IMG/VR virus record: IMGVR_UViG_2773857766_000003
Span: 1 to 64,000 of that record
From: a virus
Lineage: Duplodnaviria > Caudoviricetes
Length of the DNA: 64,000 nt
Reading direction: 5' to 3' (one strand)
Part shown: piece by piece, positions 1 to 64,000 of the stretch
Layout of the letters: every line of letters begins with the position of its first letter
How positions within the stretch are numbered: position 1 is the first letter of the stretch
Program-made: the position numbers and the translations under genes
The notes under the pieces: model-generated
What the model was told of the DNA's origin: nothing
The model's input: the letters and a program-made list of their open reading frames with translations, nothing else
Database searches by the model: none

Positions 1-1024
1 TCACCTCCACCGCTTGTGGGCCGCGATGATGTTCAGCGGGTAGCGTTCGCGCTTCTCGGACGACAGGCGGCCCAGCTCGCGTTCGTAGTCCAGGCCCGTC
101 AGCTTGTCCAGCTCGGCGAACTCGTCGCCGACGGGATCGGCATCACCGCCGCCGCCTGGCAGATCCGCCAGGTTGGTGACCACCGCACTGGCGTCAGGCT
201 TGCGCGTGGCAGGGGCTACTGCCGCCGGCTTCGCGGTGGCGATGCCATGCAGTGCAACCACGCGGCGGTGGCCTTCCTCCAGGAACCAGTGATACGGCTT
301 CGCGGCGTTCTCCGGCGCGGCAGCCAAGACCTTCAAGAACATGTCCAGGTCGGCCGCCTTCGCATGGTCCTTCGCGTAGTCCACCAGGCCCCAGCTCCGG
401 CTTCGTAGCGGCGTCGGCGGCTAACGTGTTGATGGCCGACAGCCATGCACCCGCCTCAGCCTGCTCCCGCATCTCGCTTGCCACCTGGGCCCGCGTCTTG
501 GCTTCGCGGAGATCCGCGCGTTGCTCCTGCAGCTCGTCCAACTTGCCGTGGTATTCGGCGGCGTCCACCGCGCCGTCGTCGAACTTCGTGCGCAGGTCCG
601 TCAGCGCGGCCTTGTTCGCGGCCACCTGTGCGTCGTAATCCGCGGGCAGTTCGGCCATGTAGGTGGGATGCGGTGCGGGAGCCGGTGCGGGCCGGGCGCC
701 GACGGTTGCCGCACCACCCTCGGCGGACGCAGGCGCTGCAGCAGGTGCAGACGCGTCAGCCTCCGCGGCCGCAGGGGCCGGTACTGGCGAAGGGGCTGCG
801 GCCTGGGCAGGAGCAGTTGCAGGCGCAGGTGCGGGCGCGGCAGTGCGGCCCTTCTTATCGTCGCCCCTCGCCTCGTCGTCTTCCTCCTCGTCGTCCAGAT
901 CGCCGCGGCCAATCTCACGCATCGCGGCCGCGTTGTGTTCGTCGGCGTCGTAGTCGTCCTCGGCCATGACGACCAGCTCTTCGGGGCTCAGCAGGCGCTG
1001 GCGATCTTCATCGGTTGTGCTCAC
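1..1024 (-). pseudogene. Frameshifted second copy of the phage scaffolding protein gene (remnant of a related tailed prophage)
   Basis: ORFs 194..1024 and 1..384 together align with 51456..52442. CAGGCCCCAGCT at ~385-396 has one more C than CAGGCCCAGCT in the intact copy. Similarity ends near position 40 (ERYPLN vs ERYLRG). Confidence 0.85.
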
Positions 1025-1055
1025 GGTTTCATCCTGTCGTGGTTATGACCGGACA

Positions 1056-1075
1056 AATTTGGCAAGCTTGGTACG
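1056..1075 (-). promoter_or_regulatory. Late-promoter-like motif copy (CGTACCAAGCTTGCCAAATT)
   Basis: Matches the motif found eight more times upstream of structural genes in 32634-61281. Confidence 0.65.
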
Positions 1076-1230
1076 ACGCTGGGCACAGCCGGCCGGACTT
1101 TTTCTTCAACAACTGACGGTGGGTATGGTGAGCCAGAACCGTGTCCAACTCATAAATAGGCCAGCGTGAGACGGCGTGTGACCTCACCTCCCGATGGAGG
1201 ACACCAGAAATGGGAACAATCTGCCCAAAG

Positions 1231-1710
1231 CTAGTAGATCGAAAATTTGGGGAGCGTCTTTTTATGTCGTTCCGCGGTCGCGGCTAGTTGATCAATCAAC
1301 GCAATATAATCACCTCTCTTTTTCATAGAAGCGAAATTTGAAATAATATCCAAGCGATCCTTTTCCGACATCGCCGGCGCTGCGATTGCGAACGATTGAT
1401 TGAAATGACCTATTACGCGATTCACATACAGCATCCGCTGAAAAAGAATGAGATTGATAAATCCCGCGATAAATAGCAATGCAGTCAAAACCATTAGCAC
1501 TCTTTTATGCAAGGCAACTGTTTTTATCAGTACGGGGTCATCCGGAGACATGTTTCCGTACAACTTGGAAGCGCGATTTTTGCCCATCGTGTACGAAATA
1601 AAATAGCCTGGAACGGCAACAATTACGGACCATAGCAAAATTAAAGTATTCGCGCTTGCTTTCTCATAGAGACCTTGCGCTGCATCTTCATAGATTGCAT
1701 TTCTAAAGTG
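1231..1710 (-). pseudogene. Low-GC membrane protein gene (moron), probably 5'-truncated by inovirus 1
   Basis: The frame stays open upstream of the called TTG at 1638 (FRNAIYEDAAQGLYEKASANTLILLWSVIV...) with no ATG until it runs into the inovirus repressor 3' end. Two hydrophobic segments; AT-rich. Confidence 0.55.
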
Positions 1711-2005
1711 ATCTGAGCTTTTCCATGCGTTTCAGTGCTGCTTCCAAGGCTACTTTTGCTCGTTGGCCCTTCGGCGTTTCCAGGTTGATGCCTTCCAGCA
1801 CTGCTTCTACTGCTGCTACTGCTGCGTCTTCGCCTGCCACCGATGCCAGCGCGGCGCGGTCTGGTGCTGAGCATGGGCGTTTGCCACTCTTCCATGCGGC
1901 GATGGTCGGCTGTTGCATGCCCAAAAGCTGAGCAAGCTTGTATTCGCTTCCCGCTATCGAAGCGGCTTTCTCGATTAGGGAATTCAATTGGGTCATGCTT
2001 AGCAC
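1703..2005 (-). CDS. Inovirus HTH repressor (start may be the ATG at 1996)
   Basis: Cro/CI-type HTH (SEYKLAQLLGMQQPTIAAWKSGKRP), divergent from the phage operon, similar to 20732..21064. Confidence 0.85.
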   Translation of the reverse strand: MLSMTQLNSLIEKAASIAGSEYKLAQLLGMQQPTIAAWKSGKRPCSAPDRAALASVAGEDAAVAAVEAVLEGINLETPKGQRAKVALEAALKRMEKLRSL

Positions 2006-2059
2006 TCCTGCTATTATTGTGGCTAGTTAGCAATGTTGCTATGTATCGCAACCGTGCTA
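2000..2059. promoter_or_regulatory. Three palindromic operators TAGCA-N4-TGCTA between repressor and early operon
   Basis: TAGCACTCCTGCTA 2000-2013, TAGCAATGTTGCTA 2028-2041, TCGCAACCGTGCTA 2046-2059. Confidence 0.7.
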
Positions 2060-2086
2060 ACGCCACTTTATCACCATGGAGCCACC

Positions 2087-2476
2087 CATGCCAGCACAAC
2101 AAATGGTCTTGCCGTCAGCCGAAGAGGCTGCAATCGAGCGCTCACTGTGTGATCTTTTCGATGCCGATCCATCCGATGGTGAACGCTTCGATCATGAGGC
2201 CGCAAGCTGCCGCGTCTGGATTGCCGCTCTCTTGAAGTCGCCGGGCTGTCCCGAGCATGTCCGTGAGGGTTTGTTGCTTTCGCTGGGTGTACCCCTGGCG
2301 CATGTCTTGCCCGAGTTTGAAGGCGGTAGCGTAGGCCTTCCGGGTCTCGATTTCTTCGGAGGCGCCGCTGTCTGCGATGCGCTGGTCAGCGGCTTTGAGA
2401 AAGTCGTCTTGGGCGGTCATGGTTCTGGTCCTGTGAAGGGGGCTTAAATCATGCCAGCACAACAAATGGTCTTGCC
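2087..2476 (+). repeat. 27-bp direct repeat CATGCCAGCACAACAAATGGTCTTGCC at 2087-2113 and 2450-2476
   Basis: Read directly; gives two consecutive ORFs the same MPAQQMVLP N-terminus. Confidence 0.9.
2142..2420 (-). CDS. Hypothetical 92-aa helical protein nested antisense in ORF 2088..2447
   Basis: ATG at 2420 with AGGA upstream; MTAQDDFLKAADQRIADSG... has more protein-like composition than the + frame. Confidence 0.5.
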   Translation of the reverse strand: MTAQDDFLKAADQRIADSGASEEIETRKAYATAFKLGQDMRQGYTQRKQQTLTDMLGTARRLQESGNPDAAACGLMIEAFTIGWIGIEKITQ

Positions 2477-2897
2477 CGCAGTCGTAGAGGCTGACGCGGC
2501 CAACGATTGCAGCCCCTCCATCCATGCGGACCTCACCCCCCGCGTGGCCCTGGTGGCTCAGGGTGGCGGGGGCTGCATTCGTCACTTGAATGACGAGTCC
2601 CTGCCCGATGAGGCAGCGCGCGATTTCCGCGCACAGGTGGATGCCGCCAAAAAGCGCGTGGGCCGTCCCCGCAAATACGCATCCGATGCCGACCGCAAGG
2701 CCGCGTATCGCGCCGGCAAGGCCCGCATCGACTACACCGACAAGCCCGAAATCAAGGCCACGATTTCGAAGCTCGCCGAGCAGTTCGAAGTGGGCGAAAA
2801 CGAAGTGCTGCAGGAGCTGGTCCGGTTCGCGCTGTGCAACCGTGATTGGGCGCGCATGGGATTCGCGGCAAGGCGTGTTGACGGGGTGCTGCAATGA
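2451..2897 (+). CDS. Hypothetical inovirus early protein, probably DNA-binding
   Basis: GRPRKYASDADRKAAYR motif; stop overlaps next ATG (ATGA). Confidence 0.65.
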   Translation: MPAQQMVLPAVVEADAANDCSPSIHADLTPRVALVAQGGGGCIRHLNDESLPDEAARDFRAQVDAAKKRVGRPRKYASDADRKAAYRAGKARIDYTDKPEIKATISKLAEQFEVGENEVLQELVRFALCNRDWARMGFAARRVDGVLQ

Positions 2898-3046
2898 CCG
2901 CCGTCGTTTTGCCTTCGGGCTGGTATGGATACCTGGGCGCTCGCCGAGTCCTTCGGCTGCACCTGTCGGGCGAATTGCACGGTCGGCCCCAGCCCTACGG
3001 GGTAATGGTGTATGTCGCTATGAACTTGATCGGGTACGGCGTATGA
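2894..3046 (+). CDS. Small hypothetical protein (50 aa, MTAVVLPSGWYGYLG...)
   Basis: Translated by hand; ATGA overlaps with both neighbours. Confidence 0.55.
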   Translation: MTAVVLPSGWYGYLGARRVLRLHLSGELHGRPQPYGVMVYVAMNLIGYGV

Positions 3047-3258
3047 GTCCCGAAGAAATCCGCGATCTGCCCTACCGCGCACGTAGGGCCATTTCTGCCC
3101 CGGTCCCGAAATCCGTATTGGACGGATCGAAGGCCGCGATAGCTGAATACAAGGCATGCGCTGCAGCCTGCAGCACGTATCTCCGCACGGGCCACCAGCC
3201 GGAGCGCGCTCGCGCCCGCGTCAAGGTCCTGGAGCGTATGCAGGGGGTGGAGTCGTGA
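3043..3258 (+). CDS. Hypothetical protein (71 aa, MSPEEIRDLPY...)
   Basis: ATGA/GTGA coupling to neighbours. Confidence 0.6.
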   Translation: MSPEEIRDLPYRARRAISAPVPKSVLDGSKAAIAEYKACAAACSTYLRTGHQPERARARVKVLERMQGVES

Positions 3259-3419
3259 TTTCTTTCACCTCTGTCTGCATTGGTGCTGTGTTCATGTCGT
3301 CTGCGCTCGTCGGCCGGATGTTCGCTGACCATGGCCTTGCCCCCCAAGGCCCTTGGGGGCTGCTCTATGCCATCGGCTTCATGGTGCTGCTGCTGGCGCT
3401 GATCGGCCGTTCGCTGTGA
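3255..3419 (+). CDS. Small two-TM membrane protein
   Basis: GTG start after GGAG; two hydrophobic stretches. Confidence 0.55.
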   Translation: MISFTSVCIGAVFMSSALVGRMFADHGLAPQGPWGLLYAIGFMVLLLALIGRSL

Positions 3420-3719
3420 AGCACATCCTGGCCCACTTGGCGCGCGCCCTTGCCGCCCCCCTTCCTGGAGACAAACCGGGGACCCGCATGGAGGCCTTGT
3501 GCCGACTCTGCGGGGCTGGGGGTATGGGGGTGCATACCCCCCATGTCGCCCTACGTGCAACCCGTGCCCCGCGCCATGTTGGCGGTCCTGAGTGCCCCCC
3601 CGCGCCCTTCCGTCCGCAAAACGCTGCCGCATGGCTTGCTATCGCCTCGTTCTGTGATGCCGAGCCCTGGCGCGACCTGTACGTGCACGGCCGCACGGTA
3701 GGTATGCGCGCAGCGCGCT

Positions 3720-3801
3720 GCGCGGAGGGGGCCCCGCTTGCGGGGGAGGCTTCCGCGCACGCGGCAGGGGCGCAAGCCCTCCCCGTTGGTAATCACGGGG
3801 A
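3720..3801 (+). promoter_or_regulatory. Putative rolling-circle origin hairpins of inovirus 1
   Basis: TCCCCGT-TGGTAATC-ACGGGGA stem-loop at 3780-3801 plus a GC-rich branched hairpin at 3720-3758, just upstream of rep; counterpart at 19344-19420. Confidence 0.6.
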
Positions 3802-3852
3802 TAACGATAAAGGGCACCCGTCTTCATTTGTACTAGAACAAAAAGGTTTTGT

Positions 3853-5115
3853 ATGACGCACCCAGTTGGTACAAATGTGAACAAGCATGCAAAAGGCCAT
3901 GCTGGTGCATGTAGCTTGGTCCTCGATGGAAATCAGGTCAAAGCTCGGTTGATTGCAGAGCGCATTGAAAGCGGCGTCCCTGTCCATGTGGATTGGGTCC
4001 GTTTCACGGTCAACCTTCGCAATGCACCTATGCCATCGGTAGACGTGCTTTTTCCCGAAGAGGACGTGGAGCCGTTGAGCGTTTGGGACCGTGATGAGCG
4101 CACTGTCCGTATCCAGCGCTTGCGCAAGGTTTTGCGCTTCATTCCCGATGTGGATTTTTCGCCCAGCGTGCAGGCGTTTGAGCTTGCTGAGCGCGTTGCT
4201 GAGTGCCTTGGCGGTGATTTCGTCGTCCATCCGGAGGTTCGCAAAGGCCATGATTTCTATCGCTGCCGGTGGTCGATTGAGCGCAATGGCGCCGAAGTCG
4301 GATGGGTTGGATTCCTCGCGTCCGGCGATGGTCCTCGCCAACAGGCACAGGCGAAAACGATTCACTGCAACGTCTACGGGTCAGCCTGTACGTTCGCCAG
4401 AAGCGGATGGCGTGATCACCTCGCTAACGTGGTTGATGAGGCAAAGGGCTGGCTGACGCGCATTGATTTGGCCCTCGATTTTTTCGACGGATTGAACGGT
4501 GGCATGGAGCGCGTCAAGGCGGACTATGAAGCGGGCTTGTGCGACGTCGGGGGGCGTCGTCTCAAGTGCAACATGGTCGGCGACTGGTGCGGCGGCAAGG
4601 CCCGTTCGTTCTATGTCGGCACCAAAGAGGTCGGCAAGCAGACCAACGTGTACGAAAAGGGTCATCAGCTCTTTGGCGATGCAGATACATCTGCCTGGAT
4701 ACGCGCCGAACTACGGTGGGGCAATAAGGCCCGGTTCCTGCCTACCGACATGCTGCGCCGTCCGGCCGATTTCTTCCATGGTGCCAGCGACTGGCATGCG
4801 TCCCTTCTCAGGGAGGCGGAAGCAATTTCGTTCCCGGAGACAGTTTCCTGTGAAGCGAAGCGGCAGATTGAAACCGTGGAAGGTGAAGCAGTGCGCAATG
4901 TGCGCTGGCTCCGTGAAGTGGCTGCGCCGAGTCTCGCCCTTGCATTCCAGCACCTCGATTTCGAGCATTTCCTCGAACTCGTGTGCAACAAAAAGGCCCC
5001 TGGCCGTCTGCAGAAATTCAGCGAAGCGGAGATTGCGCGCGCCTATGACCGCGCGTTCCTGCGGTCCTCAACCAAAAACCCAAAGAGCGCGGACGTTGGC
5101 CACGTCTTGGCATAG
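3853..5115 (+). CDS. Rep_trans-family rolling-circle replication initiator
   Basis: VDWVRFT, TRIDLALD, SFYVG, VYEKG, WIRAELR motifs. Confidence 0.92.
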   Translation: MTHPVGTNVNKHAKGHAGACSLVLDGNQVKARLIAERIESGVPVHVDWVRFTVNLRNAPMPSVDVLFPEEDVEPLSVWDRDERTVRIQRLRKVLRFIPDVDFSPSVQAFELAERVAECLGGDFVVHPEVRKGHDFYRCRWSIERNGAEVGWVGFLASGDGPRQQAQAKTIHCNVYGSACTFARSGWRDHLANVVDEAKGWLTRIDLALDFFDGLNGGMERVKADYEAGLCDVGGRRLKCNMVGDWCGGKARSFYVGTKEVGKQTNVYEKGHQLFGDADTSAWIRAELRWGNKARFLPTDMLRRPADFFHGASDWHASLLREAEAISFPETVSCEAKRQIETVEGEAVRNVRWLREVAAPSLALAFQHLDFEHFLELVCNKKAPGRLQKFSEAEIARAYDRAFLRSSTKNPKSADVGHVLA

Positions 5116-5145
5116 CTCTCAACAAAAGGCCATGAAGGAAAAGTT

Positions 5146-5463
5146 ATGAAGTTCGATACCGAAGTCGTGGTCCATGGCGTCAAGGAAAGCGAAGGGACCA
5201 TCGAAGGCCGCGCCTACAGCAGCACCACTTTCCACTGCGAGGTGGACCTGAGCGAAAACAGTGCTGGCCGCAGCATCGGCCGTGCGACACGCCCTTTCAA
5301 GCTGGGCGATGCTGCCGAGTTCAACAAATGGGCGCACCTGGGCGCATCCCTGCCCATCAAGGCTGTGGCCACATTCGAAATGGCTGCTGGCGCGCAGGAC
5401 GCGACCAAGCTGAAACTGGTGGCCATCCGGCCCGTCGAGCGGGCACCCGCAAAGGCGGCCTGA
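5146..5463 (+). CDS. Single-stranded DNA-binding protein (pV-like)
   Basis: ~100 aa, beta-rich, directly after rep; AAGGA RBS. Confidence 0.75.
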   Translation: MKFDTEVVVHGVKESEGTIEGRAYSSTTFHCEVDLSENSAGRSIGRATRPFKLGDAAEFNKWAHLGASLPIKAVATFEMAAGAQDATKLKLVAIRPVERAPAKAA

Positions 5464-5464
5464 C

Positions 5465-5665
5465 ATGTACGTCATCCAGTCCGCGACAACGGGGGCGTTC
5501 CTCGCTCCTTCCGGAAACGGGGAGCCGGAATGGGTGATCGCGCTGTGGGATGCCGGCTCTGTCGAAGACCTCGATGACTGTGCCCAGCTCATCGAAGACA
5601 ACGCTGAGCCGTGGCACAGAGCGCAGGTGGTGGACCTGATCAACCTCCGGAGGGTATCCGGGTAA
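5465..5665 (+). CDS. Hypothetical inovirus protein
   Basis: 66-aa ORF tightly packed in the operon. Confidence 0.65.
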   Translation: MYVIQSATTGAFLAPSGNGEPEWVIALWDAGSVEDLDDCAQLIEDNAEPWHRAQVVDLINLRRVSG

Positions 5666-5720
5666 CGGCAATTTCGTTCCCGGCGCCTATTTTTCAACCT
5701 ATGTATAGACAGGTATAGAC

Positions 5721-5858
5721 ATGGAAGATTGCGAATGCAGCCAATGCGGCCATACCGGCCCGATCGAAGAGTTTTACCCGGATCACACGGAAGGGGACGA
5801 CTGGCTGGTGTGCCCCGAATGTGGCTCTGGCGGGATGGCTGACGATTTCCAGGGCTGA
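5721..5858 (+). CDS. 45-aa acidic zinc-ribbon protein (not in the ORF track)
   Basis: MEDCECSQCGHTGPIEEF...DWLVCPECGSGGMADDFQG; homolog at 17891..18037. Confidence 0.8.
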   Translation: MEDCECSQCGHTGPIEEFYPDHTEGDDWLVCPECGSGGMADDFQG

Positions 5859-5860
5859 AT

Positions 5861-6073
5861 ATGCGCCTCCTGGTGTGCCTGACGGATGCGAATCCATGCC
5901 CTGTTTCCGATCAGGCATGGGTTTCCTTGGGCGAGTTAATCGACCCTAACACCCTGGGTTTAACACCTGAAATGGTGGCAAAAGCCTTGGCAGTCGGTTT
6001 CGCATTCGTTGTGGGGTCTTATCTGCTTGGCTGGGGTATCGGACTGGCTAAGGGGATGGTGCGGAAAGTATGA
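5861..6073 (+). CDS. Minor coat protein (pVII/pIX-like)
   Basis: One C-terminal TM helix, precedes the major coat; homolog at 17676..17888. Confidence 0.75.
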   Translation: MRLLVCLTDANPCPVSDQAWVSLGELIDPNTLGLTPEMVAKALAVGFAFVVGSYLLGWGIGLAKGMVRKV

Positions 6074-6139
6074 GTCGTTAGCGTTGAGCCCTTCGGCTCA
6101 CCGCTGCCGATTTTGGTAGCTTTTTTCAGAAAGAAAACT

Positions 6140-6382
6140 ATGTTCTCTCAAACTCGTTCCGTCGCCCGTAAGTTCGGCGCCAAGATCGCTGTCGCAGCAA
6201 TGTCCCTGGGCGCCATGACGATGGCCCGTGCTGCGGACGCCGACCCCATCTCGCAAATGATGGACGCGGTCAACCTTTCCGGCGTCTCGGCGAAGGTGGT
6301 GGCGTGCGGCCTCCTCATCGTCGGCATCGCGCTCGCTTTCAAGGGGCCGGACCTCGGCAAGCGCGTGGTGAAGAAGGTCTAA
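6140..6382 (+). CDS. Major coat protein pVIII with signal peptide
   Basis: Signal peptide ending ARA, acidic N-terminus, TM helix, basic C-terminus (KRVVKKV). Confidence 0.9.
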   Translation: MFSQTRSVARKFGAKIAVAAMSLGAMTMARAADADPISQMMDAVNLSGVSAKVVACGLLIVGIALAFKGPDLGKRVVKKV

Positions 6383-6388
6383 ACGGCC

Positions 6389-6487
6389 ATGGCAATTGCC
6401 GCCCTTGTCGCCCTTACTGTGGCCTTATTGGTCTTGCTGGGCGCCATGGGCGGCGCCTGTTTTGTTGCTGGTATGAGGTCAGTTTAA
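6389..6487 (+). CDS. 32-aa hydrophobic minor coat protein (not in the ORF track)
   Basis: MAIAALVALTVALLVLLGAMGGACFVAGMRSV; counterpart of equal length at 17347..17445. Confidence 0.7.
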   Translation: MAIAALVALTVALLVLLGAMGGACFVAGMRSV

Positions 6488-6489
6488 TT

Positions 6490-7926
6490 ATGCGCAAGCT
6501 ATTGATTTTCTCTCTGCTGGCAGCGTCGTCTTCTGCTTTTGCTTCGTCGTCTGGTAGTCCTGGCGGTGCTGCCGCTTGGGACGCTTTTATGGGGCGCGTC
6601 GTAGGTAATCAGACTACCGTCACTTTCGGTACTGGCGGTCAGCCACTTGTCACCAGTTCTGCGGGGCTTGGAAACCCTGCTATTGGGAATATGGCAGTTT
6701 CTCGATCTGCTGCCGGTTTGTCCGTTGCTGGAAATGTCCGGGTGCCCCTTGGCGATACTGGTAGGGCTGTCGGTGCAGTTGCTCGTGCTCCGATTGCCAG
6801 GGCTGCATTTCTCCGTGGTCTAGGTGCTGTCGCATCTAGTTATCCTGCAGCTATGGCGCTAGCAGTGGCCGCTCCTGCAATTATTGATTGGCTGGGCGCT
6901 GGTGGCGTATCTATAAACCCCAATGAAGCCGATTATCCTGGGAGGCCTTTTTTGGTGCCAAAGGAGCGTGAGGCCGACGGCTGGGATTACAGGCTTTCTA
7001 ATTCAAATAGCCCATGGTTTCCCACCAAATCAAAGGCCTGTCAATGGTGGGCCGATGAGTCCAACAAAAACCCTGGTAATCCGCGAGTGACTTCCTCGAT
7101 TGGTGGAAGTTATTGCGTAAACACCAGTTCTTATGGTTCGGACTATAAGCAGTGGGAGCGTCGTGCGTCTAGCAGCACTACTGTTGAAATGATGCCTGCT
7201 AGTTTAGATGATATTGCTCCGTATATGGATGCTCCGGATGCCCCATGGCCTACCCCTCAGGCTGTTGAGCAAGCGGTGACGAAGGCTGGTATTGATCCTT
7301 TTGGCGCTCAGGAGCCAGAAGTTAAGGTTTCTGGTCCTGATACTGTGCCCGGCGCTAAATCACAGACATCTACTCAGGTGCGTGTGCATCCGGGCACTAC
7401 TACTGAGGTTGCTCCGGGTACTACTACTGAGACTCAGCCCGCGACTAAGACAGTTACTAGTCAAACAAATCATAAGGTAACTTATAATAATAATGTAGTT
7501 AATTATACTACTAATGTTAATAATACAACCACAATAACAAATAATGTAACTGGTCAGACAGACACTACAACGGATAGCACAGATCACGAAGATGACGCAA
7601 AGCCAGAAGAGCCCGCTACAGATACTCCGCTTGGCCCTCTCCCGAAATTATATGAGCGCAAATATCCGGAAGGCATGACTGGAATTTGGGCGAAGAAAAA
7701 AGATCAGCTAAAGCAAACCAGTTTGGTTACATTCGTAAATCAAATAATGCCAACTGGCTTTGTTTCTGGCTCTTGTCCATCATGGCAGTTGGATTTGTCT
7801 ATGGCTCAATGGGCGGATATGGGCGTTCATGAGGTTGCGCCTCCGTGCTGGATTTGGCCTGCAGCAAAAGCGATTTTGATTGTTTCCGCGCTCATTCTTG
7901 CTCGTGCTTTGATCTTCGGGGGGTGA
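6490..7926 (+). CDS. Adsorption protein pIII-like
   Basis: Signal peptide (..SSSAFA), T/N-rich linker, C-terminal anchor ARALIFGG shared with 15990..17354. Confidence 0.85.
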   Translation: MRKLLIFSLLAASSSAFASSSGSPGGAAAWDAFMGRVVGNQTTVTFGTGGQPLVTSSAGLGNPAIGNMAVSRSAAGLSVAGNVRVPLGDTGRAVGAVARAPIARAAFLRGLGAVASSYPAAMALAVAAPAIIDWLGAGGVSINPNEADYPGRPFLVPKEREADGWDYRLSNSNSPWFPTKSKACQWWADESNKNPGNPRVTSSIGGSYCVNTSSYGSDYKQWERRASSSTTVEMMPASLDDIAPYMDAPDAPWPTPQAVEQAVTKAGIDPFGAQEPEVKVSGPDTVPGAKSQTSTQVRVHPGTTTEVAPGTTTETQPATKTVTSQTNHKVTYNNNVVNYTTNVNNTTTITNNVTGQTDTTTDSTDHEDDAKPEEPATDTPLGPLPKLYERKYPEGMTGIWAKKKDQLKQTSLVTFVNQIMPTGFVSGSCPSWQLDLSMAQWADMGVHEVAPPCWIWPAAKAILIVSALILARALIFGG

Positions 7927-7927
7927 T

Positions 7928-8263
7928 ATGGGTCAATTCTTTACCGCGCTATTTTCAAAAATAGCTGCAGTCGTTGAGTGGTTTGGAAAGTTATTTGTAT
8001 CAATTTTTGTAGCCCTTTGGGATTTGGTGCGAGATGCGTTTTGCTGGCCGTTTGATCAAGTAACTGATATTGCCGTTTCGGCGGTGTCGTCAGTGGACTT
8101 GACAGGCTTGAGTGAGCATGTGGGCGCATGGTCCACGTTGCCAGCAGAGATAATTAATATACTTGGATTATTGGGCGTTGGCACTGCGGCATCCATTATC
8201 GTCGCTGCGATTATTATTCGCATTGGCTTACAGCTAATCCCCTTCGTGAGGCTTGGATCATGA
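7928..8263 (+). CDS. Minor coat protein pVI-like
   Basis: Hydrophobic, ends LQLIPFVRLGS, ATGA overlap with zot. Confidence 0.85.
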   Translation: MGQFFTALFSKIAAVVEWFGKLFVSIFVALWDLVRDAFCWPFDQVTDIAVSAVSSVDLTGLSEHVGAWSTLPAEIINILGLLGVGTAASIIVAAIIIRIGLQLIPFVRLGS

Positions 8264-9621
8264 TTAATGGACTTGAGGGGATTCCCGGCTCCGGGAAAAG
8301 CTATGAGGCCGTGGCATACCATGTATTGCCTCAGCTTAAGCAGGGTCGTAAGGTCATAACCAATTTGCCATTATTGGTTGACATGTTTGCCGCTATCGAC
8401 CCGTCTTACGCCAATTTAATAGAAATTCGCCGAAAGCCGGGTAACGTTCTCGGTGTATGGGATCCCGATGCGGTGGATGAAGACGGTAATGGTGAAGCCT
8501 TCCGGATTGTTGAAAATCTTGATCCAGACTCGGATTTGGTAAAGCGCAATTTGCCCGTTTTCTCTCCACATGAAGGCGCAACGGTTTTTGGCACCGTTTG
8601 GTGTTATTACTCGACATGGAAGCATCCGGAAACTGGGCAAGGGCCATTGTTCATTGTGGATGAATGCCACGTCCCGTTGCCAGCGACAGGAACCTCTAAG
8701 GAGGTTGTGGAGTGGTACAAATTGCACCGACACTTCAATGTCGATGTGCTTTTGATGACTCAGTCATTCAGGGATGCTAATCAGCCTATTGCGCGAATTA
8801 TCGGCATGCTGATTACTTGCAGAAAAGCGGATGTCCTTGGAAAGAAAGATTCCTATATTCGCAAGGTTAAATCTGGTTATCGTGGGGCAGTGATTAGCAC
8901 GGAAATTCGGCCGTATAAGCCCGAATATTTTAAACTGTATAAAAGCCACACTCAGGGAAATAGCGTTGCTGAATCTGCCGCTGGGGATGTGTCTCCATTC
9001 ATCGTCAAATTCAAACGCTTTACATGGGCGTTTTGGGCGCTAACTGTCGTCGTCCTGGTCTGGGCTTTCTGGCCGAGTTCTCCGGCGCCTTCGGCTTCAA
9101 AGTCAGTTCGTGCAGTCCCTTTAGGTGATCCGGTGAAACCCGCCGTCGCGGCTGGCGTCGTGCTGCCTGTGCGTGCGGATGTTGCACCACTTCCTGAGGC
9201 TGCTGCCTCGGCGGATGCTGGCCCGCCTGAGCCCTATGGTTCCAAGGGCTTGCATCTCACTGGCCGTATCCAAATGGGTTCGCTGGTCGTGTATACGTTC
9301 GTCGTGTCTATGGGCGGGCAGCGTATCGCCTCAATTGACAGTCGCGATCTTGCTGCTGCTGGCTACAAATGGGAGCCATTGACCGACTGTGCAGGCACGC
9401 TCCGGTGGCGCACAAAGGCCACTGCAGTGACATGTGACGCGCCTGTAATGGCGCAGGGATCGACCGATAAGCCGGTCGTCCTGGAGGTGCCTGCCGGTGG
9501 TGGGGCGCCTGTGGGTAGCAGCGTGCGCAGCATTCCTCTGCCTCCCGCACGTGCTGCCAATGCTGACCAAATATCTATCGGTGATGTCGTGGCTCAGGCA
9601 AGGGCTGGAACTCTGCCCTGA
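8260..9621 (+). CDS. zot: Zot-like assembly ATPase (pI)
   Basis: Walker A GIPGSGKS, Walker B FIVDECH, HRH, YKSH, followed by a TM helix. Confidence 0.93.
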   Translation: MINGLEGIPGSGKSYEAVAYHVLPQLKQGRKVITNLPLLVDMFAAIDPSYANLIEIRRKPGNVLGVWDPDAVDEDGNGEAFRIVENLDPDSDLVKRNLPVFSPHEGATVFGTVWCYYSTWKHPETGQGPLFIVDECHVPLPATGTSKEVVEWYKLHRHFNVDVLLMTQSFRDANQPIARIIGMLITCRKADVLGKKDSYIRKVKSGYRGAVISTEIRPYKPEYFKLYKSHTQGNSVAESAAGDVSPFIVKFKRFTWAFWALTVVVLVWAFWPSSPAPSASKSVRAVPLGDPVKPAVAAGVVLPVRADVAPLPEAAASADAGPPEPYGSKGLHLTGRIQMGSLVVYTFVVSMGGQRIASIDSRDLAAAGYKWEPLTDCAGTLRWRTKATAVTCDAPVMAQGSTDKPVVLEVPAGGGAPVGSSVRSIPLPPARAANADQISIGDVVAQARAGTLP

Positions 9622-9723
9622 CGCATATGCAAAATGTGGCTATCCAAAGGGAGGTACCACATGGGCATGCTGAAGTTGCCCCGGTTTGACGGACACCTTA
9701 CGCTGTAGAGCAAGGAGTTCGAA

Positions 9724-10047
9724 ATGGGCAAGACAAGGCCGCCGTATCCGGCGGAGTTCCGAGAGCAGATAGTGGAGTTGGTGCGAGCTGGGAGAACCCC
9801 AGCAGAGCTGGCTCGCGAGTTTGACGTGACCGCGCAGACCATTGCCAACTGGGTGGGTGCCGCTGGTGGTCAAGCGTCGCGAAGCCAGGCGACGGCAGGT
9901 GCGCTCACCGGGAGCGAACGCGAGGAGCTGGCCAGGCTGCGCCGGCAGTTGCGGCAAGTGCAGATGGAGCGCGACATCCTGGCAAAGGCTACGGCCTGGT
10001 TCGCCGCCAAGAGCGACAAGACGTTCACGCCGTCTTCGAACTCGTGA
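9724..10047 (+). CDS. IS3 transposase OrfA
   Basis: HTH plus leucine zipper (ERDILAKA). Confidence 0.93.
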   Translation: MGKTRPPYPAEFREQIVELVRAGRTPAELAREFDVTAQTIANWVGAAGGQASRSQATAGALTGSEREELARLRRQLRQVQMERDILAKATAWFAAKSDKTFTPSSNS

Positions 10048-10937
10048 ACGCGAACCAGGCCGACTTCCCCGTTCGGACGATGTGCCGGGTGCTGGGCGTG
10101 TCCCACAGCGGCTTCTACGACTGGCGGCACCGAGCGCCAAGCCAGCGCGCGATGGAGGACATGGTGCTCACCGAGCGGATCAGGCAGGTGCACGCCGAGT
10201 CCCGCGAGACCTACGGCCAGCCACGCGTGCGGGCCGAGTTGGCCGCACAGGGCGTGCGCGTCGCAGGCAAGCGGATCGCCCGCCTCATGCGCCAGGCAGG
10301 CCTGCAGGGGATCAGCAAACGACGGGCGACCACGGTGACCACGCGGCGTGACCCACGCGAGCGTCCAGCGGCGGACCTCGTGATGCGACGCTTCCGCGCC
10401 GAGCGAGCGAACCAGCTGTGGGTGGCCGACATGACCTATGTGCCGACGTGGGCAGGCTTCGTCTACCTGGCGGTGGTGATGGACGTCTTCAGCCGGCGCA
10501 TCGTCGGCTGGTCGATGGGAGAGCGCATGACCGCGCAACTCGTGCTGGCGGCGCTGAACATGGCATTGGCCCGACGCAAGCCCCAGGGTGTCATCCACCA
10601 CTCGGACCAGGGCAGCCAGTACACCAGCCTGGCGTTCGGGCAACGCTGCGCCGAGATGGGTGTGCGCCCGTCGATGGGCAGTGTGGGTGACGCGTACGAC
10701 AACGCCATGGCCGAGAGCTTCTTCGCCACGCTCGAATGCGAGCTGATCGAGCGGCGCAGCTTCCGATCGAAGGCGGAGGCGAAGGCCGCGGTGTTCAGCT
10801 ACATCGAGGGCTGGTACAACCCGCGCCGACGCCACTCCGCGCTGAGCTACCACTCACCCGTGGAGTTCGAGCGCCGCGTCGTCGCCGAGGCGTGTCAGGC
10901 AACGGAGATCAACGAGAGAGACCAAATCCCGGCTTGA
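10044..10937 (+). CDS. IS3 transposase OrfB (DDE)
   Basis: WVADMTY, HHSDQGSQY, NAMAESFF. Confidence 0.95.
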   Translation: MNANQADFPVRTMCRVLGVSHSGFYDWRHRAPSQRAMEDMVLTERIRQVHAESRETYGQPRVRAELAAQGVRVAGKRIARLMRQAGLQGISKRRATTVTTRRDPRERPAADLVMRRFRAERANQLWVADMTYVPTWAGFVYLAVVMDVFSRRIVGWSMGERMTAQLVLAALNMALARRKPQGVIHHSDQGSQYTSLAFGQRCAEMGVRPSMGSVGDAYDNAMAESFFATLECELIERRSFRSKAEAKAAVFSYIEGWYNPRRRHSALSYHSPVEFERRVVAEACQATEINERDQIPA

Positions 10938-10977
10938 GAATCAAGCCGATAACCGTCCGTGGAAGCGGGACAACTTC

Positions 10978-11181
10978 ATGCAGGATCGGGATTACTACAA
11001 AGAGTGGTGGCGGGAAAGGAATCGCCGGCCGGACAGGTTTGCGTGGCTGCGGCGCTGGGTTCGTCGTCGTAGGTCTGTTGATGTGCTGACGCCGTGGCAG
11101 CGCAATGGGCGGGCTGCGTTGGGGCTGCTAGTGGTCTGCATGCTGCTTGTGCTTGCCCGGCGTGTCGTGCTTGCGTGGTAG
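10978..11181 (+). CDS. Small Arg-rich membrane protein, separated from its first codons and RBS by the IS
   Basis: Pre-insertion sequence reads GGAGG..ATG GGC ATG CAG GAT CGG from 9661; one C-terminal TM helix. Confidence 0.65.
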   Translation: MQDRDYYKEWWRERNRRPDRFAWLRRWVRRRRSVDVLTPWQRNGRAALGLLVVCMLLVLARRVVLAW

Positions 11182-11201
11182 GCGTTTTTGCTCTGCTGAC
11201 T

Positions 11202-11224
11202 AGCGGCCCTTTTGGGCCGTTTTT
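11202..11224 (+). terminator. Rho-independent terminator
   Basis: CGGCCC-TTTT-GGGCCG followed by a T run. Confidence 0.6.
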
Positions 11225-11300
11225 CTTGCCGTCGCTACCGTGCCATTGCCGTCAAAACTTGGAGTTACGTTCCCGGAACGAAAACACTATGGAGGGTTGA

Positions 11301-11894
11301 ATGAGTCGGTTAGTCGGGTATGCGCGCGTCAGCACTAGGGAGCAGGAGACTGCGATGCAGCTTGCGGCGTTGCGGGCTGCTGGGGTGGGCGTGGTGTATG
11401 AAGAGCAGGCCAGTGCAGTGCGCCAGCGGCCGGTATGGGAGCAGTGTTTAGCTGCCCTCAAAAGAGGCGATGTGTTGGTGGTCTATAAGCTCGATCGGCT
11501 GGCGCGGTCCACGTCTCATTTCGTCACCACGTTTGACTTGTTGCGAGCTCGTGGCGTTGGGTTCCGGAGCCTGACCGAAGCGATTGAAACTGTGACGCCT
11601 CAGGGGCGCATGTACCTACAACTATTGGCAGTGTTCGCGGAGTTTGAGCGGGAGTTGATCAGGGAGCGCTGCGTAGCTGGGCAGCGTGCCGCGCGGGCGG
11701 CTGGGAAGACCTGGGGGCGTAAGGCCCAGTTAACGCGGGAAGAGGTGGCTCTCGCCGTTCAGGCGTGGCGCAGTGGGTGGTACACCCAAGAAGTATTGGC
11801 GGCCATGCTGGGCGTGCCTGTCGGCACGTTGCGGTACCACGTCCATCGCCATGAGGGCCGCGGGCGGCATGGGGCTTGGAGCACAGATAAGTGA
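11301..11894 (+). CDS. Serine recombinase (resolvase/invertase), probable inovirus 1 integrase; stop codon supplied by the IS
   Basis: GYARVST, KLDRLARS, AEFERELIRER, C-terminal HTH; TGA 11892-11894 is the IS end. Confidence 0.92.
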   Translation: MSRLVGYARVSTREQETAMQLAALRAAGVGVVYEEQASAVRQRPVWEQCLAALKRGDVLVVYKLDRLARSTSHFVTTFDLLRARGVGFRSLTEAIETVTPQGRMYLQLLAVFAEFERELIRERCVAGQRAARAAGKTWGRKAQLTREEVALAVQAWRSGWYTQEVLAAMLGVPVGTLRYHVHRHEGRGRHGAWSTDK

Positions 11895-11932
11895 AGTTGT
11901 CCCGCTTCCACGGACGGTTATCGGCTTGATTC

Positions 11933-12826
11933 TCAAGCCGGGATTTGGTCTCTCTCGTTGATCTCCGTTGCCTGACACGCCTCGGCGACGACGCGGCGCT
12001 CGAACTCCACGGGTGAGTGGTAGCTCAGCGCGGAGTGGCGTCGGCGCGGGTTGTACCAGCCCTCGATGTAGCTGAACACCGCGGCCTTCGCCTCCGCCTT
12101 CGATCGGAAGCTGCGCCGCTCGATCAGCTCGCATTCGAGCGTGGCGAAGAAGCTCTCGGCCATGGCGTTGTCGTACGCGTCACCCACACTGCCCATCGAC
12201 GGGCGCACACCCATCTCGGCGCAGCGTTGCCCGAACGCCAGGCTGGTGTACTGGCTGCCCTGGTCCGAGTGGTGGATGACACCCTGGGGCTTGCGTCGGG
12301 CCAATGCCATGTTCAGCGCCGCCAGCACGAGTTGCGCGGTCATGCGCTCTCCCATCGACCAGCCGACGATGCGCCGGCTGAAGACGTCCATCACCACCGC
12401 CAGGTAGACGAAGCCTGCCCACGTCGGCACATAGGTCATGTCGGCCACCCACAGCTGGTTCGCTCGCTCGGCGCGGAAGCGTCGCATCACGAGGTCCGCC
12501 GCTGGACGCTCGCGTGGGTCACGCCGCGTGGTCACCGTGGTCGCCCGTCGTTTGCTGATCCCCTGCAGGCCTGCCTGGCGCATGAGGCGGGCGATCCGCT
12601 TGCCTGCGACGCGCACGCCCTGTGCGGCCAACTCGGCCCGCACGCGTGGCTGGCCGTAGGTCTCGCGGGACTCGGCGTGCACCTGCCTGATCCGCTCGGT
12701 GAGCACCATGTCCTCCATCGCGCGCTGGCTTGGCGCTCGGTGCCGCCAGTCGTAGAAGCCGCTGTGGGACACGCCCAGCACCCGGCACATCGTCCGAACG
12801 GGGAAGTCGGCCTGGTTCGCGTTCAC
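11933..12826 (-). CDS. IS3 transposase OrfB (DDE)
   Basis: Translation identical to 10044..10937. Confidence 0.95.
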   Translation of the reverse strand: MNANQADFPVRTMCRVLGVSHSGFYDWRHRAPSQRAMEDMVLTERIRQVHAESRETYGQPRVRAELAAQGVRVAGKRIARLMRQAGLQGISKRRATTVTTRRDPRERPAADLVMRRFRAERANQLWVADMTYVPTWAGFVYLAVVMDVFSRRIVGWSMGERMTAQLVLAALNMALARRKPQGVIHHSDQGSQYTSLAFGQRCAEMGVRPSMGSVGDAYDNAMAESFFATLECELIERRSFRSKAEAKAAVFSYIEGWYNPRRRHSALSYHSPVEFERRVVAEACQATEINERDQIPA

Positions 12827-13146
12827 GAGTTCGAAGACGGCGTGAACGTCTTGTCGCTCTTGGCGGCGAACCAGGCCGTAGCCTTTGCCAGGATGTCGCG
12901 CTCCATCTGCACTTGCCGCAACTGCCGGCGCAGCCTGGCCAGCTCCTCGCGTTCGCTCCCGGTGAGCGCACCTGCCGTCGCCTGGCTTCGCGACGCTTGA
13001 CCACCAGCGGCACCCACCCAGTTGGCAATGGTCTGCGCGGTCACGTCAAACTCGCGAGCCAGCTCTGCTGGGGTTCTCCCAGCTCGCACCAACTCCACTA
13101 TCTGCTCTCGGAACTCCGCCGGATACGGCGGCCTTGTCTTGCCCAT
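12823..13146 (-). CDS. IS3 transposase OrfA
   Basis: Translation identical to 9724..10047. Confidence 0.93.
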   Translation of the reverse strand: MGKTRPPYPAEFREQIVELVRAGRTPAELAREFDVTAQTIANWVGAAGGQASRSQATAGALTGSEREELARLRRQLRQVQMERDILAKATAWFAAKSDKTFTPSSNS

Positions 13147-13199
13147 TTCGAACTCCTTGCTCTACAGCGTAAGGTGTCCGTCAAACCGGGGCAACTTCA

Positions 13200-13672
13200 G
13201 CTCGGTACTCCGCGACCGCCGCCGCCTCATCCTCCGCGCTCAGCGCTCGCACTCTGCCCGGGTGCCTCCCCCTCTCCCTCGCCGCCAGCTGGCCGGCAAT
13301 CGACCTCTCCCTGATCATCGACCGTTCCAACTGAGCGACGGCGCCGAGGATCTGCACCACGAACACCCCCATGCTGTTTGTGGTGTCCAACGGCTCCGTA
13401 ACGCTCTTGATGGTGGCGCCCACCCTCTCCAGCTGACGCAGGATCTCAAGGAGGTCAAAAAGGCTGCGCGCTATCCGGTCGATCTTGTAGACCACCAGGA
13501 CGTCGCCCTTGACCAGGCTGGCCAGGCAGCGCGCCAGTTCTTGCCGGCCACGCCTGGAAGCGCCGCTGGCCTTCTCTTGGTAGATCCTCTCGCAGCCAGC
13601 CTTGCCAAGCGCGTCCAGCTGGAGCGCCGTGTCCTGGTCTTGTGTGCTGACTCTTGCATATCCGATAAGCAT
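13200..13672 (-). pseudogene. Serine recombinase truncated by IS copy 2 (HTH lost)
   Basis: GYARVST, KIDRIARS; frame enters the IS after AVAEYRA. Confidence 0.88.
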
Positions 13673-13966
13673 TTAGGTCCCTTTCTGTGGGGACCGGAAT
13701 GTAGGGCTGCGCCACGGGGAGCGCTGTCGCGCCAATACCGGTTTATCAAGCACGAGTGATCGCCGAGGTTGCCTGCAGGCAGCGCCTCGCGGCGATCACA
13801 GGCTGACGCAAGAAGGCCCCGAACTGCCGCCAGGCAGGCCGAGGCCTTGGGAGTGGTGAACGGGGCGCGCTAGGGCCGCTCTGGGCCTTGCGCGGGGCAT
13901 GTCGCGCGTGACAGGTCTACATGGGGCGCCGCCCCATACCCCGGAGCTGGTCAACGACGGCCAGCA

Positions 13967-14146
13967 TCATGAAAGCACCTTGGCAATGGTGCTGACGAGG
14001 ACGCCAAGCGGCAGCAAGGCGAGCCCGGTCCAGAAAAGCATAGAGGTGATCGGACTCCTCCGGCCCTCGAACTTTTCAACGAAGGCGCGAGAGAAAGCGA
14101 AAGCCCACAGCACCAGAGCCGACAGAAAGAAAATCTCAACGATCAT
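13967..14146 (-). CDS. 59-aa two-TM membrane protein after zot (not in the ORF track)
   Basis: GGGGAGG RBS; MIVEIFFLSALVLWAFAFSRAF...LFWTGLALLPLGVLVSTIAKVLS. Confidence 0.65.
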   Translation of the reverse strand: MIVEIFFLSALVLWAFAFSRAFVEKFEGRRSPITSMLFWTGLALLPLGVLVSTIAKVLS

Positions 14147-14170
14147 TTTTACCTCCCCAAGTTGGGGATG

Positions 14171-15607
14171 CTACTGCGCCACCGGGAGCGTGCCCGTGCG
14201 GGCCTGGTGGACCACATCGGCCACGGTCACGGTGTTGCTTGGCTGATCGCGCAGATCTGGGACAGGCACAGTGCGGACCATGGCCTGCTCGGCCTGCGCC
14301 TGGGCCTTGCGGGAGACGCCAGCCACCGCCATGCCGACCTGCGGGAGGTCGCAGATCACGGAGCGAGCAGTGCCCCGCCAGGTCACCACCGCGGCGCAGT
14401 CCGCCAGGCGCTGGAACTTGTAGCCCATAGTGACCAGGTCAGCGTCCGTGACCGTGAAAACCGGTTGACCGTTTTGGGACACCGCGATGACGCAAGACGA
14501 CTTGCCGCCCATGGTCATGCAGCCGGCGAGGTGCAAGCCGCGCGCCTCCATGGGCTCAAGAGGGCCTGCAGGGACGACCACGGCAGCAAGCGACGAGGCA
14601 GCAGGAGCCGAGGCGGCGACTGTCTGAGCTCCAGCTGGAGCAGCAGTGGCCACGACGGCCTGCGGGCGGGCTGCAGGGGACGCAGAGGCAGTTGGATCCA
14701 CCAGCTTGCCACCCTGCATAACCATGAGCTTTGCCGGCTGTTGCACTGGCTTTTTGGGCTCCGGCGCAGGGCCGAAAATCTGCCAGCCCAACCAGATGAA
14801 GCCCACGCCGGACAGCGCGAACATGATGCGCGAGGCACGACGCCATTTGACCGTGGACGGGGCGACATCCTGCGCGGCAGCTTCGATCACCGCAGCGCCC
14901 TGCGTATGGCTCTTGTAGAAGCCGAAGAACTCGGGCTTGTAGGGCCGAATGTCACTGGACACCTCGCCACCGCGCAGGCCGGCGAAGACCTTGCGGACAT
15001 ACTCGTTCGGGCGGCCCAGGAAGGCGACTTTGCGCACGCGGATGTGCATCTCGGCCAGGCCGGCGACGTCCTCTTCGAGAGCGCGCATGCGCTGGGTCAT
15101 GAGCAGCACGTCGGCGCCGAAATGCCGGCTGATCTTGAACCACTGGATGACCTCATCGGGCGTCATCTTGCCCTTGCGCAACTGCTCGCGAGGGAAAGAC
15201 ACATGGCACTCGTCGATGACGTAGAGCGGGCCAATGTTGCCCTCGCCGCGCCAGGTGTCGTAGAAGTCCCAAACGCCAGCGAACAGGCGCTGATTGGACG
15301 GTGGAGGCACAGCCGGCAAGCCCTTGTGCGTGAGCTCGGGCACCACGCCATCGGGGAAGGTTCCGACCAGGTAGGCGGGCTCACCGCGGTTGGCGGCCTC
15401 CGCATCCCATGACCCAAGCACCGGCTGAGGGCCGCGGCGGATTTCCAGGAGCTCGGCCCAGTCCGGATTCACAGCGCGGATCGCCTCCAGGTTAAGGGGC
15501 AGGTTGGTCACGACCTTGCGGCCGGACTTAAGGGCCGGAATGACGTGGTAGGCCACGGCCTCATAGCTCTTCCCCGACCCGGGGACGCCTTCGAGCAAAT
15601 TGATCAT
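14171..15607 (-). CDS. zot: Zot-like assembly ATPase (pI)
   Basis: MINLLEGVPGSGKS, VIDECH, YKSH; homologous to 8260..9621. Confidence 0.93.
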   Translation of the reverse strand: MINLLEGVPGSGKSYEAVAYHVIPALKSGRKVVTNLPLNLEAIRAVNPDWAELLEIRRGPQPVLGSWDAEAANRGEPAYLVGTFPDGVVPELTHKGLPAVPPPSNQRLFAGVWDFYDTWRGEGNIGPLYVIDECHVSFPREQLRKGKMTPDEVIQWFKISRHFGADVLLMTQRMRALEEDVAGLAEMHIRVRKVAFLGRPNEYVRKVFAGLRGGEVSSDIRPYKPEFFGFYKSHTQGAAVIEAAAQDVAPSTVKWRRASRIMFALSGVGFIWLGWQIFGPAPEPKKPVQQPAKLMVMQGGKLVDPTASASPAARPQAVVATAAPAGAQTVAASAPAASSLAAVVVPAGPLEPMEARGLHLAGCMTMGGKSSCVIAVSQNGQPVFTVTDADLVTMGYKFQRLADCAAVVTWRGTARSVICDLPQVGMAVAGVSRKAQAQAEQAMVRTVPVPDLRDQPSNTVTVADVVHQARTGTLPVAQ

Positions 15608-15987
15608 GATCCCAACCTCACGAACGGGATGAGCTGGAGCACCAGGCGGATGGCGATGGCCGCGGTGACGATGCCAAGGGCGGTGCCGAGGCCGATGGAC
15701 TGCAACACGGTGATAACGTCGGGCGGCACGAGCGCCCATGTCTTTGCTGCTTCGGCGGCCATAGCGTCAAGACCGGTGATGCCATCGAGTGCTGATTTCG
15801 CGAGGGAGAGGCACTGCTCGAAGGCCCAAAGAAACACGTCCTGCAGGAGCGTGAGCCCTGCCTTGAACATGCGCGGGAAGAGCTCGAAGAACCAGTCGAC
15901 GAACTGGTCCAGCTTGTCCACTACCTTCTGGATGCCCTTCACAACGGCGCTGATCGCCGCGGCTATACCCGAACTTTCTTCTGCCAT
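15604..15987 (-). CDS. Minor coat protein pVI-like
   Basis: Ends LQLIPFVRLGS as in 7928..8263. Confidence 0.85.
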   Translation of the reverse strand: MAEESSGIAAAISAVVKGIQKVVDKLDQFVDWFFELFPRMFKAGLTLLQDVFLWAFEQCLSLAKSALDGITGLDAMAAEAAKTWALVPPDVITVLQSIGLGTALGIVTAAIAIRLVLQLIPFVRLGS

Positions 15988-15989
15988 TT

Positions 15990-17354
15990 TTACCCTCCAA
16001 ACACGAGTGCGCGCGCGAGCCAGAGCGCGGTGATCAAGATGCACAGACGGATGAACGACCACACCATGGGAGGCGGGCTCACGTCGTAGGTGCCGAAGTT
16101 GACGATGCCGAGGTCCAGAGGCACGCGGAAGGACACGGGCGCGCCGTTGGTGTCGCGGATGGAAGGGGCAAAGGAGCCGGCCAACGTGGAAAGCTTGCCC
16201 TGTGAGCCGCCGAGACCGGATGCGTCCCACACGCCTTTGATGCCACCTGGATACTTGGTCTGGTAGAGGTCTGGCTGCTTGTGGTCTTTGCCACCAGTGA
16301 CGCTGCCAGGGTCGCCGCCATTCCCGCAGTTTTCCTTGCAGTCGCCACCGCCTGTGCCACCGCCTGTGCCACCGCCCGTGCCACCGCCTGTGCCTCCGCC
16401 TGTGCCGCCGCCCGTGCCACCGCCCGTGCCGCCGCCCGTGCCACCGCCCGTGCCACCGCCAGTGCCACCGCCCGTGCCACCGCCTGTGCCGCCGCCCGTG
16501 CCACCGCCCGTGCCACCGCCAGTGCCTCCGCCAGTGCCTCCGCCAGTGCCGCCGCCAGTACCGCCGCCAGTACCGCCGCCAGTACCGCCCCCAGTGCCAT
16601 CACCGGACCCGGTGCCGCCACCTGTACTACCACCAGTGCCACCGCCTGACCCGTCACCGGAACCAGTACCACCGCCAGTGCCGCCGCCAGTGCCGCCGCC
16701 CGTGCCGCCGCCCGTGCCGCCGCCTGTGCCGTCGCCGGACCCGGTACCGCCGCCAGTGCCACCGCCAGTGCTGCCACCGCTCCCCGAGTTGGGGACGCAG
16801 GCCTCAACGCCGTTGACGTAGCCACCGGACATGCCGGACGGGCATGGTGGCGGGTTGGTGGTGGGCGGATCGCCAGATGCGGAGCTGCACGATGCGCCGG
16901 TCAGCTTGCCGGACATGCGGGTCTTGTAGGTGCACGCGCTGGTGCCAGTGCCTGAGCACTCAAGCACGGGAGTAACGGCGCTCATGTCCGCCAGACAGCC
17001 CTGGACACAAGTCCTGAACGAGCCGCGAGAACCGGGGTAGTCGAGCTCGCCAGTTGACTCACCTGCTGTGCACGCGGTCTCTTCGCGGCCGACGGTCAAA
17101 CGATCGGTCCACGATCCATTTGCGCTGGAGGAGGAGATAGTGCAAACCGCAGTGGTAGCGAACTCCTGCACCGCAGAGACCGACGACGAAACGCCCGGAT
17201 TCGAAGATGCGTTCTTCGTTATGTGGGCCTGACAAGCAGCGGTCGCACTGGGGTACCAGGCGTCGCCATATTGGTACCGCACACCGGCGTTTGACGTGCC
17301 AACACCGGCCAGGAGCACGACCAGGAGAGACAAGAACTTTGACGATCTAAGCAT
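15990..17354 (-). CDS. Adsorption protein pIII-like with long GGGT linker
   Basis: Signal peptide, Cys-rich N domains, Gly-rich linker, anchor ARALVFGG. Confidence 0.9.
   Translation of the reverse strand: MLRSSKFLSLLVVLLAGVGTSNAGVRYQYGDAWYPSATAACQAHITKNASSNPGVSSSVSAVQEFATTAVCTISSSSANGSWTDRLTVGREETACTAGESTGELDYPGSRGSFRTCVQGCLADMSAVTPVLECSGTGTSACTYKTRMSGKLTGASCSSASGDPPTTNPPPCPSGMSGGYVNGVEACVPNSGSGGSTGGGTGGGTGSGDGTGGGTGGGTGGGTGGGTGGGTGSGDGSGGGTGGSTGGGTGSGDGTGGGTGGGTGGGTGGGTGGGTGGGTGGGTGGGTGGGTGGGTGGGTGGGTGGGTGGGTGGGTGGGTGGGTGGGTGGGTGGGTGGGDCKENCGNGGDPGSVTGGKDHKQPDLYQTKYPGGIKGVWDASGLGGSQGKLSTLAGSFAPSIRDTNGAPVSFRVPLDLGIVNFGTYDVSPPPMVWSFIRLCILITALWLARALVFGG
16344..16782 (-). repeat. 12-bp coding tandem repeat (GGGT)n in pIII
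   Basis: CCNCCNCCNGTN units on the + strand with third-position variation. Confidence 0.95.
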
Positions 17355-17445
17355 TGCGCACCTGCAGAGCAAAAACAAGGGCGCTGACCGCCCCAATCAC
17401 GGCCACCAGGGCCAGGAAGAGAGCGAGCAGCGCCCCTATCAGCAT
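17347..17445 (-). CDS. 32-aa hydrophobic minor coat protein (not in the ORF track)
   Basis: MLIGALLALFLALVAVIGAVSALVFALQVRNA; syntenic with 6389..6487. Confidence 0.7.
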   Translation of the reverse strand: MLIGALLALFLALVAVIGAVSALVFALQVRNA

Positions 17446-17455
17446 GGGCCTACCC

Positions 17456-17590
17456 TCAGGCCTTTTTCACGCCACGCTTGCCCAGGTCGATGCCCTTGAA
17501 GGCCATGTGGATGCCGATGACGGCGACACCGATGACACCCACGGCCGCGGCGACGGTCTTGAAATCCACTGCTGCAAAGATTGCGTCCAT
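17456..17590 (-). CDS. Major coat protein without signal peptide (44 aa)
   Basis: GGAG RBS before MDAIFAAVDF; AFKGIDLGKRGVKKA matches coat 1. Confidence 0.88.
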   Translation of the reverse strand: MDAIFAAVDFKTVAAAVGVIGVAVIGIHMAFKGIDLGKRGVKKA

Positions 17591-17675
17591 TTTCAAACTC
17601 CAGAAAAAAATCGGTGTTCCGGGGAATCCGGTTTGCACCCATCAACCCCGCACGCGAGGCTGATAGTTGCATTGG

Positions 17676-17888
17676 TCAGGCCTTGGAAATCAGCTTGATC
17701 GCGAGGCTGATGCAGTAGCCGAGGAACCACCACAGGACCACGCTGCCGGCGCCAAACACGTATGCCGCAGCCACCACCTCGGGTGTGAGGCCCAGGGCGG
17801 CGAAGTCCTCCGCCTGGGTGAAGCTCAGCAAGGCTTGCTGATCGGGCGGGCACGGCGCCTGTGCGACGTTGCAAACGAGGATGTGCAT
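17676..17888 (-). CDS. Minor coat protein (pVII/pIX-like)
   Basis: Homolog of 5861..6073 (LVC..PCP.DQ..LGLTPE). Confidence 0.75.
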   Translation of the reverse strand: MHILVCNVAQAPCPPDQQALLSFTQAEDFAALGLTPEVVAAAYVFGAGSVVLWWFLGYCISLAIKLISKA

Positions 17889-17890
17889 GG

Positions 17891-18037
17891 TCAGCCGGTG
17901 AAGTCGTCCAACATGCCGCCAGAGCCGCAGTCAGGGCAGACGAGCCAGTCCTCGCCGCCCGCGCTGTCGTCGCCATCGAAAAATTCATCCAGCGGGCCTT
18001 TGTGGTCGCAATGCGGGCATTCCGCCTGATCATCCAT
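17891..18037 (-). CDS. 48-aa acidic zinc-ribbon protein
   Basis: GGAGG RBS; CPHC...DWLVCPDCGSGGM; homolog of 5721..5858. Confidence 0.8.
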   Translation of the reverse strand: MDDQAECPHCDHKGPLDEFFDGDDSAGGEDWLVCPDCGSGGMLDDFTG

Positions 18038-18104
18038 GGGTACCTCCCTCTGCCGTGCAAATGCACTCGGAGGCCCTCCCGGGCGGGAGGGCAACCGGCT
18101 GCAC

Positions 18105-18413
18105 TCAGGCGGCACGGGGAGCGGCTGCAGGCTGCTGCGCAGCAGCCTTGACGGGCACCACGGACACGATCTCCTGGCGGCGTTGGCCGTAGCGCATAAC
18201 GTCCTGCATTTCGAGCTCGCAGACGACGGGGAGCTCGATGCCATCGAGCTTGCGCAGCACCACAGGTTCGCATTGGTACTCACTGCCCATGAGGCCGCGT
18301 GCCCCCTTCCCCACGATGGGGAGCGCGCAGAACAGCTTGCCGATGGCATAGGGCTGCCCTGTCTTCTTGCTGACGCCCTCGGAAATCTCGATACCGATCA
18401 CATGTGCTTTCAT
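18105..18413 (-). CDS. Single-stranded DNA-binding protein (pV-like)
   Basis: GVSKKTGQPY hairpin motif; follows rep. Confidence 0.8.
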   Translation of the reverse strand: MKAHVIGIEISEGVSKKTGQPYAIGKLFCALPIVGKGARGLMGSEYQCEPVVLRKLDGIELPVVCELEMQDVMRYGQRRQEIVSVVPVKAAAQQPAAAPRAA

Positions 18414-19435
18414 GGCCTTTTCTCCTGTGATGCGACAGACGACGCCGCGATGAATCCGGCCAGGGTGGCCTTTTCCAGTCGTCTTGGGACGCCTGGCCGG
18501 TCAAATAAGTCGAGGATTTGGTCAGCGGGCACGTGGCCGCGCATGACGTGCACGAGCTTTCCGTAGCCGACGCTGGCGTGGTGGACCATCGTTTCGAGGC
18601 TGAGCTCGCCTTCCTTCTGGTGGGTGGCGATGCGCTCGCCAGCGGCAGGCAGCAGGCGCTGCAGGCACTCGTAGGCGCCGACGAAGTACTCATCACAGCG
18701 GGTGAGCACGTCGAGCGGCACGTCGCGATCCTTGTTGCGGATTTCGACCTCGAAGCGCGTCCACTTGTCGCCGCTACCTGGTGCGAGCTGGAGGCCCTTT
18801 TCGTAGGCGCGGAGCATCTTTCCGTTCTCGCGGCGGCCAATCTCCAGCGTGCGGCCGTAGAACGGTTCGGGTGACAGCCAGTCGCCGGGTGTGCTGTGGC
18901 GCGGCGGGCGGCCCTCGCCGGCGGTGAACTCGCCGGCCTCCATCCAGGCCCGGGCGTCCTCGACGGTGAACTCGCCATTGAGGCAATCGACGGCCAAGTC
19001 AACGCGCGTGATCGTCGTTTCCCACTGGCGGCCCAGCCACTCCTGCATGCCCTGCCAGTCGCTGATGCGGCTGCAGGCAGTGCCGGAGAGGTCCAGGCGC
19101 GCACGGCCACGCATGCGCTCACCGCCCCAGTCGAGGAGCGCCACCTGGTGGCGTGCGCCATCGTCCAGGCGGACGTACAGGCGGGCTCCCTCGGCGAAAC
19201 CGAAATGGCCACGGCCAGCCTCGGCCTCCACCTTGAGCCCGAAGCCATGGAGCAGGTCCAGAACCGTCGCCACGACGTGTTCGTCGGGCTCGGGCTTCCA
19301 CGTCGCGGTCAACCAATCGACCTTCGCGCGCTGCTTGGAGGTTTCCCCTAGTGTTACAGCACTAGGGGACGGGGCGGCGCGCAGCGCCTCCCCGCTGCGC
19401 GGGGCCCCTCCGCGCGCCGCCATGCGGCCGCTCAT
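18410..19435 (-). CDS. Rep_trans-family replication initiator
   Basis: VDWLTAT, TRVDLAVD, AYEKG, WTRFEVE; start at ATGA overlap 19435. Confidence 0.92.
   Translation of the reverse strand: MSGRMAARGGAPRSGEALRAAPSPSAVTLGETSKQRAKVDWLTATWKPEPDEHVVATVLDLLHGFGLKVEAEAGRGHFGFAEGARLYVRLDDGARHQVALLDWGGERMRGRARLDLSGTACSRISDWQGMQEWLGRQWETTITRVDLAVDCLNGEFTVEDARAWMEAGEFTAGEGRPPRHSTPGDWLSPEPFYGRTLEIGRRENGKMLRAYEKGLQLAPGSGDKWTRFEVEIRNKDRDVPLDVLTRCDEYFVGAYECLQRLLPAAGERIATHQKEGELSLETMVHHASVGYGKLVHVMRGHVPADQILDLFDRPGVPRRLEKATLAGFIAASSVASQEKRP
19344..19420 (-). promoter_or_regulatory. Putative rolling-circle origin hairpins of inovirus 2
   Basis: Perfect TCCCCTAGTG/CACTAGGGGA stem at 19344-19369 (loop CTGTAA on the minus strand) plus a branched hairpin at 19374-19420. 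Confidence 0.65.
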
Positions 19436-19644
19436 CGGGTGGCCTCCACGGTGGCGGTAAAAGGCGTGTCCCAGCGGACAGTGCAGCCGCTCTTGCGCAG
19501 CTGTGCGACGTAGCCTTCGAAGGCCTGCAGGGACGTGAAGCGCTTGATGCGGTGGCCGTGGGCCAGCATGCCCGGCGGGCATGCAATCTCGTAGCTCTTG
19601 GGCATGTGGATAAGGGCCGAGCCGGCCATGGGTGCGGTGCTCAT
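19432..19644 (-). CDS. Hypothetical protein
   Basis: ATGA-coupled to both neighbours. Confidence 0.6.
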   Translation of the reverse strand: MSTAPMAGSALIHMPKSYEIACPPGMLAHGHRIKRFTSLQAFEGYVAQLRKSGCTVRWDTPFTATVEATR

Positions 19645-20111
19645 GCGCGACGATCCCCAGGACGGGGAGGCATGCCATTGGCGCGGCGGCGGAACGCTGC
19701 GGCGCGCAGCAGATCAGGATCGCCAGAGGCTTCCTCGTTGGTGATCAACTGCTCCACCATCAGGCGGCGATGCTTGGCAACCGTCATCGGCTTGCCTTCG
19801 TACATCTCCCCCACAGCGGGGAACACGCGGTCATCGACCAGGCGCGGCTCCAGGTCCTGCGCCTGGCTCTCCAGCAGATCGCGCTGACGGGCCAGGAACG
19901 CGAGCTGGGCCTCGCCGGGCTTGCGCTGCAGCTTGTGGCTATTGCAGATGCCGCCGCTGGTCACTTCGAGCTGGTGCAGCGTGCAGGCCGTGCGCGGGGC
20001 GATGATGGGCGAGTCATGGCGCGTCACCTCGAAGTGCGCGCAGTTGCGGCAGCCTGGCCGCTCTCCCGGGGTCTGGTAGCCAACCTGGTGGTGCTTGGCG
20101 ACGAGCCTCAT
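19641..20111 (-). CDS. Hypothetical protein with Cys cluster (CRNC..C..C)
   Basis: ATGA-coupled; possible metal-binding motif. Confidence 0.6.
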   Translation of the reverse strand: MRLVAKHHQVGYQTPGERPGCRNCAHFEVTRHDSPIIAPRTACTLHQLEVTSGGICNSHKLQRKPGEAQLAFLARQRDLLESQAQDLEPRLVDDRVFPAVGEMYEGKPMTVAKHRRLMVEQLITNEEASGDPDLLRAAAFRRRANGMPPRPGDRRA

Positions 20112-20647
20112 GCTTCACCCCAGCCATTACCATGTTCCCCTTTTTGGGGAGGGATAAAAATGGGGTTACTTGCCTTCGGATTGCTGTTGCCGCTTGCCGC
20201 TGCAATAGCTGGATTAATGCTGACGTATTGGGTGCTGTACGCAGCGATCAAAAACGGCATGACAGCAGCCTTGAGCACCATCAGGTACCCAACGCAGCGG
20301 CCACTTGGTGCAATGGCGACGCCATCGCGAGAAGCGCCACCTGGCTTCCGTTGGGTCCTGGTGCCGTCGGACGCAATGCCCGAAGCTGCAGTGCCAATGC
20401 AAGACATAAGAGCCGACAGGTGAATGCCCGCCCCCTGCCCGGCACCGGCCGCAGCCGCCAAGCTTTGAGCCGGTGCCGTTGGTGGCAGGGGTGGGCAAAC
20501 CAGGGTCAGGCTGGAGACGTGGCGGTAGCCGTACCAGGAGCCGTCGGCGGCCTGCAGTGCGGCTACGTTGCCCTCCAGGGCGCGGACTGTGAGCTCGATT
20601 TGGTCGGCGGTCAGGACGACGGCGCCGGGGGTGATTTGGTGGTGCAT
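20108..20647 (-). CDS. First early-operon ORF (3' half overlaps an antisense gene)
   Basis: Divergent from the repressor; stop overlaps the next ATG. Confidence 0.45.
   Translation of the reverse strand: MHHQITPGAVVLTADQIELTVRALEGNVAALQAADGSWYGYRHVSSLTLVCPPLPPTAPAQSLAAAAGAGQGAGIHLSALMSCIGTAASGIASDGTRTQRKPGGASRDGVAIAPSGRCVGYLMVLKAAVMPFLIAAYSTQYVSINPAIAAASGNSNPKASNPIFIPPQKGEHGNGWGEA
20160..20423 (+). CDS. 87-aa single-TM protein nested antisense in 20108..20647
   Basis: GGAGG RBS; MGLLAFGLLLPLAAAIAGLMLTYWVLYAAIKNG; lower GC than flanks. Confidence 0.65.
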   Translation: MGLLAFGLLLPLAAAIAGLMLTYWVLYAAIKNGMTAALSTIRYPTQRPLGAMATPSREAPPGFRWVLVPSDAMPEAAVPMQDIRADR

Positions 20648-20731
20648 GGCGGCTGCTTAAAATTAGCAATCCGCTACCGGATGCAGATTGCAACCGGAAT
20701 GTAACCTTACCTATTGCAATTTGCAACCACC

Positions 20732-21064
20732 ATGACCCTCGAAGAACTCTCCGACCTGATCGAGCGAGCATCAACTGCAGCCGGCAGCCAACGCAAATTG
20801 GCGGCCATGCTCGACACCACGGGGCCGACATTGATCCAAATGAAACAGGGGAAAAGGCCTGCGAACTGGCGTGTCCGGGGCAAGCTCCGCGCAATCCTGG
20901 GTGAAGACCCAGCGCACGCGTTCGTCGCGGCCATGGCGGAGGACTTAGCCATGTCCGAACATGAGGACGAAAAAAAAGCCGCCGATGGCCTTGAGGCCAT
21001 GCTGGCAGCTTTTCCTGATTGGCGGAAACGGAGGGATTCGAACCCTAGCGACCCCGAATCCTAG
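20732..21064 (+). CDS. Inovirus HTH repressor whose C-terminus runs across the att site
   Basis: LIERASTAAGSQRKLAAML..KQGKRP resembles 1703..2005; WRKRRDSNP is the translated tRNA complement. Confidence 0.85.
   Translation: MTLEELSDLIERASTAAGSQRKLAAMLDTTGPTLIQMKQGKRPANWRVRGKLRAILGEDPAHAFVAAMAEDLAMSEHEDEKKAADGLEAMLAAFPDWRKRRDSNPSDPES
21020..21046 (-). other. tRNA (probably Ser) 3'-end fragment; attachment site
   Basis: Reverse complement AGGGTTCGAATCCCTCCGTTTCCGCCA gives T-arm, acceptor 3' strand, G discriminator and CCA. The rest of the tRNA is absent. Confidence 0.85.
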
Positions 21065-21113
21065 CGTACCGCAGCGTAGCTCCTAGAGGGATAGGGCTAC
21101 GCCTGGGTACGCT
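21063..21113. repeat. Imperfect inverted repeat next to att (possible integrase arm sites or terminator)
   Basis: AGCGTACC..GCGTAGCTCCTA / TAGGGCTACGC..GGTACGCT. Confidence 0.6.
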
Positions 21114-21122
21114 GTAATTCGC

Positions 21123-21401
21123 TCATTTTGGGGCAGATTTAGGGATGGCTCCCAGCCCCGACCCCGCCCGCAGGCGGGGGGCTACCCAGTACACCCAGAA
21201 GCCCCGGACCCACGCCAGGGCGTACAAGACCGACACCGCGAAGACGCCCCACTGGTCGGCGTGCCAGGACGCCCAGAACCAGAACGGCTGTCCCACGATG
21301 CCGAAGATGCAAGCCCACCGGCGGGCCGCTTCCGTGCTGGCCTGCGACAGGAACGCGGCCGCAGCGCCGAGCAAGGCGATTGCAATCTGGTCGATGGTCA
21401 T
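21123..21401 (-). CDS. Small multi-TM phage membrane protein
   Basis: Three hydrophobic segments, GQPFW motif. Confidence 0.7.
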   Translation of the reverse strand: MTIDQIAIALLGAAAAFLSQASTEAARRWACIFGIVGQPFWFWASWHADQWGVFAVSVLYALAWVRGFWVYWVAPRLRAGSGLGAIPKSAPK

Positions 21402-21434
21402 GAATGGATGATACTGGACAAACATCCAGCATCA

Positions 21435-21830
21435 TCAACCCCACCAGCCAGCCCCGACCACCGAGAAGAAGATGCCCGGGATGAATAGAAGGCGGAACAG
21501 CCCATCTCGGGCTATTTCATCTGGAAGGGAGCCATCCCAGGAGCCCATCCGCTCTTGGATCGCGAGCCATGTCCCCCACCCGGCGAGCCATATTCCGATG
21601 ACGGAGCACAGTTTTCCCACGTCCAGGGGAAATGATGGATGCGCCTTGCCTGCAGCGAACAGTGCGCACCATCCCAGAGCAGCCATCAACGCAACCCATC
21701 CTGCGCTCTTCCAGAGGTCAACGAACACAGCGCGTGAGCGTGCCACCTGTTTCGGGTTCTCATGTGCGCGGACGGACTGCATCCAGAAGGCATGCTGGAG
21801 AGCCTGGGCGAACATTCCGGAATTCTTCAT
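21435..21830 (-). CDS. Hypothetical membrane protein
   Basis: Three hydrophobic segments, lower GC. Confidence 0.6.
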   Translation of the reverse strand: MKNSGMFAQALQHAFWMQSVRAHENPKQVARSRAVFVDLWKSAGWVALMAALGWCALFAAGKAHPSFPLDVGKLCSVIGIWLAGWGTWLAIQERMGSWDGSLPDEIARDGLFRLLFIPGIFFSVVGAGWWG

Positions 21831-21837
21831 GCCGCCC

Positions 21838-22098
21838 TCAGAACTGTGATGCCACGCTCAGCAGCTTCAGCGCCAGCGTTTCGGCATCGTGCCGCATGGC
21901 GGTCAGGGTGGTGGTGCCGATGCAGATGGCGCCGTACCAAATGTGGAAGCCCCGGGCGCCGTACCCACGGGCGGCCGCTTCCCGGATGGCGCCTGCGATG
22001 GTCGTTGCCGTGAACTCGTCCACTTCTGTGCCGCCGTCCTCAATGTGCACGTCGTAGATGCCGGAGCCAGCCTTGACGATATTGAGGGATGGGATCAT
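21838..22098 (-). CDS. Hypothetical protein
   Basis: ATGA-coupled to 22095..22340. Confidence 0.6.
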   Translation of the reverse strand: MIPSLNIVKAGSGIYDVHIEDGGTEVDEFTATTIAGAIREAAARGYGARGFHIWYGAICIGTTTLTAMRHDAETLALKLLSVASQF

Positions 22099-22340
22099 TC
22101 GGCATCCTCGGCGGGGGCTTCCACCTCCTCCACACTGGTGATGGCGAAGCCTAACTCTGCAAGCCGCTCGACACGGGTTGCGCCGCGTCGTCCGTCCGGA
22201 GTCAGGTCTTGCGACCGCTGCGCTTGCTCAATAAGCCGCTGGGCCACGTCTTCGACGGTCCATTCCTCTTCGACGGGATGAGAAAACTCCAGCATGGCGC
22301 CGTCGGCGCGCATCGCGGTGTACACCTTGATCTTCGGCAT
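22095..22340 (-). CDS. Hypothetical protein
   Basis: AGGAGG RBS. Confidence 0.65.
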   Translation of the reverse strand: MPKIKVYTAMRADGAMLEFSHPVEEEWTVEDVAQRLIEQAQRSQDLTPDGRRGATRVERLAELGFAITSVEEVEAPAEDAE

Positions 22341-22372
22341 GTGCCCTCCTGTTGTGCCCAGAAGGATAGCTC

Positions 22373-22397
22373 AGCGGCAGGCACTATGCCTGCCGCT
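22373..22397 (-). terminator. Hairpin after the giant gene
   Basis: Perfect 11-bp stem AGCGGCAGGCA-CTA-TGCCTGCCGCT; weak T tract. Confidence 0.55.
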
Positions 22398-22400
22398 CCA

Positions 22401-25400
22401 TCACCGGCCGCGTTGCTCGGCCAGCACATCCTCCACGGCCTTGTTGAGCAGGTACATGCTGCGCTCGATTTCGGCATTCACCTCCTTCACGAGCTCGCGC
22501 TTGTTCGGGTCGCTGCCGGCCTGGATCTGCCGCCGCATCTTCACCAGGTCGGACACGCGCTTATCCAGCGCGCTGGCCGCCCCGTCCACGCGGGCCAGCG
22601 GCACGTCCAGCAGCACGGCCTCGGCCTCCTCACCTCTCGCCACGCGCCCCCTGGCCTCGGCCATGCTGGTGTTCACCCGCTTCAGGTTCTCGTAGTAGGA
22701 CGTGCTCTGGCCGTTCACGCCGCGGGTGTTGCCGTAAAACCGCCCCGCCAGGGTGATCTGATGCGGCGCCAGTTCCTCGCCCGTCACGGCGGCCGTCACC
22801 ATGTTGCCGGCCTTGGTCAGCTCGCGGCCCACGCCTCCGGTGAACTGCCCGAACAGGTACTCCAGCGCGTCCGGGTTGGGGCTCCACTTCCCGGGCTGCC
22901 ATTCGTTGCCGCCGGTGGCATCGTTGATGAGCCGGGCCACCCACCGCGCGGGAGGCGTCACCGAATCCTTGCCCATGGCGTGCCCGGGCTTCGGATCGAG
23001 CCCGCTGCGCTGCTCCTTGTAGATCTGCCGGCCGGTCCAGTCCTTGTTCTCCATCAGCGCCACCACCGGATCGAAGGGCGTGGGCGCCAGCATCTGCATG
23101 ATGTTGTCGGCCCCGCCGAGCGGGTTATAGGCGTTCAGGGCGATCATGGCCATGTCCGCCAGGTGACCGGCGCGGCTCTTCGTCGGATCGTCATGCATGC
23201 CGAACTCCACCAGCTTGCGGCCGATGTTCGGGAAGACGTGGAACCCCAGCGGCATGGGGATCGCCACGTAGTCCTGACGCGACAGCGGGATGATGATGCT
23301 GCGCTCCTTCACGAAGTCGGGGATCTTCTTCCACTCGTCGTCGGCTCCGCCGCCGCCCATGATGAGCGCGCCCGCCAGCCCCGACAGCATGCCCAGGGCG
23401 ACCCCGCCGGCCATGACCTTCCGCCCGGCGGGCCCGGCCAGGGTTTCCAGCATGCGCACGTTGCCCTGGATGGCGGCGTTCAGGAACGCGTAGTAGCTGC
23501 CCACCACGGACGTGTTCCGCCCTTTCCGGTTGAAGTTCACCGTGATGTTCTTGGCAAGGCTGGCCGCGGCCTCGCGCGACTGGCCGGCGTCCAGCGCAGC
23601 CTTGTAAGTCGCCAGGCGCGTGGAGGCCTCCAGCGTCTCATTGAAGTCGGACAGCCACTCCCCCACGCCGCGCACCATGGCCTTCGCGCCACCCTCGCCC
23701 TGCCGCTCGAGCGCCTTGCGCAGGGCCGCCGCGCGGTCCTCGGGCTTGGTGTAGAGGTCGCGATAGCCAGTAGTGCCGCCGTCCAGCTGCAGCTGCTCCC
23801 AGAGCCGGGCCCACGGCCCCTGCCCCGCCCCACTTTCGCGGCGCTCTCGCCGGAGATCCCGGTAGATGTCAAGCATGTTGCTGCGGATGTTCTTGAACAC
23901 CTCGCGCTGCCGGCCCGCCAACGGGGTGGACGACAGCTGCAGCAGCGAACCCTGCACGTCGCGCGCCAGGTTAAGCACGCCGAAAATCGGGTTGTACTGG
24001 GTGTTTACCGCCGCGAACCATCGCGTGAGGTGCCCCATCGTGCGGGTAAAGCGGTCCAGTTCCGTGGCGTCCAGGTTCTTCATGGCGAGCGCCAGGCGGG
24101 CCGCCCGCTCGTTGCGCTCGTTGAAGATGATGTGCTTGTCCTTGCCCCCGATGCGCAGCGTCAGCACGTTGTCGCGCAGGCGCGCCCCGATGTCCGGCAT
24201 GGTGCGCACCAGCCCCGTATCCGGGTCGATGGCCTTTTTCTTGGGCAGCTCCAGGGACCACAGGCTCTCGTCGGGGTTCTGCGCCGCGAGCACGTAGAGG
24301 CGCTTCATCACGTTGTTCTTCTCGCCGCGGGTCAGCGCCGCCTCGCGCTGCATCACCAGGTGGCTCAGGATGTTCGTCACCTTCTCGTTGGAGCCGGTGC
24401 GCCGCTTCGATGCGTCGCCCTTCGTCGAAAAGCCCTGCCCGATCGGATGAGCCTTGCTGTCCGGCCGGGCCTCGTCGCGGTGCAGCGGGACGTAGTGCTG
24501 GTAGGTCTTGCGCCAGGCCTCGATCGACAGGCGATCCATCAGGCCGTACTGCTCGAGCGTCTGCAGCGTGATGTTGTTCATCCGATCCACCCGGGTGGCC
24601 AAGGCGTCCATCACCTTGCGCTGCTCCGGGCTGTAGCCCCCCATGACGTTCTTGGCCTCGGCGTCGCTCATGCCGGACAGGGACAGGCGGTCCTCCTCCG
24701 TGCCCTTGAACGCTTCGGCGCTGTTCCAGCGGTCAGCCTCGGCCATGGCGAGCCCCAGCGAACGCTGGATGCCGCTGATGACCGAGCCGGACGCCCGGGC
24801 GTGCTGCAACTGCCGGCGCAGGTCCGCCACGGTCTTGGCGGCGTCGGCGCGCTTCTGGTCCAGCTCCTGCTTACTCGGGTTGCGCTCGGCCAGCACGCGG
24901 TTCGCCTCCGGAGCGTGCCGCGCGTGCAGGAAGCGCTCGAATTCCTCCATGCCCACCTTCGCGTCGTTCATGGCGGCCAGCAGCGGCCGCACCTCGTCGC
25001 GCAGGAAGTTGGCCGTGCGCTTCGCCACGCGCTTGTGGTACAGCTCCTCGCCGCGGTAGGCGTCGTTCGTCTCGCTGACGGTGCCGTTCAGAGCCTTGAT
25101 CTGGTCCTGGATGCGCTTCAGGTCGATGAACTTGTCCTGCCAGTTGTAGAGCCAGCTGTCCACCGCCTCGGGGCTGGTCAGCTGGCGCACGCGGTCCTGC
25201 AGGCGGGCCAGCAGCCCCTGCGCCGGCTGCGCTGCCTGTGCGGCACCGGCCGGCGCACGGCTGAACATTGCCGGGCCCGCCTGCTCCCCCTTGAACGCTT
25301 CCAGATCCTTTGCGTACAATACGCGCTGGACGAGGTTCGGTAAGCTATAACTGGTGCCAATTGCTTGCATCAGTCCTCTGGCTTCCTTGCCTCGTTTTTC

Positions 25401-28400
25401 TTTGGCGAAGCGCAACGCTTCCCGCATCTCCGCCTCGGAGATTCCCGCGATGGCACCCTCGCCAGCGTACATTGCCCCCCCTTCCCTCACCATGTCCAGG
25501 ATCGCGCGCGGCTGCTTCTCCGTGACGGTGGCCACCCAGTGGAAGCGCCCCTTCACCGAGCCCCGGTTGGGCTTGATGGCGATCACGAACGGCTGACCCT
25601 GCGGGTTGCTCATCGACGTGACGAAATTCAGGCTCGCGTCGCCGCGGCTGCCCTTGTTCCAAACCATGACCATGCGCGGGTTCGCCAGCTCGTCCAGGAT
25701 CTGCTTCATCTGCGACGGCTTCACGCCATGGTTGTAGAGCGCGTCCATGGCGTGCACACCGGCGTGCGCGGGCAGATCCGGCAGCCCCAACATCTTCATC
25801 ACCGCCGTGGACGATGGCAGCACCTCGTAGGTCTTCGTTTCGTCCAGCCCGCCACGGACGAACTGATCGACCAGCCCGGCCCACTTCGCCCGGGCCTGGG
25901 CCAGCGCGTCAGCTGGCAGGCTGAAGGCCAGGGCGGGCGCGCCGCCAGCGGCTGCCGGCGCTGCGTCTGCCTGGCGCCCGCGCTCGACCCAGCCCCGGGC
26001 CGGCAGGATGAAGTCCCGGACGATCTCGGCGTCCGTCATCCGCAAGTCGGCGAAGCCCGGGATGTGCGCCCGCGCCCAGCTGCGCACGGCGGCCACCGCG
26101 CGCTGCACGAAGCCCAGCTCCGGACGGGCCTGCGCCATCTCGGCCAGCACCTCCTCGGCCGCCTGCATCCGCTGGGCCCGGTCGCCGTAGTCCAGACCGT
26201 ACTCCGCCGCCTTGCGTCGCACCTCGGCGGGCCGCGCCTGGACGAGCTGCTGCAGCACCGCATCGAGCCCCGAGCCGAACACCCCGGCGAGCCCGTGGTG
26301 GCCTAGCGCCTCATGCATGAGCACGCGGGCCACGTCTTGGTCGCGCGGCAACTGCTCGGCCAGCAGGTACACCTTCCCGCCGAAGTAGAACCCCTCCGGC
26401 GAGCCCCCGGCGCCGCGGCTGCGCTGGCTCAGGTCGGCATCGCGCACCTGCTGCGGCACCTTCGGGTCGGCCATGTCGAACGCCACGACCACCTCGGGGC
26501 CGTTCGCCCACGCGGAGCGGATCGCAGCCGCGGCGGATTCCGTGCGGGCCACGGCCTGGGCCTTCGCCTCGTCGGGCACGGCCGGGGCCTCCTGCATCGT
26601 GCGCAGGAACGCGTCCACGTCGAAGTCATCGGCCGGCCCGGGCGCGCCGCGATCCTGCTGCACGTCCGGCAGGCGCATTTCGTGGCCGCCCACCACCACG
26701 ATGGCCTCGGCCGGCGACACGTCCATGTCGGCCTGCACGGGCCGTGCACGGCGTTCTGCCTCCGTGAGCCCCTGCCGTGCCTGCGTGGTGCGCGCTTCTA
26801 CCTCACCGGCGAGGGAGCGGTAGATGTCGTAGGGCGATCCGAACTCGAACTTCCGTTCCAGGGCCTCGGCTACCCGGGCCCGGCCCTCCTGCTCTCGCAG
26901 GGGCTCCAGCGCGGCGCGCGCCTTGTCGGCGTGCCGGCGCAGCGCGCCGATCATCCCTTTCATCGTGCGCTCGTCGGCCTTGAACGCTGCCAGGTTCTCA
27001 GGCGCGATGGTGCTTCGCAGCCACTTCTGCGCATCGAAGGCCATGTCCCGGATGTAGGCGTTGCGCTTTGCGCCGCTCTTGGGCATCCCGTAGAACCGCC
27101 GCTGCAGCTCGACCGCCACCGGGTCAAGCCAGTGCGTCGTGTTGTAGATCCACTGCATCTCGTTGCGGATGAGCCGGAACACGCCGCTGGGCTTGTCGCG
27201 CTCCGAGTAGGACAGCAGCCGCTCCATGGATTCGTACATGAGGGCATCGCGCACCACGGCGGCCGCCTTCTCAGCGTTCTCCATCAAGTCCGGGTGCTTC
27301 GCCTTCCACGCCTCCACCGCCCGCGCTTCGCCCTCGGCCATCTCGCGCAGGGTCTTGCGCACGCTGCTCGTGAAGTCGGCGTCCATGTTGCCGCCCAGCG
27401 CGAAGCCTTCACGGTACTGGATCGCGTGCTGGAGTTCATGCAGCAGCGTGGACAGCACCTCTCCTGGAGCGCGATCCGCGTTCAGCGTGACGGCCCGGTG
27501 GGTCTCGTCGTAGGAGCCGAACTCGCGGGCGTCTCGCCCCCTGCGGAAGTAAACCTTCAGCCCCCGCAGAAACGGATAGGCGGCGAACAGCGCCGGATGC
27601 CGCAGCACGTCGGTCAGCGCCTCCACCTGTCCATCCTTCACCTTCGCGATGTCGAACTCCACGCCGAAGCGGGCCCGCGCCACGCGGTCCACAAGGTTGG
27701 CCAGCGCCCCCTCTCGGGTGGTGCTGTAGGCCCGCAGCACGCCGTCGCCTTCGTCCAGCTGGGCGGTGTGCAGTTCGTCGTCCTGGGTGACGGTCGCCGC
27801 CTCGCGCACCTGGCGCTCCACCTCCACGAGATCCTCCGGCCGCGTCTCGGCCCGGCGGAATTCGGCGGTGTCATCGCTGATCTCGAAGCGCCAGCGGCCA
27901 TCCACGCCGCGGTGCCAGCCGGTTTCCTGCTGGATGACGGCGCTGGACATGCCGCTGCGCGCCATGGCCTCGGCGCGCTCCAGCTCGCCCAGGTCGGCGC
28001 TGCGTGCGTTCCTGCCGGCGAAGCTGAAGCGGATGTCCGGGTTCGACGGGTCGAACGTGCCGATGTTTCCAGTGGCCGACTTGACCTGAGCCTGTGCCAG
28101 CACCGCGAGCGATGCCCCACCGTTCGACTCGGCAAACCAGATCCCGTCGTACTGAACACCAGCACGGTCCAGCCACTTTCGCAGTTCCGGCTCCTGCTGC
28201 CAGACCGGCAGCGCTCCGCGCTCCGTCCCCGAGGTGGCCCACGATGCCGCGCCCGTCTCCTCGGCGTACTTGCGCCACAGCGCGAGGCCTTCCCCACGGG
28301 AAGCGTCGAAGGGCCGTTCAGCCTTGACGTACAGCGGATAGGTGGCACCGCCGGCCGCGTAGTGCTCGGCAAACGCAGGGTCTGGCGACAGGAAGATAAG

Positions 28401-31400
28401 GGCCCCGGGCCGGGACGGGGCCGCGTTCTCGTTGGGCGATCCGCGGTACATCACGAGCGGGCGGCCACCCGGCTTGCCGCTCTCCGTCACCTTGCTGTCC
28501 CCGAACCACTTCTTGAACGCCTCGCTCTCGGGCGCGGCTGCGCGGCTGAACATGGGGCGCTGCCCGCTCAGGGCGTCGTCCGCATCCTCGCCCAGCTCGA
28601 AGTTCTCGGCGCTGGCCTCCATCCGGGCGGATACCTCGCGGCGCTCGCGCTCGGCGCGCGCGTCGGCATCAGCCTTCGCGTCGGCTTTCGCCCGGGCCTG
28701 GGCGGACTCCTGCTGCGCGTCCTCGCGCGCTGTGACTTCCCGTGGGGTGTAGCTGGAAAGTTCGAGGTCTGGCGCTACTGCGCCACGGCCGTCTTCTGCA
28801 GCTCCGCGATCGCCTTGCCCATCCGGCTGTCCGCGGGGATCTTGGGCATCTTGCCCTTCGCCGCGTCCGCCATCTTCATCAGGGCGCGGCCCTGCTCGAT
28901 CTGGTTCCGGTCGCCGTGCTTGCTGCCCTGGCTCATCAGCACCGCGGCCAGCAGGGTCGCGGCCAGGGGCTCCTCGCTCGCCTTGCGGGGCTGCGGGTGC
29001 GGATTGTCCGGAAGGTTGGGGGCTTGCTGCATTGGTGGTCTGGGTGGTTGGTTGGCCGCTCAACGCGGAAAGGATGGCGTCAGGGCCGACCTGCTCGCCG
29101 AACATATCACCGCCCGCGCGCGTCGCCAAGGCCGCGGCCATGTATTCGCGCAGGGAGTCGGCCAGCCGGTCCCGGCCCACGGCCCGCGTCAGGTACTGGC
29201 CGGAATAGAGCATGCGCAGCACGCCCACGGTCATGGGGTCGGGCACGTCGCCCGTCACCATGTCCACCTGGTTGATCGCGTCGTAGAGGGATGCGCGCTC
29301 GCGCCGCGCCTTCTGCACCAGCCGGATGGCCTGAAGCAGGTTGCCCGTCACGTCCACCTGTGGGTTCACGGCGCCAGCGGCAGCCGCCTGGCGCAGATTC
29401 GCCCACTCGCCCGCCACGTCCTTCAGTGCCTCGCCGATGGCGCGGATGTCGTTGTCCGTGCTGCCGAACATGGATTCGACCAGATCGCCATCGCTGTAGG
29501 CCCTGTGCACGAGGGCAGCCTGCAGCCGCACCACGCCTGCGGGCGAGAGCGCGCCGCCGGCATCGAGCATGCCGGCCACGTCCTGGCCCTCGGCCTGCAG
29601 CTTGCCGACGAACGCCCGTGCGAAATCGCGGTTCGCGGCGCCGGCCAGGTCGCCCGCCTCGAGCACGTCGAGCACGCCGGTATCCAGCAGCGCGGCGTCC
29701 GTGGCGGCCTGCTCGGCGGCCGACAGCCCCAGGGCCTGGCTCTGGCTCTTGGCGCCCATGTTGGCCTGGTTGTCGCGCTCCGAGTAGAGGCGCACCAGCA
29801 TGGGCGCGCGCATGCCGGCGATCACCTGCGGGTCGATGCCGTGCATGGCGCTGTCGGCCATCAGCTCCTGCCGGTAGCTGTCGGCCGTGCCGCGCTCGTA
29901 TGCCGCGCGCAGCCCCGCGGTGCGCCCGTTGTTCAGCGCCTTCACCGTTCCCGGGTGTGCAGCGTCGAAGAGCGGGTTCACCCCGCCGTCGGCGAAGTTG
30001 GACGGCTGCACGTCGCCGGCTTCCATGACCGCGTACTGGAACGGCACGCGCTGGCCGTCGCTCATCACCGCCGTGTCGCCCCGGCCGATCGCGTGCGCGG
30101 CGTGCACCTGGTCGCCCACGGCGAACACCATGGGCGCACCCGTCTCGGGGCTGCGCGACGGACCCAGGCGCATGTAGTCGGGGCTCTGGGCCATGCCCTG
30201 CATCTGCACCACGCTGGCGGGTCGGGCCCGGTCGCGGTTCTGGATCTCGGGGGTAGCCGCGCCCACGGCGCCAGTGCCCTCGGGGTTCGTGCCGGCGCGC
30301 TTCGTCTTCACGGCGGCCCACTCGTTCTGCAGGCGATCCCACGCGGGCGAGCCCCGGCGCAGCCGCGCCACGTTCTCGCCGCGTTCGGCCACGAACTGCG
30401 GCCAGGTCTTGGCGCGAACTGCGCCAGGATCGAAGGCGTCCACCGCCGGCGCGGCGGCAGTCGATCGGGCACTTTCGGCAGCAGGCGCATACCCCGACCG
30501 GTCCCGGCTGCGCGCACGCGGCGCCCCGCGTTCCTGGATGAGCGCTTCCATGCTGCTGTTGTCCGCGCCCCAGTCCTCGGCCCGCTCCACGGGCTTGGGC
30601 AGGGGCGAGCGCTCGCGAGCCCCGCGAAAGCCGAAGTAGGCGTCCGCCACGCGGCGCACGGCCTGGCGCTCGCCGTCATCCAGCCCCGGCTCGCCGATCT
30701 TCTCCAGCGCGCCATCGAGCCGGCCCACGATCTGCACCGTGTTGCCCACGTCCTCGTCCAGCAGGTTCTGCAGGGCGTCGCGGATGCGCCGGGTGCGCAG
30801 CTGGGCGTCCACGCGGTGGATCGCCTCGCCGTCGATCTGCGCGGGCGCCGCCGCGGGCTGTTGCGTCTCGGTCGCCACGTTCAGCTCGAGCCAGGCGTCT
30901 TCCAACTGATCGCGCAGCTGCTGCACGTCGCCGGCCTGGGTGTAGGCCGAGCCAGCGCGCACGCGGTCCTGCAGCTCGCCCAGCGGGTCGGCTACCGGGC
31001 GGCGGTAGGCGCGCTCGAATTCCTGGCGTTCCTGTGGGGTCAGCCGATCCGGGGCGGTCGGAGCCGCAGCAGCGCCCGGCGCAGCACCAGCAGCCTCGGC
31101 CGGCGCGGCCTGCGCAGTGGCCACCAGCTCGGCGGCCTCGCGCTCCACGAAACGTTGCACATGGGCCGGCATACCGCCGCCCTCCAGTCGGGCCAGCAGC
31201 TCCACCGCGTTGCGCCGCGTGTCGCCGCTCGATCGCTGGGCTACAGCCCGCAGCTCCTGCTGCAGCTGGCTGCCATCCTGGGAAGCTCCCGCTGCGCTGG
31301 CATCTCCGGGCTGGGCTGCTTCCGCCGCGGGCGCAGCTTCGGGCCGCGGTGCCGCAGCACCGGCCGCTTCCTCGGGCGTCTCGCCGATGGCCTCCAGCTC

Positions 31401-32606
31401 CTCCTCTCGCGCGGCGGCACGCTCCACGCGCTCGGCCAGCACCGCCCGTTCGACCTTCTGCTCTTCGCTCAGGCCCACGCTGCCGTCGATGACCTCCAGC
31501 TCCGCCAGCCGCGTGACAGCCGCGGCCGTGTCGGCAGCGTCAGCCGCCGGGCCCGAGCGGCGCGCCGGCTGGTCCGGCAGCGAGTCGGGGAGCATGTCTT
31601 CCGCAGGCGTGCCCGCCTCTGCTGGTGGCGTGCCCTCTTCCGTCTTCGCAGCGGCGGCATCACCGCGGCGCAGCGCGGTCATAGCGCCCGACACGCCCGC
31701 GCCCGGCGCCGAACCGATGGCCGTTTCCACGGCTGTGCGGCCTACGTTCCGGGATAGCGGCCGCTGGTCGATGTCGCTGGCCTGGTAGTTCGTCGCGACC
31801 TGGGGCAGCACCTCCTCCGCCTGCTCGCCCAGCAACTCCGCCGCCACCGAGCGCGCCCCGGCCGCCAGCCCGCCACGGGCGCCGCCGCCGCCCACCACGG
31901 CGTGCTCAAGCCCGATCTTCCCGGACAGGAAGCCGGTGGCCGCGCCAACGGCGGCCGGAATGCGCGAGCGCTCAAGCGCCATGCGCTCCGCCTCCTCGCG
32001 GCTATGGCCCTTCTTCACGAGCGCGTCGCGGATGTCCTCGAAGGCCTCGCCCCGGGCTCCACCAGCATTGAGCACGGCATTGGTCACGCCCGCCGCCGTG
32101 GTGGCCGTGCCCGCCGCGACGGCCGCGCTGGCGCCGCCCGCGAGACGCGCGACCTGCGCCGCCTTGGCCGCGGCCACGCCCGGGAGCATGCTGGGCAGGT
32201 TGGTGGTGACGAACCGCGCCGCCAGCGCCGGATCGCTGCTGTAGGCCTTCGCGGCGGCCACGGCCTGGTCCACGATGGAATCCTGGTTCGCCTGCGCGAT
32301 CTGGGCGTCCGCGTCGGCGACCTTGCGGCGCAGGGCCTCGCTCTGCTCCCCGCGCCAGTGGTCGGCATTGTCCCGGAAGAAGGACGCAACCCCGGACTGC
32401 GGCGCGAACAGGTTGGGCACAGCCCCGGCGATGTTGTTCACGCCCTCGGCCAGCTGCACCACGGTATCGGTCGCTGCCTCGCCCCAGGTGCGCTCTGCGG
32501 GCTTCTTGGGCTGGGGCCTGAAGCCGGCCATCTCGAAAAGGTCGGAGCCGCCGCCGGCCGCAGCATCGCCATCACCTCGCGCCATCGCGAGCAAATCCTG
32601 GGACAT
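22401..32606 (-). CDS. Giant (~3400 aa) polyvalent internal virion/ejection protein
   Basis: ParB-like (IQNRDR..NGRTAG), ART-like (FKKWFGDSKV..PLVMYRG), LPD23-like (TGWHRGVDGRWRFEISD, HELQH), second zincin (HEALGH), LPD38-like C-terminus (TVNFNRKG, YAFLNAAIQG). Start MSQDLL follows GAGG. Confidence 0.85.
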   Translation of the reverse strand: MSQDLLAMARGDGDAAAGGGSDLFEMAGFRPQPKKPAERTWGEAATDTVVQLAEGVNNIAGAVPNLFAPQSGVASFFRDNADHWRGEQSEALRRKVADADAQIAQANQDSIVDQAVAAAKAYSSDPALAARFVTTNLPSMLPGVAAAKAAQVARLAGGASAAVAAGTATTAAGVTNAVLNAGGARGEAFEDIRDALVKKGHSREEAERMALERSRIPAAVGAATGFLSGKIGLEHAVVGGGGARGGLAAGARSVAAELLGEQAEEVLPQVATNYQASDIDQRPLSRNVGRTAVETAIGSAPGAGVSGAMTALRRGDAAAAKTEEGTPPAEAGTPAEDMLPDSLPDQPARRSGPAADAADTAAAVTRLAELEVIDGSVGLSEEQKVERAVLAERVERAAAREEELEAIGETPEEAAGAAAPRPEAAPAAEAAQPGDASAAGASQDGSQLQQELRAVAQRSSGDTRRNAVELLARLEGGGMPAHVQRFVEREAAELVATAQAAPAEAAGAAPGAAAAPTAPDRLTPQERQEFERAYRRPVADPLGELQDRVRAGSAYTQAGDVQQLRDQLEDAWLELNVATETQQPAAAPAQIDGEAIHRVDAQLRTRRIRDALQNLLDEDVGNTVQIVGRLDGALEKIGEPGLDDGERQAVRRVADAYFGFRGARERSPLPKPVERAEDWGADNSSMEALIQERGAPRARSRDRSGYAPAAESARSTAAAPAVDAFDPGAVRAKTWPQFVAERGENVARLRRGSPAWDRLQNEWAAVKTKRAGTNPEGTGAVGAATPEIQNRDRARPASVVQMQGMAQSPDYMRLGPSRSPETGAPMVFAVGDQVHAAHAIGRGDTAVMSDGQRVPFQYAVMEAGDVQPSNFADGGVNPLFDAAHPGTVKALNNGRTAGLRAAYERGTADSYRQELMADSAMHGIDPQVIAGMRAPMLVRLYSERDNQANMGAKSQSQALGLSAAEQAATDAALLDTGVLDVLEAGDLAGAANRDFARAFVGKLQAEGQDVAGMLDAGGALSPAGVVRLQAALVHRAYSDGDLVESMFGSTDNDIRAIGEALKDVAGEWANLRQAAAAGAVNPQVDVTGNLLQAIRLVQKARRERASLYDAINQVDMVTGDVPDPMTVGVLRMLYSGQYLTRAVGRDRLADSLREYMAAALATRAGGDMFGEQVGPDAILSALSGQPTTQTTNAASPQPSGQSAPAAPQGERGAPGRDPAGRGADEPGQQARRPEPDRAGPRPDEDGGRGEGQDAQDPRGQPDGQGDRGAAEDGRGAVAPDLELSSYTPREVTAREDAQQESAQARAKADAKADADARAERERREVSARMEASAENFELGEDADDALSGQRPMFSRAAAPESEAFKKWFGDSKVTESGKPGGRPLVMYRGSPNENAAPSRPGALIFLSPDPAFAEHYAAGGATYPLYVKAERPFDASRGEGLALWRKYAEETGAASWATSGTERGALPVWQQEPELRKWLDRAGVQYDGIWFAESNGGASLAVLAQAQVKSATGNIGTFDPSNPDIRFSFAGRNARSADLGELERAEAMARSGMSSAVIQQETGWHRGVDGRWRFEISDDTAEFRRAETRPEDLVEVERQVREAATVTQDDELHTAQLDEGDGVLRAYSTTREGALANLVDRVARARFGVEFDIAKVKDGQVEALTDVLRHPALFAAYPFLRGLKVYFRRGRDAREFGSYDETHRAVTLNADRAPGEVLSTLLHELQHAIQYREGFALGGNMDADFTSSVRKTLREMAEGEARAVEAWKAKHPDLMENAEKAAAVVRDALMYESMERLLSYSERDKPSGVFRLIRNEMQWIYNTTHWLDPVAVELQRRFYGMPKSGAKRNAYIRDMAFDAQKWLRSTIAPENLAAFKADERTMKGMIGALRRHADKARAALEPLREQEGRARVAEALERKFEFGSPYDIYRSLAGEVEARTTQARQGLTEAERRARPVQADMDVSPAEAIVVVGGHEMRLPDVQQDRGAPGPADDFDVDAFLRTMQEAPAVPDEAKAQAVARTESAAAAIRSAWANGPEVVVAFDMADPKVPQQVRDADLSQRSRGAGGSPEGFYFGGKVYLLAEQLPRDQDVARVLMHEALGHHGLAGVFGSGLDAVLQQLVQARPAEVRRKAAEYGLDYGDRAQRMQAAEEVLAEMAQARPELGFVQRAVAAVRSWARAHIPGFADLRMTDAEIVRDFILPARGWVERGRQADAAPAAAGGAPALAFSLPADALAQARAKWAGLVDQFVRGGLDETKTYEVLPSSTAVMKMLGLPDLPAHAGVHAMDALYNHGVKPSQMKQILDELANPRMVMVWNKGSRGDASLNFVTSMSNPQGQPFVIAIKPNRGSVKGRFHWVATVTEKQPRAILDMVREGGAMYAGEGAIAGISEAEMREALRFAKEKRGKEARGLMQAIGTSYSLPNLVQRVLYAKDLEAFKGEQAGPAMFSRAPAGAAQAAQPAQGLLARLQDRVRQLTSPEAVDSWLYNWQDKFIDLKRIQDQIKALNGTVSETNDAYRGEELYHKRVAKRTANFLRDEVRPLLAAMNDAKVGMEEFERFLHARHAPEANRVLAERNPSKQELDQKRADAAKTVADLRRQLQHARASGSVISGIQRSLGLAMAEADRWNSAEAFKGTEEDRLSLSGMSDAEAKNVMGGYSPEQRKVMDALATRVDRMNNITLQTLEQYGLMDRLSIEAWRKTYQHYVPLHRDEARPDSKAHPIGQGFSTKGDASKRRTGSNEKVTNILSHLVMQREAALTRGEKNNVMKRLYVLAAQNPDESLWSLELPKKKAIDPDTGLVRTMPDIGARLRDNVLTLRIGGKDKHIIFNERNERAARLALAMKNLDATELDRFTRTMGHLTRWFAAVNTQYNPIFGVLNLARDVQGSLLQLSSTPLAGRQREVFKNIRSNMLDIYRDLRRERRESGAGQGPWARLWEQLQLDGGTTGYRDLYTKPEDRAAALRKALERQGEGGAKAMVRGVGEWLSDFNETLEASTRLATYKAALDAGQSREAAASLAKNITVNFNRKGRNTSVVGSYYAFLNAAIQGNVRMLETLAGPAGRKVMAGGVALGMLSGLAGALIMGGGGADDEWKKIPDFVKERSIIIPLSRQDYVAIPMPLGFHVFPNIGRKLVEFGMHDDPTKSRAGHLADMAMIALNAYNPLGGADNIMQMLAPTPFDPVVALMENKDWTGRQIYKEQRSGLDPKPGHAMGKDSVTPPARWVARLINDATGGNEWQPGKWSPNPDALEYLFGQFTGGVGRELTKAGNMVTAAVTGEELAPHQITLAGRFYGNTRGVNGQSTSYYENLKRVNTSMAEARGRVARGEEAEAVLLDVPLARVDGAASALDKRVSDLVKMRRQIQAGSDPNKRELVKEVNAEIERSMYLLNKAVEDVLAEQRGR

Positions 32607-32712
32607 AGACACACCTCTGAAGTGAACCCTGGAAGGCTGGCAGGCTTGGCACGCAGCCCGTCGATAGGGGTCTGATACAGTTCCCGCGCACGAAAACTCA
32701 GGGGGAAGCAAG

Positions 32713-33420
32713 ATGCGCTACGCGATTTCGGCAATGGTTCTGGCGGTGCTGTCAGGCTGCGCAAGCACTGCGAAATGGCAGCACCCGGCGCGAGCGGGCG
32801 AAGGCCACGACGGCGCGACGATGGCGCTGGCCGAGTGCGAAAGCTACGCTGCTGGACGAACGCCGATGCCCAAATTGCAGGCGTACATGCCCGCACCGGC
32901 GCCGACCGGATACAACACCACGGGCACCGTTTCGAGCTATGGAAACGTCAGCACGTTCCAGGGAAACACCACGCCGTCCGGCGGTTTGGCTTCTGGATAT
33001 GCGACGGGTGCGAATATGGGTGCGAATATCGCCAACGCCTACGCCGTGTCAGCCGCCCGCCAGCGCGAAGCAGAGCTAACCGGAGCGTGCATGCGAACTC
33101 AGGGCTGGATCGACACCAGCACTCCGGAGGGTCAGGAAAAATTCAGGGCGGCATCGGCCCAGCGCCAAGCCCCCAAAGGTCAGGCCACAGAGCAATCCGC
33201 CACGCGCGAATGGGCCACTGCGGTTTCCACATTCTTGGACACGGAAGCAGCTCGCCCCGGCGGGATCGATTACCGAGCGGATGCTGTCAAGCAGGCGGCC
33301 CTCGACCGCTACGTGAAGGAGCTCGCCAACGATCCCAAGAACGACCATCAGAAAATGTCGTGGTTCCTCATCGAAGCCCACAAGCGGGTACTGGCCGACA
33401 TCTCCAGCTCCGCCAAATAA
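32713..33420 (+). CDS. Lipoprotein moron with a C-terminal scaffold-like domain; superinfection-exclusion candidate
   Basis: Lipobox LSGC; antisense to the late operon; extended -10 TGATACAGT at 32673-32681; last ~65 aa align with the scaffold. Confidence 0.8.
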   Translation: MRYAISAMVLAVLSGCASTAKWQHPARAGEGHDGATMALAECESYAAGRTPMPKLQAYMPAPAPTGYNTTGTVSSYGNVSTFQGNTTPSGGLASGYATGANMGANIANAYAVSAARQREAELTGACMRTQGWIDTSTPEGQEKFRAASAQRQAPKGQATEQSATREWATAVSTFLDTEAARPGGIDYRADAVKQAALDRYVKELANDPKNDHQKMSWFLIEAHKRVLADISSSAK

Positions 33421-33443
33421 CCGCCAGCTTGGATCGGCAGGGA

Positions 33444-35003
33444 TTATTTTGAAATGCCCTGCTTCTGCAGTTCCTTGATTACCTCGTCCACCGTCATGCC
33501 ATATTTTTTGGCCGTGGCGTCGAGGTTTTCCTGAGACATGGCATTTCGCACCTGGGCCTTGACAGCGTCGCCGGCTTGGCGCGAGGCGCGGTCTTTCTGG
33601 ACCTTCGCGCGATTGAAACGCACCAGGCCCTCGTCTGTGTCCCGGATGGAGGGGTTGTCCGCCATGAATTCCTGGAACTCCTGTTCCGCGGCCGGGTTCC
33701 GCTTGACCTTCTCCTTCCCAGAAAGCGGGTCGGTGGACGTTTCTCCGAACGCCTTCTGCACTTTGGTGGGGTCGTAGTCGTACTTCAGCTTGGAAGTGTC
33801 CGAGCCAGGGGTTTGCAGGATGCCCGCACGCACCGCGCGCAGTTGGGTCGGCGTCATCTTCGGATCGGTCTCCCGTGCCAGCGCCTCGCGCACGTCGCGA
33901 AGTTCGCGCTTCTCAGCCAGGCGCTCACCCCGGTCAGCCATGGCCAAGCCGTGCGCCGCCGCCGCCCGGCCGTCGGCGTTGTCGGCTCGGCGATCAGCAT
34001 TGTCCGCGCGGGCCTCAGCGCGCAGCCGCAGTTGGTTCAGCAGCTCGTGCTGGCTGTATTGGTAGAGCGCCATCGGATCGTCCAGCGCCTTCAGCATGGC
34101 CAGCGCCTCGCCGCGGTCTTTGAGCGTGATAGGCGGCATCGGCTTCCCGTCCAGCCCCGTGCGCTGCACCAACAGCTGCCCGTCCTTCCCCGCCTCGATG
34201 CCCGTCACCTTATCGCCGCTGGGCACGAACCGGTTGTAGACGTCGGCCAGCTGGGTGTAGTCGCCCGCAGCCAGCGCCGCGGCGGCCTTCCCTGCAGCCT
34301 CCTTGCGGGCCGCCGCCTGCAGCTGGATCTGGATGTGACTCTGCGCCATGTGGTCCTTGGCCGCTTGATCCGCTTCCTTGGCATAGCCCGCCTGAGCAAG
34401 CGCCAGTGCGCGTTCCCGCGTGTTCGCCAGGTAGTCGTCCGCCGTGGCTTGCCGCGGTTGACCATCCGGGCCCACGAGAGCCTGCTTCAGCTTCGCCCCC
34501 ATCTCCGCGTCGATCCGCTCCACGCCGTCCTCGCGCGCCCACTGTTTCTCCTCTCGCCCCTGCTTGCGCGCGGCGAACAGCCCCTGCTGCGCCTGCAGGC
34601 TCATTTGCAGGCCGCGGGCAGGATCGGTCCGACCGATGGCGTCCGCCATTGCCCGCATACGCAGGTTGTCCTGCTGATCGCGGCCCATGCTGCCGGCAGT
34701 ACGCTCGCCCAAGAAGTCGGTGACGCCCTGCATGGCCACCGTCCGGGCCTCGCCGGCCGAGTTCTTCGCCACATAGGCCTTCGCGCCGTCATCGAATGTG
34801 ATGTTGTCGAAACCCTGCTTCGCCAGACTTTCCAGCTGCTGGCCCTGGTCTGCCGTGAAGCCTGTAGATTCCACGGGCCGCGCGCTCGCCACTTCATCAA
34901 GCGCACGCTGCTGCTGTGCCTGCTGGAACTGCCCGTGGAAGTTCTGAAAAATCTGCTGGCCCTGCAGGATACCTGCCGCCAGTCCGCCGCGTGGTGCTGC
35001 CAT
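33444..35003 (-). CDS. Probable ejection (internal core) protein
   Basis: Ala/Gln-rich and helical; lies between the small and giant ejection genes. Confidence 0.7.
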   Translation of the reverse strand: MAAPRGGLAAGILQGQQIFQNFHGQFQQAQQQRALDEVASARPVESTGFTADQGQQLESLAKQGFDNITFDDGAKAYVAKNSAGEARTVAMQGVTDFLGERTAGSMGRDQQDNLRMRAMADAIGRTDPARGLQMSLQAQQGLFAARKQGREEKQWAREDGVERIDAEMGAKLKQALVGPDGQPRQATADDYLANTRERALALAQAGYAKEADQAAKDHMAQSHIQIQLQAAARKEAAGKAAAALAAGDYTQLADVYNRFVPSGDKVTGIEAGKDGQLLVQRTGLDGKPMPPITLKDRGEALAMLKALDDPMALYQYSQHELLNQLRLRAEARADNADRRADNADGRAAAAHGLAMADRGERLAEKRELRDVREALARETDPKMTPTQLRAVRAGILQTPGSDTSKLKYDYDPTKVQKAFGETSTDPLSGKEKVKRNPAAEQEFQEFMADNPSIRDTDEGLVRFNRAKVQKDRASRQAGDAVKAQVRNAMSQENLDATAKKYGMTVDEVIKELQKQGISK

Positions 35004-36355
35004 TACTCCGCCTCCGAAAGTTCGTCGTCCAACTCCTGCATCCGCCGCGCCAGTTCAGCGCGGATCGTTTGCAGGCCAATCCTGTATTCCGGCAGCACCT
35101 CGGGGTGCCGCTGCTTGAGATATGCGGCCTTGCCGTCGTCCCACCACGCCGTGCAGTGCAGGCACTCTGGGGCGCTGATCGCCCGGAAGGTGTCGTACAC
35201 CGGACTGCGCGGCGCGCCCACCTGATCGAGGTAGGCGAACACGTCGCCGTGGCTCCAGTCCAGCAGCGGCAGCAGCACGTCGTAGTGCTCGGTGGCGCCC
35301 ACGGCGGGCACGCGGCCGGTGTCGGCCCGCTTCGTGCCGCGGATCACCAGGTCGATGCCGTCGGCCAGCATGCGCTCGTGCATCGGAAGCATGAGGTTGT
35401 GCCAGCAGCAGTCCATCCGCCCGACCAGAGCGACATCGCTCATGCTGTACTGGCGGCCGATCCAGCCGGATTGCGCGGTTGTCACGTCGCTGGGCATGCC
35501 GTGGGTGGCCTTCCACGCCAGGACATCCGCATGGATGACCCGGAAGTCCGGCACCCACGCTCGAGCCTCCTCTACCACTTCAACCGTCTCGGGGATCGTG
35601 TCGCCCGTGTGCGTCCAGTACACCGGCAGCCCCAGCTCCACGAAGGGGCGCAGCAGGAGCAGGCAGGCCTGCGAGTCCTTCCCGCCCGAGAACTGCAGGG
35701 CAGCACGGCGGCCGCGGAAAGCGTGGCCACGATCGCCGAGCCGGAACACCGCCACGCTGTGGTCGAAGCGGCCGAACACCGGAAGCGCGCCGGCCACCGT
35801 GGGGCCGGGCGCTCGGTGCTCATCCTGAAGCGCCACCACCAGATCGAACCCCACCAGCTGCGCCCACAAGCTGACCTCGGGGAAGGAGGCCAGGCGGTAG
35901 CCCAGCACCTCGCGGGCCAGGGTCTGCTCCTCGTGGCGCGCGGCGTACAGCTCATGGAGCACCAACTGCCCGCCGGGGGCCAGCAGCCGGGCCGCCTCTT
36001 CCAGCACGGCCACCGGATTGCAGTAGCCCAAAGCGTAGGCCACCACCACCGCGTCCGCTCGCCCGGCCGGCAGCCCCGTCGCCACCATGTCGGTAGCAAC
36101 GACCTCCGCCCAGTCGGGCGCCTGCGCCAGCTGCCAGTGATCGACGTTCACCAGCGTCCAGTGCAGGTCCGGCCGCACGGGCCGGCACAGCTCGGCCAGC
36201 CGGCCCGTGCCGCAGCCCAGGTCAACCACAAGAGCGCCGCGCGGGAGGGCCAGCAGGCGCAGTAACTCGGCTGCATGCTCCGGCTCGCTCTCGGCGAGGC
36301 GCCAGTAGGCCAGCAGCTCGACGCCCTCGGCGTTCAGGATTTGTTCGGGCCGCAT
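35003..36355 (-). CDS. Class I SAM methyltransferase-PAPS reductase family fusion
   Basis: VVDLGCGTG in the N half; FSGGKDS, DCC, IRGTKRAD, PLLDW, CLHC in the C half. Confidence 0.85.
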   Translation of the reverse strand: MRPEQILNAEGVELLAYWRLAESEPEHAAELLRLLALPRGALVVDLGCGTGRLAELCRPVRPDLHWTLVNVDHWQLAQAPDWAEVVATDMVATGLPAGRADAVVVAYALGYCNPVAVLEEAARLLAPGGQLVLHELYAARHEEQTLAREVLGYRLASFPEVSLWAQLVGFDLVVALQDEHRAPGPTVAGALPVFGRFDHSVAVFRLGDRGHAFRGRRAALQFSGGKDSQACLLLLRPFVELGLPVYWTHTGDTIPETVEVVEEARAWVPDFRVIHADVLAWKATHGMPSDVTTAQSGWIGRQYSMSDVALVGRMDCCWHNLMLPMHERMLADGIDLVIRGTKRADTGRVPAVGATEHYDVLLPLLDWSHGDVFAYLDQVGAPRSPVYDTFRAISAPECLHCTAWWDDGKAAYLKQRHPEVLPEYRIGLQTIRAELARRMQELDDELSEAE

Positions 36356-36357
36356 CG

Positions 36358-37224
36358 TCAGATCGCGATCGCTGCGGAAACACCGATGCCCAGCATCGCG
36401 CCCGTGTTGGCGCCGGCCGTGGCCTGGCTCTGCTGGTGCGCCTGGCTCTGCGCGGACCATGCGTTGGTCGCCGAGTTGGTCGCGGCGTTCGCCGCCCCGG
36501 CGGCCTGACCGTAGCCGGCATTGAGCCCCGCAAGCCCCGTATTCGCGATGGTCTGCCCGGCTGCGCCGTAGCCCGCCGTGGCAGCGGTGGTCTGCATACC
36601 CATGGTGGGGTAGCCGGCCAGGGCGTTGCTCGCGCGATCGGTCAACGCGCGGCCCTCCGCGCGGGCGGCGGTGCGCGCCCCGTTCTTGGCCTGGGCGAGC
36701 GCGAGCCCCGTCTGCGCCACCAGCGCATTGCCCGCGGCACCGTATTTCCCATCCGCAGGGTTGATGCCCATGCGCGACATCTCTGCGGCCTGGGTGCGCT
36801 GCGCGCCGGTGTAGGCCTGCGACACGTCCGCCGCGGCTTGGCCGGCCAGCTCCTCGCGCTTCGCCTCCGTGTTGAAGGTCGCCGCGTCTTGGATCATCCG
36901 GTCCTGCTGGCCGGTCAGCTGGTCGCGACGGCCCAGCGCGTAATCGCGGTCTGCCTGAGACTGCTCCCAGGCCTTGCGCGAGGTGTCCAGCGCGAACTGG
37001 GTCTGCTCCTTCTGGAGCGGAGCCATGTCGTTCGTGTTCTGGATGATCTGCCGGACCATATCGTCCTGCACGCCCAGGTTTCGCACCTGAGCCTCCACCA
37101 GCCGCGGATCGGGCGCGGGCGTGCCGCCACCCTTGCCGCCCTCCAGGGACATGCCTCCGCCGGCCCGGGGCCGGAAGGCCCGGTCCGGAAGGAGGTCGAA
37201 ATCAGTTCGATGCCAGCGAGACAT
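36358..37224 (-). CDS. Small ejection protein (P22 gp7-like)
   Basis: N-terminal leader then EGGKGGG; Ala/Gly/Gln-rich; hydrophobic C-terminus. Confidence 0.7.
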   Translation of the reverse strand: MSRWHRTDFDLLPDRAFRPRAGGGMSLEGGKGGGTPAPDPRLVEAQVRNLGVQDDMVRQIIQNTNDMAPLQKEQTQFALDTSRKAWEQSQADRDYALGRRDQLTGQQDRMIQDAATFNTEAKREELAGQAAADVSQAYTGAQRTQAAEMSRMGINPADGKYGAAGNALVAQTGLALAQAKNGARTAARAEGRALTDRASNALAGYPTMGMQTTAATAGYGAAGQTIANTGLAGLNAGYGQAAGAANAATNSATNAWSAQSQAHQQSQATAGANTGAMLGIGVSAAIAI

Positions 37225-37633
37225 ACCTGCAATCCTTCTTCCACATCACGTACAGAATTACGTCGCCGCCGTCGGGCGCCGCGCCACGCAGCCGGGCCTC
37301 GGGCCGCCATCCCAGGTGTTCGTTCAGGCGCCGGGCCGCCAGGTTGTTCGCGTTCACGTAGCCGCTGATGCGCTCACACCCACACACGAGGAAGGGGTAG
37401 GCGAAGCCGGCCCGCAGGAACTCGCGTGTCATCCAGCGCGCGCCGGGCGCGCCGGCCAGGTGGACCCATAGGTTCCGGCCGTTGAACCCCTCGTACACGG
37501 CGCCGGCCACCAGCACGCCGTCGCGACGCAGCCCGATCGCCCGCTGGCCATCGCATGTGGCGAAGCCCGGGATGCGCTCGCGCATGAAGGGCAGCACCGC
37601 CTCGATGTCGTATTCCAGCGCGTGAACAGTCAT
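37202..37633 (-). CDS. GNAT-family acyltransferase (virion assembly)
   Basis: NNLAARRLNEHLGWRPEARLR GNAT motif; precedes the ejection genes. Confidence 0.8.
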   Translation of the reverse strand: MTVHALEYDIEAVLPFMRERIPGFATCDGQRAIGLRRDGVLVAGAVYEGFNGRNLWVHLAGAPGARWMTREFLRAGFAYPFLVCGCERISGYVNANNLAARRLNEHLGWRPEARLRGAAPDGGDVILYVMWKKDCRYVSLASN

Positions 37634-37673
37634 GCCCGCAGGGTGGCAGGCTTGGTACGGAGCCCAGAAACAA

Positions 37674-37697
37674 CAAAGCCCGCGGAAGCGGGCTTTG
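37674..37697 (-). terminator. Rho-independent terminator after parA-like gene
   Basis: CAAAGCCCGC-GGAA-GCGGGCTTTG. Confidence 0.75.
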
Positions 37698-37713
37698 CGA
37701 AGCGGAAAGCTAC

Positions 37714-38754
37714 TTATAGGACGGCAGCCAAATACTCCAGTTCCTTGCGGTACTTGGTTTGTGATTGATTTACCTGCAGACGACTACCGTTAACAGTGTG
37801 GAACTGTCCTACCTTCAATTTTGGAATGGGAATACCTTCTGCCCCACTGATGCGACCTGCAGACATGAAGTCGTCGGTGATTACGAAAGCATCGGCCGGA
37901 TCTTCCACGTCGAACAGATGTGGATACTTGGCCGCGGTGCCATACGCACGTTCCACATACATTTGCGATGCGCGGTCTTTGACCCCTTTTTTAGGACTCC
38001 GGGCGCCCACCATTGTCATAACAATTGCCGCGACCTTGGGAGTTTCCATGCCACCGGCCCTCGCCCCCCAGACGTTAAAGTCGCTGGCAGGGTTTGAGAG
38101 CATGTCAAGCGTGATATCTAAAGACTCGATTGAGTGCTCGTCCACACGGACAGGGATGATGAGCGCGTCAGCGGCGCACCATGCCAGATGAGTACCGCCG
38201 CCATAGAAAGGGCTGCAATCCATCAGAATCTTGCTGCAACTCTTCGATTCTGCCTCGTCGTTCAACACACCTTTCAGGCTCAGTAGGATGTTTCTCACGG
38301 CTTTTTCATTGCTCGACGCCATGGCCTGCTGGAGCTGCTGATATAGCGCAGAGGGGAAGGAAAAAAGCTGCCCATCGCCCGGCACAAAATACCCGGATTT
38401 AGCCCCTTTAAAATGATCGTTGAAGTTGCTAATACGGTAAGAAATATCCTCCGGAACTTCTCCAAATGCAGGACCCAGCACCTTTGGGCGCAGTGCATCG
38501 CCAATTGTGATTTCCGCTTTCTGACCGCGCATCAGAGATTCGGTCAAGTTCTTTTGTGGACACAGGTCAGCAACCAACGTGGCGTAGTGACGGGTGAAAA
38601 GCCATGCCAAGTTGAAACTGAGAGTGGATTTACCAATGCCTCCGCGGAGATTTGAAACAGCGTACGAACGCCGCCCAAACTTCACAACTGCTTCGTAGCC
38701 CTCTTCTATCGACTGGTCATGGTTGGCAATGATTCGGCTCAGTCCAGATCCCAT
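37714..38754 (-). CDS. Orphan ParA/MinD-family ATPase (low-GC moron)
   Basis: NLRGGIGKST deviant Walker A, ADLCPQKNLT, MDCSP, ADALIIPV. Confidence 0.88.
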   Translation of the reverse strand: MGSGLSRIIANHDQSIEEGYEAVVKFGRRSYAVSNLRGGIGKSTLSFNLAWLFTRHYATLVADLCPQKNLTESLMRGQKAEITIGDALRPKVLGPAFGEVPEDISYRISNFNDHFKGAKSGYFVPGDGQLFSFPSALYQQLQQAMASSNEKAVRNILLSLKGVLNDEAESKSCSKILMDCSPFYGGGTHLAWCAADALIIPVRVDEHSIESLDITLDMLSNPASDFNVWGARAGGMETPKVAAIVMTMVGARSPKKGVKDRASQMYVERAYGTAAKYPHLFDVEDPADAFVITDDFMSAGRISGAEGIPIPKLKVGQFHTVNGSRLQVNQSQTKYRKELEYLAAVL

Positions 38755-38766
38755 AAAAAATTCCCC

Positions 38767-38885
38767 GCAGGTCGTTGAAGATGCTGCAGGTTACAAAAAA
38801 TCTCGCAGGACGTCAACTTTTCCGCAGGCCGTCACGAAAGCTGCAGGTCGATCTAAAAAGTGCAGGCCTTTGACAGGTCAGCAGA
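38767..38885. repeat. Seven GCAGG cores at exact 19-bp period upstream of parA-like gene
   Basis: GCAGG at 38767, 38786, 38805, 38824, 38843, 38862 and GCAGA at 38881; intervening 14-mers differ. Confidence 0.9.
38788..38816 (-). promoter_or_regulatory. Sigma70-like promoter of parA-like gene, embedded in the array
   Basis: TTGACG-17 bp-TAACCT on the minus strand. Confidence 0.7.
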
Positions 38886-38945
38886 TGAAGGCGGCTTGCG
38901 GTTGGGCCAAAGTACAGTCCGAAAGCGCTCCAAGCCATTCCTTCC

Positions 38946-39386
38946 TCATGACTCGAACGGTGCTACCGGCCACTCGATCGCGCGCGGGTCGCCCTGCCCC
39001 GTCACATCGCGCAGCGCCTGCCGGTAGTCCAGCCAGGCCTGTCGCATGTCGGCCGGCGTGGGCGCGTCAGGCAGCACCCGCCAATCGCACGCGCGCAGGA
39101 GCTCGTCCCGCCGCGCACGCACGTAGCCCCACAGCTCGGCCGCGTCTGGCACCCACTCCAGGCGCCCGAAGTCGAACGCGTGACCCTGCCCGGGCCACGG
39201 AGGGAATGGCACAGGCGCCCCGGCCGTGTGGCTCCAGTAGTGCGTCATGGGAAGCACGTCGGCGCCCACCGCCACCCACCCGCTCGGCGCTCCCATGCCC
39301 ACCGGCACGTCGGCAATGCGAAAGATGGTCGCAAGGTCCGGGCAGCCCGGTACATCCCGCAGCTCGGCGCAGCGGCGCTGGTTCAT
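38946..39386 (-). CDS. Tail fibre assembly chaperone
   Basis: RARRDELLRACDW..WLDYRQALRDV..WPVAP motif. Confidence 0.85.
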   Translation of the reverse strand: MNQRRCAELRDVPGCPDLATIFRIADVPVGMGAPSGWVAVGADVLPMTHYWSHTAGAPVPFPPWPGQGHAFDFGRLEWVPDAAELWGYVRARRDELLRACDWRVLPDAPTPADMRQAWLDYRQALRDVTGQGDPRAIEWPVAPFES

Positions 39387-41314
39387 CGCTTTCCTCCTGT
39401 GGCGGTAATGGTGGTGCGTGCCACGGTCAATTGTTGATTTGCACCGGGCCCGTAGTTCGGGCTCACCACCTCGATGTCGTAGAAGTGGGTGCCATCCCAC
39501 CATGGCGCGTCGAAGCCCACCACGAAAATCTGCGATGTCCACCCCCCGCGCATGGACGTGGCTGCGTGCGTGATTCGGGCGCCGTTACGGCGCAGGTACA
39601 CCACCACGCTGGCATCGCCTCCCAGGGGATTCACCTCGGCGTAGGCCGACAACGTGACGCCCGACGAGTTCGCCGGCATGGCGAGGTAGATCCCCGCCCC
39701 ACCAGAGCTGCCACCGCCCGGCACCACGAAACTGCCTGACTCTCCGAACGACATGGCCGTCACGGCCCCGCCCTGCACCTGCAGCGTGCCGATCGCGGCG
39801 TTGCCGATGTAGGCTGTGCCGATCGCGGCGGTGTCCATGAAGACGCCGATGTTGTTGCTGGTGATGCGCTGCAGGCGGTTGATGAAGTCGGAGGTGCCCA
39901 TCACCGAGCCATCGGGGAAGGTCACCGTTTCCCCGATCCGCGCCGCGTCGCGCCGCGCCAACGTGCCGAGCCCGCCGACCTGGGCAGCCTGCAGGTTGCG
40001 CAACCACTGGGCGTCCATGCCGTTGGCCGACAGGATGATGTTGCCGGCGCTGTCGCGCACCGTGAGCCCCCGCGTGTCCACCTTGCGCGCCGCCACCGTA
40101 CCGTCCACCAGTAGGTCGCCGCTCAACACCGCACCGGGAATGGCCCAGTAATACCCCATCCAGTGCCTGGTCTGGGTGAACGCGCCGCCGTCGGTGATGG
40201 TGACGGCATCGCCCACCTGCAGGTGGTTGTTGTTGGGTGCGCTGCCGCCGTTGCCCAAGGCCTGCCAGACAGCCTGCCGGGCCGTGGCGTCGCTCCAGTA
40301 GCTGCCGCTCGCGGACAGCAACACCGAGCCCCGCATGCCGTCGGCGAGCGTACGGCCCTGCCCATCCACGCGCAGGTTGCCCTTCACATAGACGTTGTTC
40401 TGCAGGTAGATCCCATTGCCGTCCACGCCGAACACCACGTCCTGCGGCCGCGGCGTGCGCAGCAGCCCCCCGCTGTAGTTCGGCGCCACCACAGCGAACT
40501 TGTCGGCCATGATGATGAAGGCGCTGGTGGTCTGGCCGTTGCGCTCCTCGGCGGCGATCCCGAAGCCGGCCAGCGCGCCGCCGGCCTGCACCTTGAGCGT
40601 GTACTGCGCGCGCAGCCCGTCCGAGTAGCTGGCCAGCACGGTCATCTCCTGCTCCAGGCTCGCGCGCCCGGGCGTGCCGTCGCGGTAGTAGCGCCCGAGC
40701 GAGGCCTGCAGCTGCAGCACGTTGGTGGCCATGGCGCGCTGCCCGTCGCTCCAGGCCGCCTGCGTGGCGCGGATGCCGGCGCTGGCCTGCTGCAGGCTGG
40801 CAGTCACCTCCCGCACCTGGCGCGCGAAACTGCGTTCGTTCGTCTGCACGATGGTCTGCAGGTCGCGCACCTCCGCGCCGCGCTTGGCGGCCTCGTCGGC
40901 AATCGAGCGCACCAGCTCGTCCCGGATCTCCTTCGCCAGGTGGTCGAACCGCGTGGGATCGTCCAGCGTCTTCGCGAGCGAGCGGAACAGGGCCGAGTCG
41001 ATGATGGCCTGGGCGAAGCGGTCGATCTGCACCGTGGCCGACAGCCCCCCGCCCAGGTCGATCAACGTTTCCCCCGGCCCGGGCTTGCGGTCCTGCTCGA
41101 GGATCTGCACTAACCCCTGCACGCCTCCCATGGCCTCGCGCAGCTCGCGCACCGTCACGCCGCGCTCGAATTCGTTGCCGCGCGAGCCGGCGCGCACCTC
41201 CAGGTGCTCCGTCACCGCCTTGGCCCAGTCGGTGAGGGCCTTGTCCTGGGCATTGAGGCGCGGCAGGGCCGGCAGCCGGGCCACACCCGTGTCGATCTTG
41301 CGGCTGTTTGTCAT
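39383..41314 (-). CDS. Tail tip/fibre protein (J/DUF1983-like C-terminal domains)
   Basis: Coiled coil, then AQYTLKVQAGG..AGFGI..FIIMADKFAV. Confidence 0.75.
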   Translation of the reverse strand: MTNSRKIDTGVARLPALPRLNAQDKALTDWAKAVTEHLEVRAGSRGNEFERGVTVRELREAMGGVQGLVQILEQDRKPGPGETLIDLGGGLSATVQIDRFAQAIIDSALFRSLAKTLDDPTRFDHLAKEIRDELVRSIADEAAKRGAEVRDLQTIVQTNERSFARQVREVTASLQQASAGIRATQAAWSDGQRAMATNVLQLQASLGRYYRDGTPGRASLEQEMTVLASYSDGLRAQYTLKVQAGGALAGFGIAAEERNGQTTSAFIIMADKFAVVAPNYSGGLLRTPRPQDVVFGVDGNGIYLQNNVYVKGNLRVDGQGRTLADGMRGSVLLSASGSYWSDATARQAVWQALGNGGSAPNNNHLQVGDAVTITDGGAFTQTRHWMGYYWAIPGAVLSGDLLVDGTVAARKVDTRGLTVRDSAGNIILSANGMDAQWLRNLQAAQVGGLGTLARRDAARIGETVTFPDGSVMGTSDFINRLQRITSNNIGVFMDTAAIGTAYIGNAAIGTLQVQGGAVTAMSFGESGSFVVPGGGSSGGAGIYLAMPANSSGVTLSAYAEVNPLGGDASVVVYLRRNGARITHAATSMRGGWTSQIFVVGFDAPWWDGTHFYDIEVVSPNYGPGANQQLTVARTTITATGGKR

Positions 41315-43887
41315 AACCCGCGCAGTTCCTCGGAGGTGGAGCACAGCACCACGGACGTGACGCGTGCGGCGCTCTGGATTTCTACCTGGTGCTCAAGCCA
41401 GCGCCCGGTCGGCAGGCGCTGGGGCTGCAGGTCCGTGAAGGTCGCCGTGTGCTGCAGCACGCCGTCGCCCCACAGGCGCAGCGTGACGGGGTGCGCTTCG
41501 TCCTGCTGGCCGTACACCTTCGCCCACGCGAGCGGCTGCTGGCGCGGCTGCGTGGCGATGCCCGTGCGCCACCGGCCCGCGCGGCCGGCCCCGCCCGTGA
41601 AGCACTCCAGGATGTCGGAGCCCCGAGCCAGGTACATCAGGTCGTTGAGCTTGTCCACCCACACGGCCGAGCCCGAGAGGTCGATGCGGCCCAGCTTCAT
41701 CCCGTCCTGCATGTTGCACGCAAGACAGCCCCCGCCCGCGCCAGCGTAGAACAGGTAGTAAACGCCCTCGTGCTCGGCTGCGAACATGCTGGCCGGCTGC
41801 ATGGCCTGCCAGTCCTTCCGCGCGATCAGCTGCCGGGACACCACCTCCACGCCGCGGGCACTCGCCAGGCAGAGCCCGTCCGGAGAGGCGTAGAGCACGC
41901 CGCCCTGCACGCCCACCACCGACCGCCGCGAGGCGCACGCCTGGTTGCTATCGAGCTTCTGGGCCGACATCGAGGCCGAGTGGGCACCGGTGACGAAGTA
42001 TGGATTGCCGGCCGTGCCCACGAACAGGGTCTGGTCGAACACGGCCATGCCGACCACGGGGAATTCTGTCGTGACCTGGTACTCCACCGGCCAGGCATAG
42101 GGCACGTAGGGTTCGCAGAACGCCACCGTGTTGTCGATGAAGCCGGCCATGATCCCGTTGGGCATGCCCACCAGCCCGCGCAGATAGGGGTTCGCGCCCA
42201 CGCTGGGCTTCAGCTCGCCGTCGAATTGCCCGTCCATCCGGTACGGCGGCGCGGCCCAGGTGAACTGCGGCTGCAGGCTTTCCAGCTCCTCGCTCGCCTT
42301 GTCGTCCAGGAAGGCCGCCACCGTGATGGGCATCTCTTGCACCAGTTGCCAGGCGGCGGCCGTGTCGCTGGTATTGCTGCGGTACAGCCGCCACTTCGCG
42401 ATGAAGCGCTCTGCATAGCTCTCCCCCGTCATCAGGGCCGGCCGTTGAACGGTCACGGTGTCGTTCGCATCCGCCTCCAGCAACTCCGAGAGCGGCGACG
42501 GCTCCGACTCTTCACCCCAGTCGGTCACGAAGGCCACCACGTAGTAGCGCGAGGAAACCACGCGGTCCACCGTTTCGCCGGCCAGCTTCGCCACGCCGCC
42601 CAGCTTGTCCACCCAGGTGCCCACTACGGCCACGTCTTTGGTCAGGGCAGTGAACTGGCTGGCCAGCTGGGTCTGGATGCTCGCCACCAGGGTGGTACAC
42701 CGCTGCTGGATCTCCACCAGCCGCGCATTCAGGCTCGCGGCCTGGGTGGATGCCGCGTCGCGGCCAGAGGTGTAGGCCTCCAGCGCAAGGTAGTAGGCCT
42801 CCAGGTCCTTGCGGTACTGCACCCAGGCTGCCGATTCCACGATATCGGTGCTGTCGCCGCCTGTGGACTGGTACTGCGGCACAGACGGTTCCTTCGGCCG
42901 CACGGGCGCGGAGGTGGGCGCGGCCCAGCTCTTCTCCAGCGCGAGCGTCGCGAACTCCTTCACCAGCTTGTCCAGCTCGGTGCGGGCGGCCGCGCACTCG
43001 GCGCCTGGGGCGGCGGCCTTCTCGGCGAGGTCGGCCACCTTGGCGGCCAAGTCGGCGGTCAGCACCGTCTCGCCCGCGCGCTCGCCCGCGGTGGCCGGGA
43101 ATTCGTGCAGCTGCAGCGCCTCCACGAGCGCCGCGCGGCGCAGCGGGTAGCTCGCCGGCATGGCGGCCACCGGCACGGCCCAGCCCCCGCTGGTCTGGGT
43201 GGCGCCCAGTCGGGTCATGTCCATCTCGGTGGCAGCCGCCCGCGCGGTGGTGATGATGGCGTAGAGGTTGCCCGGCGCCGCGCCCCCGCCCACGGCAGGG
43301 GATAGAGAGAGCCCGTAGTTCGACGTGGGTCCGGCGTAGGCCTTGCCCGAGGCGTCCCATCGCACGGCCTCCTGGTTGCCCTCGTGCTTCACGAACGTGG
43401 CGAGCAGGTCGTCCAGCAGCATCTGGGCGAAGTCACCATAGAGCCAGGTTTTCGCCTCCTCGGGCGTGAACTCGTCCACCACCTGCAGCTTCACGATCGG
43501 CTTCACTGGCCGCGGCACGCCCAGCAGCCGGTCATTCCCGCGGGCGTCCACCACGCGCGGGCGAGCGCTGCCGTCGTCGGTGGTGCAGTAGGTTCGCTCC
43601 GTGGCCTCGTCGTTGATCTGGCCCTTCACGAATGAACGCTCGTCGGTATAGGAGCGGATGGGCGCGGCTGGATCCTTGACCACCTCGCCGTTCGCATTGC
43701 GCGCCATGCGGTGCAGCGTACGCGCGCCGGACACGCAGGCCGAGTGCCGGCGGTCGGCGGCCATGGGCCAGAACTCGCCGCTGGGCAGGAAGAGGTTTTC
43801 GTTCACCCGCGCGAAGTCACTGCCCAGGGCGCGATCGGAAACGCTGGGGGCTTCGCCGCCGAACGCGGCCAGGCGGTAGATGGTCAT
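41311..43887 (-). CDS. Tail tubular/nozzle protein
   Basis: FGGEAP N-terminus, GEESEPSP, FCEPYVPYAWP motifs typical of podophage tail proteins. Confidence 0.7.
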   Translation of the reverse strand: MTIYRLAAFGGEAPSVSDRALGSDFARVNENLFLPSGEFWPMAADRRHSACVSGARTLHRMARNANGEVVKDPAAPIRSYTDERSFVKGQINDEATERTYCTTDDGSARPRVVDARGNDRLLGVPRPVKPIVKLQVVDEFTPEEAKTWLYGDFAQMLLDDLLATFVKHEGNQEAVRWDASGKAYAGPTSNYGLSLSPAVGGGAAPGNLYAIITTARAAATEMDMTRLGATQTSGGWAVPVAAMPASYPLRRAALVEALQLHEFPATAGERAGETVLTADLAAKVADLAEKAAAPGAECAAARTELDKLVKEFATLALEKSWAAPTSAPVRPKEPSVPQYQSTGGDSTDIVESAAWVQYRKDLEAYYLALEAYTSGRDAASTQAASLNARLVEIQQRCTTLVASIQTQLASQFTALTKDVAVVGTWVDKLGGVAKLAGETVDRVVSSRYYVVAFVTDWGEESEPSPLSELLEADANDTVTVQRPALMTGESYAERFIAKWRLYRSNTSDTAAAWQLVQEMPITVAAFLDDKASEELESLQPQFTWAAPPYRMDGQFDGELKPSVGANPYLRGLVGMPNGIMAGFIDNTVAFCEPYVPYAWPVEYQVTTEFPVVGMAVFDQTLFVGTAGNPYFVTGAHSASMSAQKLDSNQACASRRSVVGVQGGVLYASPDGLCLASARGVEVVSRQLIARKDWQAMQPASMFAAEHEGVYYLFYAGAGGGCLACNMQDGMKLGRIDLSGSAVWVDKLNDLMYLARGSDILECFTGGAGRAGRWRTGIATQPRQQPLAWAKVYGQQDEAHPVTLRLWGDGVLQHTATFTDLQPQRLPTGRWLEHQVEIQSAARVTSVVLCSTSEELRGL

Positions 43888-43927
43888 GGCCCGGAATCTG
43901 GCAGGCTTGGCACCGCCGCGGCGCGTG

Positions 43928-44326
43928 CTACAGCCCCGCCGCGTGCGTGAAGATGTCGTCCAGCTCCCGTCGGGTCAGCCCGATGGCGGCACCCAGCTGG
44001 GCCACGAGCTGGCTGTCCCGGCGCACGGTCGGCCGGTAGTCCCATTCGATCTTCGCGCGCGTGCGCTCCGGCTCGGGCATCCCGGCCAGCACCGCCTCCA
44101 CGGCCTGCAGCTTGCCGATGTCGAGCAGCGCGAGCCGGGCTTGGCCCATCGTGACCTCCTCCGGCACGCGAACCACCGGCGCGGGCGGTTCGTAGGGCAG
44201 CGGCGTGTTGCCACGCGCCAGCCAGCCCAGGTAAATCTCGTAGTCGGCATTGCCCCGCACGGGCGGGAACGAAACTTCATCGGCAATGCGGAAGATCATG
44301 TCCCCCGCCGTGAGTCGGTATGGCAT
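43928..44326 (-). CDS. Tail fibre-associated protein
   Basis: GNADYEIYLGW and QARLALL..LDDIF motifs; coupled to the fibre gene. Confidence 0.65.
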   Translation of the reverse strand: MPYRLTAGDMIFRIADEVSFPPVRGNADYEIYLGWLARGNTPLPYEPPAPVVRVPEEVTMGQARLALLDIGKLQAVEAVLAGMPEPERTRAKIEWDYRPTVRRDSQLVAQLGAAIGLTRRELDDIFTHAAGL

Positions 44327-46335
44327 CAGAACTCCGCGTTGATGTTGATCCGCGCATCGCCCGCCAGGACGCACAGGCACGCCTTGCTATCGCCCGCCAG
44401 GCCGGCGCTGGTGCTGGTGAGCACGATGTGGGCACGCTTCGTGCCGGCGGAATTTGCGTAGGGTCGATCGGTGCACGAGGGCGTCCCGCTCCCGATCTGG
44501 AATTGGAAGTTGGCCACGCTGCCGGGAAAACTCAGGCTCGGCGCCACTCGCTTCGTGTCGTACTCCAGCAGTGCCCACACCTGGGAATTGTTGGGAACCA
44601 TGCCCATCGCGTACACATTGGCATTGGCGTTGTTCAGCTGCTCGAAGTACCGCAGGCAGTCGTCCATCTCGTCGCCGATTTGCCGGTGTTCGAACGGCGT
44701 GGCCACCGCCCCCGACTCCAGCCGGAAGCCGGTCAGGGCGAAGACGTTGCCCGCGGTGTCCAGGCAATTCACCTGACTGGATGTGCCGAGGTACAGCCCA
44801 TCGCGCCATGCGCCCGGCTGGGTGTGGTAGGTCGGGCCCACGCCCACGCACCAGCGAACATAAAGCCCCGGACCCCAGGACGTGTTCCAGCCGCCCGCGG
44901 CCGGCAACCCGCCCACCAGGGTGACGGACTTGAACTCCCAGGTGTTCGCATTTTGGACCGAGTATTCCGCCACGAACGACTTATCGAACCCGCCGTTGAA
45001 GAGCGCGAGGCAGTGAACCCCCACCCGAGAGGAGCGCACCCAGAACGACACGGTGAAGGTGACGCCGAAGAGGTCGGCGATGTTGTAGCCCTCGATGATC
45101 TGCTGGAGCCCTGCGGAGTCGCCCCCTTCCATCGCGGGATCTGCCGTCGTCACGGTCAGCCGCGCGCACCGGCGCAAGCCAGGATCGAGAGCCGGGCCGT
45201 CGGTGGCCTGCTCCACCGTAGCCACGGCCGGGGTGTAGGACCCGGTGAACGCGAGCCGATCCACCGGATAGTTTCCCGTGCTGATGGACGCACCAGGGAA
45301 GCTCGTACCACGTTGCGCCACATTGCAACGTCCGTTGATGAGGCGGTTTCGCGTCCCCGCGAGGTGACTGCCGTTGAGGGTCTTCAGCGCCAGGTCGCCG
45401 GTCATCTGGTCGCCGGTCCGGTTGAGCCGCGCGGCGATCGCGGCAGCCTGGAGCACGCTGACGGGCTTCGCCGCGTCGGCCGTGTTGTCCACGCTCCCCA
45501 AGCCGACATCGCCGGGCAGAAGCACCACGTTGCCGCTGCGGCCCGCCACGGACAGCACCGCGTTGACCTGGGCCCCGGGCTGCACGCCCGCCAGCTTCAC
45601 CTTCTCGGCGGTCGAGAAATCCTCCGCGCTCAGCCCCTTGCCGGCCACCACGTCCACCTTCGTGGCGAGCGTTTCCGGCAACCCCATCACCGTGGCCATG
45701 GGCTGCGTGCCAGTGTGGGTACTGCGATCGCGCAACTGCGAGTCCGGTGCGTTCTTCGTGGCCTGTTCGGCAATGCCGGCGAGCTTGGCGAGGTCGGCGG
45801 TGGTGTAGTCGTTGGTGCTCAGGCCCTTGCCCGCCACCTTCTCCACGCGACCCTCCATCTGGGCCACCGTCGCCATGGGCTGGGCGAAGCCCGGGTTCGG
45901 GTAGTTTCCCGACAGCACGCCGCCCGCGGCGCCGGTGGGCGTGCGCGGATCGGACATGCGCGGGTCGGTGGTCTGGGCGTACTGGCTGATCCCGCCGGCC
46001 GTCAGGCGCAGCTCCACCAGGTCGCCGGCCACGTAGGCCCGCGGCGTGGTGCCCTCCTGCCCGCGCAGCACGGTCAGCCGGCACTCGCCCACCACAGAGT
46101 TGTCCACCCCGGTGACGCGCAGGATCTCGTAGTCCGATTCCACGGTGCCGGCGCGCTTGAAGGCGGTCAGCACATACCAGCTGCCACCCGGCGGGTTGAT
46201 GAGCGTGCCGGCGGCGCCGTCGGAGACTCGGAGCACGCCGTAGTCCAGTTCGCCCGCCGGGTTGGCGGTGGCCGGCGCGGCCTTGACGGACGCGATGAAT
46301 TGCGTGGTGAAGTTGTTCAGGTAGAGCTGGGGCAT
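44326..46335 (-). CDS. Tail fibre protein
   Basis: GKGLSTNDYT repeats, DVGLGSVDNTAD, NRLING..QRG, ATPFEHR..CLRYFE. Confidence 0.85.
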   Translation of the reverse strand: MPQLYLNNFTTQFIASVKAAPATANPAGELDYGVLRVSDGAAGTLINPPGGSWYVLTAFKRAGTVESDYEILRVTGVDNSVVGECRLTVLRGQEGTTPRAYVAGDLVELRLTAGGISQYAQTTDPRMSDPRTPTGAAGGVLSGNYPNPGFAQPMATVAQMEGRVEKVAGKGLSTNDYTTADLAKLAGIAEQATKNAPDSQLRDRSTHTGTQPMATVMGLPETLATKVDVVAGKGLSAEDFSTAEKVKLAGVQPGAQVNAVLSVAGRSGNVVLLPGDVGLGSVDNTADAAKPVSVLQAAAIAARLNRTGDQMTGDLALKTLNGSHLAGTRNRLINGRCNVAQRGTSFPGASISTGNYPVDRLAFTGSYTPAVATVEQATDGPALDPGLRRCARLTVTTADPAMEGGDSAGLQQIIEGYNIADLFGVTFTVSFWVRSSRVGVHCLALFNGGFDKSFVAEYSVQNANTWEFKSVTLVGGLPAAGGWNTSWGPGLYVRWCVGVGPTYHTQPGAWRDGLYLGTSSQVNCLDTAGNVFALTGFRLESGAVATPFEHRQIGDEMDDCLRYFEQLNNANANVYAMGMVPNNSQVWALLEYDTKRVAPSLSFPGSVANFQFQIGSGTPSCTDRPYANSAGTKRAHIVLTSTSAGLAGDSKACLCVLAGDARININAEF

Positions 46336-46336
46336 G

Positions 46337-47386
46337 TCACTGCTCCTTGATGGGTACGACCAGTTCCACCTCCTTGACGCGGCCGTCGTTGGTGGTCGCC
46401 GCGATGGAAATCTGGTACTTCGTGCCGCTCTTGCCGCCCGCGTACACCCACACCTTCACGCGTTGGGCCGTGATTGCGTAACTGGGCGGCATGGGCATGG
46501 CCGGCATCACCTTGAGCGCCACGGCCACGATCTCGTCGCCGGGCGGAAACCACTCGGCGAATTCGATGTCGTAGTCCTGCACGTCGGCGGGCTGTTGTGG
46601 GGGGCTGGCTCTGAACATGCTGGTGCCCTGGTCGGTCACATAGAAGGTGGTCATGGTGGGCGGCACGAGGAACGTGCGCGATTCGGGCGCGGGCTCGTCA
46701 AACGGCAACCGCTTGAACACATCGGGGTCGATCTCAATGACCGCTCGCCCGAGCACGGCAACTGGACCACGCGCGCCGACGTGGAAGCGGGCGGTGCCGG
46801 CCGCCGCGGCGCGCAGTAGCACCGCCAGCCGGGCAGAGGTCCGAGTGCGCGTCACGATGAAGGCCTGGGCCCTCGCATCGACAGGCGATCGGACGCGGCG
46901 GCGCGCGAACACCGTGCCGTCCGCAGTGATGCCGGCGAAGGGCGTGGACCGGACCGGGCCACGGCGGACAAGGCGCGTGGCCGGCGAGAGCTTGGCGCGG
47001 GCCGTGCCCGAGGCACCACCCCGCGCCAGGACGTGTGCGCGCAGTCCAATGCTGGCGCGGGCCTTGGCGCTGACCACGCCACGCACAGGCGGCAGCGTCA
47101 CCTTGATGACGGCGCGCCCACGCGCGGCGATCAGCCCATGGACCTCCGCGTGCCCGAGAGCCCCAACGACAGCCGCCCGCGCGATGGCGTCGGCACGGAT
47201 GTGGGCCTCGACCCGGCCCAGGCGGCCCGCCAAGCTGGCAGCAGGCTCGCTGTGCACGCGCGCATAGGCAAGCACACGGCCGCCTGCGCGGATACGTGCG
47301 TAGCCCCGTGCATCAACGCGGACGCGAACAACCTGCTCCCCGGCGGGACCGTTGATCGCAAATCCGTTGAACCTTCCGCGGTTCAC
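46337..47386 (-). CDS. Virion structural protein with C-terminal fibre-adaptor-like domain
   Basis: Ala/Arg-rich repeats, then QPADVQDYDIEF..TNDGRVKE. Confidence 0.6.
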   Translation of the reverse strand: MNRGRFNGFAINGPAGEQVVRVRVDARGYARIRAGGRVLAYARVHSEPAASLAGRLGRVEAHIRADAIARAAVVGALGHAEVHGLIAARGRAVIKVTLPPVRGVVSAKARASIGLRAHVLARGGASGTARAKLSPATRLVRRGPVRSTPFAGITADGTVFARRRVRSPVDARAQAFIVTRTRTSARLAVLLRAAAAGTARFHVGARGPVAVLGRAVIEIDPDVFKRLPFDEPAPESRTFLVPPTMTTFYVTDQGTSMFRASPPQQPADVQDYDIEFAEWFPPGDEIVAVALKVMPAMPMPPSYAITAQRVKVWVYAGGKSGTKYQISIAATTNDGRVKEVELVVPIKEQ

Positions 47387-47404
47387 GTCCTGCCGCCCGC
47401 GCGG

Positions 47405-47821
47405 TTACATCAGCTGCAGGGTGAAGTCCCCCGTCAGCGTCTGGCTGTCCACCACGAACACGTCATTGATCTGGAGCGTGCGCGGGCTGGCCAGCGGCTC
47501 CGAATACATGAGCGTGGCAGTGGGATCGTTCAGGGAGTCGCCCTCCAGGATGCCAATGTGCGTCACCGTGACCTGGGCCCCGCTCACCGGCGGGAACTCG
47601 GCGCGCACCGCGTTGTAGGTGCCACCGTTCACGGGCGAGGCAAACGCGCCGGTGGGCACGCGGCGATACCACGATGCGGCAACCTCGGTTCCGGCCGTGA
47701 AGGCATCGGTAGGGTCGGCCGTGAACAGCGCGAAGTACGGGGTGCGGATCGCAGGGAACGCCTGCTGGCGCAGCGTGGCGTTGATGACCGCATTGGCGAG
47801 GGAGTTGGAGAAACCGGCCAT
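47405..47821 (-). CDS. Virion structural (tail/head fibre-type) protein, 138 aa
   Basis: AGGAGG RBS; MAGFSNSLAN..YFALFTADP..VTHIGI. Confidence 0.7.
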   Translation of the reverse strand: MAGFSNSLANAVINATLRQQAFPAIRTPYFALFTADPTDAFTAGTEVAASWYRRVPTGAFASPVNGGTYNAVRAEFPPVSGAQVTVTHIGILEGDSLNDPTATLMYSEPLASPRTLQINDVFVVDSQTLTGDFTLQLM

Positions 47822-47839
47822 GGAGGCCTCCTGTGGTTT

Positions 47840-47861
47840 CGAGCACTCCAGCGCCCCGGTT
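47840..47861 (-). promoter_or_regulatory. 22-nt leader element AACCGGGGCGCTGGAGTGCTCG (GGA-loop hairpin), copy 1
   Basis: Identical to 51221-51242; lies between the promoter motif and the RBS. Confidence 0.8.
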
Positions 47862-47892
47862 ACGAAAATGTGCTGCCAGGATGGCAGGCTTG

Positions 47893-48522
47893 TCACATGG
47901 TCGGCGCCACCTCGTTGGACGCCTTGACCTGCACGCCGAGCGCGCCCTGGAACAGCTCCAGATGCGAGGCGGCCAGCGCCTGGTTGCCAGCAAATTCGCC
48001 ATCCACGGACCAGGCCCGGAACAGCATGAAGTGGCGCAGCGCATCCAGCCAGCGGGCCGGCACCCATGGCGCGGCGCTCTCGTCCGCCAGATCCACGGCA
48101 GCAGGCGCCACCACCGCACGCACCTTCACGCCCGCGCGGGCCGGCGGGTATACCAGGTACTCCCGCGGCGTGCGCATGTCGTGCATGAAGTGCTGCACCT
48201 CCAGCGCGGGCGTCTGCGAGCGCCAGGCACCGGCCACGGCGTCCAGCGTCCACAGCGCGGTCTTCGTGATGCGGCGCTGCGCGGTGTTGGCGTTGTTGGT
48301 GATGTCGATGAGCGTCAGCACGTCGGGCGGTAGCTCCTGCTGCCAGCCGGCGGCCAGCACCAGCTCGCGGTCCTGCGCCAGCTGGTCGGGCCGGTACTCG
48401 GCGAACGCGCGCTGGGCCGCATTGAAGAAGTCGAGCAGGTCGGCTCGCGTCCAGCGGACGCTCCCCTTGTCCTGCAGTTCGCGCGCCACGTCGTCCAGCA
48501 GCTGCTTTACGTTCAGAGCCAT
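47893..48522 (-). CDS. Head-tail adaptor-like protein
   Basis: LQD..VRWT..LLDFFNAAQ..RPD motif. Confidence 0.7.
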   Translation of the reverse strand: MALNVKQLLDDVARELQDKGSVRWTRADLLDFFNAAQRAFAEYRPDQLAQDRELVLAAGWQQELPPDVLTLIDITNNANTAQRRITKTALWTLDAVAGAWRSQTPALEVQHFMHDMRTPREYLVYPPARAGVKVRAVVAPAAVDLADESAAPWVPARWLDALRHFMLFRAWSVDGEFAGNQALAASHLELFQGALGVQVKASNEVAPTM

Positions 48523-49133
48523 TGCGCCCTCCCCCGCGGCGTGCTCGGCGTGTGCGAGCGCCACACGTCGGTGGTTGCGTCATCGATCGCGGCGCTGAAC
48601 AGCGCGAGCGCCACGGCGGCCTGGTCGGGCCGGTAGTAGTCCGTGCCGGCGGTGGCCAGCAGCTCCGCCTTAGCGCCGTCACGGATCGCCTCGTGGTAGA
48701 GCCGCGCCACACTGTCGGGAACGCTGGTGCCGCGCGTGGAGGGGATGAGCGAGGCCCGCACCTGCACGGTGCCGCCAGCCCCGAGCGCGCCGACGGTGAA
48801 AGAGGCCAGGTCAGTGGTCACGAGGTAGGCGCAACCCGCTCGCGCGTGGCGCCAGGGGTCAGCGGGCAAGCTCCCCTCCTTCGCCACCTCCAGGGGCTTG
48901 CCGTCCAGCGTGGCCGCCTCGATGCGGCGCAGCTCGGCGCCCTGGGGCAGCTCGAACGCGTATTCGGCGAAGGGCGTGCCCGACACATCGACCGGCTCCA
49001 GCCATTCCTGCCACGCGCGCGTCTTCCGCAGGAACTGGCGCGCAGCCCGGTTGATGCACAGGTGGATGAGCGGCGCGGGCGCCGTGGGAGCAGCCAGCAC
49101 CAGCTCGGGCATCCAGTTGTCCCACGATGCCAT
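48513..49133 (-). CDS. Head-tail adaptor-like protein
   Basis: AARQFLRKTRAW motif; position after capsid genes. Confidence 0.65.
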   Translation of the reverse strand: MASWDNWMPELVLAAPTAPAPLIHLCINRAARQFLRKTRAWQEWLEPVDVSGTPFAEYAFELPQGAELRRIEAATLDGKPLEVAKEGSLPADPWRHARAGCAYLVTTDLASFTVGALGAGGTVQVRASLIPSTRGTSVPDSVARLYHEAIRDGAKAELLATAGTDYYRPDQAAVALALFSAAIDDATTDVWRSHTPSTPRGRAQWL

Positions 49134-49139
49134 GGCGCG

Positions 49140-49511
49140 TCAGCCCTTCACCAGGGAGGCAGCACCCGCCTTGCGCACGCGTCCCGTGGGGGCGGTGTTG
49201 TCTTCCTTGGGTAGGCCGTCGCCGGTGGAGGCCGGCACGTCGTCGTCATCGTCGTCCTGGGCGGCTTGGGCCTTCTTCGCCTCGCGTTCGGCAATGCGCT
49301 CCGCGCGCTTGGCGGCCACCTGCTGGAATTTCTGCTCGGCGTCGAACTCTTCCTTGGTCTGGAAGCCTTTGATCTGCAGCTCATCGACGTGATCCTCGTC
49401 CTGGACCTCGCACGACAGAGGGGTGCCCTTGAACACGTACGCGGTGCCGTCGTCCGTGCGGACGGTCAGCTCGCCGGTCTTGCGGGCGGGGAGCGCGGTC
49501 AAAAGAAGCAT
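49140..49511 (-). CDS. Hypothetical virion-module protein
   Basis: GGAG RBS; operon position. Confidence 0.7.
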   Translation of the reverse strand: MLLLTALPARKTGELTVRTDDGTAYVFKGTPLSCEVQDEDHVDELQIKGFQTKEEFDAEQKFQQVAAKRAERIAEREAKKAQAAQDDDDDDVPASTGDGLPKEDNTAPTGRVRKAGAASLVKG

Positions 49512-49526
49512 GGGGTTCTCCGGAGT

Positions 49527-49562
49527 TCAAAAAGGCCCCGCCGGGCGTGAACCCGACAGGGT
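49527..49562 (-). terminator. Terminator after the capsid and decoration genes
   Basis: CCCTGTCGGG-TTCACG-CCCGGCGGGG followed by CCTTTTT on the minus strand. Confidence 0.6.
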
Positions 49563-49589
49563 GGGAAAGACCCTTGCGGGCCAGCACAT

Positions 49590-50048
49590 TCAGGCGTTGG
49601 CGTACACCAGATCGACCGCGAGGAGGCCGGCGGGCGTGCCCGTGCCCACGCCGGTAATCTTCAGCAGCACGCGGCGGTCGTAGTCCTTGGGCGCCACCTT
49701 CGCGAAAGCAGCGGGCGTCAGCTGGACGTAGCCACCGGCCGCGCCGGTGTTGTTGTCCACCACCCAGACGGCGCCGCCGTCCTCGGCGGCCGTGCTGAAG
49801 TCCGTGCCAGCCGCGTTCGCGATACCGATGGAAGCGGTGAAGCCGGCGCCCAGGGCGGCCGGAGCGCGCACGTACAGGTGGACGGGCAGCGTGCCGGCGG
49901 GCAGCACGCCGATGATGCCCACGGTGCCGGCCACATGGTCGGCCGCGACCAGCTGCTGACCGCAGCGGGACACGACCAGCTCCGGGCCGCCGGGGGTGAT
50001 GGCGTTGTCATAGCCCGCCAGTTGGGGGCTCTTGTTGGCGAAAGGCAT
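49590..50048 (-). CDS. Probable capsid decoration/cement protein
   Basis: 152 aa, beta-rich, directly after the capsid gene; AAGGAG RBS. Confidence 0.65.
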   Translation of the reverse strand: MPFANKSPQLAGYDNAITPGGPELVVSRCGQQLVAADHVAGTVGIIGVLPAGTLPVHLYVRAPAALGAGFTASIGIANAAGTDFSTAAEDGGAVWVVDNNTGAAGGYVQLTPAAFAKVAPKDYDRRVLLKITGVGTGTPAGLLAVDLVYANA

Positions 50049-50083
50049 GTTCGACTCCTTCTATGGTTTCAGGGGGGACCGGA

Positions 50084-51199
50084 TCAGCGGGGGGCTGCAG
50101 CGGCATCCACGGCGAACAGGCCTTGGTCGTGGCTCACGCCGTCCCAGTTGAACGTGGTCTTCTTGAAGCCGAAGATGGAGGACGTGGTGATGACCACCTG
50201 GTTCCCGTTGTCGCGGGTTTCTTCGTGCCAGCCGTAGCGCATGCCGGTGCCCGGGCTGCCAAACGCCAGCACCCCCGCCTGTGCGCCCATGAAGAGAGCG
50301 CGCGCGGTGGACACGTTGCCGCCCGCGCCGTGGTTGTTGTGGCGGATGACGTTGCGATGGCTGTGCAGCACCACGTTGCGGTGCATGCCGAGGGCCGATC
50401 GGAACAGCGGAGACTTCGCGCCGAGCGATGCGGCGGCCGCCTTCTGCAAATCCATCCACGCGCCCGTGGAAGTGTCGTTGCGCAGGTCGTCCTCGTGCCA
50501 GGTGTGCATCACCATGACGAAGACCTCCTCGCCGTCCACCACGCACGGCTGCAGAACCGGGATGTTGGTGGAGCCGCCGCCCTGAGTGTCGGCACGGGTG
50601 CGTGCGTCGCCCACGAGCTTCAGCGTCATCTTGTCGGTGGCGTCGATGTTGGCCGTGCTGGTGGCGTCGCCTGCGAACAGCTGGTGGTTGACCGTGGGAG
50701 CGGTCAGCTTGTTGTTCGCCCGGCCTTGGTAGCCCAGCGGCAGCAGGAAGTTCTCGTTCACGCCGCGCGAGCCCGAGAGGTAGGAGAACGACAGTTCGTC
50801 CTGGAAGCGGCCCCACCAGCCAGCCTGCTGCTGCTTGGCCCGCATGCGCAGATCGTGCAGCGTGCGCTTGCGCGACATACGGCCGCCGGTGTTCACGCCG
50901 GCGCGGGCCTGGTCGATATACAGCTCATCGCTGTAGAACTTCTGCGCTTCTTCCTTGCCGGTGAGGGTGTTGTCACCTTCGACCGGCGCCATGCGCAGTT
51001 CGGTCAGCAGGTCGTAGGTGATGAGTTCACCGGCCTCGGATTCCAGTTCCGTGAGGATCTGGATGGGGGTCTTCGCGCCCTGGCCGACGGCCGCGAAACG
51101 GCGGCCGAAATAGGACTGCTGGGACACATCGAGGGCCAAGTCGCCGGAGAAGCGCTTGACGGCACGCGGGCTGTTCACGCCCGTGCTGGTTTTCGCCAT
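50084..51199 (-). CDS. Major capsid protein (N4-gp56/DUF4043-like)
   Basis: GDNTLTGKEE..IDQAR..KRTLHDLR, RALFMGAQA, FGFKKTTF. Confidence 0.88.
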   Translation of the reverse strand: MAKTSTGVNSPRAVKRFSGDLALDVSQQSYFGRRFAAVGQGAKTPIQILTELESEAGELITYDLLTELRMAPVEGDNTLTGKEEAQKFYSDELYIDQARAGVNTGGRMSRKRTLHDLRMRAKQQQAGWWGRFQDELSFSYLSGSRGVNENFLLPLGYQGRANNKLTAPTVNHQLFAGDATSTANIDATDKMTLKLVGDARTRADTQGGGSTNIPVLQPCVVDGEEVFVMVMHTWHEDDLRNDTSTGAWMDLQKAAAASLGAKSPLFRSALGMHRNVVLHSHRNVIRHNNHGAGGNVSTARALFMGAQAGVLAFGSPGTGMRYGWHEETRDNGNQVVITTSSIFGFKKTTFNWDGVSHDQGLFAVDAAAAPR

Positions 51200-51220
51200 G
51201 GAATGCTCCTAGAGAGGATG

Positions 51221-51242
51221 CGAGCACTCCAGCGCCCCGGTT
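51221..51242 (-). promoter_or_regulatory. 22-nt leader element (GGA-loop hairpin), copy 2, in the capsid 5' UTR
   Basis: Identical to 47840-47861. Confidence 0.8.
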
Positions 51243-51252
51243 GAAAAAAACT

Positions 51253-51456
51253 TCAGGCTTTCACGATGGCAGGCTTGGTACGGGCCGGCACCTTCTTGAA
51301 GGAAATTTCCGGCGCCGCGCACACCACCATGCGCGCGGTCTGGCCGGACTTCTCCACCATCTGGATCACCACGCCCGGCAACTCGAGAACGTCCCCGGTG
51401 CGCAGCTCCATGTGGACGCGGCGCACGGTGTCTTGTGAGGTGTTGGCAGTGGTCAT
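51253..51456 (-). CDS. CsrA/RsmA-like small protein
   Basis: VHMELRTGDVLELPGVVIQMVEKSGQTARMVVCAAPEISFKK follows the CsrA five-strand pattern ([41 protein letters not shown]). Confidence 0.7.
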   Translation of the reverse strand: MTTANTSQDTVRRVHMELRTGDVLELPGVVIQMVEKSGQTARMVVCAAPEISFKKVPARTKPAIVKA

Positions 51457-52442
51457 CAGCCCCTCAGGTAGCGTTCGCGCTTGTCGGGCGAGAGGCCGGC
51501 CAGCGCGCGCTCGTACTCCAGGCCAGACAGCTTGTCCAGGTCCGAGAACTCGTCGCCGGATGGGTCAGCGTCACCGCCGCCACCGGGCACGTCCGCCAGG
51601 TTGGTGACCACGGCGCTGGCGTCCGGCTTGCGCGGCGCGGGAGCCGCCGTCTTGCCGGTCGCGATGCCATGCAGCGCCACCACGCGTTTGTGGCCTTCCT
51701 CGAGGAACCAGCGGTGCGGCTTCGCGGCGTTCTCCGGGGCGGCGGCCAGCGCTTTCACGAACACATCCAGATCGGCCGCTTTCGCCTGGTCCTTCGCATA
51801 GTCCACCAGGCCCAGCTCCGCCTTCGTCGCGGCGTCTGTGACGAAGGTGTTGATGGCCGACACCCACGCATTCGATTCCGCCTGCTCCTGCATCTCGCGT
51901 GCCACCTGCGCCCGGGTTTTGGCTTCGCGCAGGTCCGCACGCTGTTCCTGCAACTCGTCCAGTTTGGCGTGGTACTCGGACGCATCCACCTCTCCGTTGT
52001 CGAACTTCGTGCGCAGGTCGGTCAGCGCGGCCTTGTTGGCTGCCACCTTGTCATCGTAGTCCGCGGGCAGCTCGGCCTTGTAGGTGGGATGCGGAGCTGG
52101 GGCCGGCGCGGGCTTGGCACCGGGGACTGCCGCTGCATCTTCAGCTGGCGCGGGCGCTGCAGCAGGCGCGGGCGCATCCGCCGCTGCAGCTGCAGGAGCT
52201 GGCGCAGGCGTAGGCGAAGGGGCTGCAGCCTGGGCAGGTGCGGGCGCGGGCGCGGCAGCGCGGCCCTTCTCGCCTTCGCCCTCGCCCTCGCCGCCCTCTT
52301 CGTCATCGTCTAACTCGCCGCGGCCAATCTCACGCAGTGCAGCGTCGTTGTCCTCGTCGGGGTTGTAGTCGTCGTCTTCCATCGCCGCGCGCTCGGCGTC
52401 GGAGAGCAGGCGCAGGCGATCGTCGTCCTTGTCCATGGTCAT
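51456..52442 (-). CDS. Scaffolding protein
   Basis: Acidic N-terminus, Ala/Pro linker, coiled coil; lies upstream of the capsid gene. Confidence 0.75.
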   Translation of the reverse strand: MTMDKDDDRLRLLSDAERAAMEDDDYNPDEDNDAALREIGRGELDDDEEGGEGEGEGEKGRAAAPAPAPAQAAAPSPTPAPAPAAAAADAPAPAAAPAPAEDAAAVPGAKPAPAPAPHPTYKAELPADYDDKVAANKAALTDLRTKFDNGEVDASEYHAKLDELQEQRADLREAKTRAQVAREMQEQAESNAWVSAINTFVTDAATKAELGLVDYAKDQAKAADLDVFVKALAAAPENAAKPHRWFLEEGHKRVVALHGIATGKTAAPAPRKPDASAVVTNLADVPGGGGDADPSGDEFSDLDKLSGLEYERALAGLSPDKRERYLRG

Positions 52443-52471
52443 GTTTGGCTCCAGATTCGAAGTTGTGTGGG

Positions 52472-53119
52472 TCAGGCTTTGGGAGGTGCACCACAGCCGG
52501 CCAGAGGCAGGCGAGCCACAAGCAGGCAGAAGATGTGCAGCAGCAGCGATACCGGCACCTCGGCAGCCTTGCCGCTCGCAGAGCGCGCGTCTTCAGAAAG
52601 GCGCAGCGCATGGAGCCTGTCGGCAGTGGTTCCATCGCCCTGGGTCAGGCCGTTGGCGAACTGGGCATGTGCGGCGGCGGACTTGCGCTGGATCTCGCGC
52701 TCGATCCAGTCGGCGCCGGGGTCAAGTACCGGCAGATTGATGGACGGAGCGCCCGACAGCTTGGCCCCCACACCGATCAACGCATAGACCAGCGCCGAAT
52801 TTGCATCGACGTGGATAGGCGACTTCTTCGCCGCTTCGGCCTTCGTCGCCTGCCCCTTCTGGTAGGGCATCCACTCGCAGTAGGGGTAGGACGGAACCGG
52901 TTGCCCCTCCTGCACCAATTCGACACAGCGAAAGCTGTGGACCGCACCGTCGGAGTCGAACACCGACAGATTCACGCGGCCGTCGTCCAGGACGCTCGTG
53001 ATGATCGCGGCGCAAGGCTGCTCGCCGGGCTGACGGGTGAAGCTCGTCGGCCCGCGATGCTTCGAGAGATGAAACCAGACGACCCTACCGACGGTAGGCT
53101 GGATGATGGGATTGGTCAT
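52472..53119 (-). CDS. Conserved phage hypothetical protein
   Basis: PTVGRVVWF..AAIIT..VNLSVF motif; start MTNPII follows the promoter motif. Confidence 0.65.
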   Translation of the reverse strand: MTNPIIQPTVGRVVWFHLSKHRGPTSFTRQPGEQPCAAIITSVLDDGRVNLSVFDSDGAVHSFRCVELVQEGQPVPSYPYCEWMPYQKGQATKAEAAKKSPIHVDANSALVYALIGVGAKLSGAPSINLPVLDPGADWIEREIQRKSAAAHAQFANGLTQGDGTTADRLHALRLSEDARSASGKAAEVPVSLLLHIFCLLVARLPLAGCGAPPKA

Positions 53120-53213
53120 GCGATGTGCTGCTGTAGTTGTTGGCACGCGTGAAGATGGCAGGCTTGGTACGGCGGCAACCGCCGCTCGCGAGCTGTCTTC
53201 AGCCCAGGCCGCG

Positions 53214-53561
53214 CTACTGACACGCCTCGCAGCCGCCCTCGCCCGACAGGTCGCAGGCCTTCCCCAGAGCGAAGTCGGCAGGATCCGGAGCGCTCGGCCC
53301 GGCTGCCGCCATCTCCTCGGCGGTGGGTGTCCCGCTCGACGGGCGGCGGCCACGAGTCACCGTGGTGGTGGTCACGACACGGCCGTGGTCGCTGTCATGC
53401 TCCGAGACCACCCCCTGCCCAATTCGTCCAGCCAGGAACAGGCGCGAGTGCGCCAGCTCCTGCACCGCATCGACCACGTAGGGCTGCACGGGCTCATGCT
53501 CGCCGACACCTCGCACGGTGATGCCGATGGTCAGGTGAAACTCGGTTTCTTGATGGGTCAT
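53214..53561 (-). CDS. Hypothetical protein ending CDLSGEGGCEACQ
   Basis: ATGA-coupled to the Rz-like gene. Confidence 0.6.
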   Translation of the reverse strand: MTHQETEFHLTIGITVRGVGEHEPVQPYVVDAVQELAHSRLFLAGRIGQGVVSEHDSDHGRVVTTTTVTRGRRPSSGTPTAEEMAAAGPSAPDPADFALGKACDLSGEGGCEACQ

Positions 53562-54070
53562 GGTGTGCTTCCCTGGGTGCCGGCATCCGGCCGGCCCGGC
53601 GGGATCACCGGCCAGGCGTCCCGGAGGGTTCGGACATCAGTTGCGTGGCCTGCAGCTTTTGCTGCCATGTCGCCATACGCTGCGCGGCAGTCGTCGTATA
53701 CGGCGTTGACGGCAAGGGCGTAGTCACGGCTGGTGCTGGGGGGAGATGCGGCAAGTCGCCGGGCGGCATCTGCGGCTTGGTCGCGCAGGCCGTCAGAAGC
53801 AACACGCAGCAGGTCAAGCTCCTGGCGCAGCAGCGCCTCACGGGTTCGGGCGGCATTGAGGGCTCCTTGGTACTTGGTGCTGGTCGCGTTCTCGGCGACG
53901 CGGACTCGGGCGTCAGCGGCGCGCTGCGCGGTGCTCACGTCGAGTTGAAAGGTGGTGGCCCGCAGGTTGGCTTCGCCCACCTCCGCATCCATCCGCGCGC
54001 CTTGGAATGCCCAGGCGAGCGCGGCCGCCGCGCCGGCAGCAGCGAGGTGGGTGTAGAGCGAGGGAATCAC
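53558..54070 (-). CDS. Rz-like inner-membrane spanin
   Basis: N-terminal TM plus coiled coil; contains an embedded lipoprotein ORF. Confidence 0.75.
   Translation of the reverse strand: MIPSLYTHLAAAGAAAALAWAFQGARMDAEVGEANLRATTFQLDVSTAQRAADARVRVAENATSTKYQGALNAARTREALLRQELDLLRVASDGLRDQAADAARRLAASPPSTSRDYALAVNAVYDDCRAAYGDMAAKAAGHATDVRTLRDAWPVIPPGRPDAGTQGSTP
53605..53856 (-). CDS. Rz1-like outer-membrane spanin embedded in Rz
   Basis: Lipobox LTAC, Pro-rich, alternative frame. Confidence 0.7.
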   Translation of the reverse strand: MPPEPVRRCCARSLTCCVLLLTACATKPQMPPGDLPHLPPAPAVTTPLPSTPYTTTAAQRMATWQQKLQATQLMSEPSGTPGR

Positions 54071-54288
54071 GGCTGACTCCCAGCGCACGCGGCGTACATG
54101 CGAACGATCGCCTGCGTGTGCAGCCGGCGCTCGAGGCTGGACGCTCCTGCGCGCAGCTCAGGCAGCGGCGGGCAGGGACTGCCCGAGAGTGCGGCCGCGG
54201 CCGACTCCGCCGGGACGGCAGGAGCCTGCGGTGGCGCAGCGCTGCATCCGGCCAGAAGCAGGGCCGCGAGGATGGTGGCGCGGGTCAT
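54067..54288 (-). CDS. Small Pro-rich lipoprotein (second o-spanin-like)
   Basis: Lipobox LAGC; PCPPLP. Confidence 0.7.
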   Translation of the reverse strand: MTRATILAALLLAGCSAAPPQAPAVPAESAAAALSGSPCPPLPELRAGASSLERRLHTQAIVRMYAACAGSQP

Positions 54289-54698
54289 CGGACGGCCTCC
54301 TTCCGGATGCGCTCATTGGCACGCTGGATGGTGGCGTTGATGGCCTTGCGCTCATGCTCAGGCACTGCAGCAGGCACGCCTGCAGCTTTGGCCGCCTTAC
54401 CAGCCGTGGCCGCCGCCGCTTGCGCCGTCTCCGCAGCCGTGGCCGCCGTGTCGGCCGCTGCGGCAGTGAGGTCCGCGGCATGCGCTACGCGACCCGAGAG
54501 CGCGCCCAGGGCAATGCGATTGGCATCCTGCAATCGGGCGATCTCATCGAGGTGGTCCTGCCGGTCTTCGGCCAGCATCTCGCGCATGCGCTCGACGCCC
54601 GCCCAGTAGCCGATGCCGGCCCCGCCACCGACCATTCCAAGAAGCATTGCAGTCCCTGCCAGCACGGCGCGGGCCTGGTGAAGATCAGGTTTTCGCAT
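54285..54698 (-). CDS. TM plus helical protein (second i-spanin-like)
   Basis: N-terminal TM, Ala-rich helix; overlaps the lipoprotein start. Confidence 0.55.
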   Translation of the reverse strand: MRKPDLHQARAVLAGTAMLLGMVGGGAGIGYWAGVERMREMLAEDRQDHLDEIARLQDANRIALGALSGRVAHAADLTAAAADTAATAAETAQAAAATAGKAAKAAGVPAAVPEHERKAINATIQRANERIRKEAVR

Positions 54699-55074
54699 GG
54701 ACTTGCTCCGTCAGTTCGCGCACCTGCGCCTGCAGGCTCGTGATTTCCTCAGTGGCGTGCTGCAGCTGGCGCTGCATGCCCTCCAGTTGCCCCTGCAGCT
54801 TCCCGAGCGCGGTCACTGCCTCGTTTCGCTCCTTGGCGAATTCGTCCGCCCGTTTGTCTGCCTGGGCGCGCGCGGCGCGCTCGGCCTCCAGCAGCTCCTT
54901 GTAGACGTTGATCGCCGACACGCGGCCCGCGTCGTCGGCGCGGTCCGCTGCGCCCCGGCTGAGGTACTGCCGCAAGAACAGGAAGCCACTCGCGATAGCT
55001 GTCATCCCGGCGCCCAGAGCACCGAATGGCCCGCCTGGAAAATTGTTCAAGTCCGGCGAATCCATCGGCATCAC
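54685..55074 (-). CDS. Holin-like protein (one TM plus coiled coil)
   Basis: Follows the putative endolysin. Confidence 0.5.
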   Translation of the reverse strand: MMPMDSPDLNNFPGGPFGALGAGMTAIASGFLFLRQYLSRGAADRADDAGRVSAINVYKELLEAERAARAQADKRADEFAKERNEAVTALGKLQGQLEGMQRQLQHATEEITSLQAQVRELTEQVHAKT

Positions 55075-55493
55075 TCCAGCGCCAGGCGCACGGCCTGTTC
55101 GATGAGGTCATCGGGATACGGTTGCTGTCCGTTCTCGTGCCCGACGATCGCCGACACGATGCGCGCGAGCAGGTTCGCGTCCTGGAGGTCCACCACGTCA
55201 TCGACGCCTACGCCCAGGGCTCGGGCGACCTGACGCGCATAGGACCCGGTGTCGTTTTCGCTGGGCGGCGCCCAGCGGCCGATGATCTTGGCAGGGGTAT
55301 TGAGGCCGTACTTCCGCTGGTACGAGAGCAGCACCTTGGCCAACGCGCGCAGACCCCAGATCGGTGCCGAAAACACCACGAACCGCGGATCGCTACTCTG
55401 GTCCGCGGCCATGCCTTGCCACCGTTCGGTGGTTCGATCGATGTTTCCGGGGTTGTGGTTGCGTATGCCCCGTGGCGTTGGGGTGGTAGTCAT
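55071..55493 (-). CDS. Putative endolysin (P5-like lysozyme fold)
   Basis: RGIRNHNPGNI, WAPPSENDT, HENG motifs. Confidence 0.75.
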   Translation of the reverse strand: MTTTPTPRGIRNHNPGNIDRTTERWQGMAADQSSDPRFVVFSAPIWGLRALAKVLLSYQRKYGLNTPAKIIGRWAPPSENDTGSYARQVARALGVGVDDVVDLQDANLLARIVSAIVGHENGQQPYPDDLIEQAVRLALE

Positions 55494-56182
55494 CGGATGG
55501 ACCTTTCAATGGCGGCGGCCAGCAGCACCGCCAATCTGTCGCTGGCCGCCTGTGTGCGGTGCACGTTGTCGATTACGTCCACGGGGCCGCGGTAGTCCTC
55601 GCCCCACCCTGCGTGTTGCAGCCCCAGCTCCGCCGCCAGGGCGAGAGTCACTGCGTTGAGTTCGGCCCGGCGCGCGACGCGCTCGGGGGTGAAGAGGTCG
55701 GCCACCGGGAGGTCCACGATGCCGGCCAACACCGGTAGTCGGCCCTCCGCGCGCACGATCCGTATGGCCTCCCGCAGGTCCGCGCCGTACTGGGCCGGCG
55801 TGCGCATCTCCAGTGCGTCGTTGAGCCCGGCGGCCAGTACCACCACGCGAGCGGAGCGAGAGACCTGCGCAAACGGCGGCTGCGGGCCGCGCGGGTACGC
55901 GTCTGCCGGAGCGCCTGGCCAGGGCGCCGAATAGCCGGCGATGAGGTCCGCCAGCACCAGGCCCGACGCGCTGCGGTCATCGATCGCCCAGGCCGGGCGC
56001 AACGCCCGGAGGGTGGCCGGCATCGGCGTGGAGATCCCAGGGCCTCGCGCGATGCTGTCCCCGAAGATTTCGATCGATAGGGGCGTGGAACCCCCACCGC
56101 CACCACCGCCGCAGCCCACGAGAAGCCCCAACACCATCGCGAAGACGGCAGGCAGAAGGAAGAGGTATTGAAGCCAGTTCAT
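55490..56182 (-). CDS. SGNH/GDSL hydrolase lipoprotein
   Basis: Lipobox LVGC, GDS, GLND, DNVH blocks. Confidence 0.8.
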   Translation of the reverse strand: MNWLQYLFLLPAVFAMVLGLLVGCGGGGGGGSTPLSIEIFGDSIARGPGISTPMPATLRALRPAWAIDDRSASGLVLADLIAGYSAPWPGAPADAYPRGPQPPFAQVSRSARVVVLAAGLNDALEMRTPAQYGADLREAIRIVRAEGRLPVLAGIVDLPVADLFTPERVARRAELNAVTLALAAELGLQHAGWGEDYRGPVDVIDNVHRTQAASDRLAVLLAAAIERSIR

Positions 56183-58518
56183 GCAGTTTTCTCCTGAGGC
56201 GCCGCCTCGAATGCGGCCAGCCGTTCGTCCATGGCTTGCAGCCGCTCCTTGCTCGCCGCCTGGATCTCGGCGACACGCTCGCGCGAATCGGCTTCGATCC
56301 GGGCAACCTGCATGCGCACGTCGCCGTCAGCCTTGATCTGCAGGGTTTTGTTGGCCAGGTCGGCCTGCGCCTTGGCGAGCTGGCGGCGCACGTTTTCCAG
56401 CTCCAGGTCCGCATCGCGGCGGACCGTGGCGGCCACGCCCTCCAGTTGCTGCGCCTGGGCTCCATCCCCGCCAGCACGCAGCTGCTCGGCCTCTGCTTCC
56501 ATCTTCTGGGCGCGGGCGTTGACCTCGCGGACGCGTGCCAACTGCTCGTCCAGCGCCGCACGCGCCGTGGCCTGCTGCATCTGCAGCGCCTCCGCCTGGG
56601 CCTGCATCTGCTGCTGCATTTGCTGCTGCTCCTCGGGCGTGAGGGGCTTATTCGGGTCGCGCTCGCCGGTCAGCTTGCGCATTTCGGCAGCCATCTGCTC
56701 GTGGTTGGGCAGGTCCGAGTAGTCCATGGCCAGCGTCATCAGGCGCATGGCCGTCGCGGGATCCATGCGGCCGGCCAAGTTCACCATGGACTCGTACATC
56801 ACCTGGCGCAGCGTGCCGGCATAGTCCTGTTCGGACACCACGAAATCCGCAACGCTGGCCGTGATGTCGTTCAGGTAGCGCACCGAACCGTCGGCCTGCT
56901 GCTCGGGCTGATTGATCTTCACCCAGTCGAGCTTTCCCTTGTGGCCGGACAGCCGGATGACCTTCTCTTCCGTGTACCACTGCTCGATGAGAGACAGCAG
57001 CTTCTCGCCTTGGGTCTGGGTCGCGAACCGCAAGTTGTCGAAGGGCTGGGTCGTGACCACGCTTCCCTGCATCTGCCGGGCCTTGATCGCCTCGCCGCTG
57101 CTTGCGTTGGTCTGCCGGCCCAGGTTCTCGTTTGAGATGCCCGCGTTGCGCTGGATGGCCTGGGCGTCCATGGTCATCATCTGCACCTGTCCCGCCGCCA
57201 TCTCGGAGTCCCGGTGGACCTCCAGCTTCTTCCCCGCCTTGTAGAGGATCACGCCGTCCGGCTGGTTTGCCTCCTCGCGCGTCTCATTGATGTCGTCCAC
57301 CGCGCCGTGCTCGGCAAAAATCTGGTTCGTGCTCAGAGCGAACAGCGCCTTGCTCGCGCGCTTGTTCAGGTCGGCCTGCAGATCCCGCACGCGGCGGATC
57401 ACGCCGTAAGGCTGCCGGTCTCGGCCGCGGCGGTAGCACCAGATCGGGGTCAGGCTGAAACTGTTGTGCCGCATTGGCATCGGGCCCAGCGCTAGGAGGT
57501 GGCCTTCCGTGAAGACGGCGATGTGCATCCGCATCAGCACGCGGTCCACGACGGAGCCCCCGAATGCGGCCACCACCGCCTGCAGGGCGTTGTCCCAGGG
57601 TTCTACGATCGAGCCCTTGAACGGGCCGGTGACCACCACGCGCGCCTGCACGGGCATGCGGAACTGGCATTCGATCAGCCGCACCCTGCGGCGCGGCTCA
57701 CTGTCCGCCGAGCTTTGCCCGCTGGCCATGTAGCTGCCGCTGCGCGTCGAGCCCGCATAGCCCTGGTAGTTGAATTCGTCTTCCGCCCACTGCTGGGCGT
57801 TGTAGTCGCGGTCATGCTGCACGGCCCGGCGCACCACGTCTGCCCGCTCCGGGTACATGGCCGCGGCCACATCGTCATCCACCCATCGCGTGCGGAAGAC
57901 GTAGCGGGCATCGCTCAGGTCCATCTCGATGGCCATGGAGTCCCACAGCACGTTCCGCCAGTCCTCGTACTTGTCGTAAATGATGTCCTTGGTCGGGTCG
58001 TTGCGCACGCCGGAATCGACCCAGCCGATACCGACTTTCACAGCGTCCTCGAAGGCGCGCGAGCGGTTGAAGGCGGACCGGTTCACGTCGGTGACGTACT
58101 TCATCACCTTGGTCTTCACGTCGGCCATCTGCACGTCGTCCTCGGTGCGCGGCAGGACGCTCCAGTCCACGCGCGACCGGCGCTCCGTGCCGATCATCCA
58201 GTCCGCCATCGGCGCCACTTCGTTGAACACCAGGGGCACCTGGCCGCGCTCCTCCAGCACCGCCGCGTCGGCGGGGTCCCACTGGTCGCCGTCGTACATA
58301 TCGGCGTCGATCGCCATGTCCATGCGGTTCACGGCCTGAATGTCGCGCTCGCGGTAGTACCAGCCCAGGCACTTCTTCAGGGTCGCCCGCGCTTCCGGCC
58401 CGTCCAGCGGATGCGGCTCTTTCCCGTCCTCGTCCTGGTCGAACTCCAGCGGCGCATCGTTCAGGATGTGCTCGCCCACCCCCGTGCGGCGATGGACGCG
58501 CACCTCAAGAGCGGACAT
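56179..58518 (-). CDS. Portal protein (P22-like)
   Basis: YDGDQW, SGEAIKARQ, Gln-rich C-terminal barrel; follows TerL. Confidence 0.9.
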   Translation of the reverse strand: MSALEVRVHRRTGVGEHILNDAPLEFDQDEDGKEPHPLDGPEARATLKKCLGWYYRERDIQAVNRMDMAIDADMYDGDQWDPADAAVLEERGQVPLVFNEVAPMADWMIGTERRSRVDWSVLPRTEDDVQMADVKTKVMKYVTDVNRSAFNRSRAFEDAVKVGIGWVDSGVRNDPTKDIIYDKYEDWRNVLWDSMAIEMDLSDARYVFRTRWVDDDVAAAMYPERADVVRRAVQHDRDYNAQQWAEDEFNYQGYAGSTRSGSYMASGQSSADSEPRRRVRLIECQFRMPVQARVVVTGPFKGSIVEPWDNALQAVVAAFGGSVVDRVLMRMHIAVFTEGHLLALGPMPMRHNSFSLTPIWCYRRGRDRQPYGVIRRVRDLQADLNKRASKALFALSTNQIFAEHGAVDDINETREEANQPDGVILYKAGKKLEVHRDSEMAAGQVQMMTMDAQAIQRNAGISNENLGRQTNASSGEAIKARQMQGSVVTTQPFDNLRFATQTQGEKLLSLIEQWYTEEKVIRLSGHKGKLDWVKINQPEQQADGSVRYLNDITASVADFVVSEQDYAGTLRQVMYESMVNLAGRMDPATAMRLMTLAMDYSDLPNHEQMAAEMRKLTGERDPNKPLTPEEQQQMQQQMQAQAEALQMQQATARAALDEQLARVREVNARAQKMEAEAEQLRAGGDGAQAQQLEGVAATVRRDADLELENVRRQLAKAQADLANKTLQIKADGDVRMQVARIEADSRERVAEIQAASKERLQAMDERLAAFEAAPQEKTA

Positions 58519-58927
58519 ATTCCGCCCCCTTGTCCTCGATCACCACAGCCTCGGACGCGATCTCCTTGCCGTCGAGCTTCGCGATCAGCGTGCCTATTTC
58601 CTGGCCCGCGCGCTCCCAAGCTGGCTCACTGGGCATGGTGATGAGGTCCGGCAGCCCCTCATTGATGATGGTGGCCACCCGCACCCAGTTGGGACGGGAG
58701 GGTTCCAGCCCCAGGACTTCGCAGGCCACCCGGCACTGCCGCGCCAGGTACTCGGGGATGTCGTAGAGGTAGGCTGCGCTGTCCATCACCACGTACCAGG
58801 GGGCACGGGCGCGCAGGTGAGGAATCAGGACCATGGCGCGCTCGCCGTTGATCCAGGTGTAGATCGCCATCAGGTCGCCGTGCTGGCGGTGCAGGTGCGC
58901 TTTGCGCAGGTCGATACATGCAGGCAT
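58505..58927 (-). CDS. Conserved phage hypothetical protein between TerL and portal
   Basis: ATG at 58927 sits 7 nt after the promoter -10 element. Confidence 0.7.
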   Translation of the reverse strand: MPACIDLRKAHLHRQHGDLMAIYTWINGERAMVLIPHLRARAPWYVVMDSAAYLYDIPEYLARQCRVACEVLGLEPSRPNWVRVATIINEGLPDLITMPSEPAWERAGQEIGTLIAKLDGKEIASEAVVIEDKGAEYVRS

Positions 58928-59000
58928 GGCCGGCAAGATGGCAGGCTTGGTACGGGCTCGGGCCGGGAAATGGTCACCTCGCGGTCGGCCAGAAGCCAGC

Positions 59001-60584
59001 TCAGCGCGCCATCCCGCCCCCGCGCCGCTTGACTTTCCCCGCCCTGCTGTGGGCCGCGCCCACCAAGCCAGCGTCCTTCGCCTGGGCGTACTGGCGGAAG
59101 GCGTCGGCCCCTTCAGTGCACCCGTTCGACTTGTCCGGCTTGTTGATGTACTTGCCGTCCGCCCGGCTGAACCTTTTCTTGTATCCCTCCAGCCGGCTGA
59201 TGCCCTTTTTGCACCGCTCCTTATCCAGCACCACGGTCTTCATCCACTTCCGGGTCATGTAGATCCCGGTCATGAGGTCGGGGATCACGGGCAGCACCTC
59301 GAAGTCGTCATTCGGCAGCAGCTCCTCGAGCATGTCGCGGGTGGACTGGTTGCCGCGGCTGTTCAGGCGCTCCGCCGCGGCGTCGTGCGGCAGGAAGTGC
59401 GTGGCGTAGATGTAGGGCTTCTCCCGTAGCACCTGCACGTACTCCCGCAGGTCCAGCCCGTGGCCTTCCAGGTAGTCGATGAAGCGGTCTTGCCCGGCTA
59501 CCGTCTGCATGAACCAGATCGCCGTGCCGTCCGAGTTGCCGATGTCCCAGAAGGTGTAGACGGGGGAATCCGCCACGGGCACGGCCAGGATGCCGCCGCG
59601 CTTGCGCACGGCCGCCATGTCCTTGGCGTAGTAGTGGCCCTCGGTGCTGATCTGGAAGGCCTCCGCCGGCGTGGACGGGTATTCCTGCCACATCTTTTCC
59701 GCGGCACCGCTGAAGTCCGCGTCCCGCGTCGCCACGTACCAGGTGCGCTGCTCCTCATCGATGACGCACGACATGGCGCCTTCGATCTCGTCGAAATATT
59801 CGTGGTCATCATCCGTGAGGTCCACAGAGCCCACGGGCAGCCGGTACTTCGGTTCCTGCCACCACGCATAGAAGTGGAAGCGGTAGTCCTTGGGCGTCAG
59901 GTCTGCCTTCGACAGGTGCATGCCCTGGCTGCGCTGGGTCATCGCGTAGAAGGGCCCCTCCCGCCCCTCCGCCGTGGACTCGATCACCAGAACGCCATTC
60001 GTGGGCACGGCGGGGATGGAGCCCGTCACCACCTCCTGCGCCTTGTCGGGGTACTTCGCGCAAATCTTGCCGAACTCTGAGACGTGCAGCCGGTGGATGG
60101 TGCCGCCGCGCAGGGAGGTTGCCACGCGCACGCTGCTGTTGTTGTGGGCGAAAAGCAGTTCGCTCGCACTGTCGCGCGCCAGGGGGAACCGCTCGCGCAG
60201 CGCCTCCGGCAGGTTCTGGTAGGCGAACTTCACCTTGTCGCGGAAGATCGCCTCCGCCGCCTCCCGGTCCTGCGCCACAATCCCGCACCGCTGGTCATCG
60301 TTGAACAGGGCATGGTCGAGCCACATGATCGCAATCAGCGTAGTGAACCCCAGCTGCCGGGCCTTCAGGATCAGGTTGCGATGCCACAGCCTGGCGATGA
60401 ACCGGCGCTGGGCCCGGTTGGGTTTGAAGGGCAGCACGGCCGCGTCCTCGTCGCCGTCACCCTTCACCATGATCTTGTAGAGCACTCCACTGAAGAGGCG
60501 CCACTGCGGATCGGCCAGGCATTCGGCCAGCTCGGCGTCCGTTGCCGGCACGAAGTCGTGCGGGATGCTCTTGCGCTGGGCCAC
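59001..60584 (-). CDS. terL: Terminase large subunit
   Basis: ILKARQLGFTT, LHVSEFG, IESTAEG, WDIG..D, ADAFRQ. Confidence 0.95.
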   Translation of the reverse strand: MAQRKSIPHDFVPATDAELAECLADPQWRLFSGVLYKIMVKGDGDEDAAVLPFKPNRAQRRFIARLWHRNLILKARQLGFTTLIAIMWLDHALFNDDQRCGIVAQDREAAEAIFRDKVKFAYQNLPEALRERFPLARDSASELLFAHNNSSVRVATSLRGGTIHRLHVSEFGKICAKYPDKAQEVVTGSIPAVPTNGVLVIESTAEGREGPFYAMTQRSQGMHLSKADLTPKDYRFHFYAWWQEPKYRLPVGSVDLTDDDHEYFDEIEGAMSCVIDEEQRTWYVATRDADFSGAAEKMWQEYPSTPAEAFQISTEGHYYAKDMAAVRKRGGILAVPVADSPVYTFWDIGNSDGTAIWFMQTVAGQDRFIDYLEGHGLDLREYVQVLREKPYIYATHFLPHDAAAERLNSRGNQSTRDMLEELLPNDDFEVLPVIPDLMTGIYMTRKWMKTVVLDKERCKKGISRLEGYKKRFSRADGKYINKPDKSNGCTEGADAFRQYAQAKDAGLVGAAHSRAGKVKRRGGGMAR

Positions 60585-60586
60585 GG

Positions 60587-61255
60587 TCAGCCCTCGTCGT
60601 GCTCAGGATCGCGCGCCACGGGCTGGAAGGCGGACGCGCCGCTGCCGGTGATCGCCTTCAGCATCCGGGTCAGGCCATCGACCGGCGCCGCTTCCTTGTC
60701 GTTCATCCCGAAGGCCTGGCGCTCCATGTCCACCAGCTTCTGCAGGCTCTCGGCCAGCACCTTCATGGTCTTGGACCGCTCGGGCAGGCTGATCACCGCC
60801 TGATACACCTCGTTCAGGCGATCGCGTCCGGTCTTCTCGTCCGGGTTCTTCAGCAGCTCGCCCAGCTCCTCCAGCAGCACCAGGGTATCCGGGTCGGTCT
60901 GGCGTTCCAGCTCATCCAGCAGCGCGTTCGTCAGCCGGCGCGCACGGTGGATGTCGCGACGGTGCGCCAGCCGCACGTCGGCGACGGCGTGGGCGTTGGC
61001 ATCCACCACCGCCTGCTCTTTGATCCTGGTATCCGCGGATACCGGAGTGGATACCGCCGCCCTGGATACCAGGGCGTCCGCCTTGGCGTGGATCTTCTCG
61101 GACAGGTCGCGCTCCCATCCGTCCCGCTTCGCGCGCTTGTTGATGGCGCCGTGCGTGATGCCGTGCTCCTCCGCGATCTGGCGCAGGGTCTTGATGCCGG
61201 CCCGGTAGTCCAGCTCGATGCGCTCCCAGTCCGGCGCGGGCTTCGAATTGCTCAT
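60587..61255 (-). CDS. terS: Terminase small subunit
   Basis: PDWERIELDYRAG HTH; immediately upstream of terL. Confidence 0.8.
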   Translation of the reverse strand: MSNSKPAPDWERIELDYRAGIKTLRQIAEEHGITHGAINKRAKRDGWERDLSEKIHAKADALVSRAAVSTPVSADTRIKEQAVVDANAHAVADVRLAHRRDIHRARRLTNALLDELERQTDPDTLVLLEELGELLKNPDEKTGRDRLNEVYQAVISLPERSKTMKVLAESLQKLVDMERQAFGMNDKEAAPVDGLTRMLKAITGSGASAFQPVARDPEHDEG

Positions 61256-61436
61256 GAGCCGAAGCTGTCAGGCTTGGCACGGAGACAGAGCCGAAAAGGC
61301 AACCGCGGGCGCTGACAGTCGCGCAAGGAACCCCAACCCATCCGAGACTAAAGAAAAACTCCCTATAGCCAAAAAAGTGCAGTAGAATCCACAAAACCAA
61401 CTATCCAACCTTTAAACCATATAAGGATGACCTAAC

Positions 61437-61742
61437 ATGAGCCTTACGATGCACCAACTTGACGATTTCATTGATACGACCATCAATCGGATGTCTGGCG
61501 AGAGCGGTGTTAAGACCGGCCGTTTCTATGTTGAACTCCGTTCTCTCCAGCAGCGCGTCACCCAGAATTTGGTGGACCAGTGCATTGCTCTGTGCGCTCG
61601 CCGCGGCCTTCAAGCTGAACGCGACGGCGACGGCCTGATTGTCCACGTCAATTTGGACACCTGCGCCTTGAACCCGCAGCAGTCGGCAGCCTACAACGTG
61701 GCTCTTAATTACACGCGACGCATTCACGGCAACTTCATTTGA
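61437..61742 (+). CDS. Hypothetical moron protein (antisense, lower GC)
   Basis: AT-rich upstream region with TAGAAT, AAGGA RBS, own terminator. Confidence 0.7.
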   Translation: MSLTMHQLDDFIDTTINRMSGESGVKTGRFYVELRSLQQRVTQNLVDQCIALCARRGLQAERDGDGLIVHVNLDTCALNPQQSAAYNVALNYTRRIHGNFI

Positions 61743-61800
61743 AATGTCTTGCCAGCGGTATCTTCTTCACTATTTTTGAACGGAGTGGTTGGCACCGCGC

Positions 61801-62403
61801 CTACGCCCTATACCAGCCCGCCTGTGCGGGCTTTTTCGCGCCCTCCTGCCGCCGTACTCGCGCGAGCACCTGCGCTAACTGCCGGGCGATCTCCATTCCC
61901 AGCCGCCTTTCCAGCCAATCGGTTGGCGCGCGGTAGAGGGCGTCTTCGGAAATGGCGTAAACCACATCCCCGCCGTCCAGCGTCACACGCATGTGAATCT
62001 GGGAATCGAGGTCTCGCGAGCCGGGCGGGCGGCTCTCGAGGTCCACCAGCAGCGTGCACATGCGTTGGACCTTCAGCGTAGCGTCTTCCTTGGCGACGTT
62101 CGCTGTGATGTCGTCCACATCCATCCGCATCTGCGGCCCCGGCCGCGGCACGGCCTCGAAGTCACCGCCAGCTCGGCCGAAGGGATGCCGGCCCGCATGT
62201 TTCGGCGGCAGGGCGATGGAGGTGCCCAGCATCTCGCGCGCCTCGTCCAGCACGTCCTCGAGGGCGTGCACCTCCTGCCGCATCTTTTCGGCGCGGCTGG
62301 CCTGGCCGCGCGCCGCTTCAAGGCGGGTTTCCGCCAGCTGCTGCGCCGCCTGCAGGGCCTCTCGGGCCCGGCGCCGCTGGTTGCGGCCGAATCTCTGTGC
62401 CAT
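61801..62403 (-). CDS. Phage hypothetical protein
   Basis: RFGRNQRRRAR N-terminus; AAGGA RBS. Confidence 0.7.
   Translation of the reverse strand: MAQRFGRNQRRRAREALQAAQQLAETRLEAARGQASRAEKMRQEVHALEDVLDEAREMLGTSIALPPKHAGRHPFGRAGGDFEAVPRPGPQMRMDVDDITANVAKEDATLKVQRMCTLLVDLESRPPGSRDLDSQIHMRVTLDGGDVVYAISEDALYRAPTDWLERRLGMEIARQLAQVLARVRRQEGAKKPAQAGWYRA
61815..61836 (+). terminator. Rho-independent terminator
   Basis: AGCCCGC-CTGT-GCGGGCT-TTTT. Confidence 0.7.
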
Positions 62404-62406
62404 CGC

Positions 62407-62724
62407 TCAATTTCCTTTCAACTTGTAGCGCGCCACAGGCTTGCGCCCGGGCAGTTCGGCCGTCTCGGCCAGGATGAAGCCCTGCCCCGCCAGGTACTGC
62501 AGGGCCCAATCCACCTCTCCCTTGGAGCGGCCCAGGGCCAGCACCAGTTCGACGTGAAAGAACCAGCGGAGGGGATGCAGGCGGAGGAAGCGCAGCAGCA
62601 CGTCCGTCCCGCTGCCCGGACGGATCACGCCGGCCGGCCGAGGGTTCGTGTGCTGCGGACGCGGGGGTTCCTGGCGGGCACCAATCTGGGCCGCCAGCCA
62701 ATCCATGGGGTCATTCATCGTCAT
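62407..62724 (-). CDS. Small winged-helix-like protein (candidate late regulator)
   Basis: ELVLALGRSKGEVDWALQYLAGQGFI HTH-like pattern. Confidence 0.55.
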   Translation of the reverse strand: MTMNDPMDWLAAQIGARQEPPRPQHTNPRPAGVIRPGSGTDVLLRFLRLHPLRWFFHVELVLALGRSKGEVDWALQYLAGQGFILAETAELPGRKPVARYKLKGN

Positions 62725-63218
62725 CAGGAAGGAAGGTCCACGAAAACAGGCGTCCGCAGGGACTTCGGCCAAAGCCCCAGCGCCCAAATCTGCCGTTGGG
62801 TGTCCGCTACCCAGGCGCGTTCGATCTCACGGCGAGCCAGCTTCGTGAACAAAGCCCCCTGATCGAACAGCGCATGGCAACCGCGCACGCCGGGCCGGTC
62901 CATGCAGAGAGGGAAGCTCTCGAGGTCGCACACCTTGAGCGATGCGCCCTTGCCCGTGTTCGCGTGCGCACACTGGCTCAGCCCGGGCACGCCACAGAAC
63001 TTGCAGGGCAGCTGGGCCACCAGGTGCCGGTAGAGGCGGCTGCGCACGAACACAGTCTTGGGCACCGCGAGCGCTGGCGAACCACACGGCGCGTGCACCG
63101 CCGCCCGTGGCGTCACCTCCGCCATGGCGCGCGCAGCGCGGGCGGCCAGGCGCACCTCGCGATCAGGTGCCGGAGCGGCCGGCCGGGGCGCGCGGCGAAA
63201 CCCAGTGCGGCGCATCAC
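62724..63218 (-). CDS. Zn-binding HNH-like (nin-region) nuclease family protein
   Basis: CKFCG..CAHAN..FPLC..GCHALFD. Confidence 0.7.
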   Translation of the reverse strand: MMRRTGFRRAPRPAAPAPDREVRLAARAARAMAEVTPRAAVHAPCGSPALAVPKTVFVRSRLYRHLVAQLPCKFCGVPGLSQCAHANTGKGASLKVCDLESFPLCMDRPGVRGCHALFDQGALFTKLARREIERAWVADTQRQIWALGLWPKSLRTPVFVDLPS

Positions 63219-63478
63219 GCTGCACCTCCGCCGCCCTGCTCTGCCGCCTTGAGCCGTTCCAGCTCCTTTCGCGCGCGCTCCACCAGGTTGGCGTTGATCT
63301 GCCGCTGGAAGCGGATGACGCAGCTGGCCAGGTACTTCGACTGGGCGGGCGTGAGCTGCTTGCCGCGCCGCGTCTGGGAGAACCAGACCATCGAATCCAC
63401 GAACTTCAAGCAGCTGCAGCGCGGCGGGAACTTGACGCGGGCCAGCGCGGTTGTGAAGGTCAGCTCCGTGTCGGTCAT
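63215..63478 (-). CDS. Hypothetical protein
   Basis: ATGA-coupled; MTDTELTF. Confidence 0.6.
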   Translation of the reverse strand: MTDTELTFTTALARVKFPPRCSCLKFVDSMVWFSQTRRGKQLTPAQSKYLASCVIRFQRQINANLVERARKELERLKAAEQGGGGAA

Positions 63479-63939
63479 CGAGCAGCCCCCGAGGCGGCCG
63501 CGATGCGCTGCCGAGGCAACCGTGGCCGCGGGGGACGGCACGCCGCGAAGTAGACGTAGGCCACCAGCCCCACGCCGCTGACGACGCTGAACAGCATGTA
63601 CCGCCGGACCTCCAAGCCAGATGCGAGTAGCAGCACCAGCAACGTCAGGCGGACCAGCAGCAAGGCCAGAAGCCCCCAACGCAGGCCGCTCCTGGCCCCC
63701 ATGGCGGCGAGCACTACGGGTTCGCGCGCCACGAGGAACAGGACCACGATGCAGCCCAGAGAGAGCCCGACCAGCGCCAGGCCCACAGCTCCCCAATCCT
63801 GCTCCAGCGCAGCGCCAACCAGCGTCAGCACGGCCATCATGAGCGCGCACTGCTCGGAGAGCCATCCGGGGCTGCGCTGCACCCAGTCCACGACGTGCTG
63901 GTGCTGCGCCAACAGCCAGCGATCGAATTCACGCACCAT
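63475..63939 (-). CDS. Hypothetical multi-TM protein
   Basis: Four hydrophobic segments; YFAACRPPRPR. Confidence 0.65.
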   Translation of the reverse strand: MVREFDRWLLAQHQHVVDWVQRSPGWLSEQCALMMAVLTLVGAALEQDWGAVGLALVGLSLGCIVVLFLVAREPVVLAAMGARSGLRWGLLALLLVRLTLLVLLLASGLEVRRYMLFSVVSGVGLVAYVYFAACRPPRPRLPRQRIAAASGAAR

Positions 63940-64000
63940 TCGTCATACCTCCCAAGATTTCTCCGGTGTCCGGATCGACGTTCATCTGCTCCCACTGGTC

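Follow-up and report, generated by a model that had tools for sequence, protein, structure and literature searches.

T5 Llp and T1/phi80 Cor are phage outer-membrane lipoproteins that exclude superinfecting phage by masking FhuA, and SaPI CpmB is an alternative scaffold, by which a mobile element reuses a scaffold-like motif to interfere with phage. The sieA gene maps close to the ejection genes, within the late region, and the domains of Ltp are helix-turn-helix-like, with no known origin in a phage assembly protein. According to PMC10883804, P22 SieA blocks DNA entry by acting on the ejection proteins gp16 and gp20. Ltp, from Streptococcus phage TP-J34, is an exclusion lipoprotein that blocks DNA injection by binding the tape measure (PMC3952083). 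Regarding assembly, PMC8402733 indicates that the P22 scaffold is necessary for incorporation of the E-proteins, this requirement being all that it establishes on how ejection proteins are recruited. A sequence-only reading of the locus discussed here had invoked the P22 scaffold requirement and the location of sieA-type exclusion genes near ejection genes, and this P22 background holds.

The locus lies in a window of 64,000 nucleotides (positions 1 to 64,000 of the IMG/VR record IMGVR_UViG_2773857766_000003). It encodes a lipoprotein whose C-terminal four-helix domain is an old copy, evolving on its own, of the globular subdomain in a Bcep22/Lessievirus-type podophage scaffolding-like protein. 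Homology, export signals, selection on both modules, mobile moron-like behavior and a wider multi-module family are directly established. The virus is dormant, in an Acidovorax-type bacterium.

The Lipoprotein Gene and Its Export Signals

The lipoprotein moron gene (32713..33420, plus strand; 235 aa) was characterized by BLASTP, phrog_8246, lipobox and dN/dS. Its product comprises a lipobox-bearing signal peptide (aa 1-16), an N-module with conserved Cys42 and Cys126 (aa 17-135), a linker (aa 136-165) and a scaffold-derived C-terminal helical domain (aa ~166-232), whose core, carrying the W167...V226 signature, was placed by BLASTP and profile search at 33208..33408 (aa 166-232). The N-terminus, MRYAISAMVLAVLSGC, presents a basic n-region, then a hydrophobic core, and then L-S-G-C with Cys16, the lipobox that had been recognized from the letters alone. 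The lipobox pattern is [LVI][ASTVI][GAS]C, and a signal peptide ending in such a box, of the Lgt/LspA substrate type, is found here. Among 29 lipoprotein homologues, the lipobox Cys and Cys42 are each conserved in at least 90% and Cys126 is invariant, whereas the scaffold-like protein encoded at 51456..52442 contains zero Cys. The protein bears the marks of an exported lipoprotein, predicted to be lipid-anchored and periplasm-facing, and its N-terminal part is probably an anchor module with a predicted disulfide. According to the E. coli sorting rule, Ala rather than Asp at residue +2 directs a lipoprotein to the outer membrane; residue +2 is Ala here, with no Asp, which suggests outer-membrane sorting under this rule.

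When the window was compared with the related locus L007, dN/dS was 0.040 for the N-module, 0.291 for the linker and 0.085 for the C-domain, and both modules of the lipoprotein are under purifying selection. The lipoprotein and five other exported forms had no match in Pfam, NCBIfam or PADLOC, and the lipoprotein resembled no known defense entry of the latter. Additionally, the N-module fell in no named cluster of the ESM Atlas (best score 0.82, under the lead level).

Homology with the Scaffold-like Protein

BLASTP aligned lipoprotein residues 139-228 with residues 166-256 of the scaffold-like protein at 36/93 identical positions (39%, E 1e-10), about 30 of the identities lying from the Trp onward, so that a homology proposed from 28 of 64 residues counted by hand was borne out. 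A profile search gave the same answer, with a significant phrog_8246 match common to both proteins: lipoprotein residues 152-232 correspond to positions 170-244 of the 325-position profile (E 1e-7), and the match of the scaffold-like protein runs end to end (E 3.4e-90). The scaffold-like protein, a representative of the donor family (51456..52442, minus strand; 328 aa), has a confidently folded core at aa 120-260 and the shared subdomain at aa ~176-258, and the major capsid gene (50084..51199; PF13252, E 1.9e-55) lies immediately downstream of its gene. A third, broken scaffold gene copy is located at 1..1024 of the window, on the minus strand.

In its full form, the phrog_8246 architecture has an acidic N-terminus, a helical hairpin and a C-terminal helix-turn-helix tail, and the gene is placed between those of the portal and the capsid. 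Profile positions 1-169 and 245-325 have no counterpart in the lipoprotein, and its gene is antisense and away from the portal-capsid position of phrog_8246 genes; judged by its sequence, the lipoprotein is a domain relative of the phrog_8246/Lessievirus-type scaffold-like protein and no member of that family. The core of the modeled scaffold (120-260; pLDDT 96-98) is formed by a helical hairpin (129-206) and a small domain, and in the structure models the lipoprotein retains the small domain without the hairpin, indicating that the globular part of the scaffold alone was taken into the lipoprotein. At 18 of 71 domain positions, the same residue prevails at 70% or more in both 49 exported and 194 scaffold copies, among them the polar D186, D190, K193, D198, N210 and E221.

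The copy is neither recent nor derived from the resident scaffold: identity is 39%, and the resident scaffolds took ranks 139, 1 and 164 of 194 scaffolds by likeness to the lipoprotein domain, in a table that does not include the window's own pair (identical segments merged). No co-variation of the domain with the resident scaffold was seen among these 194 scaffolds and, since the domain is no closer to the resident scaffold than to others, there is no sign that it tracks a co-evolving target.

The proposal that an assembly domain had been relocated to the envelope stands as to the export marks and the domain homology; for the donor family, a "scaffolding" function is putative, as it rests on gene position and a UniRef name. 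CsCl-purified JC1 virions yielded the scaffold-like homologue gp46, with 4 unique peptides and a score of 4.14, the second lowest in the table (PMC9144972, Table 6). Therefore, the donor protein may not be a pure scaffold.

Genomic Context and Possible Transcription Signals

The lipoprotein gene is antisense to the structural genes, between the 519-aa ORF (33444..35003) and the 3436-aa ORF of a giant virion protein (22401..32711; likely start at the ATG at 32606), both on the minus strand. According to PMC9144972, JC1 gp64, gp68 and gp69 were found in virions, and by synteny with these proteins the 519-aa product is a putative internal or ejection protein and both neighbors would be virion-internal proteins. 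The sequence-only reading had placed the gene in antisense between two ejection-protein genes, and its orientation is confirmed, the nature of the neighbors being supported by that synteny. A 288-aa virion structural protein (36358..37224, minus strand; phrog_8003) is a candidate partner, and the lipoprotein gene is present in one of the eight viral contigs found with it. By tblastn against 50,697 phage records, no match was obtained for the lipoprotein, the 519-aa protein or residues 1-350 of the giant protein. There were 12 phage records with a match to the 288-aa protein (Burkholderia, Erwinia, Serratia) and 13 with one to the scaffold-like protein (Burkholderia, Ralstonia, Microcystis). 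Since these two sets overlap in part, the phyletic pattern singles out no partner.

An exported-domain gene adjoins the giant virion-protein gene in five of the six contexts with a standard domain (the window, L007, L006, L004 and L037, the exception being L005), and all the standard-domain contexts recovered sit in the virion module of Bcep22-like phages. Three insertion positions were observed, antisense in every case, and the same slot holds other cargo in two further loci (L021 and L023), including another small lipoprotein. The GC3 of the gene is 0.72, versus 0.81-0.88 in its neighbors. The gene behaves as a prophage moron, as had been suspected: it is antisense, has a lower GC3, occupies a variable slot, is present in some relatives and absent from others, and has its own conserved extended -10-like element.

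This extended -10-like element, TGATACAGT (32673..32681, plus strand), which had been reported as the gene's own, is located 40 nt upstream of the ATG. TGnTACAnT also occurs 34-40 nt upstream in three related loci (L007, L006 and L004), and it travels with the gene in four of the eight loci examined. No sigma-70 site on the plus strand upstream of the lipoprotein gene came out of a consensus promoter scan, which did not pick out TGATACAGT either. On the minus strand, a copy of a 15-bp late-gene motif (9 matches versus 0.02 expected), GTRCCAAGCCTGCCA (32638..32652), is found just upstream of the giant gene, which puts the lipoprotein gene between two transcription units. Additionally, a hairpin that leads into T-rich runs on both strands (33421..33440), between the stops of the lipoprotein gene and the 519-aa gene, is a possible two-way terminator.

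Contigs of four RNA-library runs from three studies cover every bin of 24000-42000, their depth being one figure per contig, without strand, from which lysogenic expression is not resolvable. In each of X3 and X4, one contig (31221-35430 and 31574-34524, respectively) has a higher depth than its neighboring contigs, and an X9 contig begins at 32702; these observations were not counted as evidence.

A Wider Family of Exported Domain Copies

A profile search with the domain recovered 487 cluster representatives (E<=1e-3), 176 of them with E<=1e-10. The majority of the 487 are scaffold-like proteins of ~300-350 aa, and the minority are exported proteins in which the domain is joined to at least four different N-terminal export modules. 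Domain hits were excluded when their E was above 1e-5 or when they covered less than 46 of the 71 positions in the profile, and 266 domain segments were sorted by motif and by eye into 206 scaffold-like, 53 lipoprotein-type and 4 Sec-signal type B segments, one TM-anchored form, one other signal-peptide form and one fragment. The domain is duplicated in tandem in three proteins (P0004, P0010 and P0112), and it is the constant part across the export architectures. Among the matches to the lipoprotein itself, 33 of 36 are lipoprotein-type homologues. The N-module also occurs without the scaffold domain (L008; G005, G022, G183), and the full fusion is rare (1/401 sampled genomes of the family).

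On a domain tree of 149 rows (48 exported, thinned at 85% identity, and 101 scaffold, thinned at 62%), the exported copies cluster, with 3 label changes versus 40.9 when labels were shuffled and 0 of 500 shuffles as low. In a first free tree (FastTree, midpoint root), they were spread over nine pure clades; as 71 columns leave most forks unresolved, the label-change count and the AU test were relied on instead. The latter kept a single origin of the exported copies (p 0.739), so that their forming one lineage is not rejected by the alignment.

Profile searches of PDB sequences (A1, A3) found nothing at E<0.05, and neither the lipoprotein model nor the scaffold model had a Foldseek match at E<=0.001 in PDB or BFVD. 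The fusion had been thought undescribed, and a full-text literature search, covering main articles, found no paper on a lipoprotein with a scaffold domain.

Proposed Decoy-Type Exclusion and Alternative Explanations

The reading that we tentatively favor, with somewhat less than even confidence, is that the exported scaffold-domain lipoprotein is a decoy that excludes superinfecting relatives at DNA entry. The scaffold subdomain would dock internal (ejection) proteins in the procapsid, as the P22 scaffold is needed to do, and the same domain surface, displayed in the periplasm, would bind the ejection proteins leaving a superinfecting related virion. Once trapped, these proteins could not build the DNA conduit, and the outcome would be superinfection exclusion at the DNA-entry step, with adsorption unblocked. 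The more general proposition, that Bcep22-like podophages turned the ejection-protein-docking part of their scaffold into exported, membrane-tethered traps for the ejection proteins of relatives, is doubtful.

It is conceivable, though rather unlikely, that this is an envelope lipoprotein with a host-directed or phage-unrelated role (lysogenic conversion), its domain being a sturdy helical module for binding or self-association that is blind to phage proteins. The domain has no known partner, and its best fold match is the helical domain of the type III secretion pilotin InvH (PDB 6xfj, 6xfk), likewise a lipoprotein whose C-terminal domain is helical and has ~75 residues, and this match would point to a generic helix-binding fold of envelope lipoproteins; going by the PDB entry title, InvH binds the secretin InvG. 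However, the Z-scores against InvH (8.7 with rmsd 3.9 for the lipoprotein domain versus 6xfj_A, and 7.5 with rmsd 3.3 for the scaffold subdomain, 74 residues aligned in each) are below the reliable level for helical matches, the Foldseek match has an E of 0.45, and with 15% identity and no secretin context here, the resemblance is one of fold only. The occurrence of the N-module alone, and of unrelated cargo, including a small lipoprotein, in the slot of relatives would also suit a host-directed role. On the other hand, it is the domain, not the anchor, that is constant over at least four export architectures and that occurs in tandem copies, its six conserved polar positions are common to scaffolds, and the standard-domain contexts all lie in the Bcep22-like virion module, mostly beside the giant gene.

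Improbable, in turn, is a poison-subunit effect, in which the scaffold-like protein would be partly kept in virions and ejected, and the lipoprotein domain would pair with the homologous incoming domain and disturb entry. Self-association is frequent among homologous domains, and the detection of gp46 in purified JC1 virions fits this explanation, but its low score could reflect contaminating procapsids, and the hairpin that looks to be the usual dimerizing element (scaffold 129-206) is absent from the lipoprotein.

In T4, RI governs lysis timing by sensing secondary infection. A periplasmic factor for the phage's own lytic cycle, which would sense ejected proteins of a secondary infection to time lysis, or would stop progeny from injecting into the dying cell, would have the same anatomy as a decoy, its gene is inside the late region, and RNA-library contigs span it together with late genes. 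Nevertheless, the gene is antisense to all neighboring late genes and has its own promoter-like element, not the 15-bp late motif, and, as it is missing in most relatives, it is no part of a core cycle, which makes such a factor very improbable. Finally, chance similarity or a non-functional ORF, as might be supposed from P0008, a public gene call assigned to the window itself and frameshifted after residue ~140, is refuted by the pairwise E-value, the lipoprotein-type homologues, the dN/dS of 0.04-0.085 and the contigs of the four RNA-library runs, in which no letter is inserted or deleted relative to the window over 24000-42000, so that the intact lipoprotein frame stands.

If the decoy reading is true, it would represent a new prophage-defense design, the periplasmic mimic of a cytoplasmic assembly factor (assembly-chaperone mimicry), and this natural dissection would identify the long-sought ejection-protein docking module of the podophage scaffold. 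Exclusion of phages by the lipoprotein would also be relevant to host-range prediction for Acidovorax, Delftia and Burkholderia phages. Even if no phage is excluded, the family clearly illustrates how a domain for virion assembly has been redeployed several times to the cell envelope. In either case, a natural, independently folding exported scaffold subdomain is a small handle for testing its binding partners.

Comparison with Known Systems

T5 Llp and T1/phi80 Cor differ from the lipoprotein in that they mask a receptor and copy no phage protein domain, and SaPI CpmB differs in that it works in the cytoplasm on capsid size, not on envelope entry. P22 SieA, as is predicted for the lipoprotein, is an envelope protein encoded by the prophage of a short-tailed temperate phage; by the account cited above, SieA blocks DNA entry via ejection proteins, whereas exclusion by the window lipoprotein is a prediction. 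Unlike the lipoprotein, with its scaffold-derived soluble domain, SieA is integral to the inner membrane and has no reported similarity to a scaffold, and no sequence relation between the two was seen. Ltp has a Gram-positive host and a siphophage target, unlike the lipoprotein; both have lipid-anchored, surface- or periplasm-exposed, small helical domains, some of them in tandem.

Homology between an exported lipoprotein and a scaffold-like protein

The ORF 32713..33420 (+) encodes 235 residues, starting with the signal peptide MRYAISAMVLAVLSGC, whose lipobox L-S-G-C includes Cys16, and a Shine-Dalgarno-like GGGGGAAG is found ~6 nt 5' of its ATG. Residues 139-228 of this lipoprotein align by BLASTP with residues 166-256 of a 328-aa scaffold-like protein encoded by ORF 51456..52442 (-) (36/93 identical, E 1e-10), and residues 152-232 match phrog_8246 (E 1e-7), the family that the scaffold-like protein matches from end to end (E 3.4e-90). 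Such similarity is far beyond chance. The sequence-only reading had claimed both the lipobox and a domain copied from a scaffolding protein, naming a profile search as a check: the lipobox is present, the alignment is real and phrog_8246 provides the profile match, whereas the donor's label 'scaffold' is only positional and nominal. In fact, this name rests on the position of the gene directly upstream of that for the major capsid protein (PF13252, E 1.9e-55), on that of the homologous gene for gp46 of Burkholderia phage JC1, flanked by the portal gene on one side and the CsrA and capsid genes on the other, and on the UniRef name 'Scaffolding protein' carried by one homologue, P0073. The JC1 gp46 was detected in virions by 4 unique peptides, with the second-lowest score of the table in PMC9144972.

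A second, broken scaffold-like gene was observed at 1..1024 (-), with ORF 194..1024 and ORF 1..384 as its halves. It is split by a frameshift directly 5' of the VDYAKD motif, shares 79% DNA identity with the resident scaffold gene (39-1012 versus 51467-52427), diverges at its 3' end at the record start and is preceded by a copy of a 15-bp late motif (1060-1074); the region appears to have been left behind by another, related prophage.

Gene neighbourhood, mobility and transcriptional signals

All neighbours of the lipoprotein gene are found on the opposite strand, in the order of a GNAT-like gene (143 aa), a virion structural protein gene (288 aa, 36358..37224 (-); phrog_8003, E 1.6e-68), a methyltransferase/PAPS-reductase fusion (phrog_424, E 1.2e-83) and a 519-aa ORF (33444..35003 (-)), followed by the lipoprotein gene and, beyond it, a giant ORF of 3436 aa (22401..32711 (-)). 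This bears out the antisense placement described in the sequence-only reading, and the order agrees with that of JC1 (Lessievirus), whose gp64, gp68 and DarB-like giant gp69 appear in purified virions in Table 6 of PMC9144972. The window is part of a 78-kb provirus record, and Acidovorax sp. PRC11 (locus L007) harbors a 92% identical lipoprotein copy with the same neighbours.

The gene is classed as a prophage envelope moron or putative exclusion lipoprotein. Its GC3, at 0.72, is lower than that of its neighbours, with 0.81 in the 519-aa gene, 0.87 in both the 288-aa and the methyltransferase/PAPS-reductase genes and 0.88 in the giant gene. The sites of exported-domain genes vary among phages, always antisense to structural genes: between the 519-aa and giant genes in the window, L007 and L006; past the 3' end of the giant gene, ~1.2 kb away, in L004; directly after the stop of a giant homologue (54% identical over 933 residues) in L037, where a type-B exported protein is encoded; and between 288-aa and 653-aa homologues in L005. 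The 288-aa protein retrieved eight viral contigs, only one of which, that of L006, carries the lipoprotein gene. The slot is occupied by other antisense cargo in L021, namely an unrelated 93-aa lipoprotein with the lipobox LATGC (11216..11497 (-)) and a 187-aa ORF (11504..12067 (-)), and in L023, where a 117-aa ORF is found (11199..11552 (-)). Among 401 sampled host-family genomes, the full fusion was detected only in PRC11, the N-module (lipoprotein residues 17-135) alone in three and the scaffold in four.

Two transcription units flank the slot, with a hairpin bearing T-runs on both strands at 33421-33440, 3' of the lipoprotein gene, and a copy of the 15-bp motif GTRCCAAGCCTGCCA at 32638-32652 (-), preceding the giant gene. 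This motif occurs nine times on the - strand with at most 1 mismatch (0.02 expected), each copy sharing its strand with the structural genes, at 32638, 37644, 43899, 47882, 51267, 53156, 58939, 61266 and 1060. The extended -10 that had been attributed to the lipoprotein gene stands in part: TGATACAGT is located 40 nt 5' of the ATG, and TGnTACAnT recurs 34-40 nt 5' of the ATG in L007, L006 (62% protein identity) and L004, which has a different insertion site, but it is absent from the upstream regions of L005, L037, L008 and L009, and a consensus scan, which requires a -35, found no promoter upstream of the lipoprotein gene.

Regarding RNA libraries, at least 93% of the sampled words of 32300-33900 were present in eleven runs (one coded organism), and contigs of four runs (three studies) span every bin of 24000-42000, these being strandless, with one depth figure each and possible DNA carry-over. 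In two runs, X1 and X9, short contigs of a ParA-like low-GC moron at 37714..38754 (-) reached a depth of about 600-1200, with neighbouring contigs at 15-90; this moron may be strongly expressed, contig depth being a poor measure.

Conservation and reading frame

A word-index search with the lipoprotein retrieved 36 proteins at E<=0.001, 33 of the lipoprotein type and three scaffold-like, the domain of the latter, with 44-57% identity across the shared region, resembling the lipoprotein more than that of the resident scaffold does. Alignment of 29 homologues showed at least 90% conservation of Cys16 and Cys42, with Cys126, Met127, Gly131 and Trp132 invariant; the scaffold has no cysteines. Beyond the lipid-anchor Cys16, Cys42 and Cys126 would fit a disulfide in an oxidising compartment. 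Additionally, comparison with the PRC11 copy gave dN/dS values of 0.040 (N-module), 0.291 (linker) and 0.085 (C-terminal domain), indicating purifying selection on both modules.

P0008 (246 aa), the gene call assigned to the window itself, is frameshifted after residue ~140 and continues in the +1 frame, reading as if one extra base were present near the GGTCAGGAAAAATTC stretch (33130..33140). A frameshifted gene was ruled out, and the 235-aa frame stands, since contigs of four RNA-library runs showed no inserted or deleted letters relative to the window and all relatives are intact.

Spread and origin of the exported domain

Eight domain segments were combined into a profile (A2), which matched 487 of 1.84 billion cluster representatives at E<=0.001; with the cut-off set at E<=1e-10, 176 remained. 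When 266 domain segments from 261 proteins were sorted by motif and by eye, 206 belonged to scaffold-like proteins, typically of 300-350 aa with the domain at about 170-250, and 53 to the lipoprotein type. Four were of type B, which combines a Sec signal peptide with a different two-cysteine module (P0123, P0143, P0145, P0195), and one segment each came from P0115, whose N-terminus carries a membrane anchor, P0210, another form with a signal peptide, and P0215, a fragment. The scaffold-derived domain is the constant part across all exported and scaffold forms, and at 18 of its 71 positions one shared residue reaches >=70% among the 49 exported as well as the 194 scaffold copies compared; six of these positions are polar (D186, D190, K193, D198, N210, E221). 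It is doubled in tandem in several lipoproteins (P0004/L006, at 9980..10900 of L006; P0010; P0112; P0113; P0032).

In these tandem proteins, the second copies group in a separate clade and share only ~19-23% identity with scaffold domains. The N-module, which carries the motif C...CM..GW, is found without the domain in L008 (10001..10483, 160 aa) and with a very divergent C-terminal helical domain in L009 (9971..10705). Copies of the L008/L009 type adjoin a repressor-like gene in an Alcaligenaceae genome bin, and two N-module matches from other genomes (G022, G183) have one in-frame TAG each.

On a domain tree of 149 thinned rows (48 exported, 101 scaffold; 71 alignment columns), the label 'exported' required 3 changes, against a mean of 40.9 when shuffled (0/500 shuffles as low). 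The tree placing all exported copies together had a likelihood above that of the free quick search and was not rejected (p-AU 0.739); given only 71 columns, this represents clustering and compatibility with one origin rather than proof. Exported domains are not particularly similar to the scaffold encoded by their own prophage: the latter ranked 139th, 1st and 164th of 194 for the PRC11, L006 and P0015/P0096 pairs, and the window pair shares 39% identity, the window domain reaching a median of 0.42 and a best of 0.52 against all scaffolds. From these sequence comparisons, the exported domain appears compatible with one old capture and not a recent copy.

Structure models

From a 29-row alignment, AlphaFold2 modelled the lipoprotein (mean pLDDT 78.5) as an N-module (helix 32-49, hairpin 66-89, long helix 92-129), a linker of low confidence (pLDDT <50 at residues 154-158) and a C-terminal helical domain (156-180, 191-206, 215-234). 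In the scaffold model (78 rows, mean pLDDT 81.1), a disordered, acidic, Ala/Pro-rich first third precedes a core (120-260, pLDDT 96-98) formed by a helical hairpin (129-148, 154-206) capped by a small domain (219-233, 243-258), and a pair of short helices ends the protein (308-327). Both models contain the small domain together with the terminal part of the long helix; the hairpin, likely a dimerising element, is absent from the lipoprotein. The terminal scaffold helices (308-316, 319-327; residues 300-328), confidently modelled, with conserved basic residues and likewise missing from the lipoprotein, resemble the helix-turn-helix that forms the coat-binding tail of the P22 scaffold.

Profile searches of PDB sequences found no sequence-related solved structure, and Foldseek gave no match at E<=0.001 for either model. 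The best VIA-align match of the lipoprotein domain was the helical domain of the pilotin lipoprotein InvH, 6xfj_A (residues 150-229, Z 8.7, rmsd 3.9, 74 aligned; next row Z 6.6), which scaffold residues 176-257 also matched (Z 7.5, rmsd 3.3, 74 aligned), both Z scores being below the trusted level for helical matches. The two models are mutually consistent, since their 6xfj_A ranges differ by the BLASTP alignment offset, and an InvH-like fold of the domain is a lead only.

Possible function and relation to known systems

Next to the observed homology, export features, selection, mobility and domain constancy across anchors, it is tentatively proposed, as the best-supported reading though one falling somewhat short of probable, that the lipoprotein acts as a periplasmic trap for ejected internal proteins. 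This reading is built on the P22 precedent. According to PMC8402733, P22 shells built without scaffold contain no gp7, gp16 or gp20, some scaffold mutations block gp16 incorporation, and that of gp7 and gp20 is mediated by their N-terminal parts, in agreement with the sequence-only reading, which had stated that the scaffold is needed for loading ejection proteins. Additionally, as outlined in PMC10883804, the P22 prophage prevents DNA entry through its protein SieA, from which phages escape by changes in the ejection proteins gp16 and gp20. By analogy, the small domain of the scaffold would be an interaction module for internal proteins, one copy of it would have been captured by an exported protein, and the periplasm-tethered domain would bind internal proteins ejected by a related phage, preventing the conduit; the binding partner, prophage expression and exclusion are what we infer in this scheme.

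An envelope role unrelated to phages is the next explanation, and a rather unlikely one. The loss of the probable dimerising hairpin, the retention of six conserved polar positions, the tandem duplication of the domain and the repeated adjacency of exported-domain genes to the giant virion-protein gene speak for a role directed specifically at phages rather than for a generic one, although none of these facts is decisive. Pairing of the lipoprotein domain with an ejected scaffold-like protein seems improbable, and service to the phage's own lytic cycle slightly more so.

A scaffold-like protein is an unexpected donor for a domain of a prophage lipoprotein, and a search of the full-text literature found no description of a lipoprotein with a scaffold domain, as the sequence-only reading had also stated for this fusion. 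The closest functional analogues include P22 SieA, Ltp, the lipoprotein of TP-J34, and the receptor-masking lipoproteins Llp and Cor, all without sequence relation to the lipoprotein studied here, and, to our knowledge, none of them derives from an assembly protein. Scaffold-like contacts are also reused by SaPI CpmB, which, unlike the exported lipoprotein, acts in the cytoplasm.

Follow-up and report, generated by a model that had tools for sequence, protein, structure and literature searches.

The window analyzed here is a stretch of 64,000 nucleotides, positions 1 to 64,000 of the 78-kb IMG/VR record IMGVR_UViG_2773857766_000003 (Caudoviricetes). On its minus strand, an open reading frame at 37714 to 38754 encodes a 346-amino-acid ATPase of the ParA/MinD fold, recognized by Pfam (AAA_31, 51.3 bits with a cutoff of 27; CbiA, 31.8 bits with a cutoff of 25.4) and by a match to PHROG_164, labeled "ParA-like partition protein". 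The gene has a GC content of 0.49 to 0.59, against 0.64 to 0.75 in the flanks, and GC profile and neighbors together delimit a low-GC cassette of approximately 37660 to 38930. On either side lie the genes, also on the minus strand, for an acyltransferase (37202 to 37633) and a tail-fiber assembly chaperone (38946 to 39542); there is no parB-like gene beside the ATPase gene, as the original prediction had claimed. A putative Shine-Dalgarno sequence, GGGGAA (38761 to 38766, minus strand), is found 7 to 12 nt 5' of the ATG, and 16 nt past the stop codon there is an intrinsic-terminator-like hairpin of 11 pairs with a T-rich tail (37673 to 37698, minus strand). The terminator scan gave one site against a shuffle mean of 1.7, so that the argument for this hairpin is its position after the stop codon and not the count. 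Both the low GC content and the gene's own terminator had been anticipated. With a drop in GC, a promoter-like site, a terminator-like hairpin and a location between tail and accessory genes, the cassette fits a phage moron, and from its sequence we take the element to be a prophage moron, i.e., a single gene with its own promoter and terminator.

The approximately 120 nt ahead of the ATPase start codon are filled by an array (38767 to 38885) of CCTGC boxes on the coding (minus) strand, six of them with an exact 19-bp period plus a degenerate seventh. Read on the plus strand, GCAGG starts at 38767, 38786, 38805, 38824, 38843 and 38862, and the seventh box at 38881 to 38885 is GCAGA (TCTGC on the gene strand). 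No two of the six 14-nt spacers are alike. When the upstream 200 nt were shuffled 5,000 times, the maximum number of in-phase copies of any 5-mer was three (in 23 of the 5,000 shuffles), compared to the six observed, and the array with its all-different spacers is just as it had been described. We did not detect a second such array in the whole 78-kb record; three CCTGC copies at 26732 to 26780 (spacings of 39 and 9) were discarded as a chance occurrence in GC-rich coding sequence. Tandem Repeats Finder returned no rows for the array, to which it is blind because only 5 in every 19 bases repeat. Threaded through the boxes is a candidate σ70-like promoter (38788 to 38816, minus strand), read from the sequence, with TTGACG as the −35 element (38816 to 38811), TAACCT as the −10 element (38793 to 38788) and a 17-nt spacer. 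One box lies inside this spacer, and the −10 element overlaps the following one. The promoter proposed originally is thus present as a sequence, but its −10 hexamer is weak (three of six consensus positions) and a stricter promoter scan of the region listed no site, this one included.

Contigs from RNA libraries that contain the gene were found in 11 runs belonging to three studies. In run X12, contig depth was 605 to 1,201 on the gene versus 15.7 and 91.4 beside it, while three of the four contig sets compared were flat across the region; contig depth reflects expression poorly, as the tool itself warns. Contig ends at 37703 and 38761 in X12 were considered as transcript ends and set aside, being unreadable as such from contigs.

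The ATPase belongs to a large family (1,215 matches; among the 120 matches listed, identity was 59 to 100% and nearly all proteins had 344 to 351 amino acids). An AF2 model from an alignment of 23 homologs (pLDDT, 85.5; pTM, 0.88) gave Soj, McdA, ParA and MinD as top folds in Foldseek, with E values of 6e-11 to 3e-10 and TM scores of 0.71 to 0.76 on the target for Soj. The match to ParA folds is nearly full length, indicating that the protein carries no extra domain; over its entire length it aligns to a single ParA fold, interrupted by insertions, and no sequence-specific DNA-binding domain is visible in it. About 28 residues precede the ATPase core, as predicted, with the first core strand beginning at residue 30 and one short helix (residues 5 to 16) before it. 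[quoted passage not shown] A search of the ESM Atlas returned ParA-type clusters only and no fresh lead, and none of the PADLOC-DB 2.0 profiles matched the ATPase at E values up to 1. JGI labels some homologs of the family BcsQ, but the Pfam and NCBIfam models of BcsQ score far under their cutoffs with our protein.

Residues were placed by HMMER alignment to solved Soj proteins. Within the Walker A motif, RGGIGKST, R37 takes the position of the signature lysine, as had been noticed originally, and K42 is the P-loop lysine. In the segment D63-L-C65-P-Q, a cysteine occupies the position of the catalytic (water-activating) aspartate, and D179 is the Walker B aspartate. C65 aligns with Soj D44 (VDLDPQ in wild-type 1wcv, VDLAPQ in 2bek, the D44A mutant crystallized as an ATP dimer, ADLCPQ in the query). 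Mutants changed at the corresponding aspartate, H. pylori Soj D41A and McdA D38A, appear in the titles of Foldseek hits. The first switch aspartate, the P-loop lysine and the Walker B aspartate are retained. R37, C65, K42 and D179 are invariant in the 23 aligned homologs (60 to 88% identity), and the cysteine holds in relatives at 22 to 44% identity; the farthest of these (22 to 26%) have KGG in place of RGG and keep the equivalents of K42 and D179. Passages of PMC9178275 state that the signature lysine defines the deviant Walker A motif and that Soj D44A was crystallized as a dimer, and its Table 1 includes BcsQ (RGGVGTT) and McdA (SGGQGKT) as departures at the signature position. From these residues we infer that the ATPase probably binds ATP and hydrolyzes it slowly or not at all; formation of the sandwich dimer would be expected from what is known of the family.

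To follow the array in other genomes, as the original prediction had proposed, we used the window and 54 other genomic loci in which the gene was near-complete (55 in total), scoring an array where at least three CCTGC boxes fell on the lattice within 300 nt upstream. Phased arrays with variable spacers were found in 51 of the 55 genomic loci, always on the coding strand, and in 48 of 49 viral loci at ≥53% identity. Records with array plus gene span Proteobacteria, Actinobacteria, Verrucomicrobia, Acidobacteria, Bacteroidota, Planctomycetes, Chlorobi and Firmicutes. Of the four genomic exceptions, two have a truncated gene (L016 and L035), one has an insertion between array and gene (L011) and one has a decayed array (L048). 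The single viral exception, Ralstonia phage RsoM1USA, has boxes at 0, 9, 28 and 37 and one extra; the RsoM1USA paper annotates ORF57 merely as a ParA family protein. Thus, the array is inherited together with the gene, and since gene and boxes travel together through so many bacterial groups, the ATPase is most likely controlled through the boxes as a site of its own.

The geometry of the array was strict. Among 230 box spacings, 136 were of 19 bp, 68 of 9 bp, 17 of 28 bp and 4 of 38 bp, and only 5 were off by one, which describes a 19-bp unit with subsites at 0 and 9, or about 9.5 bp per step. Compared across loci, the spacers hold nearly no information except for a T-rich center, the T-rich tracts being phased with the boxes; they do not align from locus to locus, and nucleotide similarity is confined to the coding sequence. 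In five whole carrier genomes, all three-box matches but one were located at the gene. In most loci, the best σ70-like promoter falls inside the array, in its 3' portion. A box begins at +3 to +8 of the best −35 element, overlapping the end of the hexamer, in 29 of 52 loci, with further boxes at +13/14 or +26 (spacer or −10 element) and at +32/33 (near the start site), and two to six extra boxes are found 5' of the embedded promoter. The layout of the window, TTGACG-17-TAACCT or TAGCCT, recurs in four other loci (L001, L002, L004 and L005).

A sister clade at 42 to 46% identity, whose ATPases retain the arginine and the cysteine at the two changed positions, has different boxes. In all five of its loci (L117 to L120 and L122), CCTGC is replaced by TAGACA-N3-TGTCKA, an inverted pair of half-sites repeated with a 28-bp period. 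The box sequence thus shifts with the protein on an unchanged lattice. Neighbor clustering of 62 loci showed that, apart from a transposase and a small protein considered below, no protein is conserved with the cassette. We also looked for a gene hidden within the coding sequence, of the KorA-in-incC kind, and ruled it out, as synonymous-site entropy is uniform along the gene (1.82 to 1.93 bits at fourfold sites). The one-gene nature of the module, already part of the original prediction, was borne out.

All carriers found were integrated prophages, IS-like units or chromosomal sites, some of the genomic loci being flanked by housekeeping genes. Of 45 viral loci, 14 had a cI-like repressor as the nearest upstream gene and 4 had a Q antiterminator, while a spanin and a tail gene were each seen once. 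Genomic loci occupy comparable slots, next to an S24 repressor (L001 and L002), Q (L018) or N (L015), and even the distant relatives carried by Klebsiella phage ST11-VIM1phi8.2 and by Pseudomonas phage phi297 come directly after the repressor gene. Slots of these kinds are the classical places of accessory genes expressed in the lysogen. A strong defense-family neighbor was present within 2.6 kb in 7 of about 52 loci, so the proximity of known defense genes is suggestive at most.

Taken together, we regard it as probable, if only just, that the gene encodes a self-repressed, lysogen-expressed DNA-binding ATPase that reads its own array as operator, with autoregulation by ordered binding as the best-supported mechanism. 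The ATPase would bind ATP and form the usual sandwich dimer with little or no hydrolysis, so that in place of a dynamic partition motor it would be a protein stably bound to DNA. Its own operator would most likely be the CCTGC boxes on their 9/19-bp lattice. Binding that is cooperative and in register would extend over the −35 region, the spacer, the −10 element and the transcription start, and would keep expression low, at a set level. Three steps of this scheme are ones we infer, namely binding by the ATPase itself, repression through this binding and impaired hydrolysis. For the operator, the argument comes from the linkage of array and gene in both data sets together with the strict box geometry, from the position of the promoter within the array in most loci, from the switch of boxes in the sister clade and from the presence of one array per carrier genome (five whole genomes, with one stray match). 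Given that no second conserved protein and no embedded frame were found, binding by the ATPase itself is the simplest reading. The two invariant substitutions, arginine for the signature lysine and cysteine for the catalytic aspartate, favor the impaired-hydrolysis step, and the slots after cI-like repressor, Q and N genes favor expression in the lysogen. In this, the register-binding ATPase of the original prediction survives as an autoregulator, which fits a promoter inside the array.

Several observations weaken this self-operator reading. No specific DNA-binding domain is visible in the protein, and where ParA is short, binding of the operator is normally the task of ParB, as stated in PMC2666795. 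We considered pTAR as an earlier example of a short ParA that binds repeats but rejected it, as PMC3235114 and PMC2666795 attribute autoregulation there to ParB. Direct repeats suit a dimer with 2-fold symmetry poorly, and the sister clade has inverted half-sites. The point of the embedded promoter loses force with the weak −10 element and the empty stricter scan, and that of a lysogen-expressed defense gene with the blank PADLOC result, the low number of defense neighbors and RNA support from one contig set of four. Finally, arrays occur without the gene.

When viral contigs were scanned for four boxes spaced by 19 bp, at least 80 loci were retrieved. Among the 80 matches listed, 16 had the gene downstream on the same strand, 14 were plain tandem repeats and 50 were variable-spacer arrays with no gene within 700 nt, the latter falling into 19 sequence families. 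Two complete proviruses carrying arrays had no homolog of the gene. In a sample of 301 genomes of the family Enterobacteriaceae, 12 fit a three-box pattern and about 7 look like true arrays; when five array-bearing genomes were tested, the gene was present in one and missing altogether in four. In the temperate P. aeruginosa phages JBD44, phPA-G, Marin and P52, an array lies in reverse orientation at the i-spanin/o-spanin junction, and the same junction in Fyn8 and PACT201 has none. Klebsiella phages carry the array within EaA-type mosaic genes, and in L147 and L213 it leads straight into a terminator hairpin, like the cassette minus the gene. Comparison of solo arrays gave 0/25 and 0/20 variable columns in boxes and 13/55 and 10/42 in spacers, but we dropped this as evidence of selection on the boxes because the loci had been picked by a pattern demanding perfect ones. 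The presence of solo arrays in genomes lacking the gene indicates that the array can persist, or function, without the ATPase in the cell. They may be relics of gene loss, sites acted on in trans or elements with their own function, and they lower our confidence that the array is nothing but an operator.

Two other explanations build on these solo arrays, and we consider both unlikely, to about the same degree. One takes the CCTGC lattice and the Arg/Cys ATPase as a two-part recognition system of the mobilome, in which the ATPase acts in trans or is titrated. The protein, once a ParA motor, would have become an ATP-locked DNA filament protein that reads sequence, and the array would be a freely moving cis-site that is also found alone in rival phages, such as JBD44-type Pseudomonas phages (at the spanin junction) or Klebsiella phages (within EaA-type genes). 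A prophage-encoded ATPase might then exclude invaders bearing the array, or solo arrays of phages might titrate the ATPase as a counterdefense, the cis array being merely an autoregulatory copy. The other makes the lattice an autonomous, portable cis-element, either a bent-DNA promoter or insulator or a recombination-prone boundary, with the ATPase gene as its most frequent passenger. The diversity of the solo arrays (the 19 sequence families among the 80 matches listed), their occurrence in complete proviruses and whole genomes that lack the gene, their presence or absence at the P. aeruginosa phage spanin junction and the phasing of T-rich tracts with the boxes would all fit such an element. 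However, five invariant bases per unit exceed the needs of curvature, the different boxes of the sister clade on the same lattice point to a reader specific to each clade, an array accompanies the gene almost always, and the solo arrays may be relics, as L147 and L213 suggest.

It is less likely still that the boxes are bound by another protein, be it a host factor or one encoded nearby, and that the ATPase is merely regulated. Two candidates came out of the clustering of the 62 loci, an IS1-like DDE transposase that adjoins the gene in 25 and a small basic protein of about 75 amino acids (Y), conserved and located beside the array in 19; the two belong to a common 2.27-kb unit. Around six of the transposase-linked units we found no convincing terminal inverted repeats, and the gene was single copy in all five genomes examined with such units, giving no sign of active transposition. 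The conservation of Y beside the array would fit such a binder, as does one viral locus with Y and array but no ATPase gene, and short ParA proteins normally leave binding of the operator to a small partner, according to PMC2666795 and PMC3235114. Nevertheless, the window and most prophage loci keep the array while lacking both Y and the transposase, and the identity of the boxes shifts with the ATPase clade. We know of no CCTGC-binding factor common to eight phyla.

Partition is an unlikely role for the ATPase, and we give very little credit to a minimal, ParB-free partition or positioning system in which the array would be a centromere that the ATPase binds and moves. Such a centromere had been the second half of the original prediction, and besides the ParA fold it has in its favor an architecture resembling the centromere-operators that span par promoters. 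But a search of 72,556 plasmid records gave no homolog at ≥50% identity, and the carriers are all integrated elements. The sole plasmid matches, in five Aeromonas plasmids, are about 36% identical; the one examined (5.9 kb) lacks a CCTGC array and carries, apart from this relative, an ordinary parA accompanied by a small partner gene. In addition, the catalytic aspartate needed for the ParA cycle is replaced. Finally, a small structured or guide RNA transcribed from the array was also raised originally, and the alternation of short repeats with unique 14-nt spacers, as in CRISPR, would fit it. This reading can be practically dismissed, since the spacers are not conserved, the promoter would fire toward the gene from the array's 3' portion, the lowest depth in X12 (15.7, which is weak evidence) belongs to the contig spanning most of the array, and the search of Rfam at E values up to 1 gave two subthreshold chance matches, neither on the array, the best (24.9 bits, with a gathering score of 35) falling on the terminator hairpin. 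A 5-nt repeat is also too short for the stem of a CRISPR-type repeat.

Literature searches found no study of the family, and each of the known systems that we compared shares only part of its features. Soj and other type Ib ParA proteins (T. thermophilus 1wcv and 2bek, H. pylori 6iub) are like our ATPase in fold, in the P-loop lysine and in the lack of an N-terminal HTH. However, the family differs from them by the arginine and the cysteine at the two hallmark positions, by its ~90 extra residues, by the lack of a ParB partner and of a plasmid or origin-proximal context, and by having a repeat array of its own. Type Ia proteins, such as P1 ParA and F SopA, have an N-terminal HTH of about 100 amino acids where there are only ~28 residues here, and their operator is not known to be a phased direct-repeat lattice. 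They do repress their own promoter, as PMC9178275 states. BcsQ and McdA also depart from KGGxxK at the signature position, but our family is found without a cellulose or carboxysome context and keeps the P-loop lysine.

Parallels for the array exist in partition and replication loci. In small par loci, repeats near helical phasing autoregulate expression, and a small ribbon-helix-helix adaptor binds the repeats. Their centromere-operators (R1 parC/ParR, TP228 ParG, pSM19035 omega) likewise consist of phased short direct repeats that hold the promoter, but the cassette described here has no adaptor gene and is not found on plasmids. The rep genes controlled by iterons (P1 repA, F repE) have 19-bp iterons that contain the rep promoter, and in this they resemble our array of ~19-bp phasing with the promoter of the next gene inside. 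They differ in that the gene here encodes a ParA-fold ATPase instead of a winged-helix initiator, conservation within each unit is limited to 5 bp, and the carriers are integrated. [quoted passage not shown]

Returning to the self-repressed ATPase, what the protein does beyond its own regulation is a matter of position. Our leading guess is an exclusion or defense role against other mobile DNA, expressed in the lysogen, which we rate as plausible but somewhat short of probable; the location of the gene is what suggests it. In the same way, and on the same grounds, the defense moron of the original prediction is possible.

In the textbook view, ParA/MinD ATPases are positioning motors and depend on a partner protein and on ATP turnover. 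The family described here has lost the partner, changed both catalytic hallmark residues and gained a private DNA lattice with 9.5-bp steps, and it has spread over at least eight phyla via prophages and IS-like units. If it is true that the ATPase reads this lattice, it would represent a new mode of sequence recognition for the ParA fold and a compact, host-independent module of autoregulated expression. Its slots of lysogen expression make it a candidate for an uncatalogued phage-exclusion function, and the arrays found without the gene provide a direct handle on its possible action in trans.

The CCTGC boxes found upstream of the ATPase gene also occur without it. Among the matches listed in the viral-contig scan for four boxes at 19-bp spacing (L137 to L216), 50 of the 80 loci had an array with no ATPase gene within 700 nt, and the gene-less arrays among these matches fell into 19 sequence families. 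In Klebsiella phages, CCTGC arrays lie within EaA-type genes. Comparison of the Pseudomonas phages JBD44, P52, Fyn8, phPA-G, Marin and PACT201 (L257 to L262) placed an array of approximately 75 bp at the i-spanin/o-spanin junction of P. aeruginosa phages, present in some and missing in others. Runs of 9-bp tandem units, namely, six copies of CCTGCATAA and six of GCAGGCAAT, are present at some loci (the region upstream of homolog L027; L029, L090 and L091), the latter run being located on the opposite strand and adjoining a forward array. The occurrence of these units in runs suggests that the arrays grow via slippage of a 9-bp subunit.

At about 20 loci, the cassette forms part of a 2.27-kb unit that also encodes an IS1-like transposase of the DDE type and a small, conserved basic protein (ca. 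75 amino acids; in homolog locus L017, positions 3025 to 3924 and 5038 to 5280, both on the minus strand). The small protein, which has the C-terminal motif GGKARA..LTPEeR.eIAkKAA..RW, had no match among the Pfam and NCBIfam families. Between the two genes, the cassette lies in either orientation, and one viral locus (L156) has the small basic protein and an array and nothing else.

In one metagenome-assembled genome (L039 and L060), the box-bearing upstream region is present twice, nearly letter-identical, and the duplicate precedes a second ParA-like gene that is only 27% identical. A 5.9-kb Aeromonas veronii plasmid (L065) carries an RGG-type relative (36% identity) with no CCTGC boxes upstream, in addition to an ordinary parA with a small partner gene. 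In a sister clade (L117 to L120 and L122; 42 to 46% identity), in which both RGG and the Cys at the catalytic-Asp position are kept, the boxes are replaced by TAGACA-N3-TGTCKA units with a 28-bp period within the 100 nt upstream of the gene.

In the window itself, the gene immediately 3' of the cassette (37202 to 37633, minus strand) encodes an acyl-CoA N-acyltransferase-like accessory protein of 143 amino acids (phrog_4470), and its normal, high GC content indicates that it is part of the phage backbone. Within the structural region of the prophage, a 485-amino-acid fusion of SAM methyltransferase and PAPS-reductase domains (35003 to 36460, minus strand; phrog_424) may be an accessory gene for DNA or nucleotide modification.

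Follow-up and report, generated by a model that had tools for sequence, protein, structure and literature searches.

Gene arrangement and a repeated element in two late-gene leaders

The dormant phage represented by record IMGVR_UViG_2773857766_000003 (78,218 bp), of which positions 1 to 64,000 were analysed here and are referred to as the window, carries a very diverged relative of CsrA adjoining its major capsid gene. The features concerned are the following:

51456..52442, minus strand: gene at the scaffold position, upstream of the CsrA-like gene (phrog_8246, E 3.4e-90)
51253..51456, minus strand: gene for a 67-aa CsrA-like protein, between the scaffold-like and capsid genes
51267..51283, minus strand: 17-mer CCGTACCAAGCCTGCCA, promoter-like late-gene motif inside the CsrA-like coding sequence, at its 3' end
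51221..51242, minus strand: 22-mer copy 1, within the capsid leader, with the hairpin GGGCGC-UGGA-GUGCUC at 51222-51237
51200..51230, minus strand: predicted closed-state helix of the capsid leader, GGAGUGCUC (51222-51230) paired with GAGCAUUCC (51200-51208)
50084..51199, minus strand: major capsid gene, 3' of copy 1 (PF13252, E 1.9e-55; phrog_334, E 1.5e-110)
47882..47893, minus strand: core of the 17-mer motif with one mismatch (ACAAGCCTGCCA), 20 nt upstream of copy 2
47840..47861, minus strand: 22-mer copy 2, within the gp80-like leader, with the hairpin at 47841-47856
47405..47821, minus strand: gp80-like virion gene (PF23140 'Podophage GP4 fiber I protein gp80', E 6.9e-30; phrog_240 'head protein')

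The ATG of the CsrA-like gene shares one base with the stop codon of the scaffold-like gene (TGATG). In agreement with the initial annotation of this DNA, the 22-mer AACCGGGGCGCTGGAGTGCTCG occurs exactly twice in the window, once in the leader of the capsid gene and once in that of the gp80-like gene. The complete record contains the same two copies and none besides, and a third copy is absent from the window even when up to three mismatches are allowed, while no copies are expected by chance (mean 0.00 over 100 shuffles). The end of copy 1 lies 21 nt upstream of the capsid ATG (51199), that of copy 2 18 nt upstream of the start codon of gene 47405-47821, also an ATG. The second GGA that had been claimed for the ribosome-binding site of each leader is also present, residing within the Shine-Dalgarno (SD) sequences AGGAG (51206-51210) and AGGAGG (47827-47832) of the capsid and gp80-like leaders, respectively. 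It follows the loop GGA at a distance of 19-22 nt, which can be bridged by a CsrA dimer. Both window leaders share the layout of CsrA/RsmE operators, i.e., one GGA presented by a short hairpin loop and another at the SD sequence. The core of the 22-mer is a 12-nt box, GCGC-UGGA-GUGC, with the general form GCGC-WNGA(N)-GUGC.

In the window phage, the start region of the scaffold-position gene 51456..52442 carries no box. The sequence ACAGGAUG, previously noted in the leader of an orphan scaffold gene, is indeed found at 1030-1037, but is only the ordinary SD sequence in front of a scaffold paralogue that starts with GTG, and no hairpin box accompanies it. Rfam 15 covariance models yielded no matches at E<=10 on either strand of 47000-52600. 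Within 44000-56000, none of 11 sites resembling intrinsic terminators falls at either copy of the 22-mer and no sites resembling the sigma-70 promoter consensus were detected. The 17-mer CCGTACCAAGCCTGCCA sits 24 nt upstream of copy 1, inside the CsrA-like coding sequence in a reading frame that differs between clades. Inspected by eye, its spacing to four ATGs would suit the -24/-12 elements of a sigma-54 promoter, but the GG doublet is missing and the assignment was rejected. Among relatives with sigma-70-type promoters, likewise recognized by eye, the box begins 13-18 nt past the -10 hexamer.

Public RNA runs were consulted as assembled contigs, and in two of them a single contig runs across the entire stretch, possibly through carry-over of DNA. 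RNA contigs of two studies end inside copy 2 at 47856, a weak hint at an RNA end, and one contig ends at 51231.

Assignment of the 67-aa protein to the CsrA family

The earlier observation that the 67-aa protein follows the beta-strand pattern of CsrA was substantiated by profile and structure comparisons. The protein matches PHROG 8397 ('CsrA-like regulator') with residues 14-61 (E 4.6e-8). At E<=1 it matches no Pfam family and thus not the CsrA family PF02599, which is matched at the same threshold by 17 of 29 relatives (best 8.2e-8). A profile derived from these 29 relatives aligns with residues 7-50 of E. coli CsrA, and its seven best PDB matches are all CsrA, RsmA or RsmE chains (E 8.1e-6 to 8.2e-5). 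For the comparison with CsrA structures, which the initial annotation had suggested, an AlphaFold2 model of the window protein (pLDDT 84.6) was submitted to Foldseek. All 13 matches listed through rank 14 are CsrA, RsmA or RsmE chains (TM 0.54-0.81, rmsd 0.9-1.5 Å), with a superposition of about 1 Å over 44-46 residues, the E-values of just 0.014-0.27 being due to the shortness of the protein; the predicted fold is CsrA-like and a non-CsrA fold was not seen. Judged by profile and structural model, the 67-aa protein has the CsrA fold and belongs to the CsrA family, sharing this fold with the CsrA, RsmA and RsmE proteins that bind GGA-hairpin operators (e.g., RsmE-hcnA, PDB 2jpp). Identity to GP4 gp04 and BcepIL02 gp49 amounts to 23-25%. 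A tblastn search of phage records with the 67-aa protein returned only 36 rows for Mycobacterium phage integrases (E about 5), which we judged to be spurious.

A basic residue at the position of R44 of E. coli CsrA is important. The aligned residue is K in the window protein and L, H, C or N among relatives, with L, H or A in five lineages whose loops are devoid of GGA. A concerted change of this residue and the loop was nevertheless dropped as evidence, as Pavtok and lineage L045 keep R despite AUGA-type loops and F116 gp47 has N, yet its loop contains GGA.

Conservation of the box in related phages

Across 84 capsid-oriented loci (664,803 bases), the pattern GCGC[AT][GTA]GA[N]GTGC was matched 124 times in sense vs. 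once in antisense orientation, and a reversed-pattern control on the same loci gave two and one matches. The 76 unique sense contexts comprise 46 capsid leaders, 16 gp80-like leaders, 8 starts of scaffold-position genes and 6 others. While the clade of the window phage has the box also before the gp80-like gene, other clades have it over the scaffold start codon, such that in 8 lineages the AUG of the loop is the first codon of the scaffold-position ORF. Within the window clade, the 12-nt box is unchanged in 35 of the 35 capsid leaders read and, of the 33 loci that reach the start of the gp80-like gene, 31 have it ahead of that gene. Among relatives with 78-98% identical capsids, the box is kept in 21 unique capsid and 16 unique gp80-like contexts, in which most flank columns vary. 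The same 12-13-mer is found in two to five late-gene leaders per genome with differing sequence downstream, and POI1126 and Pavtok have extra boxes that precede or overlap the starts of further late genes, with annotated start codons inside the box. The GCGC/GUGC stem, including its G-U pair, is almost invariant. The box is thus a strand-specific RNA motif conserved in late-gene leaders. The further claim that its loop presents a GGA target holds for both window leaders, but not for all relatives that keep the gene: L044, L045, L055, L057, L061, L064, Pavtok, SopranoGao and POI1126 have loops without GGA (AUGA, AAGA, AUGAA, AUGAC, AAGAC, AGAAG).

A CsrA-like ORF is located upstream of the capsid gene in 69 out of 70 IMG/VR loci, the lone exception having merely 34 nt of upstream sequence. 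When IMG/VR was searched for the motif first (15-mer), 57 loci were obtained. For 36 of these, the sequence immediately upstream holds a CsrA-like ORF in the same orientation; 20, in which both such an ORF and a capsid homologue are missing, appear to be matches within coding sequences. Among capsid-related whole phage records, the seven with a CsrA-like gene all carry boxes on the strand of the late genes, 18 in total including one in a coding sequence. Of the six records without the gene, one has a single box; the sample is small and clade-structured. Since co-occurrence mostly stems from one inherited gene block, it does not represent many independent events. F116 has its late CsrA-like gene, gp47 (E 2.8e-15), at a distance from the capsid gene; here a box lies in the 3' end of gp47 and the capsid gene has no leader. 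No phage was found in which the element is conserved without the gene, the finding that the initial annotation had named as evidence against its proposal.

Leader structures and covariation

The hairpin GGGCGC-UGGA-GUGCUC folds as had been proposed (-7.9 kcal/mol), though no better than shuffled sequences (z -0.28). In the minimum-free-energy structure of the capsid leader (-21.3 kcal/mol), GGAGUGCUC instead pairs with GAGCAUUCC, and this closed helix hides part of the SD sequence and reaches the base before the AUG. Each of the six capsid leaders that were folded adopts such a helix at minimum free energy; the gp80-like leader retains the local hairpin and is without the closed helix.

In the alignment of relatives, 93.7% of the cells of the six-pair hairpin are paired, three pairs show compensatory changes and none of 500 shuffles matches the score. 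RNAalifold, applied to whole leaders of 29 lineages, recovered just a four-pair core. As the register of the long-range helix shifts between clades, this helix was tested via duplex energies. Duplexes of the box with the cognate ribosome-binding region had a mean of -15.4 kcal/mol vs. -11.6 kcal/mol for non-cognate pairs in the 29 lineages, an advantage reached by none of 20,000 permutations. Covariation supports the local hairpin as well as a competing helix between box and ribosome-binding region, and with it the two-state capsid leader envisaged earlier. Locking the hairpin in silico lowered SD accessibility in the window capsid leader from 0.21 to 0.02, and among 14 capsid leaders accessibility rose in 10 and fell in 4, so that these calculations support neither direction of control.

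A predicted operator on late virion mRNAs

Based on sequence and structure prediction, we propose with moderate confidence that the 12-nt box on the late virion mRNAs is the operator of the 67-aa CsrA-family protein. The protein, presumably a dimer, would bind the hairpin form, perhaps with a second contact to the SD GGA that follows after 19-22 nt. On binding, the leader would switch between closed and open, and this would set translation of the capsid and gp80-like proteins. For the capsid leader we lean slightly toward activation, the box being held out of the closed helix. CsrA activates by RNA remodelling at ymdA and moaA, and by analogy a protein binding one of two leader structures could free a hidden start site. 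Where the box lies near or over a start, as in the gp80-like leader and at scaffold starts of other clades, we lean toward repression. The coat protein/replicase operator of MS2 is a phage operator hairpin that contains a start codon, and on this model the AUG-holding hairpin of the eight scaffold lineages would be shut by binding. Only tentatively can these considerations be extended to the CsrA-family proteins expressed late by podophages of the Bcep22, GP4, Pavtok and F116 types, which may form a dedicated protein-RNA switch for virion morphogenesis. Through one conserved box, this switch would open the self-closed capsid leader and simultaneously shut the scaffold and fibre starts in or beside the box, setting both timing and ratio of the head proteins. 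The hosts concerned may themselves be without a Csr system.

Several observations argue against the operator. Canonical CsrA requires GGA, and some lineages that keep the gene have loops without GGA. The residue aligned with R44 does not follow the loop sequence, the lone hairpin is not above shuffles, its locking in silico makes the SD sequence of the window capsid leader less accessible, and the window protein has no Pfam CsrA match. Furthermore, compared with CsrA/RsmE operators the phage stems are nearly invariant in their letters and the loop is ANGA in some clades; a stem of this kind, unlike ordinary CsrA sites, could have another reader.

The predicted regulator differs from CsrA, RsmA and RsmE in being phage-encoded and very diverged and in that late mRNAs of the phage itself are its proposed targets. 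Its family includes PHROG 8397, BcepIL02 gp49, GP4 gp04, Pavtok gp9 and CSP3 orf23, also found upstream of the capsid gene, an arrangement noted for an annotated phage CsrA-like gene in PMC10269572. As stated in the initial annotation, CsrA-like genes have been annotated in Bcep22-like phages without targets: the annotated records and papers name none, and our literature searches found no paper naming a target of phage CsrA-like genes. Knock-down of the CsrA homologue of E. coli phage PTXU04 by CRISPRi-ART led to smaller plaques, and the portion of the article available gives no RNA target (PMC11879866). Whereas CsrA-like genes in such phages were already annotated, a candidate cis-element regulon is defined here. 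These genes are annotated in many phages, and published ideas on their role there concern host manipulation; a strand-specific conserved box in the phage's own late leaders provides a concrete candidate target. Given the size of the CsrA-like family (1,192 representative protein clusters at E<=0.001; 212 at E<=1e-10), the mechanism, if confirmed, would apply widely, and a protein-controlled bistable leader would join the known phage controls of capsid synthesis.

Alternative explanations

It is rather unlikely, in our estimation, that box and closed helix form a self-contained 5'-UTR device that needs no phage protein, acting as an mRNA-stabilising 5' stem-loop, a built-in translation damper or an RNase processing site, while the CsrA-like protein has its targets elsewhere, e.g., on host mRNAs. 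The strong closed helices of all capsid leaders folded, the persistence of non-GGA loops and the position of the box shortly after the -10 hexamer of relatives, near the 5' end of the message, agree with such a device, as do, weakly, the contig ends at 47856. The host manipulation proposed for phage CsrA in PMC11879866 and PMC8310193 would also fit; however, Burkholderia hosts of such phages reportedly have no chromosomal csrA (PMC7366521) and no Csr system to hijack. Moreover, the 12-13-mer recurs in several leaders per genome of which some, e.g., the gp80-like leader, are without the closed helix, a pure stability element needs neither invariant letters nor a fixed loop, and in F116 the box goes with the CsrA-like gene and not with the capsid gene.

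That the box works in DNA or during transcription, as part of a late promoter, initially transcribed region, operator or antitermination site, is improbable. The promoter-like 17-mer does precede both window copies by 20-24 nt, relatives have a sigma-70-like promoter ahead of the box and the box letters are kept as sequence, but seven of the nine copies of the 17-mer are without a box and in DNA the conserved G-U pair would be mismatched. Covariation of the outer pairs is that of an RNA helix, the partner of the box near the AUG covaries with it, and start codons inside the box (8 scaffold lineages, Pavtok, POI1126) fit translation control.

A recent duplication without function of its own is a very improbable source of the two identical copies: their likeness does extend further 5' as far as AAGCCTGCCATC in both, so that the unit could be copied as a module, but the box is kept at both sites between relatives in which capsids have diverged and most flank columns differ.

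The CsrA-Like Gene and Its Neighborhood

The provirus record measures 78,218 bp in full, the first 64 kb of which are covered by the window. The late genes under consideration are arranged as follows:

51456-52442, minus strand: gene at the scaffold position (phrog_8246)
51253-51456, minus strand: 67-aa CsrA-like open reading frame between the scaffold-position and capsid genes
50084-51199, minus strand: major capsid gene (PF13252, E 1.9e-55)
47405-47821, minus strand: gp80-like gene (Pfam 'Podophage GP4 fiber I protein gp80')

Four more virion genes are located on the same strand between the capsid gene and the gp80-like gene. The stop codon of the scaffold-position gene and the start codon of the CsrA-like gene share one base (TGATG, 51454-51458), which suggests that the two genes are translationally coupled.

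The initial annotation had described the 67-aa protein as CsrA-like, and this was borne out by family assignment, profile comparison and structure prediction. While a Pfam search with the protein yielded no match at E ≤ 1, PHROG 8397 ('CsrA-like regulator') matched it with an E value of 4.6e-8. A profile was built with 29 relatives drawn from IMG/VR loci, 17 of which matched Pfam CsrA at E ≤ 1; its best seven PDB matches were CsrA, RsmA and RsmE chains (E 8e-6 to 8e-5). An AlphaFold2 model (pLDDT 84.6) retrieved CsrA-family chains in all 13 Foldseek matches listed through rank 14, superposing with an rmsd of about 1 Å over 44-46 residues. From profile and predicted structure, we conclude that the protein has the CsrA fold and is highly diverged. 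Annotated CsrA-like genes occupy the equivalent position in Burkholderia and Ralstonia podophages, i.e., BcepIL02 gp49 and GP4 gp04, to which the window protein is 25 and 23% identical, respectively. The family is large, with 1,192 clusters counted by their representatives at E ≤ 0.001.

A Conserved Box in the Leaders of Late Genes

The presence of a 22-mer in two leaders, as originally proposed, was confirmed: there are exactly two copies, at 51221-51242 in the capsid leader and at 47840-47861 in the gp80-like leader. Allowing as many as three mismatches brought no additional copy, and chance alone would be expected to yield none. Either copy is followed by a GGA-containing Shine-Dalgarno (SD) sequence and then by ATG. 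Neither a promoter nor a terminator consensus was found on the two copies, and an Rfam search of the region gave no family match.

The 22-mer contains a 12-nt core, here termed the box, GCGC-WNGA(N)-GUGC. Among 75 fetched IMG/VR loci, the capsids of which are 56-98% identical to that of the window, nearly all capsid leaders feature GCGC, a loop of 4-5 nt and GUGC. In the clade of the window, the box is present in each of the 35 capsid leaders read, with variable flanks, and it precedes the gp80-like gene in 31 of the 33 loci that cover the start of this gene, the exceptions being L072, where the sequence reads GCGC-UGGU-GCGC, and BcepIL02, where this gene lacks a leader. Retention of the box at both sites across relatives, with flanks that differ, makes a fresh duplication of the 22-mer very unlikely and indicates that both identical copies are under selection.

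The box is strongly strand-biased. A scan of 664,803 bases from 84 loci, each oriented by its capsid gene, gave 124 sense matches vs. one antisense match to GCGC[AT][GTA]GA[N]GTGC; the same pattern written backwards, as a control, gave two and one, respectively. The 76 unique sense contexts consist of 46 capsid leaders, 16 gp80-like leaders, eight scaffold starts, where the loop AUG is the first codon of a scaffold-position open reading frame 200 codons or more in length, and six others, namely an adaptor coding-sequence site in four close relatives and two sites in F116. In the window, the adaptor coding sequence carries a third box-like match, GCGC-UGGAG-GUGC (48195-48207, minus strand), that is shared with three close relatives only and may be a coding chance. 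The sole antisense match, GCGCATGACGTGC at 45450-45462 on the plus strand of the window, opposite the late-gene strand, is probably due to chance.

Association of Box and Gene Across Phages

Of 70 IMG/VR loci, 69 have a CsrA-like open reading frame ahead of the capsid gene, and in the remaining one (L058) the upstream sequence is only 34 nt long. In the reverse direction, IMG/VR was queried with a 15-mer of the box instead of the capsid, resulting in 57 loci. A CsrA-like open reading frame (E ≤ 3.1e-10) lies immediately upstream on the same strand in 36 of them, and in 35 of these a capsid homologue follows; another locus is truncated 58 nt upstream of the match, and the remaining 20, with neither a CsrA-like open reading frame nor a capsid homologue, resemble matches inside coding sequence.

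Thirteen records of phages with a related capsid, 12 whole ones and the 64-kb window, were compared for co-occurrence. All seven with the CsrA-like gene have boxes on the late-gene strand: three in the window (one intragenic; plus one antisense), one in BcepIL02, two in Pavtok, five in POI1126, two in SopranoGao, three in F116 and, under a relaxed pattern, two in GP4. Among the six gene-negative records, a box was found only in 933W, which has one. Several of the gene-negative phages infect Vibrio, E. coli or Microcystis, and their lower G+C content also reduces the chance expectation. The boxes of POI1126 precede the capsid gene, gp21, gp26, the giant gp30 and gp32, and the second box of Pavtok overlaps the start of the endolysin gene.

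The most informative case is F116, whose capsid gene lacks a leader (12-nt gap). One of the three F116 boxes falls within the 3' end of gp47, ahead of gene 48, and the other two lie ahead of genes 49 and 53. Gp47 (6259-6465 of the F116 locus, L081), annotated as 'unknown', is a member of the late CsrA-like family (E 2.8e-15), and a canonical CsrA is encoded elsewhere (E 1.4e-23), giving two CsrA-type genes in total. Further unlabelled members of the family are SopranoGao_25 and the weakly matching POI1126 gp06 (E 0.0022).

Local Hairpin vs. Closed Helix

The 22-mer can fold into a local hairpin, GGGCGC-UGGA-GUGCUC. RNAalifold analysis of 29 lineages recovered its four-pair core, with 28 G-C and one compensated A-U pair. 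For the six-pair hairpin, 93.7% of the cells are paired, compensatory changes occur at three pairs, and the score was reached by none of 500 shuffles. On its own, however, this hairpin has little stability (-7.9 kcal/mol, z -0.28).

The initial annotation had also pointed to an alternative pairing over the ribosome-binding site of the capsid leader, and folding agrees with it. Six capsid leaders were folded, and each has as its minimum-free-energy structure a longer, closed helix that joins the loop and 3' strand of the box to sequence at or beside the SD and AUG (window, -21.3; L030, -28.1 with z -4.69; Pavtok, -28.0; BcepIL02, -27.9 kcal/mol). The helix partner varies by clade and fits its own box, cognate duplexes averaging -15.4 vs. 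-11.6 kcal/mol for non-cognate ones in 29 lineages; this advantage was reached in none of 20,000 permutations, a test in which independence is somewhat overstated owing to the relatedness of the lineages. The minimum-free-energy fold of the gp80-like leader retains the local hairpin. When the hairpin was forced in the folding model, SD accessibility fell in the capsid leader of the window; across 14 capsid leaders it rose in ten and fell in four.

A Putative Variant of CsrA-Type Control

Taken together, a real conserved leader box with two competing folds is situated beside a CsrA-fold gene that accompanies it across phages. The original interpretation is partly supported; its reading of the box as a simple GGA-loop CsrA site is weakened. 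Loops without GGA occur despite retention of the CsrA-like gene in L044, L045, L055, L057, L061, L064, Pavtok, SopranoGao and POI1126; the residue aligned to R44 of E. coli CsrA does not track the loop sequence, and the letters of the box stem are almost invariant. These features and the mixed outcome of SD modelling weigh against a simple CsrA reading. Putative binding of the box by the CsrA-like protein is nevertheless the best explanation, one that we favor by a modest degree, and the putative control is a variant of the CsrA type rather than a separate kind of system.

No capsid-leader target of phage CsrA-like genes was found in the literature searched. The parts of the reports consulted give no target for the CsrA-like genes of CSP3 (orf23, which precedes the capsid gene; PMC10269572) and DC1 (PMC8310193), nor for the 30 csrA-positive phages of a published list (PMC7366521), in which Burkholderia hosts are said to have no chromosomal csrA. 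Knock-down of the CsrA homologue of PTXU04 led to small plaques, and according to that paper the role had previously been untested (PMC11879866).

A Second Repeat Resembling a Late Promoter

A second repeat, the 17-mer CCGTACCAAGCCTGCCA, is located 20-24 nt upstream of both 22-mer copies. Its 12-nt core CCAAGCCTGCCA occurs in six exact copies and three with one mismatch, all nine on the minus (gene) strand ahead of late genes:

61266-61277, minus strand: core copy
58939-58950, minus strand: core copy
53156-53167, minus strand: core copy
51267-51278, minus strand: core copy
47882-47893, minus strand: core copy
43899-43910, minus strand: core copy
37644-37655, minus strand: core copy
32638-32649, minus strand: core copy
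1060-1071, minus strand: core copy

The box is absent from seven of the nine copies and therefore constitutes a separate signal. The pre-capsid copy lies within the 3' end of the CsrA-like coding sequence and is read in different frames among clades; it is therefore conserved as nucleic acid and not as protein. Relatives also have the motif ahead of the scaffold gene, and in relatives with other hosts a sigma-70-type promoter was recognized by eye in its place. The 17-mer is probably a phage-specific late promoter signal. Four copies end 10-11 nt upstream of an ATG lacking an SD, suggesting near-leaderless messages.

The scaffold-position gene has a second copy (window 39-1012; ORF 194-1024, minus strand) with a GTG start and the promoter-like motif, its DNA being 71-85% identical to 51467-52427. 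Another copy of the promoter-like motif is followed by a giant open reading frame of 3,436 aa (22401-32711, minus strand), the position of which matches that of the giant DarB-like/methylase genes of Pavtok and POI1126. Twelve-nucleotide tandem repeats, at least 31 copies, occupy 16284-16800 within the open reading frame 15990-17396 (minus strand). The prophage region 47300-52500 is present as assembled contigs in RNA-seq libraries X2, X3, X9, and X10, all under one organism label, reflecting transcription or DNA carry-over.
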